Positions 1-23,995 of a stretch of 23,995 bases of DNA are shown in pieces; the first letter of the stretch is position 1; every line of letters begins with the position of its first letter. Origin of the DNA: Planctomycetota bacterium (GTDB lineage: Bacteria > Planctomycetota > GCA-002687715 > DRQF01); the NCBI GenBank assembly GCA_027001995.1, contig JALTLO010000039.1, positions 1-23,995 of the forward strand, read 5' to 3'. A program made the position numbers and the translations under genes. The notes beneath the pieces were generated by a model. That model was not told the DNA's origin. It worked only from the letters and a program-made list of their open reading frames with translations, and searched no databases.

Positions 1-955
1 GGCTGCAGAGGGTTGTCAAATTCCCGAGATCATGAGTCCCACCGTTTTCGCGAAAGATGATGTGGTGAACATGCAGATTGCGACTGCCTTGGCAGTGAAC
101 ACAGCGGTGCCCATCCCGTGCTAGGACGCGACGCCTTGTGGAGGGTGGTGTTGGTGAGGCGTTCTTGGCTCCCAACACTTCTCCATCACAACGAACGATC
201 TCACTTTCCTCTTGAGTCAAGGCGATGGGGCCGTCATCCGTTGCCAAGTGAGATTGGCTGCAATTCACGCAATGGTTAACGGTCACTTGAAAAAGAGAAG
301 ATCCGGCAGTCTTTTCTTCCTGCCCCTCATGCTCTCCTTGTCGCAAGAAATACTCGGCCAAGAATTGCAAGAATTCACCATCATCCAAATCACCACCAGC
401 TTCTTCATGAAGTTTCTTACGGGCTTGCTCCAAGAATTCATGACTCAAAGGGGAAAGCTTGGCAGAAAACTTGAACTTAACGGTGGGCACACCTTTGCCA
501 TCTTCTCTCGGTGGTCGTCCTGCTTCTGAGCCCCGCACCTCCAATTCTAAACGTTCACAAGAAACTGTTGCTGCTCTCTCTAACCAGGCCTTCTCATTTT
601 CTGGAGTGGCGATTTTCGTGAGCAAACGCACTTTCGACCAAGAGATATTGCTTTGGCAAAAGGCTTCATCAATAAGAGGGAGTTCTTGCAAGGCTGCCCC
701 CACAGTAATCAAAGTGCGGGCTAATCTTCTGCTCATCTCCAATCGCTGCCGAGCAAATTGAACAGCACTGACAAAACCAAGGGCTTGATGAAGACCACGT
801 CTTTGCATGTCATGAAGATAGAAAGCCAAAGCCCGACGGGCTACATCACTGCTCCGATTGTGAAGCAAAAGAGTCCCTTCCAACTCCTGGGCGTCAAGGC
901 CAAAACGTAGGTGAACGGCTGGGATTTCGTCTTGAGATTTGGGGGCAATACTCAT
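1..955 (-). CDS. HNH endonuclease with DUF222-like N-terminal helical region (partial; runs off the left edge)
   Basis: Manual translation from ATG at 955 is open to the window edge: MSIAPKSQDEIPAVHLRFGLD...LQELPLIDEAFCQSNISWSKVRLLTKIATPENEKAWLERA...HCVNC...TPPSTRRRVLARDGHRCVHCQGSRNLHVHHIIFRENGGTHDLGNLTTLCS. RDxxxCxxC...HHI...GG...NLxxLC is the classic HNH signature. Not in the ORF track because there is no stop in the window. Confidence 0.88.
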   Translation of the reverse strand, partial: MSIAPKSQDEIPAVHLRFGLDAQELEGTLLLHNRSSDVARRALAFYLHDMQRRGLHQALGFVSAVQFARQRLEMSRRLARTLITVGAALQELPLIDEAFCQSNISWSKVRLLTKIATPENEKAWLERAATVSCERLELEVRGSEAGRPPREDGKGVPTVKFKFSAKLSPLSHEFLEQARKKLHEEAGGDLDDGEFLQFLAEYFLRQGEHEGQEEKTAGSSLFQVTVNHCVNCSQSHLATDDGPIALTQEESEIVRCDGEVLGAKNASPTPPSTRRRVLARDGHRCVHCQGSRNLHVHHIIFRENGGTHDLGNLTTLCS

Positions 956-992
956 GTGATTCTTCCGGTTAAAGTTCTAAACCTGAATCAGC

Positions 993-1021
993 ATTATAGT
1001 CTTTGTGGGGGTCAGAATCAG
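993..1021 (-). promoter_or_regulatory. Putative sigma70 promoter of the HNH gene
   Basis: Perfect TATAAT on the minus strand (993-998), weak -35 CTGATT at 17 bp spacing (1016-1021), and GGAAG just upstream of the ATG at 955. Confidence 0.4.
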
Positions 1022-1652
1022 GCAGACAAAACTCTTTAGAAACGGAGTCGTGATCTGCAAAAGTGCCACGGGCATCGAGATATCCGGGGCTCGGAAACAT
1101 CCGTTCAAGGTCGCGACCTCAAAGAAGGTGACGCTGAAGATCTAAGACCTGATGGCCGCTTGCAAGAGTCTGACTTCGAGTTTAGGACACCACATCTGCA
1201 CACCATTACAGAGTTCGACATCTGCCTATCTGCTCACGCAGCAAGACCGCGGATCATTTCCGCTTACAATCAGGTAAAATCTTGATTCGTTCCCGTTCCC
1301 ATCGACCTCAGTAGGGGGCTTCCAATCTCTCGCCAGATAGCGAGTAATCTTGCTAATTCGCACCGCTGATGCCTAACCCACGACTCTAAAGAAATCACAG
1401 CAAAGTGGGCCCATTCCCGCCAGACCTTTCCACCACCCAACACCGGGGAAACCAAAATACAATCCACCGTCATAGCGGTAAATTACGTGCCCAATCTCAA
1501 GCTGGCTCACGCCAACCCGCAATGATGCATCACGTCAAAAAAAAATGAAACTTTCACAATATCGTGATAGCGTGCGCGTAGTGCGGATTGCGTTCCACGT
1601 CCGATGATCGTGGCTATGGTCATACTGACACCGCATTGATCAACGATAAAGA

Positions 1653-3671
1653 TTGTCGAACTTGAATGTGAGAGTCCCTGTGAAAGACCGATTACCCGCA
1701 ATTGCGCTACTGTTGGCAGTCGTTTCTGCCTGTTGGTGGGGCCTTGGTGATGCCGTCGGAAGATACATCGGCCCCCAAGATCGCCCAGACCTTGAGACGT
1801 CCGATCAGGATACCGTGTCTATATCCCGCAAAACGAAGATTGAGGTGCCTGAGTCCCTCCTCCCAGATTCTAAACATGGAGCAACAGGAGAGATCCTGGG
1901 GGGGCGGGCGCTGGAGCTTCAGAAGGAATACCGGATTGGCATGTCTGGTGTCGCGAGTCGGATTGGACCAGCCTACTGGCGTTTTCTGGCACATCTCCTG
2001 CCGCCGTCCCTTGATGAAAGAGAACACGATGGCCGTATCAGCCATCTTCTCTACCTATCCAAGTTGGATGCATTTCACGAAGTTGCCTATGCAGTCGATT
2101 GGTGCAACAACTTGACCTCACTTCGACAGGATCTTTTCGTCGGTGGATTCGGCCGCACCCTGCTAGACCAAATTCAGTCGGGCCGGCTGCCAGAGTTCGT
2201 CGACAAGATGGACGGGCTGTCAAGGCGTGATGTAATGCTTGCAAAGAAGCATTGTCTTGCCCTCCCCTACCTGGTTGCCTGCAAGAGCGATGTCCTTCGC
2301 AAAGTGATTCGCCGGGACAGAGATGATGCTGTTCGATTGCTTTGCATGATCGATCCGAGGCGCAATGCTGAAGGGCTGAAGTCATGGGCTTCCGTCATAG
2401 ACCATTGGGGCAGCCGAAAACTCCTGGACATTGAGAAACGTTTTGGCCGACATGTCCTAATTCTCGCTGCGGAAGGGAGCCCAACAGAGGATAGCTTAAG
2501 CAGGTTCTTCATGAGACTGGGCGAAAAGGCTCGGGGACGATTCGATCGTGCCTATGTCATGACAATGCGGTACGAATCCCGTATCCGGCATGCGGCAAGG
2601 AAAGGGAAGTTTGCTGTTGCCGTTGACACAGCGAAAGATCTGATTCTCTCCTTAGATGAAGAGCGGTTCTCCGAATTCACAATGTTTAACAACTTGCTGG
2701 ACTTAGCCTGCGAAGGCCGCCCAAGCAACCGATGGGGAATGTCCCTCATGCGATCCGCCGGCCCGGCAGTAGGTGAGGTTATCTACCATTTCTATCCGTC
2801 CAGCAGACAAAAGTACATTGATCGTACGCCGGGTTGGCAAGAGAACAACGATGACGCCAATGTACGAAAGGGACTGATCGATCTCCTTTCCTACAAGGCT
2901 GGCGAATATCTCGGGCTGCTCCTGCAGGTCAACGACGAAGGCAAGCAAACTGAGTTGAGGTCAGTGATGACGAAGCTGGGCCAATTCTCGGATGATGATC
3001 GACGAGAAATTCTGCTGTCGCTGGCCGCCAAAGGCTTGCTTTCTCCGAGCGCCCTCCCGGAAACGGCCAAAAACAAGGCAAAGCAGCTAGCAGAGAAGGT
3101 CAAGACCATATCGCCCGAAGAAGAAGTGCTCGATTTGCTACCCCTCTACTCCAGCACCATAACATTTTGGAATTATGCCCAAGGATATCATATTTCCAAT
3201 TTGGAACTTGGTTTAGCGGTTCTTGATGCGGCTATGAGTGTCGTCGAAGTAGGCCCAGCGATAAGCAAAGGAGCGCTGAAGCTGGCCGCCAAGGGAACTA
3301 AGTCTGCGGTGAGAGCCGCTGGACATAAGACAACTAGAACAACGATAGCGAAAACGCTTACTAAGGCTGGGAAAGCTACGGTCAAGAAAGTTGGCAAGAA
3401 AACTCGGATTTTGATCGATGCCGCAGGTCTTGCAAGCCGAGGAAGCTCTGATGATGCCGTGACCTTGATGACAAAATTGGTCCAAAGGACCAGCAAGAGG
3501 ATGGGCATCAAAACAACAGGCGTGTTGGACCCTCGAATCCTCATGAGGGGGGATCGTCGCGTCAAGCTTGTATTCGATCTAACTTGTTTCAAGGAATTTG
3601 TGAAAAGAGAGGTTTTGGAAAACGCGATGTGGGAGTCGGCCTTTTTTCTCTTCGACCGAGCCCTTAACTAA
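1653..3671 (+). CDS. Hypothetical N-terminally membrane-anchored protein with K/A/T/G-rich amphipathic C-terminus (gene 1 of GTPase operon)
   Basis: 672 aa ORF with N-terminal hydrophobic segment LPAIALLLAVVSACWWGLG. True start may be GTG 1668 or 1680 (GAGAG upstream of 1680). 15 bp gap to the next gene. Confidence 0.8.
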   Translation: MSNLNVRVPVKDRLPAIALLLAVVSACWWGLGDAVGRYIGPQDRPDLETSDQDTVSISRKTKIEVPESLLPDSKHGATGEILGGRALELQKEYRIGMSGVASRIGPAYWRFLAHLLPPSLDEREHDGRISHLLYLSKLDAFHEVAYAVDWCNNLTSLRQDLFVGGFGRTLLDQIQSGRLPEFVDKMDGLSRRDVMLAKKHCLALPYLVACKSDVLRKVIRRDRDDAVRLLCMIDPRRNAEGLKSWASVIDHWGSRKLLDIEKRFGRHVLILAAEGSPTEDSLSRFFMRLGEKARGRFDRAYVMTMRYESRIRHAARKGKFAVAVDTAKDLILSLDEERFSEFTMFNNLLDLACEGRPSNRWGMSLMRSAGPAVGEVIYHFYPSSRQKYIDRTPGWQENNDDANVRKGLIDLLSYKAGEYLGLLLQVNDEGKQTELRSVMTKLGQFSDDDRREILLSLAAKGLLSPSALPETAKNKAKQLAEKVKTISPEEEVLDLLPLYSSTITFWNYAQGYHISNLELGLAVLDAAMSVVEVGPAISKGALKLAAKGTKSAVRAAGHKTTRTTIAKTLTKAGKATVKKVGKKTRILIDAAGLASRGSSDDAVTLMTKLVQRTSKRMGIKTTGVLDPRILMRGDRRVKLVFDLTCFKEFVKREVLENAMWESAFFLFDRALN

Positions 3672-3686
3672 TAGAAAGGCGGAAAT

Positions 3687-4601
3687 ATGATGAAAAAATG
3701 GGTACTCTTAATGGCCTGCCTACTGCCGATCTCAGCAGAATGCGATCTCGCCCACGGCCAGAGTCTCCGGCGTCTGCTTGGAAAGTTTGCCCGCAGGACA
3801 GCTTCAAATGGCGACGACCTGTTGAAAAATCTGGGGAAGAATGCTGACGCCAAGATCTTCACGCGGTCGACCGATGATCTCGTCAGGCGCATGGATACCG
3901 AGCTAGACATCCTCAAGCGATTCGATGTGCGAGCAAAAAAACTTGGCCTCGACAATGATCTCATTCGCTCCGTGCGCAAGCTTCCCAAGAAGGACCAGGC
4001 GAGATTTCTGCACCTCGCAGGTGAGATAAAGCCTATCCTCGAGACGCCAGGTCGAGGGTTGCGCGTTGTTTCCTTGCTGGATGTAGACGGTCTCTATCTC
4101 GCAAAGGTCTACGGCGATGAAGTCGTGGAGGCCACTGCTCGTCTCGGGGATCGGCGATTCCTGAAGGTTGTACGACGGACCGGCGAGCACGGCGTTGAGT
4201 TCTTTCGCAAGTGGATTAAGCCACACTGGAAGAAGTGGGCTGGTACCGCTGCTTTGACCGCCTTCCTTGCTGAACCTGATGCCTTCATTGACGCGGCCGG
4301 CAACCTTACCGAGCACGCCTCGGAGCAATTCACAAGACTCGGTATCAAAGTTGCTTCAGCTCCTTTTACAGGCGTGGCGACTGGAATAATCGAGTCTTTT
4401 AAAGAGTCGCCTTGGCGCCTCTTTGTCGGGGGCATTTCACTCCTGGCGATTCTACTATATATCCTGAAGAGGATTGGAAAGCTGCCCACGCAACTCATTG
4501 GCTGGCTGCGGTCAGGGCGGAAGAATACACCAACCACAAAAGTTGTTGTTAAGAATGAAAGGATGGAGGAGCTTCTTCCTCCCGGTGTGGATGATGAGTA
4601 G
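3687..4601 (+). CDS. Hypothetical exported/membrane protein (gene 2 of GTPase operon)
   Basis: 304 aa with RBS-like GAAAGG, signal-peptide-like MMKKWVLLMACLLPISA...AHG-Q, hydrophobic WAGTAALTAFLA and C-terminal TM LFVGGISLLAILLYIL followed by KR. The stop overlaps the start of the GTPase gene. Confidence 0.82.
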   Translation: MMKKWVLLMACLLPISAECDLAHGQSLRRLLGKFARRTASNGDDLLKNLGKNADAKIFTRSTDDLVRRMDTELDILKRFDVRAKKLGLDNDLIRSVRKLPKKDQARFLHLAGEIKPILETPGRGLRVVSLLDVDGLYLAKVYGDEVVEATARLGDRRFLKVVRRTGEHGVEFFRKWIKPHWKKWAGTAALTAFLAEPDAFIDAAGNLTEHASEQFTRLGIKVASAPFTGVATGIIESFKESPWRLFVGGISLLAILLYILKRIGKLPTQLIGWLRSGRKNTPTTKVVVKNERMEELLPPGVDDE

Positions 4602-7227
4602 TCAAGAATTGACTCGTAGAATCGGATTGTGGGGGTTGCCGTCAAGCGGCAAAACTGTCTGGCTGACCTCTCTCGCCGTAAACGCCAAGGACGGTGCGCT
4701 GGATCAAGTATTCAACGTAACGGCTGTCGATAGTGAAGTCCAAGAAATAGTTGAATCATGGCGACACCGACTGCTTGATGAACAATTGTGGCCTCTCGCC
4801 ACAGACACAACGGCCCATGAGGGGTTGCCGCCACTTCGTTTTGAGTACAGTGATGGAAACCTGCGCCGACAGCTTGTCTTCAACGACTTCGCTGGCGAAT
4901 GGTTCCATGGCTTGAGGATCGTCAAGAAACAAGCACTTGGCGAAAACGAACGCCAGAGCATCATCGAGTTCATCCAAGGGTGCGACTGTATCCTCGTCAT
5001 GGTCCCCTTTGCTGAAGAGAGTGCCGGCCGGGCAAATACCATCTCTTCACTGGACATTCTTCTGGCGGCGTTGAAGAGCATTTCCCGCAAGGATTCACGG
5101 CTGAAGATCCCCATCGCCCTGTGCGTGACCTGCTGGGACAGATCAGCCGAATCCTTCGGAACACTGGAGCAGGAATCAGCCCGAGCTCTTGAATACATGA
5201 ATTCCCAATTCAGTGAGGTCCTTCATGGCTTGAAGGCCGATTGTGACGATGATTGCGTCAGTATTTTCCCCATTTCGTCCACAGGGCACGGCGAAGTTCT
5301 CCCGGACGAGAAGGAGCCCCACGCACGCCCTCCGGAGCGTTTCCAAGCTTTCAACGTTATTGGACCACTCTCATGGGCTCTTCCGCAGTCCGAACAAGTT
5401 CGATTTGAAGCGATCAAGGCCAACTATGATCGCCATCGCAAAGACTTGCTGAAGAAGCGCTCCAAGAAAGACAAGCAAGGACGACACGAGACCCATGGCG
5501 AGCATATCGTTCGACAGTTGCAACAACAGGTCATCAATCGCCTTCCACTGGATGACAAACTCAGGGCTCAGGCCGAACAGATCAAGAAAACAATCGAAGA
5601 CCAGCAGGCAGCGGCCCGTCGTCGACTTACTGTCGCCTCCTTCATGGTCGTTGCCTTGCTTCTTGTCGTGTATGGCGTCGTGGACTATCGCGCCAAGGTC
5701 CGGGAGGCGAACAAACTTGTCTCAAAAGAACTTGAACAAGCAGAGGTAACACTGAACAGCGAACAGGACCCGGCTGCCATGACGCAGAAAATCCAAGCTT
5801 TGAAGCGTACCCTGAGTGACGCTAAAGATTGGGTAACACAAGAGACTCGCGACAAGGTCCTTGCCATGGAGGGCAAATTGACAAAGCGTCGGGACACATT
5901 GGTCAACCAAATTCATGGGCGACGATTTGCTGCCTTGGAGGAGGAGATAGCTTTGATTCCCCGCAACGGAATCAGCAATCTAGGAAATCGCATAGAGCTA
6001 TTCGAAGGCTATCTGAAGGATGACGACAAATCAACTAACGCTCAGAAGCTGAAAGGATGGCTAACTGAGGACCGCAGCAGGCTGAATCAACTCACGATGA
6101 GAAAGAGTGAAGCTCGTGCTTTTGAAGAGTGGAGAAAGCGAGAAAAGAGCTCTCGCGGTTCAAGAATGGAAGACCTTGAGCGCCGCATTGAGATGCATCA
6201 AGATTACTTGACGAGAATTCAGCAGGATGACATGAGAGCCGCGATCCAAGAAGCACTTAATTCTGACTACGCCCTGCAGGAAGAGACCCGGAAAGACGAA
6301 CGCTTTCAGGTTGCGGTCAATGATCTAATTAGACAGATCGACGAAACCAGCGAACTGGGTGCCGTTGCACTCTACGACGCTTTTCTCGAAGAGTGGGGTG
6401 GAACTGGGCATGATAAAACCCGAGCCATCCGCGAGCGACGTATGAGCACCTTGCGTGAGGCTGATGAAAACGAGTGGGGTTATGTCCAAAGTAAGTTGAG
6501 AGAACATAACAACATGGAAGCTTTGAAGGCCGTGAGAGGATACTTGGCCGAGGCTCGTTTTCGCCGACACGTAGTCGAGGCCGAAAACTTGATTGAGAGA
6601 ATCCCTCAGAAGATGGATCAGGAATTGTATGAGGAATTCAAAGAGGCTTCCACGAGCTCAGATGGTGTAGCAGGTTCACTTAGCCGGTGTATGGAGTTAG
6701 CAAGAGCCTACCAAGATGGCTTGCATCTACCCAATGAAGACAAGCCCATGATGACTGAAGTTCAACGGTGGATGGTTTGGCATGGTGCACTGACGGATCC
6801 AAAACGAAAACATGTCATCAAGTTCTTCGGATGCAAAATCAAAATCACAGACAATGGTAATCTGGACATTTGGGAGGACCCTGATATCAGGGTCCTTTTG
6901 TGGGGAGAGGGATTCGACAATAAAAAGGCTAAGACCATCGAACGAGAAGTTGAGGAGATTGGCAAATTCGAAAAGCTACCGATACCCGATGAGGCTGAAT
7001 ACGAGAACTTTCACTGGAGTTGGGGCAAGAAGTTGATGATCGAGGTTATAGAGTCAGATGGCGCTCAGAAACTCAAGATCGAGGTCGAGGCTGCAAAACT
7101 TCCATTTGGTGGCAAGAATGGAACGTGGATCACCGTAAGTGATGACAACAAGGGATGTTCGATCAAGCTCAAGTTCGAGGGTGATGTTTTCTTTGAGCAA
7201 CTCCCAAACTACAAGAAGAAGCAATAA
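4591..7227 (+). CDS. TRAFAC-class GTPase domain protein with single TM helix, long coiled-coil and C-terminal beta domain (gene 3)
   Basis: G1 GLPSSGKT (4633-4656), G2-like PLATDTT, G3 DFAGE (4885-4899), G4-like TCWD (5128-5139), G5-like FPISSTG. TM LTVASFMVVALLLVVYGVVDY (about 5626-5688) follows RRR, then an E/K/R-rich helical region. Start moved from 4474 to ATGATG at 4591, which overlaps the upstream stop and lies just before the P-loop strand. Confidence 0.85.
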   Translation: MMSSQELTRRIGLWGLPSSGKTVWLTSLAVNAKDGALDQVFNVTAVDSEVQEIVESWRHRLLDEQLWPLATDTTAHEGLPPLRFEYSDGNLRRQLVFNDFAGEWFHGLRIVKKQALGENERQSIIEFIQGCDCILVMVPFAEESAGRANTISSLDILLAALKSISRKDSRLKIPIALCVTCWDRSAESFGTLEQESARALEYMNSQFSEVLHGLKADCDDDCVSIFPISSTGHGEVLPDEKEPHARPPERFQAFNVIGPLSWALPQSEQVRFEAIKANYDRHRKDLLKKRSKKDKQGRHETHGEHIVRQLQQQVINRLPLDDKLRAQAEQIKKTIEDQQAAARRRLTVASFMVVALLLVVYGVVDYRAKVREANKLVSKELEQAEVTLNSEQDPAAMTQKIQALKRTLSDAKDWVTQETRDKVLAMEGKLTKRRDTLVNQIHGRRFAALEEEIALIPRNGISNLGNRIELFEGYLKDDDKSTNAQKLKGWLTEDRSRLNQLTMRKSEARAFEEWRKREKSSRGSRMEDLERRIEMHQDYLTRIQQDDMRAAIQEALNSDYALQEETRKDERFQVAVNDLIRQIDETSELGAVALYDAFLEEWGGTGHDKTRAIRERRMSTLREADENEWGYVQSKLREHNNMEALKAVRGYLAEARFRRHVVEAENLIERIPQKMDQELYEEFKEASTSSDGVAGSLSRCMELARAYQDGLHLPNEDKPMMTEVQRWMVWHGALTDPKRKHVIKFFGCKIKITDNGNLDIWEDPDIRVLLWGEGFDNKKAKTIEREVEEIGKFEKLPIPDEAEYENFHWSWGKKLMIEVIESDGAQKLKIEVEAAKLPFGGKNGTWITVSDDNKGCSIKLKFEGDVFFEQLPNYKKKQ

Positions 7228-7228
7228 C

Positions 7229-8461
7229 ATGGCTTGGTATTACTTTCACGGTCCCCTCACAGGCCGCGGCTTTGGCGATTTCTTTCATGGAATCCCCACC
7301 AACGAGATATTGAGAATCTTGGCGACCTACCGACGAAATCGCCGGGCTGACTCTTCTCTTGTGATAACCGAATGGGAGAGACCCGACGCCAGCTTCTCCG
7401 GTCGTCGAGCTCGATGCACCATGATCTATCCGCGGGTGCAAGAATCTGCGGCGGTTCCGCTGCCGCCGAACGGACCTGCTGATTTGGAGCGATTACGCTG
7501 GCACTCCATTTCTCTATCCGAGTTTGCTTCAGAGCCCCGTCTGGTGGCGGCGAAAGAACCTGCCATAGAGGCTCCTCTTACTAAGAACTCAACGACATCA
7601 AGACGTTCTTCCAAACTCCCAAGAATTCTTGTCTGCATGGGTCTCATCGTCCTAATTGTTGGCATCTACAGCATGGTCGAAAAGGCCTTCCTGTGGGTGG
7701 GGACTGAGGGCGACCCAAAGGGTCGCCCATCTCATTCCCGGCCTAACCAAGACGACCCCACCAGTCCTTCAACATCACTCGAAAAAGAGCACAGTCTGAC
7801 CGACGACGAGCGACATGCTCAGCAATTCCACTGGCTTGCAGAAAAACTCTCGGGAAAATCACTGCAACGCAATGATCTGAACGCTCAAGGATTGGCGATC
7901 CTGAACGTGATTCGCCGCAATCGAGCAGTAGAAAAACTCAACACAAGGGAAGACTACTTCGAGAGATATTTGAAGCCCAACACCATGTCATTCGGAAAAC
8001 GAGACATCTACTATGCCACTCTTCCAAAGAGCGATTACATTCCGCCCGTATGGAATACCACCGGTGGACTGCGCATCAAGAACTCCAAAACAGCCTTTGA
8101 CGGCCTTGTTCAGCTTCTCAATGAAATCCACAAGCGCCACAAGTCGCTGCAAACCGACGCTCGATTCCGTGAGCTAAGGTTTCCGTTTGAAGAAGTAAGG
8201 AAACCAGGACAGGAGAAGCCTATGCCGTTTCAACCTCTTGTCAGCATTGACGACTTAGATTCGATCGGAGTTCAAACCTTGGTCAGGGAATTATCTTGGT
8301 CCAAATTCAAGAACCGCAACGACAGAGCCTCATTCAAGCTGAAGGACGACGACGATGAGACCACCATGCAAAAGAAGGAAGCCAAGAGACACGAGGAGAT
8401 TGAAAAGGACAAAAGTGCTTTGGACGAATTCGCGAAACTGCCTTTATCCAATTGGCAATAA
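7229..8461 (+). CDS. Hypothetical single-pass membrane protein (gene 4 of GTPase operon)
   Basis: ATG at 7229, 1 bp after the GTPase TAA (the track start 7139 overlaps the GTPase). MAWYYFHGPLTGRGFGDFF..., central TM ILVCMGLIVLIVGIYSMV preceded by basic RRSSK. Confidence 0.8.
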   Translation: MAWYYFHGPLTGRGFGDFFHGIPTNEILRILATYRRNRRADSSLVITEWERPDASFSGRRARCTMIYPRVQESAAVPLPPNGPADLERLRWHSISLSEFASEPRLVAAKEPAIEAPLTKNSTTSRRSSKLPRILVCMGLIVLIVGIYSMVEKAFLWVGTEGDPKGRPSHSRPNQDDPTSPSTSLEKEHSLTDDERHAQQFHWLAEKLSGKSLQRNDLNAQGLAILNVIRRNRAVEKLNTREDYFERYLKPNTMSFGKRDIYYATLPKSDYIPPVWNTTGGLRIKNSKTAFDGLVQLLNEIHKRHKSLQTDARFRELRFPFEEVRKPGQEKPMPFQPLVSIDDLDSIGVQTLVRELSWSKFKNRNDRASFKLKDDDDETTMQKKEAKRHEEIEKDKSALDEFAKLPLSNWQ

Positions 8462-8467
8462 GATCAG

Positions 8468-8505
8468 TCCTTGGCCACAATAGCGCGCCCTATCCTGGCC
8501 AAGGA
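8468..8505 (+). terminator. Stem-loop immediately after the GTPase operon (possible terminator or stabiliser)
   Basis: TCCTTGGCCA (8468-8477) pairs perfectly with TGGCCAAGGA (8496-8505), with an inner ATAG/CTAT pair. It starts 7 bp after the stop and has no U-tract. Confidence 0.45.
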
Positions 8506-8850
8506 GGCCCTTACCTTGCAGCTCTTAGAGAATGCCACAGAGGTGGGTAGATCTACATAGATGGTCACCCCCGCAGAAAAAAGTCCCCCTAAGGCACAAA
8601 GGAGTGATGCGCCGATTCTTGTTGTATGGTCTCACGCAACTCCCTCATACGATTGCCACGCCTACGGTCATCCTTCCATCCTCAGCAGTCTTCTCTGTTC
8701 CAAGTGGCTGTAATTTGAGTATTCAAGCATCTACCCAGGTGAAAACCGTCTAACAGTGTTTGTTAGGTCCCCACTGTCCTTGGGGGCAATGGTGGTGTAG
8801 GTTCATGGGGCGTTTCGGCGGACCATGACCATGGAGGGAGAAAAGGCGCG

Positions 8851-10056
8851 ATGGAAGCAGCACTCACCTGGCTTGACTTGACAACAGCAGATCGAGATCG
8901 GATGCGGCGTCTGCTCGATCTTTTCTCTGAGAAAGGCACGGTCGATGAGTTGGGCCTGGGGGTTGTACGGGACATGATCTCGGACGCCCTCTTTCCTGGG
9001 ACTTCGACCATTCAAACACGGCTGCGCTACTTTCTCTTCATTCCCTGGATCTACCGAGATCTCGAAGACAAGAATATCGACTCCCCCGAAATTGAAGATA
9101 AAGCCCGAGAACGAGAAATAAGCTTGATCCGCTCGCTTTGCGAAAACGGTGATGAGAAAGGTGTTATTGGAGCAAGATCAAGAAGCCGCCTAAGGCGTCT
9201 GCCCAGTGCTGTCTACTGGGCGGGACTCATACGCTGGGGCATATTCAGTCATCATCAAAGCCTCGCGTGGTATCACCGAAATTTTTCGTCCTTGAAGCGT
9301 CGCCGCCATGGCTACGGGACGGCAGATGACCCAGGAGTCGTTTGGACCAGGGAACCCAACTGGCATCGGAGACTCCCAGAGAAACCACAGGGGTTCCCCT
9401 GGGAAGCGAGTTTCGATTTGACTGATGAAGAAGCAGAGTTCCTTAAGGCTCGCATAGAAGATTCCTGTCCTAACACCTTCCTGAGCTTTCTTGTGGAGCG
9501 CCGCTCTTCCTTCCTGGCTGATGATTTCTGGGATCGAGAGATGCTCCTTGGGCTGGATTCAGAGAATTCCCAGATAGTCGAGATGGCTCGGCGATTTTCG
9601 CTGCATGTGGAAGGGGCGCCCCTGGTATACAACCTGCTGCTAGCGGAAAAACGCCACCGTGATCAGGCCGGAGGCGACGAGGAACTCATAGAAGACTATC
9701 GGATCGAGCTTCAGCAGTGGGCTGAGGAAGAGCGTGGGGAAGACCCCTTTCAACCAGATGATCTTTGGGATCTAATGGCGCGGCAGGGGGCGCGCACATT
9801 GCTTCCACTGCGAAAATTCATCGAGGCCTGGACCCGAGGTGTCAACCGCTGCGGGGCTTCTTCTGTGGTCAACAATCGTGACCTGAGGGACTTGATTGCC
9901 CGACGGGAGATCCAGTTGAAGGGCAATCGTGCCCGCCTGGTGCATACCGGAAGGTTGATGGACTGGTCAGGAAGAGTTGGTGTTGGTCGTATGGACTTTC
10001 GCTGGCATCGGGTAAGACCTCTGCTCCAAGACCTATACAAGGGTCTTGCAAACTGA
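8851..10056 (+). CDS. DUF6361 family protein (Azaca ZacA-like)
   Basis: N-terminal WLD...GTVDELGLGVVRDMISDALFPGTSTIQTRLRYFLFIPW, PSAVYWAGL and C-terminal MDFRWHRV are recognised as DUF6361. RBS GGAGGGAG lies upstream; TGATG overlap with the next gene. Confidence 0.8.
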   Translation: MEAALTWLDLTTADRDRMRRLLDLFSEKGTVDELGLGVVRDMISDALFPGTSTIQTRLRYFLFIPWIYRDLEDKNIDSPEIEDKAREREISLIRSLCENGDEKGVIGARSRSRLRRLPSAVYWAGLIRWGIFSHHQSLAWYHRNFSSLKRRRHGYGTADDPGVVWTREPNWHRRLPEKPQGFPWEASFDLTDEEAEFLKARIEDSCPNTFLSFLVERRSSFLADDFWDREMLLGLDSENSQIVEMARRFSLHVEGAPLVYNLLLAEKRHRDQAGGDEELIEDYRIELQQWAEEERGEDPFQPDDLWDLMARQGARTLLPLRKFIEAWTRGVNRCGASSVVNNRDLRDLIARREIQLKGNRARLVHTGRLMDWSGRVGVGRMDFRWHRVRPLLQDLYKGLAN

Positions 10057-11873
10057 TGCTGGCTCCAGACCTAAGGCGTGTGGCTGTTGAATTCTTGATG
10101 CCGCCACCCGAGATGCAACTCGACATGGCTGTGCTAACCACCTATTCCCTCGATTTGGAGACGATGCTAGCATTGCCCCTGGCCGTACTAGCACAGGCAG
10201 AGGGGAGCGTTGAAGACTTGATGGAAAATCCCCTCCTTCTCTTAGAAGGCTTGCGAGAAGCCGGTGACCGCATTCATGTGTTCTGTGACTCCAGTGGAAT
10301 TGCCCTGCCCCAACAACATCGTGCTCTCTATGGCATCCTTGAAAATTGTGTGCACCCTGTGGGCGCACCCCACGGTGGGGTGTTTCATCCCAAGGTATGG
10401 TGTGTACGTTTCAAAGATGAAGAGGACCATATCCTTATGCGTGTCGCCGTGCTATCTCGGAACCTAACGACTGCCAGGTCATGGGACATGGCACTTGTAA
10501 GTGAAGTTGAACCTTTTCCGAAGCAAAGGCCAAAGGGCAGCCAAGACCTTAGCTCATTGATCGAGTCTCTCGGTGATCTGTCGACCCAGCCCCTCTCACA
10601 AGAACTGCGTGAAGACCTAGGCAACTTTGCGGACATGCTTTCCCGCTGTCTATTCCCGGCCCCGGACCGATTCTATGGGGCCCTTGAGTTTTTCTGCCTG
10701 GGCCTGGGCAATGAAGAGGGAACACTCTGGGCACCCCCAAACAATGATCGACTCTTAGCCATGGCACCTTTCGTCACGGCTCGAGCCCTGAAACACCTTG
10801 CGGCGACAAGTCGCGGTACCTGTCTTCTGTTTAGCCGTGCTGATGAGCTGGATCAGATGGTGAAAGAGAGAAACGACAGCCTTGAAGATTGGGACAATGT
10901 TCAGGTCCTAAATGACAGTCTTCTCGATGTCGATGAGGGCGCGTCAGTGATGCCCCGAGGCCTCCACGCCAAGGCAATTGCGATAGAGCATGGGCACAAA
11001 GTAACTTGGTATGTCGGCTCGGCCAACCTGACAACGGCGGCCCTGGGTGGCAAGAATGTTGAACTTATGGCCGCCATCACTGGAAGGCGAGGGCGCCGGG
11101 AAGGTGTTCACGGAGAAGGTATTGAGTTCTTCTTGAAAGCCGGGTTCGGCAATTTGTGTCACCCCTATGTGCAGGCTGAACCCCAGCCCGAGTCCACAGA
11201 GGCCATGGCTGCCCGGAAGATCCTGGAGGAAACTAGAAAGTCAATCATTGGAGCCAAGGCCCAGGTGTTCTGTCAATCTAACGAGGATGACAACTGGTCT
11301 TTGTCACTTAAGATGAAGGTGGCGCTTCCTGAAGGCGTTGAGGTCTCTGTCTGGCCACTGAGTGTCCCCAAAGCTCGTTCTAAGGAACTTTCACAAACTG
11401 TTTCTTGGACTGTGCCCGCTGCCTGCCTCACCGCTTTCATGGGGTTCCGGCTGGGAGTTTCTCTCGGCAGTGTGCCGGACATATGTTTCACGCGTAAGAT
11501 TCCCGCAGTGGGATTGCCGGAAAACCGTACGGCCCAGATCCTGCGCAGTCTCATTTGCAGTCAAGAGAACTTCCTTTGTTTCCTGCGCGCCCTTCTCGGG
11601 AGCATCGAGGGCACTGTTGGTGAAGAAAGCATCACTTTTCAAGGAAGCAAAGAAAGTGGCAACTGGGACCAAGTTTTGCCGTCAGATGCCCTGTTAGAGG
11701 ATCTTGTTCGGGCGGTATCCAGAGATCCCGAACGACTGAATTCTCTAGCCCGCTTGGTAGATGATTTAAGAGGATCAGATGAAGGTTTGGCGCTGATCCC
11801 CGATGGATTTCTTGCCCTTTGGAATGTCATTGAGCAAACCCTAGAGCGAAGGAAAAATCGTGAAGAAGCCTGA
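10056..11873 (+). CDS. Phospholipase D superfamily nuclease-like protein (Azaca ZacB-like)
   Basis: Two HxK motifs with downstream SxNLT: FHPKVW...VLSRNLT and LHAKAI...VGSANLT. N-terminal TTYSLDL motif. 1 bp overlap upstream, 14 bp overlap downstream. Confidence 0.85.
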   Translation: MLAPDLRRVAVEFLMPPPEMQLDMAVLTTYSLDLETMLALPLAVLAQAEGSVEDLMENPLLLLEGLREAGDRIHVFCDSSGIALPQQHRALYGILENCVHPVGAPHGGVFHPKVWCVRFKDEEDHILMRVAVLSRNLTTARSWDMALVSEVEPFPKQRPKGSQDLSSLIESLGDLSTQPLSQELREDLGNFADMLSRCLFPAPDRFYGALEFFCLGLGNEEGTLWAPPNNDRLLAMAPFVTARALKHLAATSRGTCLLFSRADELDQMVKERNDSLEDWDNVQVLNDSLLDVDEGASVMPRGLHAKAIAIEHGHKVTWYVGSANLTTAALGGKNVELMAAITGRRGRREGVHGEGIEFFLKAGFGNLCHPYVQAEPQPESTEAMAARKILEETRKSIIGAKAQVFCQSNEDDNWSLSLKMKVALPEGVEVSVWPLSVPKARSKELSQTVSWTVPAACLTAFMGFRLGVSLGSVPDICFTRKIPAVGLPENRTAQILRSLICSQENFLCFLRALLGSIEGTVGEESITFQGSKESGNWDQVLPSDALLEDLVRAVSRDPERLNSLARLVDDLRGSDEGLALIPDGFLALWNVIEQTLERRKNREEA

Positions 11874-14800
11874 CGCTGAGGCCATTCTGTGCCCTCTAAA
11901 GCCTTTTCAACGCCGAACAGTTGATCATGCTTTTCATCGGCTATTCATCGCAAATGACAGTACAGCAAGATTCTTGGTGGCCGACGAGGTTGGACTTGGA
12001 AAGACACTGGTGGCCCGAGGCGTTATTGCTCGGGCTGTTGATCATCTTTGGCCCAACGTGAAGCACATCGACATCATTTATATTTGCAGCAACGCCAGTA
12101 TCGCCAGAGCCAACCTACCTAAACTCGAGATCGGCAACTGCGAAGGCAACTCGTTTTCGCTAGCCACGCGCCTAACCATGTTAGCGACTCAGCTCGCCGC
12201 CGGAGAGAAGGCTACTCCGGGGGCCAGAAGGCGGTTGAATTTCGTCAGCTTCACCCCAGGTACATCCTTCAACCTAAGCGGTGGTTCAGGGCACCAGGCA
12301 GAGCGGCGCGTCTTATTTCACCTATTGGCTCCTCTCTTGGGGTCCTCGAAGCGGCTCATGAATGTTCTCCAGGGGGGCATTGGGGACTATCGACGGTGGC
12401 GACAAAGCCTCAACGACAAGATTCCGATACACCGGGGCATCCGCCGTGATTTCGTCAAAGCATGGAAGAGGTCGCCTGAGCTTGAGGCGCGCTACGCCAG
12501 CTTTTCCCAACGTTGGTTTTCCCGCCCGAATTCAGATCTGTCACCAGAGGCCCGTCGGATTCGCAACCAATGGGTTGGCGAAGTACGCCGCCTCCTGGCG
12601 GCCATCTGTGTCGCTGCTCTTGAGCCGGACCTCGTCATTATGGATGAATTTCAACGCTTCAAATCCCTGTTGAACGAAGAGGAAGGAGCAGATCCTGCGG
12701 CTCAACTGGCACAATCCCTGTTCCAGGCAACCACGCCGGAGGGCCAGCCGGTTCGAACACTCCTGCTGTCGGCAACACCTTACAAGTTATTCACCTCAGA
12801 AGCGGAAATCGATCAAGACGATCACTACGTGGACTTCATCAATACCACCCGATTTCTCATGGGACAGGAGGAGACGGCTAGCATTGATGCTCTGCGAAAC
12901 GACCTCCAGGTTTTCGGCCAGGCGTTGAAGAGATCTCTTGTTGACGATGGTGCCGCAGTCATCGAGGCCAAGACGTCTGTAGAGCAGCGGCTCACCCGTG
13001 TCATGGCACGGACAGAGCGTGTTTCTGAGAGTGAAGATCACAACGCCATGGTGAACGAGAGACGTACCAACCTCTGCCCCACTCCCGCCGACATTGAGCA
13101 ATACATGGCAGCAGATGCGATCTTCCAGGCCGTTGGAGCCCAAGACCCCATGCCATTCTGGAAGGCAGCGCCTTATCTGTTTCACTTCATGCACGGTTAT
13201 CGCATGAACGACCATCTTGACGAAGCAGTCGAGCTGGAGGCCGATGCACTCCTCGAGGCCTTGCAGAAACATCAACATGCTCTCTTGTCACCCGGGCAGA
13301 TCAGCACATGGAATTCTATTGGCGACGCCCATGCCAAGTTACGAGAGATGCGCCAGCTCATTGTGAACAACGGGGCATGGAAGCGTCTTTGGATCGCAGC
13401 AACCGCTCCTTACTGGCCCTTGCAGGGTGCATTCCACGGGGCCGAAGAAGACAGTAAAACTCTACTGTTTTCAGCGTGGAACGTGGTGCCGGATGTTGTG
13501 AGTGCGCTTCTGAGCTATGAAACTGAGCGGCTCATGGTAGGAGGACGCATGGCATCCTATCAGAACCCCACCAGGCAGCAGAGTGCCCTATTGAGACTCT
13601 CCAAAGACAAGGAAGGAGAATTGAGTCGGCACAGATTGTTCCTACTTCTCATGCCTTGCCTCACCCTTGCGGACAAAGTTCATCCCCTTGCAGCCCCATT
13701 GGGATGTGACGTGCGCACATGGGCCCGAGAACTGGTTGAAGAACTCCTCGCTGGGCTTCCAGATCCCCAAACAGGTCCAGTTGATGAACGCTGGGAATGG
13801 GCAGCACCTGTACTCCTTGATCCAGGGCTATCAGCCTTCCTCCGAAAATGGCAAAGAAACAGGGCTCTTAAGCGACCCAATGGGAGCGTATTCGGCGCCT
13901 ATGTCCGCGAGATCGCCGGAATCAAGGCCGAAGAACTGGGCCAGCGCCCCCCTGGTCTCGTCGACCTTCTCGTCGATGTTGCGTTGGGGTCGCCGGCGAT
14001 CATTGCCAGTCGCTGCCTGGCAATGACCCCAATAAATGACTCAGCACGGCGGCTCCATTCTTCCTTTGTCGCCCAAGCATTCTGGAGCCTTTTTAATGGT
14101 CCAGCGGTCATCAGCCTTCTTATCGCTCTTTTCCACGATCAGATAGACGGCCAAGGCGATGTGCCGTATTGGCGCATGGTCCTACAATACTGCATCGACG
14201 GAAATCTACAGGCTGTGCTGGATGAGCAATGGCATATTCTCTGGGAACAGCAGTCCTGGCGTGACGAAGAAGAGCCGTTAAGGGCGGTAGAAACTTGCGT
14301 AGAAGATCTGGTCTACACCGTTGCGAAAGACCGTTCCACTCGTGTTCACGCCCAATTCTTTAGCACCACAAAGCGCAGCCCAGGGATTCGAACCCGGGAA
14401 ATTCGCATTCGAACCGACTTTGCTCTGCGCTTCGCCAACCTCCAAACCGATGATGAAGGAATGTCCCAGGACAAGGTGCGGGCGTCCTTCAACAGTCCAT
14501 TTCGCCCTTTCCTTCTGGCGAGCACATCCATCGGGCAGGAAGGGTTGGATTTTCATCCCTGGTGCCACCGTCTGACCCATTGGAATCTGCCTGGCAACCC
14601 TGTGGACCTGGAACAGCGAGAAGGCCGGGTACACCGTTACAAAGGTCTCGCTGTGCGCAAAAATGTTGCAGCCCGCCATGCCAATGCCGCGCGAAAGATC
14701 TGGCAACCCGGCGATGACCTTTGGACTATCATCTTTGATCTCGCCACCCAGGAAGCGCGCCAAGCTGGGGCTGAGGATCTTAGGCCATTCTGGTTGGCAC

Positions 14801-15015
14801 CAGGTCCTGCTCGGGTGGAACGGCACGTCCCTCTTTTGAGCTATTCGCAGGAGGAAGGGGCTTTCGCACGACTAAAACGTCAATTGGCCGCCTACCGCGT
14901 GGTATTCGGGCAACCACGCCAAGAAGAGCTTCTTGAGCTCTTAGATCGATCCAGCTTCAGCACCCAAGTCTTGAAGAGCTGGGTCATCGATCTGTCACCT
15001 CCAGATGTCGATTGA
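11860..15015 (+). CDS. SF2 (SNF2-like/DExx) helicase (Azaca ZacC-like)
   Basis: Q-motif LKPFQ, motif I ADEVGLGKT, II IMDEFQ, III LLSATP, V STSIGQEGLDF, VI LEQREGRVHR. GTG start overlapping the PLD stop. Confidence 0.9.
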   Translation: MKKPDAEAILCPLKPFQRRTVDHAFHRLFIANDSTARFLVADEVGLGKTLVARGVIARAVDHLWPNVKHIDIIYICSNASIARANLPKLEIGNCEGNSFSLATRLTMLATQLAAGEKATPGARRRLNFVSFTPGTSFNLSGGSGHQAERRVLFHLLAPLLGSSKRLMNVLQGGIGDYRRWRQSLNDKIPIHRGIRRDFVKAWKRSPELEARYASFSQRWFSRPNSDLSPEARRIRNQWVGEVRRLLAAICVAALEPDLVIMDEFQRFKSLLNEEEGADPAAQLAQSLFQATTPEGQPVRTLLLSATPYKLFTSEAEIDQDDHYVDFINTTRFLMGQEETASIDALRNDLQVFGQALKRSLVDDGAAVIEAKTSVEQRLTRVMARTERVSESEDHNAMVNERRTNLCPTPADIEQYMAADAIFQAVGAQDPMPFWKAAPYLFHFMHGYRMNDHLDEAVELEADALLEALQKHQHALLSPGQISTWNSIGDAHAKLREMRQLIVNNGAWKRLWIAATAPYWPLQGAFHGAEEDSKTLLFSAWNVVPDVVSALLSYETERLMVGGRMASYQNPTRQQSALLRLSKDKEGELSRHRLFLLLMPCLTLADKVHPLAAPLGCDVRTWARELVEELLAGLPDPQTGPVDERWEWAAPVLLDPGLSAFLRKWQRNRALKRPNGSVFGAYVREIAGIKAEELGQRPPGLVDLLVDVALGSPAIIASRCLAMTPINDSARRLHSSFVAQAFWSLFNGPAVISLLIALFHDQIDGQGDVPYWRMVLQYCIDGNLQAVLDEQWHILWEQQSWRDEEEPLRAVETCVEDLVYTVAKDRSTRVHAQFFSTTKRSPGIRTREIRIRTDFALRFANLQTDDEGMSQDKVRASFNSPFRPFLLASTSIGQEGLDFHPWCHRLTHWNLPGNPVDLEQREGRVHRYKGLAVRKNVAARHANAARKIWQPGDDLWTIIFDLATQEARQAGAEDLRPFWLAPGPARVERHVPLLSYSQEEGAFARLKRQLAAYRVVFGQPRQEELLELLDRSSFSTQVLKSWVIDLSPPDVD

Positions 15016-15160
15016 CATCGATACGAAATACGCTGGATAGAGGATTCAGCGCCCCTCGATTGCTCACGAGAAAAGATAAGACAGGGACTCCTTAGACTCA
15101 ATTCAGACTGAACGATCCTCATCACATATACAAGACGACATAAAGGGGCTCCAAATGGGA

Positions 15161-15169
15161 TGCTATCAT
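15161..15169 (+). promoter_or_regulatory. Possible extended -10 promoter for the small membrane protein
   Basis: TGcTATCAT about 100 bp upstream of ATG 15265. Confidence 0.25.
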
Positions 15170-15264
15170 TGTTAACTTTGCCCGGCCTTTTCTGTGTGAA
15201 CGTCCACAATCTCCTGAATAATTCAGGGCAAGTCGCAGGAAAATGGATAGTATCTGGCTACAAA

Positions 15265-15669
15265 ATGCACGAGCAATCGCCACAAAACTTGAAGATACCG
15301 GGACGTTGCGCCCTTTCCTTTGCCATGATCTATTTGATCGTGCTGGGATGCCTCTTGCTCAGTGAAGCATTCCATCCTGGGGATGCCCAAGGGACCATCT
15401 CTTTTATCCCGGGAGGAGAAGAACAGGCCGCTAAAGGCTACTTCTTTCATGTCATGGCCGGTCTCTTGGCCATTATCTGGAATGCACGCGGGTCTCGATC
15501 GAAGTTCCCTATGGCTTTTGCAGCCATTTCTTGCACCATCGCTGGTACTTGGACTTACATCGCTTTTACCCCAACGTTCTTTGGCCTGAGTGGCCTCATC
15601 CCGGGTGCCATCTGCGGTATTCTATTTGGGTATCGGATACACACACGCAATGCAGCCCGAGAGAGTTGA
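15265..15669 (+). CDS. Hypothetical small integral membrane protein (about 4 TM)
   Basis: Four hydrophobic segments (LSFAMIYLIVLGCLLL; YFFHVMAGLLAIIW; MAFAAISCTIAGTWTYIAF; FFGLSGLIPGAICGILFGY). Start is uncertain (15160 or 15265). Confidence 0.65.
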   Translation: MHEQSPQNLKIPGRCALSFAMIYLIVLGCLLLSEAFHPGDAQGTISFIPGGEEQAAKGYFFHVMAGLLAIIWNARGSRSKFPMAFAAISCTIAGTWTYIAFTPTFFGLSGLIPGAICGILFGYRIHTRNAARES

Positions 15670-15678
15670 CCGACGAAA

Positions 15679-16398
15679 TCAGAAATCGAGTTGGTGCACA
15701 GGCATATCAGCCACCAAGATTGGCGTCATAGCGATTCGATCCACACTGGCATTCTCATAACGAACCGTCTTGGAGAACACTTTCATGGGGCCGTTGTGGG
15801 CAATGGGCAGATCTGGACCATGAATATGCCCATAGACGACGAGGTCTACCGGATATCGGGCGATAATTTCCTCGAAGGCTGTGGGGGTTTTCTCAGGAGC
15901 CCATCGTGGGGGATAGTGAATCATCAAAAGGATCTTGTTGCCAGGGAAGTCCAACTCAGCGTTCCTGAGAGTCCTCTCTAAAGCCAAGCACGATTCCTCA
16001 AAAGGCTCACGCATCTCATCTTCTTTCCACCATGGCGACTCAGGCTGCTCCCACCCCACGGTGGCCGCAAGGGTCCAAGAGTCACTCAGGGGAATATGAG
16101 CATCCTTCAAGAAAAGGATAGAAGGCAAGGAAATTCGCTCTGTCTTCTTCCACCAACGATCATGATTTCCCGGTGAAATGACTTTCTGACCAGGAAGCCC
16201 ACTCAATATCTCAAGATGAGCCATGGTGGACTTTGTTGTCGTAGCCCACGTCACATCTCCGGGGACTAAGACCAAGTCGTCGTCTCGAACAACAGCCCTC
16301 CAGCGATCCTGGATTTTCTGCTCGTGGTCGACCCACACTTCACCGAATCGGCTCATGTCACGGCCGAAATGAGGGTCACTCAAACAATAAATCCGCAT
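15679..16398 (-). CDS. Calcineurin-like metallophosphoesterase (COG1768/DR1119-like)
   Basis: Full motif set SDPH, VPGDV, GNHD, IHYPP, YGHIH. Start moved to ATG 16398 (MRIYCLSDPH). Confidence 0.9.
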   Translation of the reverse strand: MRIYCLSDPHFGRDMSRFGEVWVDHEQKIQDRWRAVVRDDDLVLVPGDVTWATTTKSTMAHLEILSGLPGQKVISPGNHDRWWKKTERISLPSILFLKDAHIPLSDSWTLAATVGWEQPESPWWKEDEMREPFEESCLALERTLRNAELDFPGNKILLMIHYPPRWAPEKTPTAFEEIIARYPVDLVVYGHIHGPDLPIAHNGPMKVFSKTVRYENASVDRIAMTPILVADMPVHQLDF

Positions 16399-16799
16399 GA
16401 TCGCATTCTCACAATTGATTCGATGGGACAATAGTGCCCTCAATCTCACCTCATCACAAATATCGAAGTGATTCTCTTCCCACCCCAACCCTCGATGGGG
16501 ACCTCACCTGGAATGACGTCACCTTCCGTCACCATGGCCCTATTTTTGCCAAGAATACTTGCAAATTCCGGTCGTTAGGAGAGTAGATTGAAGACATCAA
16601 AGGAAGAGAGAAAAGCTTTCTGGCCGAGTCACCCACGCAATAGAACCCAGAAGAAATGAACTGAGTCCAGGCTATTCTGGCTGTAAGGTTCTGTTAGAAT
16701 CGTTAGCTGAATGTGAGACAAGGCATCTCGGCTTTGCTCTGGTCAACTGCTACAACAACACGCACAATTTCTCTTCGCCACAAATCAGAGTTAGTCCCC

Positions 16800-17522
16800 A
16801 TGCGCGTCGGTATTATCGTCATCGGTAACGAAGTTCTCTCAGGGAAAGTCACAGACATCAATTCCACCTGGTTGATGCGGGAATTTCATGAGCTGGGAGT
16901 TCACGTCCACCGAGTCAGCATCATTCCGGACGAGATTCCTGAGATCGTCGAAGAAGTCAGAAAATTCTCCCAAGCCTATGACGTGGTTTTCACCACCGGC
17001 GGTGTTGGTCCCACTCATGATGATGTCACCTTTGCCGCAGTGGCTCAGGCTTTCGGGCGAGATTTGGAACGCAGTCCCAAGCTCGAAGCTATCATTCGGG
17101 AGCAAATCCCATCAGACGGTTCCTCTGGCTACTTACGTATGGCCAACTTGCCAACAGGTACTGATCTCATCTTCAGCCCGGGTTTGCCCTTTCCTGTGAC
17201 CAAGGTCGCCAACGTCTATGTCATGCCCGGCGAGCCTACGGTCATGAGAAAGAAGTTCATGGCGATTAAGGAGACTTTTCGCCAGCCACCTTTCTTCCAC
17301 AAGAGTATCTATCTGCGGGTAGACGAGGGCCAGATTGCCGACCCCCTAGACGTACTCCAATTTCGCTTTTCTGCTGTAGAGATTGGCAGCTACCCGGTCT
17401 ACGACAATCCTGACTACAAAGTTCAGGTGACTTTTCGGTCCAAGTCACAAAAGGCCGTCCAAGAAGCATCTGACGCCTTCGTCGCAGAATTTCCTGCCGA
17501 AGCCCTGTGGAAAACGGAATAA
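16800..17522 (+). CDS. CinA N-terminal-like / molybdopterin-binding domain protein (COG1058), no PncC domain
   Basis: IIVIGNEVLSGKVTDINS, IPDE, TTGGVGPTHDDVT, MPGEP and EIGSYP motifs. Start moved to ATG 16800. Confidence 0.88.
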   Translation: MRVGIIVIGNEVLSGKVTDINSTWLMREFHELGVHVHRVSIIPDEIPEIVEEVRKFSQAYDVVFTTGGVGPTHDDVTFAAVAQAFGRDLERSPKLEAIIREQIPSDGSSGYLRMANLPTGTDLIFSPGLPFPVTKVANVYVMPGEPTVMRKKFMAIKETFRQPPFFHKSIYLRVDEGQIADPLDVLQFRFSAVEIGSYPVYDNPDYKVQVTFRSKSQKAVQEASDAFVAEFPAEALWKTE

Positions 17523-17589
17523 CCCACACCACCTCCTGAGGTCGGTTTAGACCAAATCTCTGCCAAATTTGATGTTTTCATCTAAAGCC

Positions 17590-17640
17590 TTGTTCTCCTC
17601 ATGGTCGAAACCTATATTCGCTTACCCGCATAAACGGATA
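17590..17640 (+). promoter_or_regulatory. Sigma70 promoter overlapped by a palindromic operator upstream of the SahR-like regulator and ahcY
   Basis: TTGTTC (17590-17595), 17 bp spacer, TATATT (17613-17618). Inverted repeat TATTCGCTTA-N6-TAAACGGATA (17615-17640; 8/10 complementary). RBS GGAG at 17642-17645. Confidence 0.55.
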
Positions 17641-17654
17641 CGGAGTCAGATCCA

Positions 17655-18626
17655 TTGGAAACGTTGGTCGCAGCACGAGTCTTCAAATGTCTATCGGAGG
17701 GAATCCGTCTCCGGCTGATCAGGCTTCTGGCTCAAGAAGAGCTCAACGGTAGCGAACTGCGCCAAATCCTTGATGTGCCCCAGTCCACCCTCTCCAGACA
17801 TCTCAACGTCCTGAAGGACGAGGGTTTTGTGCAATCGCGGCGGGAAGGAAATCACAGTTTCTTCCACTTGGATCACCAGCCACGACTCAATGGCACCACC
17901 GACGATTTACTCAGGATCATCCAAGACCTGACTGGTGACGACCCAGAGTTGGCCCAAGATCACGCTGGCCTCAATCAAGTGCTCGCCGAACGCAAGCGCA
18001 GCGTTCTTGAGCATTTTGAAGCGGCTGGAGAAAGCTGGGACGACTTCCAACAGCAACATGCCGATCACTTAGTGAAACAAAGAGCACTCAGCCGTCTTAT
18101 CCCTCAAGACAAGGTCATAGTCGATGTGGGTTGTGGGTCCGGCTACTTACTGCCAGAGCTGGCAGGTACTCAAGGCTCAGTAATCGCCATTGACAACGCT
18201 CCGGCACAGTTAGACCGAGCCCGGGCAAAATGCCGGCGAGAAGGCTTAGACAACGTCGAGTTTCGTCACGGCGAGTTGGAAGCCCTACCTCTCAAAGACC
18301 AAGAAGCCGACGCCGTTTTTGCTCACCTTTCACTGCACCACACTCCAAGCCCCGAATTAGCAGTTCAAGAAATGAGCCGCATCCTGAAACCGGGAGCCAC
18401 CCTTGTCATCACCGATTTCTTGGCCCACGAAGAAAGTTGGCTCCGAGACGAACACGCTGACCTGTGGTTGGGATTCGAGACGCAAGCAGTCGTCCAGTGG
18501 CTGAAAACCGCTGGATTCGAGAACATTCGACAAGAACAACATGCCTATGCCAGTAGCGCGGACGGCAAGCACCACGAAATCGCAAACAAACTAAAACTCT
18601 TCATCCTCAGCGGCACTCGGCCGTAG
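17655..18626 (+). CDS. sahR: ArsR-family HTH fused to a SAM-dependent methyltransferase-fold domain (SahR-like SAM-cycle repressor)
   Basis: N-terminal [16 protein letters not shown]...[23 protein letters not shown] (ArsR); C-terminal VDVGCGSG and LHH...RILKPG (class I MTase fold). TTG start with GGAG RBS, directly upstream of ahcY. Confidence 0.85.
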
Positions 18627-18649
18627 GAAACCGAAAGGAAGCTTTATCC

Positions 18650-19960
<1,311 letters not shown>

Positions 19961-20005
19961 TCCCACATGATGAGTGAATTTTACTCATCAGGTCCTGAAA
20001 CTTTT

Positions 20006-20044
20006 GAATGAGGCTTCCAACCATGTTGGAAGCCTCATTCTTTT
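20006..20044 (+). terminator. Rho-independent terminator of the sahR-ahcY operon
   Basis: Perfect 16 bp stem GAATGAGGCTTCCAAC / GTTGGAAGCCTCATTC with a 3 nt loop, followed by TTTT. A smaller hairpin TGATGAGT...ACTCATCA (19968-19990) precedes it. Confidence 0.85.
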
Positions 20045-20366
20045 CTGTGATGAAGCACGCATAGCATTTGCGCTGGTGCGGGAAGACCAAGAATTGGCGA
20101 AGTTGCCTGCAATATCCTCAATCGGAAATTTGAGTTGGGCAGTCCCCAATCAGTGAAAGTCAAGAGCCGAAATGACCGCTGAAACTATTTCTCCGGCTTC
20201 AACTTGATTGCTGCATCAACGCCTCTTTCTCGAGCAAATTTCGTACTTTCGAATCGCTCTCCCAATCGCCCGGCTTCCAAATTCACGCCTGTAAGCGGCT
20301 TTCGTAAGCTGCACGATTCTGGCTGTTAGCGCGCCAGATCGCCATTATTTTTGGATCCCCCCTTTC

Positions 20367-21035
20367 TTAGTCCTTCATTAGCTCCTTGATCATTGCAGCG
20401 ACACGTTGCGAATCGATCTTGAGATCAATTGCTTCAGTCGAACCCTCAAGTACATCAAGCCTCATAGCGTGTTGTTCGAGCGAAATCACTCGCTCCCTTG
20501 TTCTCCCTTGCGGCGAAACTGTTCGCCGAGTGAGAACCAGTACGGCTTCATGGATGCCGTATTTGAGAGGTGCAAAATCAGTGGTTCCACTGCTGACATC
20601 AATGATCTGCGTCCAACGATCACCTTCTCCAAAGTTAGTTACCGGACTGACTATAAGCTTGGCAGTCACCTCATGTAGTTGAGATGGCAATCCGCCGAGG
20701 ATTATTGATCGCACCGAGACCGGAGATAGCGGTATGTGGTTTATTCGATTCCTCAATGTAGCGCTTGCGCCCAGAAAGCCCGGAATTACGATATCCACCC
20801 TAATCGGTAGTTTTTCGACTGGAAAAGAAAAGACATTTCGATAGGACTGCACATTGCAATACGCCGTCACCTTGCCAGTCCTCGAGTCATAGATTCGAAT
20901 TTCTCCTCGACATGGTTCAGGAAGATTCGACTCGTCTTCGAATCGCAATCCAAAATGAATGTCAATGAATCCAACATCGGTCAAGGATCGTGTTTTCTCG
21001 TCACTTGATTGTAGATTCTCAACTTCATTCGGCAC
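20367..21035 (-). CDS. Hypothetical beta-rich protein, possibly an N-terminally truncated carboxypeptidase-regulatory-like protein
   Basis: 222 aa ORF with beta-strand periodicity (IRVDIVIPGF, LKYGIHEAVLVL). GTG start without a clear RBS or signal peptide. Confidence 0.5.
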   Translation of the reverse strand: MPNEVENLQSSDEKTRSLTDVGFIDIHFGLRFEDESNLPEPCRGEIRIYDSRTGKVTAYCNVQSYRNVFSFPVEKLPIRVDIVIPGFLGASATLRNRINHIPLSPVSVRSIILGGLPSQLHEVTAKLIVSPVTNFGEGDRWTQIIDVSSGTTDFAPLKYGIHEAVLVLTRRTVSPQGRTRERVISLEQHAMRLDVLEGSTEAIDLKIDSQRVAAMIKELMKD

Positions 21036-21283
21036 AGGTTTTCCCGAAGGTTTTCCGTTTTGACATGAGCATAGAATCTGGGATTCTTGACTGAGTATTG
21101 TGAACTTGAGAGTATCGTTATGCGTTGTAGATGCAGGATTATCCGGTACTCAAGAATCATAGATCGTGGAGGCTGAGCCTGAGGCGTTCTTTCATTTTGC
21201 ATGACGCATGCTCGTAATTGGGACCTTAGACCCCAAACTACGGACTTCCGTGTTAGGCGGGCAACATTTAAAAGGAGTAATTC

Positions 21284-23203
21284 ATGAAGTCAGAAGAACG
21301 AAATTCGATAGGCTTCTTGGCCGTAATCATGTTCTTGCTACTTGGTGCTGTAGCCTTTGTGAGCTTCTGTATTCCCGAAGATACATTAGTTCTGCAAGGG
21401 CAATCGGAAGTCGATACCGCCTCCAACGATGCGCGACGAGAACCACCTACGAGCAAGTCAGAGGCCATGCAAAGGAAGGTCGATGCGAGCAAAAACGGCC
21501 AGCAGCGAGGGGAAAACTCTTTCCCGGCTTCGAAGGGTATCAATGTGGCGATTCTTGGCGTGTGCTTTGAGGATGGCAGTCCCGTCGAAGGTGCAACAGT
21601 CCTATTTTCGCACACGGACGAAGAGTACACTACTAGCAAGGATGGTATGATAACTGTAGACGCTTCTGTGAAGCCAGTTGAGATTACAGTGAGAAGGGAG
21701 GAGTGTCCTAACAGTATTCATCACATGGCTCTGCCGCCCGGAGAACATTCCATCGCGATCTACAGAGGTAGATCATTGGCTGGCCGGTTTCTTGTCGACG
21801 GCCATTGTCCTACAAAACCGATTCGATTCAAATTTGAGTTCGATGGCTTTTCGTCTGAAAGGAATGCCCCTTCCTCAACCTCGATTGTTCCGATGTATCG
21901 CGGTACCTCCGCTCCTCTGGACGGTTCATTCGAAATTCATGGATTACCAAATCACCTCGACGGTTTCTTGACCGTCAGTCCAGAATACGACCTTATCGCC
22001 AAGAAGCCGCGTGCGATCGGCATTGAAGTTCACAGTTACGACTTCCTAAATGTTGAACTCGTGAGATTCCCATCTGTCACAGGCCGCATTATTCAGCAAC
22101 ACAGTGGACTTCCAGTGCCCAACACAAAGATCATCACTCGCGCCGTAAAAGGGAGATTCCATAACCTTAGTTCAACAAAGTCATCGAACGATGGAACCTT
22201 CGAAGTTGCCGTTCGGAGCCAAGATGTTCCGATTGAATTCGTTGTAGAGGTCAACGCCGGTGGCCTGAAAACGACGAGACGTTTTACAATTTCTAAGAAG
22301 GAGGAATTGGCGATCGGGGACATAAAAGTCCCGGACTTTCGATCCGCTCACTTTAGAGTCGTCGGGATTGGAGGAACCCCAATAGCTGGTGCGATTGCTA
22401 CTTCAAAATTGGGTGAGATAGTCAGCTCGAGAAGTACTACAGAAGGTTACTTGACGATCTCTGGGCTTGCTAACTCGATTGACCGTGTCGAGCTTGCAGC
22501 GCATGGGCACCGCGGTGAAACGGTTGAGATTATGAGTGCTTCCAGTGTGCAAAATTCAGGTCAGAAAGTGGTCCTCAGTCGGACCCCAACTCTGGAGTTG
22601 GGGTTCCACGACGAACAAGGTCTCCCGGCTGCCGATTGTATAGTGAGCATCTTCGCCAAGGAACCATTGTTTGCTCACGGCAAGTATCCAAACAGAGCTC
22701 ACTTGGTCCTTGGAGCCGCCTCGCTGCGGCGGGGGGGAGGAAAGAATGGCTCGTACAGGTACGAATTCCGCACCAACAAAACTGGAAGAGCAATCATCGA
22801 AGGGTTGCAGCCGGGGTTGCAGATCTACATCTCATCGATGACCAAATCAAAATTTCCTCTTTCGAAGACCGCGGCATATCAGATCCCCAAGGAAAGCAGA
22901 CTCAAGATTGATGTTGTTGTGGACTCTCGAGCCCTTGTTCCCCGAGCGAAAGACGTTCGTTTGACGGACAAAGACGGGGAACCAATTGCCGGGGCAAAAC
23001 TAGCACTTTCGAGTCAAGGACCAAGGAGTCGGATGATCCGGATGAGCGACCATAATGGCATTGCCAAATTCAGGGATGTCCAAGGACTTTCTTTCTTGCT
23101 CGAAGCGACGAAGAAGGGCTATGGCAAGAAGCAATTAGAAATCGTCTTCGGGCCGAATGCTGAACAACTTCTCGAGATAGAATTGTCAAAAACAGGGCAA
23201 TAA
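21284..23203 (+). CDS. Membrane-anchored exported protein with tandem carboxypeptidase regulatory-like (Cna-B-type) beta-sandwich domains
   Basis: Strong RBS AAAGGAG and N-terminal TM FLAVIMFLLLGAVAFVSF. Repeated domain openers DGSPVEGATV, SGLPVPNTKI, GGTPIAGAIA, QGLPAADCIV, DGEPIAGAKL with downstream T/S-x-x-x-G turns. Confidence 0.8.
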   Translation: MKSEERNSIGFLAVIMFLLLGAVAFVSFCIPEDTLVLQGQSEVDTASNDARREPPTSKSEAMQRKVDASKNGQQRGENSFPASKGINVAILGVCFEDGSPVEGATVLFSHTDEEYTTSKDGMITVDASVKPVEITVRREECPNSIHHMALPPGEHSIAIYRGRSLAGRFLVDGHCPTKPIRFKFEFDGFSSERNAPSSTSIVPMYRGTSAPLDGSFEIHGLPNHLDGFLTVSPEYDLIAKKPRAIGIEVHSYDFLNVELVRFPSVTGRIIQQHSGLPVPNTKIITRAVKGRFHNLSSTKSSNDGTFEVAVRSQDVPIEFVVEVNAGGLKTTRRFTISKKEELAIGDIKVPDFRSAHFRVVGIGGTPIAGAIATSKLGEIVSSRSTTEGYLTISGLANSIDRVELAAHGHRGETVEIMSASSVQNSGQKVVLSRTPTLELGFHDEQGLPAADCIVSIFAKEPLFAHGKYPNRAHLVLGAASLRRGGGKNGSYRYEFRTNKTGRAIIEGLQPGLQIYISSMTKSKFPLSKTAAYQIPKESRLKIDVVVDSRALVPRAKDVRLTDKDGEPIAGAKLALSSQGPRSRMIRMSDHNGIAKFRDVQGLSFLLEATKKGYGKKQLEIVFGPNAEQLLEIELSKTGQ

Positions 23204-23275
23204 GAGAAGAATTGAAATGACCAGGGCAATGTGCGCTGGTTTTTGTCTCCAGGGAAACGAACGAAAGGTATTTTT

Positions 23276-23623
23276 ATGAAGTTTCTCAATTATCTCGCGG
23301 TGATCGTCGCTCTTTGCGCAATCAGTAGTAGCGTCTCGGCTCAAACTGATTTCGAGATCGACCTTAATACTCCGCCGCATGGCGTTGATGTTACAATGAA
23401 CCCTGAAGCGGGCGGCGTCATCATTATTACTGACACACAATCAGACTGCTCTCTTTACATCATTGTTTATGATGGAAAAGGGGATGTTGTTGCCGAGGAG
23501 ATGCAACTTAAGCCCGGCGAACCGTTTGTCTATGTCGGCCCGGTTGGGAGTTTTTCGATCGGATTGTCCTCGGTTGATTGTCAGGCCAACGACGTTGCCA
23601 GCGGCAACTACACGATGACTTGA
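23276..23623 (+). CDS. Small secreted acidic beta protein, hypothetical
   Basis: RBS-like GAAAGG before ATG 23276; signal peptide MKFLNYLAVIVALCAISSSVSA-Q; two Cys in the mature part. Confidence 0.7.
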   Translation: MKFLNYLAVIVALCAISSSVSAQTDFEIDLNTPPHGVDVTMNPEAGGVIIITDTQSDCSLYIIVYDGKGDVVAEEMQLKPGEPFVYVGPVGSFSIGLSSVDCQANDVASGNYTMT

Positions 23624-23841
23624 GCTTGCCATTGATGAACACTAAGCGTGGCCAGAACGATTCTGTATAGGATGGCCGCTCTGTTCATGGCGGACCACCG
23701 CGGTCAAAGTTGCCGTACGTTTAGAACGTGGGCTTCCGGCAAACATGCACAATCTCAGATTTTTGGGCTGTGAGTAGGCCCCTCTCCCTGGCATTCATGC
23801 CGGGGTCTTGGGCATTGATCTCATGTTGGCAGGTAAGGTAT

Positions 23842-23995
23842 CTAGGATCGGAGGCTGTTGACTTCGCTCTCGAAGGATTCCTCGTCGCCCTCCACGGCAG
23901 CCAAGGCCTTTCGAAAGTTCCAAGGCATCCATGCCTCTGGTTTTTTCGCCATCACTTGATGGTTCTTTTGAAGGGCGTTGAGGTATTCAAACGGA
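23842..23995 (-). mobile_element. tnpC: IS66-family transposase, C-terminal end (partial; gene enters from the right edge)
   Basis: Manual translation: PFEYLNALQKNHQVMAKKPEAWMPWNFRKALAAVEGDEESFESEVNSLRS*. The P-F-x-Y-L...W-x-P-W-N tail is typical of IS66 TnpC. Not in the ORF track. Confidence 0.78.

Follow-up and report, generated by a model that had tools for sequence, protein, structure and literature searches.

Systems combining DO-GTPases with GAP1 proteins were predicted to act in biological conflict by Kaur, Burroughs, Iyer and Aravind (2020; PMC7159879). In the accessible part of that source, GTP hydrolysis and anti-invader activity of the GAP1-N2-type DO-GTPase systems are predicted, not measured, and just 38% of these systems have two GTPases, so that the single GTPase of the locus described here is not unusual. 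According to the available text of a second source, YcjX and YcjF are encoded beside psp operons and linked to envelope stress (PMC3041696), and a preprint, in its accessible part, links to Psp a DO-GTPase which we infer to be YcjX (10.1101/2020.09.24.301986).

The locus lies in a contig of 23,995 nucleotides from a Planctomycetota bacterium (the window, meaning the whole stretch of DNA analysed), and consists of four genes, g1 to g4. As far as the accessible text of PMC7159879 goes, it shares with the GAP1-N2-type systems a DO-GTPase with a Glu after G3, a gene in the GAP1 slot directly downstream of it, C-terminal transmembrane (TM) helices on both the GTPase and the slot-4 protein, and a patchy distribution in which planctomycetes are prominent. 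It differs in having no zinc ribbons, FNIII/GASH gene or second GTPase, no tubulin, HSP70, kinase or FGS theme, and in having two upstream exported proteins, g1 and g2, which that part of the source does not describe. With YcjX/YcjF, again by the available text (PMC3041696), it has in common a P-loop protein whose gene is closely joined to that of a partner, but the match of g3 to DUF463 (YcjX) is non-significant (E 0.13), and the four-gene layout and large periplasmic parts are its own. MglA-MglB, SRbeta-SRX and Rab-DENN likewise place a small-GTPase-like protein beside a predicted longin-type domain at the membrane (accessible parts of PMC3521125 and 10.64898/2026.10.19.760177), but here the resemblance is one of fold only (Z below 4), with no sequence link and with putative binding and activity. 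No description of this module was found in the literature searched, which left most subscription papers out of reach.

The operon and its flanking genes

All four genes lie on the forward strand: g1 at 1653-3671 (ORF of 672 residues, TTG start inferred), g2 at 3687-4601 (304 residues), g3 at 4594-7227 (877 residues) and g4 at 7229-8461 (410 residues). The four co-directional, tightly joined genes of the first-pass annotation were recovered on re-reading the ORFs with the same junctions, namely a 15-bp gap between g1 and g2, an 8-bp overlap between g2 and g3 and a 1-bp gap between g3 and g4; all four frames are intact and closely coupled. G+C content is equal in operon and genome (51.5% vs 51.7%). 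The hairpin said to close the operon is present as a stem-loop 3' of g4 (8468-8505, forward strand) with 19-nt arms of 84% complementarity and a stability z of -2.55 (3 of 200 shuffles equally stable), but it has no T-run and is not in the list of the terminator scan; it is possibly a transcript end or a processing site. Repeat and promoter scans of the locus gave chance-level results, and no RNA data set holding it was found. Contigs of sequencing run X1 match positions 746-16000 without differences in long pieces, X1 being possibly the source of the assembly and not independent of it.

Downstream, at 8851-15015 on the forward strand, PADLOC establishes the Azaca-like triad of the first-pass annotation as zacA, zacB and zacC (E 1e-125, 7e-152 and 3e-303). 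This Azaca system is adjacent in this genome and outside the module, and none of 77 neighbour ORFs of related loci has a Zac match. Upstream, the HNH nuclease gene, cut by the contig end (2-955, reverse strand; Pfam HNH, 26.6 bits), is likewise real and a neighbour outside the module; as it has five further copies in its own genome, it is a repeated element and does not specifically point to a defence island.

The GTPase and the gene that follows it

Only g3 exceeds a Pfam cut-off, as the first-pass annotation had it: DO-GTPase2 scores 33.2 bits against a cut-off of 27, and with the GTPase domain alone 36.0 bits, with DO-GTPase1 at 27.5. By sequence, g3 is a membrane-anchored DO-GTPase, with a predicted cytoplasmic GTPase domain (residues ~9-265), a TM segment at 345-363 (hydropathy 2.62; Kyte-Doolittle, 19-residue window, as for all segments of g1-g4) and ~510 residues predicted to be periplasmic; three Arg ahead of the helix suggest an N-in topology. 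Its motifs are G1 GLPSSGKT, G3 DFAGE, which holds the conserved Glu, and G4 TCWD without the usual Lys. G1 starts at residue 14, and no zinc ribbons precede the GTPase. A second GTPase paralogue was not found, the 92% complete genome giving one DO-GTPase2 match; in the GAP1-N2-type systems such ribbons or a second paralogue are usual but not required. The FNIII-repeat component, or GASH as in the N1 type, was absent by Pfam from the 14 window ORFs, the g1 relatives and the slot-4 relatives; the neighbours of related loci were mostly scanned with NCBIfam and PADLOC. A profile of 16 relatives matches g3 across most of its length (E 6e-29), the DO-GTPase2 model matches 8 of 17 aligned GTPases (E <= 0.05), and C-terminal TM helices with extracytoplasmic domains are present by hydropathy in g3 and g4, a TM segment being found in 16/17 GTPases and 12/12 slot-4 proteins.

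In g4, a ~130-residue predicted cytoplasmic domain in the GAP1 position is followed by a TM segment (133-151; hydropathy 2.43) and a variable, predicted periplasmic domain. Position, size and topology are those of the relatives' slot-4 gene. At the sequence level, g4 had no Pfam match and no profile detected it, whether built for the slot-4 relatives, for GAP1-N2 or for the second subfamily of loci, and the genome gave no GAP1-N2 or GAP1-N1 match. GAP1-M/GAP1-C had no Pfam match in 12 slot-4 proteins, and the ~130 residues ahead of the g4 helix leave no room for them. In the second subfamily, the fourth gene carries GAP1-N2 (5/7 copies match Pfam, one at the cut-off; profile-to-profile 88%, E 3e-7). 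The earlier statement that GAP1 is missing thus holds only at the sequence level and for the window's copy, and the relation it drew to TRAFAC double-GTPase/GAP1 systems is borne out. The module is an offshoot of the DO-GTPase2/GAP1-N2 systems, so far predicted computationally.

The structural model of g4 is weak (pLDDT 62.8), its fold possibly borrowed from the aligned relatives. The best match was 8zwc_B (Z 3.9, rmsd 4.5, 94 residues aligned). Longin proteins made up 16 of the top 17 rows (Z at most 3.9), with SRX longin domains recurring, and 31 of 50 rows were longin, roadblock or DENN and 11 PAS/GAF-like, in classes assigned from titles and from what we take these proteins to be. Foldseek returned no match for the model, and when the GTPase domain of g3 was modelled in complex with the N-terminal domain of g4, ipSAE was 0.00 in two runs in which the controls did not fold. 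The ~130-residue domain is probably a GAP1-N in reduced form, longin-like in fold. When solved structures were searched by sequence with the A6, A7 and A8 profiles, no useful match came up; the top one, IpgB2 (E 8e-4), fell on a helical stretch and was taken as chance.

The same data bear on the reading, which we consider very unlikely, that this copy is decaying or assembled by chance, with g4 an unrelated membrane gene replacing GAP1 and a GTPase that no longer switches. It would account for the lack of a significant sequence link between g4 and the slot-4 relatives, for TCWD at G4, for the long branch of g3 (support 0.45) in a GTPase tree (FastTree, 42 sequences, 227 columns) that left a single origin of the two subfamilies unresolved, and for slot 4 being missing or replaced in locus L125 and in 5/19 metagenome loci. 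Against it stand the four intact, tightly coupled frames, the size and topology of g4, variation at G4 in relatives too (NAWD in L017) and a longin-like g4 model that suits the slot.

The exported proteins and the spread of the module

Hydrophobic segments occur in all four products, in keeping with the first-pass annotation. Those of g1 lie at residues 18-36 (1.59, modest) and 519-537 (1.66), and g1 is predicted to have an N-terminal membrane anchor and a large periplasmic region. At its C-terminus, a conserved hydrophobic stretch precedes a Lys/Ala/Gly-rich segment (residues 537-592: 15 K+R vs 1 D+E). With a profile from 13 relatives, g1 ranks first among 16,690 ORFs of its genome (E 2e-11), and none of the 71 relatives of the L011 copy has a Pfam domain or functional name. 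A reading of g1 as a PT-TG polymorphic toxin was dropped: PT-TG had no Pfam match in whole proteins or isolated segments, and neither a toxin domain nor an immunity gene is conserved.

In g2, the segments are signal-like at 6-24 (1.42) and a C-terminal membrane anchor by hydropathy at 245-263 (2.02), with a conserved Trp/Pro/Gly hydrophobic hairpin at residues ~165-215. The search with g2 gave 130 matches (E <= 0.001, 50%-identity representatives), one of them its own fragment. Its AF2 model is all-helical (pLDDT 79) and found no structural match in PDB (Foldseek) or BFVD; the best VIA score (Z 5.0) fell on a helix pair. Both g1 and g2 are members of unnamed, undescribed families of exported proteins, and they may act as the effectors of the module. 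None of the known toxic or pore-forming domains turned up in it.

The order g1-g2-GTPase was found in 18/18 genome loci located via g2, and a fourth TM gene follows in all 11 with room for it. In metagenome loci with room, g2 is followed by the GTPase in 26/28 and the GTPase by a GAP1-N2-type gene in 14/19. The second subfamily is conserved (46-80% identity to its query), with g1 adjacent in just 17/39 loci with room. By record title, the 18 genome loci comprise 14 Planctomycetota, 3 Pseudomonadota and 1 Chthoniobacteraceae. Since broad g2 alignments were too diverse, these loci represent two tight g2 subfamilies and include none for the window's nearest g2 relatives (P0007, the P0008 group and the P0006 group); of seven weak A1 matches, five (L006-L010) were left aside. 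The four genes make up a genuine bacterial module that is rare yet conserved. Claimed as a unit, they keep their order but are not inseparable, as L125, L171, L172 and L173 demonstrate. The g3 query found nothing in 30 genomes of relatives, and the A3 and A4 profiles nothing in 400 genomes of the phylum (five candidates scored per genome). Single-query genome searches were insensitive: L173, in a genome of the same family, was missed and found later by Pfam family. No g2 relatives occurred in viral contigs (A3 query) or plasmids (P0002 query). Conflict-like traits of the module are the patchy range of taxa, the lack of a g3 match in the 30 relatives, the 14-21% identity that g1, g3 and g4 share with their relatives, unalignable slot-4 tails and the two slot-4 genes of L011.

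Loci in which g1 and g2 stand apart from the GTPase raise the alternative of an insertion or export device, with the GTPase/longin pair as a membrane-bound targeting receptor that would drive the assembly or release of its cargo, g1 and g2, in the service of cell-cell contact, antagonism or DNA transfer. At L171, g1 and g2 occur without a GTPase and are followed by small exported coiled-coil proteins, and at L172 a distant g2 relative adjoins ParB and a VirD4-type coupling protein; SRX domains among the g4 rows and weak hints that g1 resembles membrane-inserting regions (SseC at E 4e-5, short of the cut-off; PT-TG feature score 0.77, a lead only) fit as well. We nevertheless consider it quite unlikely: g1 and g2 have signal-like or anchor segments of their own (12/14 and 65/82), conservation does not extend to a toxin domain, an immunity gene or an outer-membrane channel, and L171 (E 1e-10) and L172 (E 5e-10) are both isolated and distant.

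Genomic neighbourhood and possible function

PADLOC 2.0 returned no families for g1-g4 (E <= 0.1), and NCBIfam and PHROGs no match for the module proteins, as was expected of a novel system. Pfam, which presumably contains the Srf and Tss models, gave no match to SrfB/SrfC, TssJ/L/M or Dynamin_N domains in g1-g4 or their relatives, which sets the module apart from SrfABC, the T6SS membrane complex and a dynamin pair. The proposed clustering of homologues with defence genes did not appear, an outcome that the first-pass annotation had named as counting against its reading: PADLOC matches (E <= 1e-15) were found in 7/77 neighbour ORFs vs 9/104 control ORFs (5/84 without the controls from the own genome), the neighbour count covering genome loci, with 91 neighbour ORFs of metagenome loci outside it. 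Several of these matches are generic kinases or regulators, and many neighbours are housekeeping genes.

This lack of enrichment favours a rival in which the same switch serves envelope upkeep, as stress-induced membrane repair or remodelling like that of Psp-linked YcjX/YcjF, with no anti-invader role. So do ECF sigma and/or kinase genes adjoining the module in L012, L014 and L019, an ECF-kinase pair in place of slot 4 in L103, dynamin-like GTPase pairs adjoining L013 and L026 (Dynamin_N matching the L013 pair weakly), and the conserved, often split second subfamily. But ECF-kinase pairs are common in planctomycetes, the YcjX match is non-significant, and the distribution is very patchy, down to the lack of A3/A4 matches in 400 genomes of the phylum; no psp genes occur in the loci examined. 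We consider envelope upkeep somewhat unlikely.

We are fairly confident of the architecture, an inner-membrane GTP switch derived from DO-GTPase2/GAP1-N2 systems. Judged by charge and hydropathy, the cytoplasmic parts would be the GTPase of g3 and the small domain of g4, and the periplasmic parts the g3 and g4 tails and the g1 and g2 bodies. By analogy, the g4 domain, as a reduced longin-like GAP1-N, would control the GTPase, acting either as a GAP or as an exchange factor. The fast-evolving tails of g4 and g3 would sense a periplasmic cue and change the nucleotide state, upon which the hydrophobic hairpins conserved in g2 and g1 would be released or assembled in the membrane. The most likely purpose would be an inducible conflict response, in which the altered membrane blocks or aborts the entry of an invader. 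Taken whole, this explanation, a GTP switch gating periplasmic membrane-active proteins as a conflict response, has a chance a little below even, and the anti-invader purpose by itself is put forward tentatively. A bolder version, which we consider unlikely, sees g1 and g2 as a new membrane-inserting pair that also exists GTPase-free and is here under a bacterial membrane-bound GTPase/longin switch, a prokaryotic counterpart of SRbeta-SRX or Rab-DENN, gating membrane remodelling or permeabilisation from the cytoplasmic side on a periplasmic cue, e.g. phage or conjugative entry.

With its compact, clonable four-gene form and a clear catalytic control, the module makes the predicted function of DO-GTPase/GAP1 systems testable, and g1 and g2 add two new protein families. 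Should GAP1-N prove to be a longin domain, the family would provide a bacterial case in which a GTPase and a longin domain exert control at a membrane, mainly among planctomycetes, a group with poorly understood membrane dynamics.

A conserved gene unit around a membrane GTPase

For g2 (window 3687-4601, plus strand like g1, g3 and g4), 130 matches were found among 50%-identity representatives, and scanning the genome collection with the alignment of one g2 subfamily (A3) yielded 18 loci, assigned by record title to Planctomycetota (14), Pseudomonadota (three) and Chthoniobacteraceae (one). In all 18, a homologue of g1 (1653-3671) lies directly upstream of g2 and a GTPase, as g3 (4594-7227), directly downstream, which bears out the unit proposed in the first-pass annotation; L014 has a split g1 and a short GTPase, both genes are split in L028, and contig ends truncate several genes. 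Behind the GTPase, in the position of g4 (7229-8461; slot 4), a TM gene of one family (A5) follows in 11/11 loci extending past the GTPase, with two such genes in L011; no further neighbour family is common to more than three A3 loci. Profiles for g1, g3 and g4 were built without the window proteins and searched against 16,690 ORFs of the source genome: g1 (E 2e-11) and g3 (E 6e-29) were the best matches of their relatives' profiles, and g4 was not recovered by the slot-4 profile. That the window carries a decaying copy of the module is quite improbable.

The first annotation of the four ORFs, including junctions and hydrophobic segments, was confirmed, as was a hairpin at 8468-8505, though one with no T-run. 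The operon matches its genome in G+C, and tblastn found no paralogues of g1-g4 there. The g1 and g2 products are helical with conserved hydrophobic stretches, and the 71 proteins from the g1 search were all free of Pfam domains and functional names. That the module serves as an export or insertion device is improbable.

The GTPase and the gene behind it

The g3 protein matches Pfam DO-GTPase2 above cut-off (33.2 bits for the whole protein, 36.0 bits for the N-terminal domain alone), while this domain barely reaches the DO-GTPase1 cut-off (27.5 bits). Motifs G1 and G3 are intact, G4 reads TCWD (mostly NKWD or TKFD in relatives), and the Glu is present that the available text of Kaur et al. (2020; PMC7159879) gives as the family mark. 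Judging by the basic residues ahead of its one TM helix, the GTPase is probably cytoplasmic and the tail of about 510 residues probably periplasmic. Further long TM DO-GTPases were seen in L174:8263-12805, L177:6368-11815, L178:8406-13427 and L175:5622-8945, with different partners, among them an FHA-ABC transporter, an ABC-MlaE fusion and a 1,674-aa protein.

The alignment of the second g2 subfamily (A4) led to 74 metagenome loci, many of them short and closely related. The GTPase lies behind g2 in 26/28 loci with room for it, g1 is adjacent in 17/39, elsewhere in the locus in three and not seen in 19, and 14/19 have a conserved TM gene behind the GTPase. This slot-4 gene matched Pfam GAP1-N2 in five of seven copies tested, one of them at cut-off, and its profile aligned with 14 GAP1-N2 domains (88% probability, E 3e-7); at the level of sequence comparison, slot 4 of the second subfamily encodes a predicted GAP1-N2 domain. 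Window g4 and the A5 family matched neither GAP1-N2 nor the second-subfamily profiles.

The strand-helix pattern of GAP1-N2 led us to expect a longin-like fold. A model of the g4 N-domain (alignment A9) was weak (pLDDT 62.8; residues 21-70 averaging 77-86), had no Foldseek match and reached a best structural Z of 3.9, under the level the tool calls meaningful; with fold classes assigned by hand, longin, roadblock or DENN proteins made up 16 of the top 17 and 31/50 structural rows, and PAS/GAF-like proteins 11 more. As homology of g4 to the A9 rows is putative, the fold may be borrowed, and a longin-like N-domain is suggestive only. In L088:13898-15256 and relatives (A8, a slot-4 family), a short conserved domain stands behind GAP1-N2, its pattern resembling that of the central DENN domain; a PDB sequence search with it gave no match. 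GAP1-N/M/C may match the three-part DENN module. The authors of 10.64898/2026.10.19.760177 may already be aware of the longin link, since the available part refers to their unpublished finding of longin-like domains together with GTPases in anti-selfish-element systems.

Recombined parts, neighbours and distribution

Module parts recombine, and the membrane-anchored DO-GTPase group extends beyond the g1-g4 module. L125 has g1-g2-g3 with slot 4 absent; in L173, whose genome belongs to the same family as the window, g1, a GTPase and a slot-4 TM gene are present and g2 is absent, with DUF4411, IrrE-like and AAA genes alongside. L171 has g1-g2 without GTPase, and in L171:5449-10653 five small genes follow, of which four have a hydrophobic stretch at the N-terminus and two are coiled-coil. 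In L172:7083-11960, a distant g2 relative has a TM protein on one side and ParB with a VirD4-type coupling protein on the other, and the region looks like an integrated transferable element. A single g2-g3 fusion (P0051, 735 aa), with g2 continuous into the GTPase, may be an assembly error. Two small genes with weak HSDR_N and PIN matches separate g2 and GTPase in L114:10976-12038, L071, L086, L087, L091, L095 and L097; a methyltransferase stands behind slot 4 in 9/26 long loci, and dynamin-like P-loop gene pairs with C-terminal TM segments adjoin the module in two unrelated genomes (L013:15844-19475, L026:1810-5633).

Downstream of the operon, the annotated Azaca system proved complete (ZacA/B/C, 8851-15015). 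The upstream HNH gene (2-955, minus strand) has five more copies in the source genome (contigs C134, C199, C41, C28 and C63; 56-94% identity, several at contig ends) and behaves as a repeated and possibly mobile element. Further content of the window is ordinary: at 17655-19960, an ArsR-methyltransferase gene and, behind it, a gene resembling adenosylhomocysteinase, and at 20367-23623, exported carboxypeptidase-regulatory-like domain proteins.

The expected defence-island enrichment did not hold: PADLOC matches at E <= 1e-15 were found in 7/77 neighbour ORFs, drawn from 14 of the 18 A3 loci, versus 9/104 ORFs from 15 hand-picked control stretches, two of which lie on source-genome contigs with HNH copies (5/84 without the three source-genome stretches). 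Neighbours clearly linked to conflict or mobility comprise Azaca (window), HEC-01 (L017), WYL with HTH (L015) and a P4-type primase (L013); housekeeping genes account for many of the rest. This lack of defence neighbours, and a second subfamily that is conserved and often split, speak for envelope upkeep, a role we hold to be rather unlikely. Searches scoring few candidates, which missed L173, found no g3 in 30 relatives and no g2 in 400 phylum genomes (protein query, A3 and A4 profiles); a broad g2 profile gave two distant members, both confirmed. No relatives were found in viral contigs (A3 query) or plasmids (P0002 query). Patchy distribution, spread over three phyla and rapid divergence lead us to favour, tentatively, a conflict role.

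A variant module and a proposed trans-membrane switch

By its predicted mode of action, the module resembles a DO-GTPase/GAP1 switch. In the available text of PMC7159879, DO-GTPases and GAP1 proteins with TM always stand alongside FNIII or GASH partners and nothing resembles g1 or g2, although the neighbourhood source data may list such a subtype unlabelled; our literature search found no description of the module. As the module lacks several hallmarks of the types described so far, it is a variant, neither a canonical member nor categorically new.

Gene order, GTPase family and membrane segments are established. A trans-membrane switch is the simplest reading, for which we infer the topology, the role of the partner, assembly into a complex and the output: GTPase and small partner domain would lie in the cytoplasm, each on one helix leading to a periplasmic tail, with g1 and g2 in the periplasm. 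The variable tails of g3 and g4 may act as sensors, the GTPase and its partner domain would fix the threshold, and g1 and g2 would then work on the membrane.
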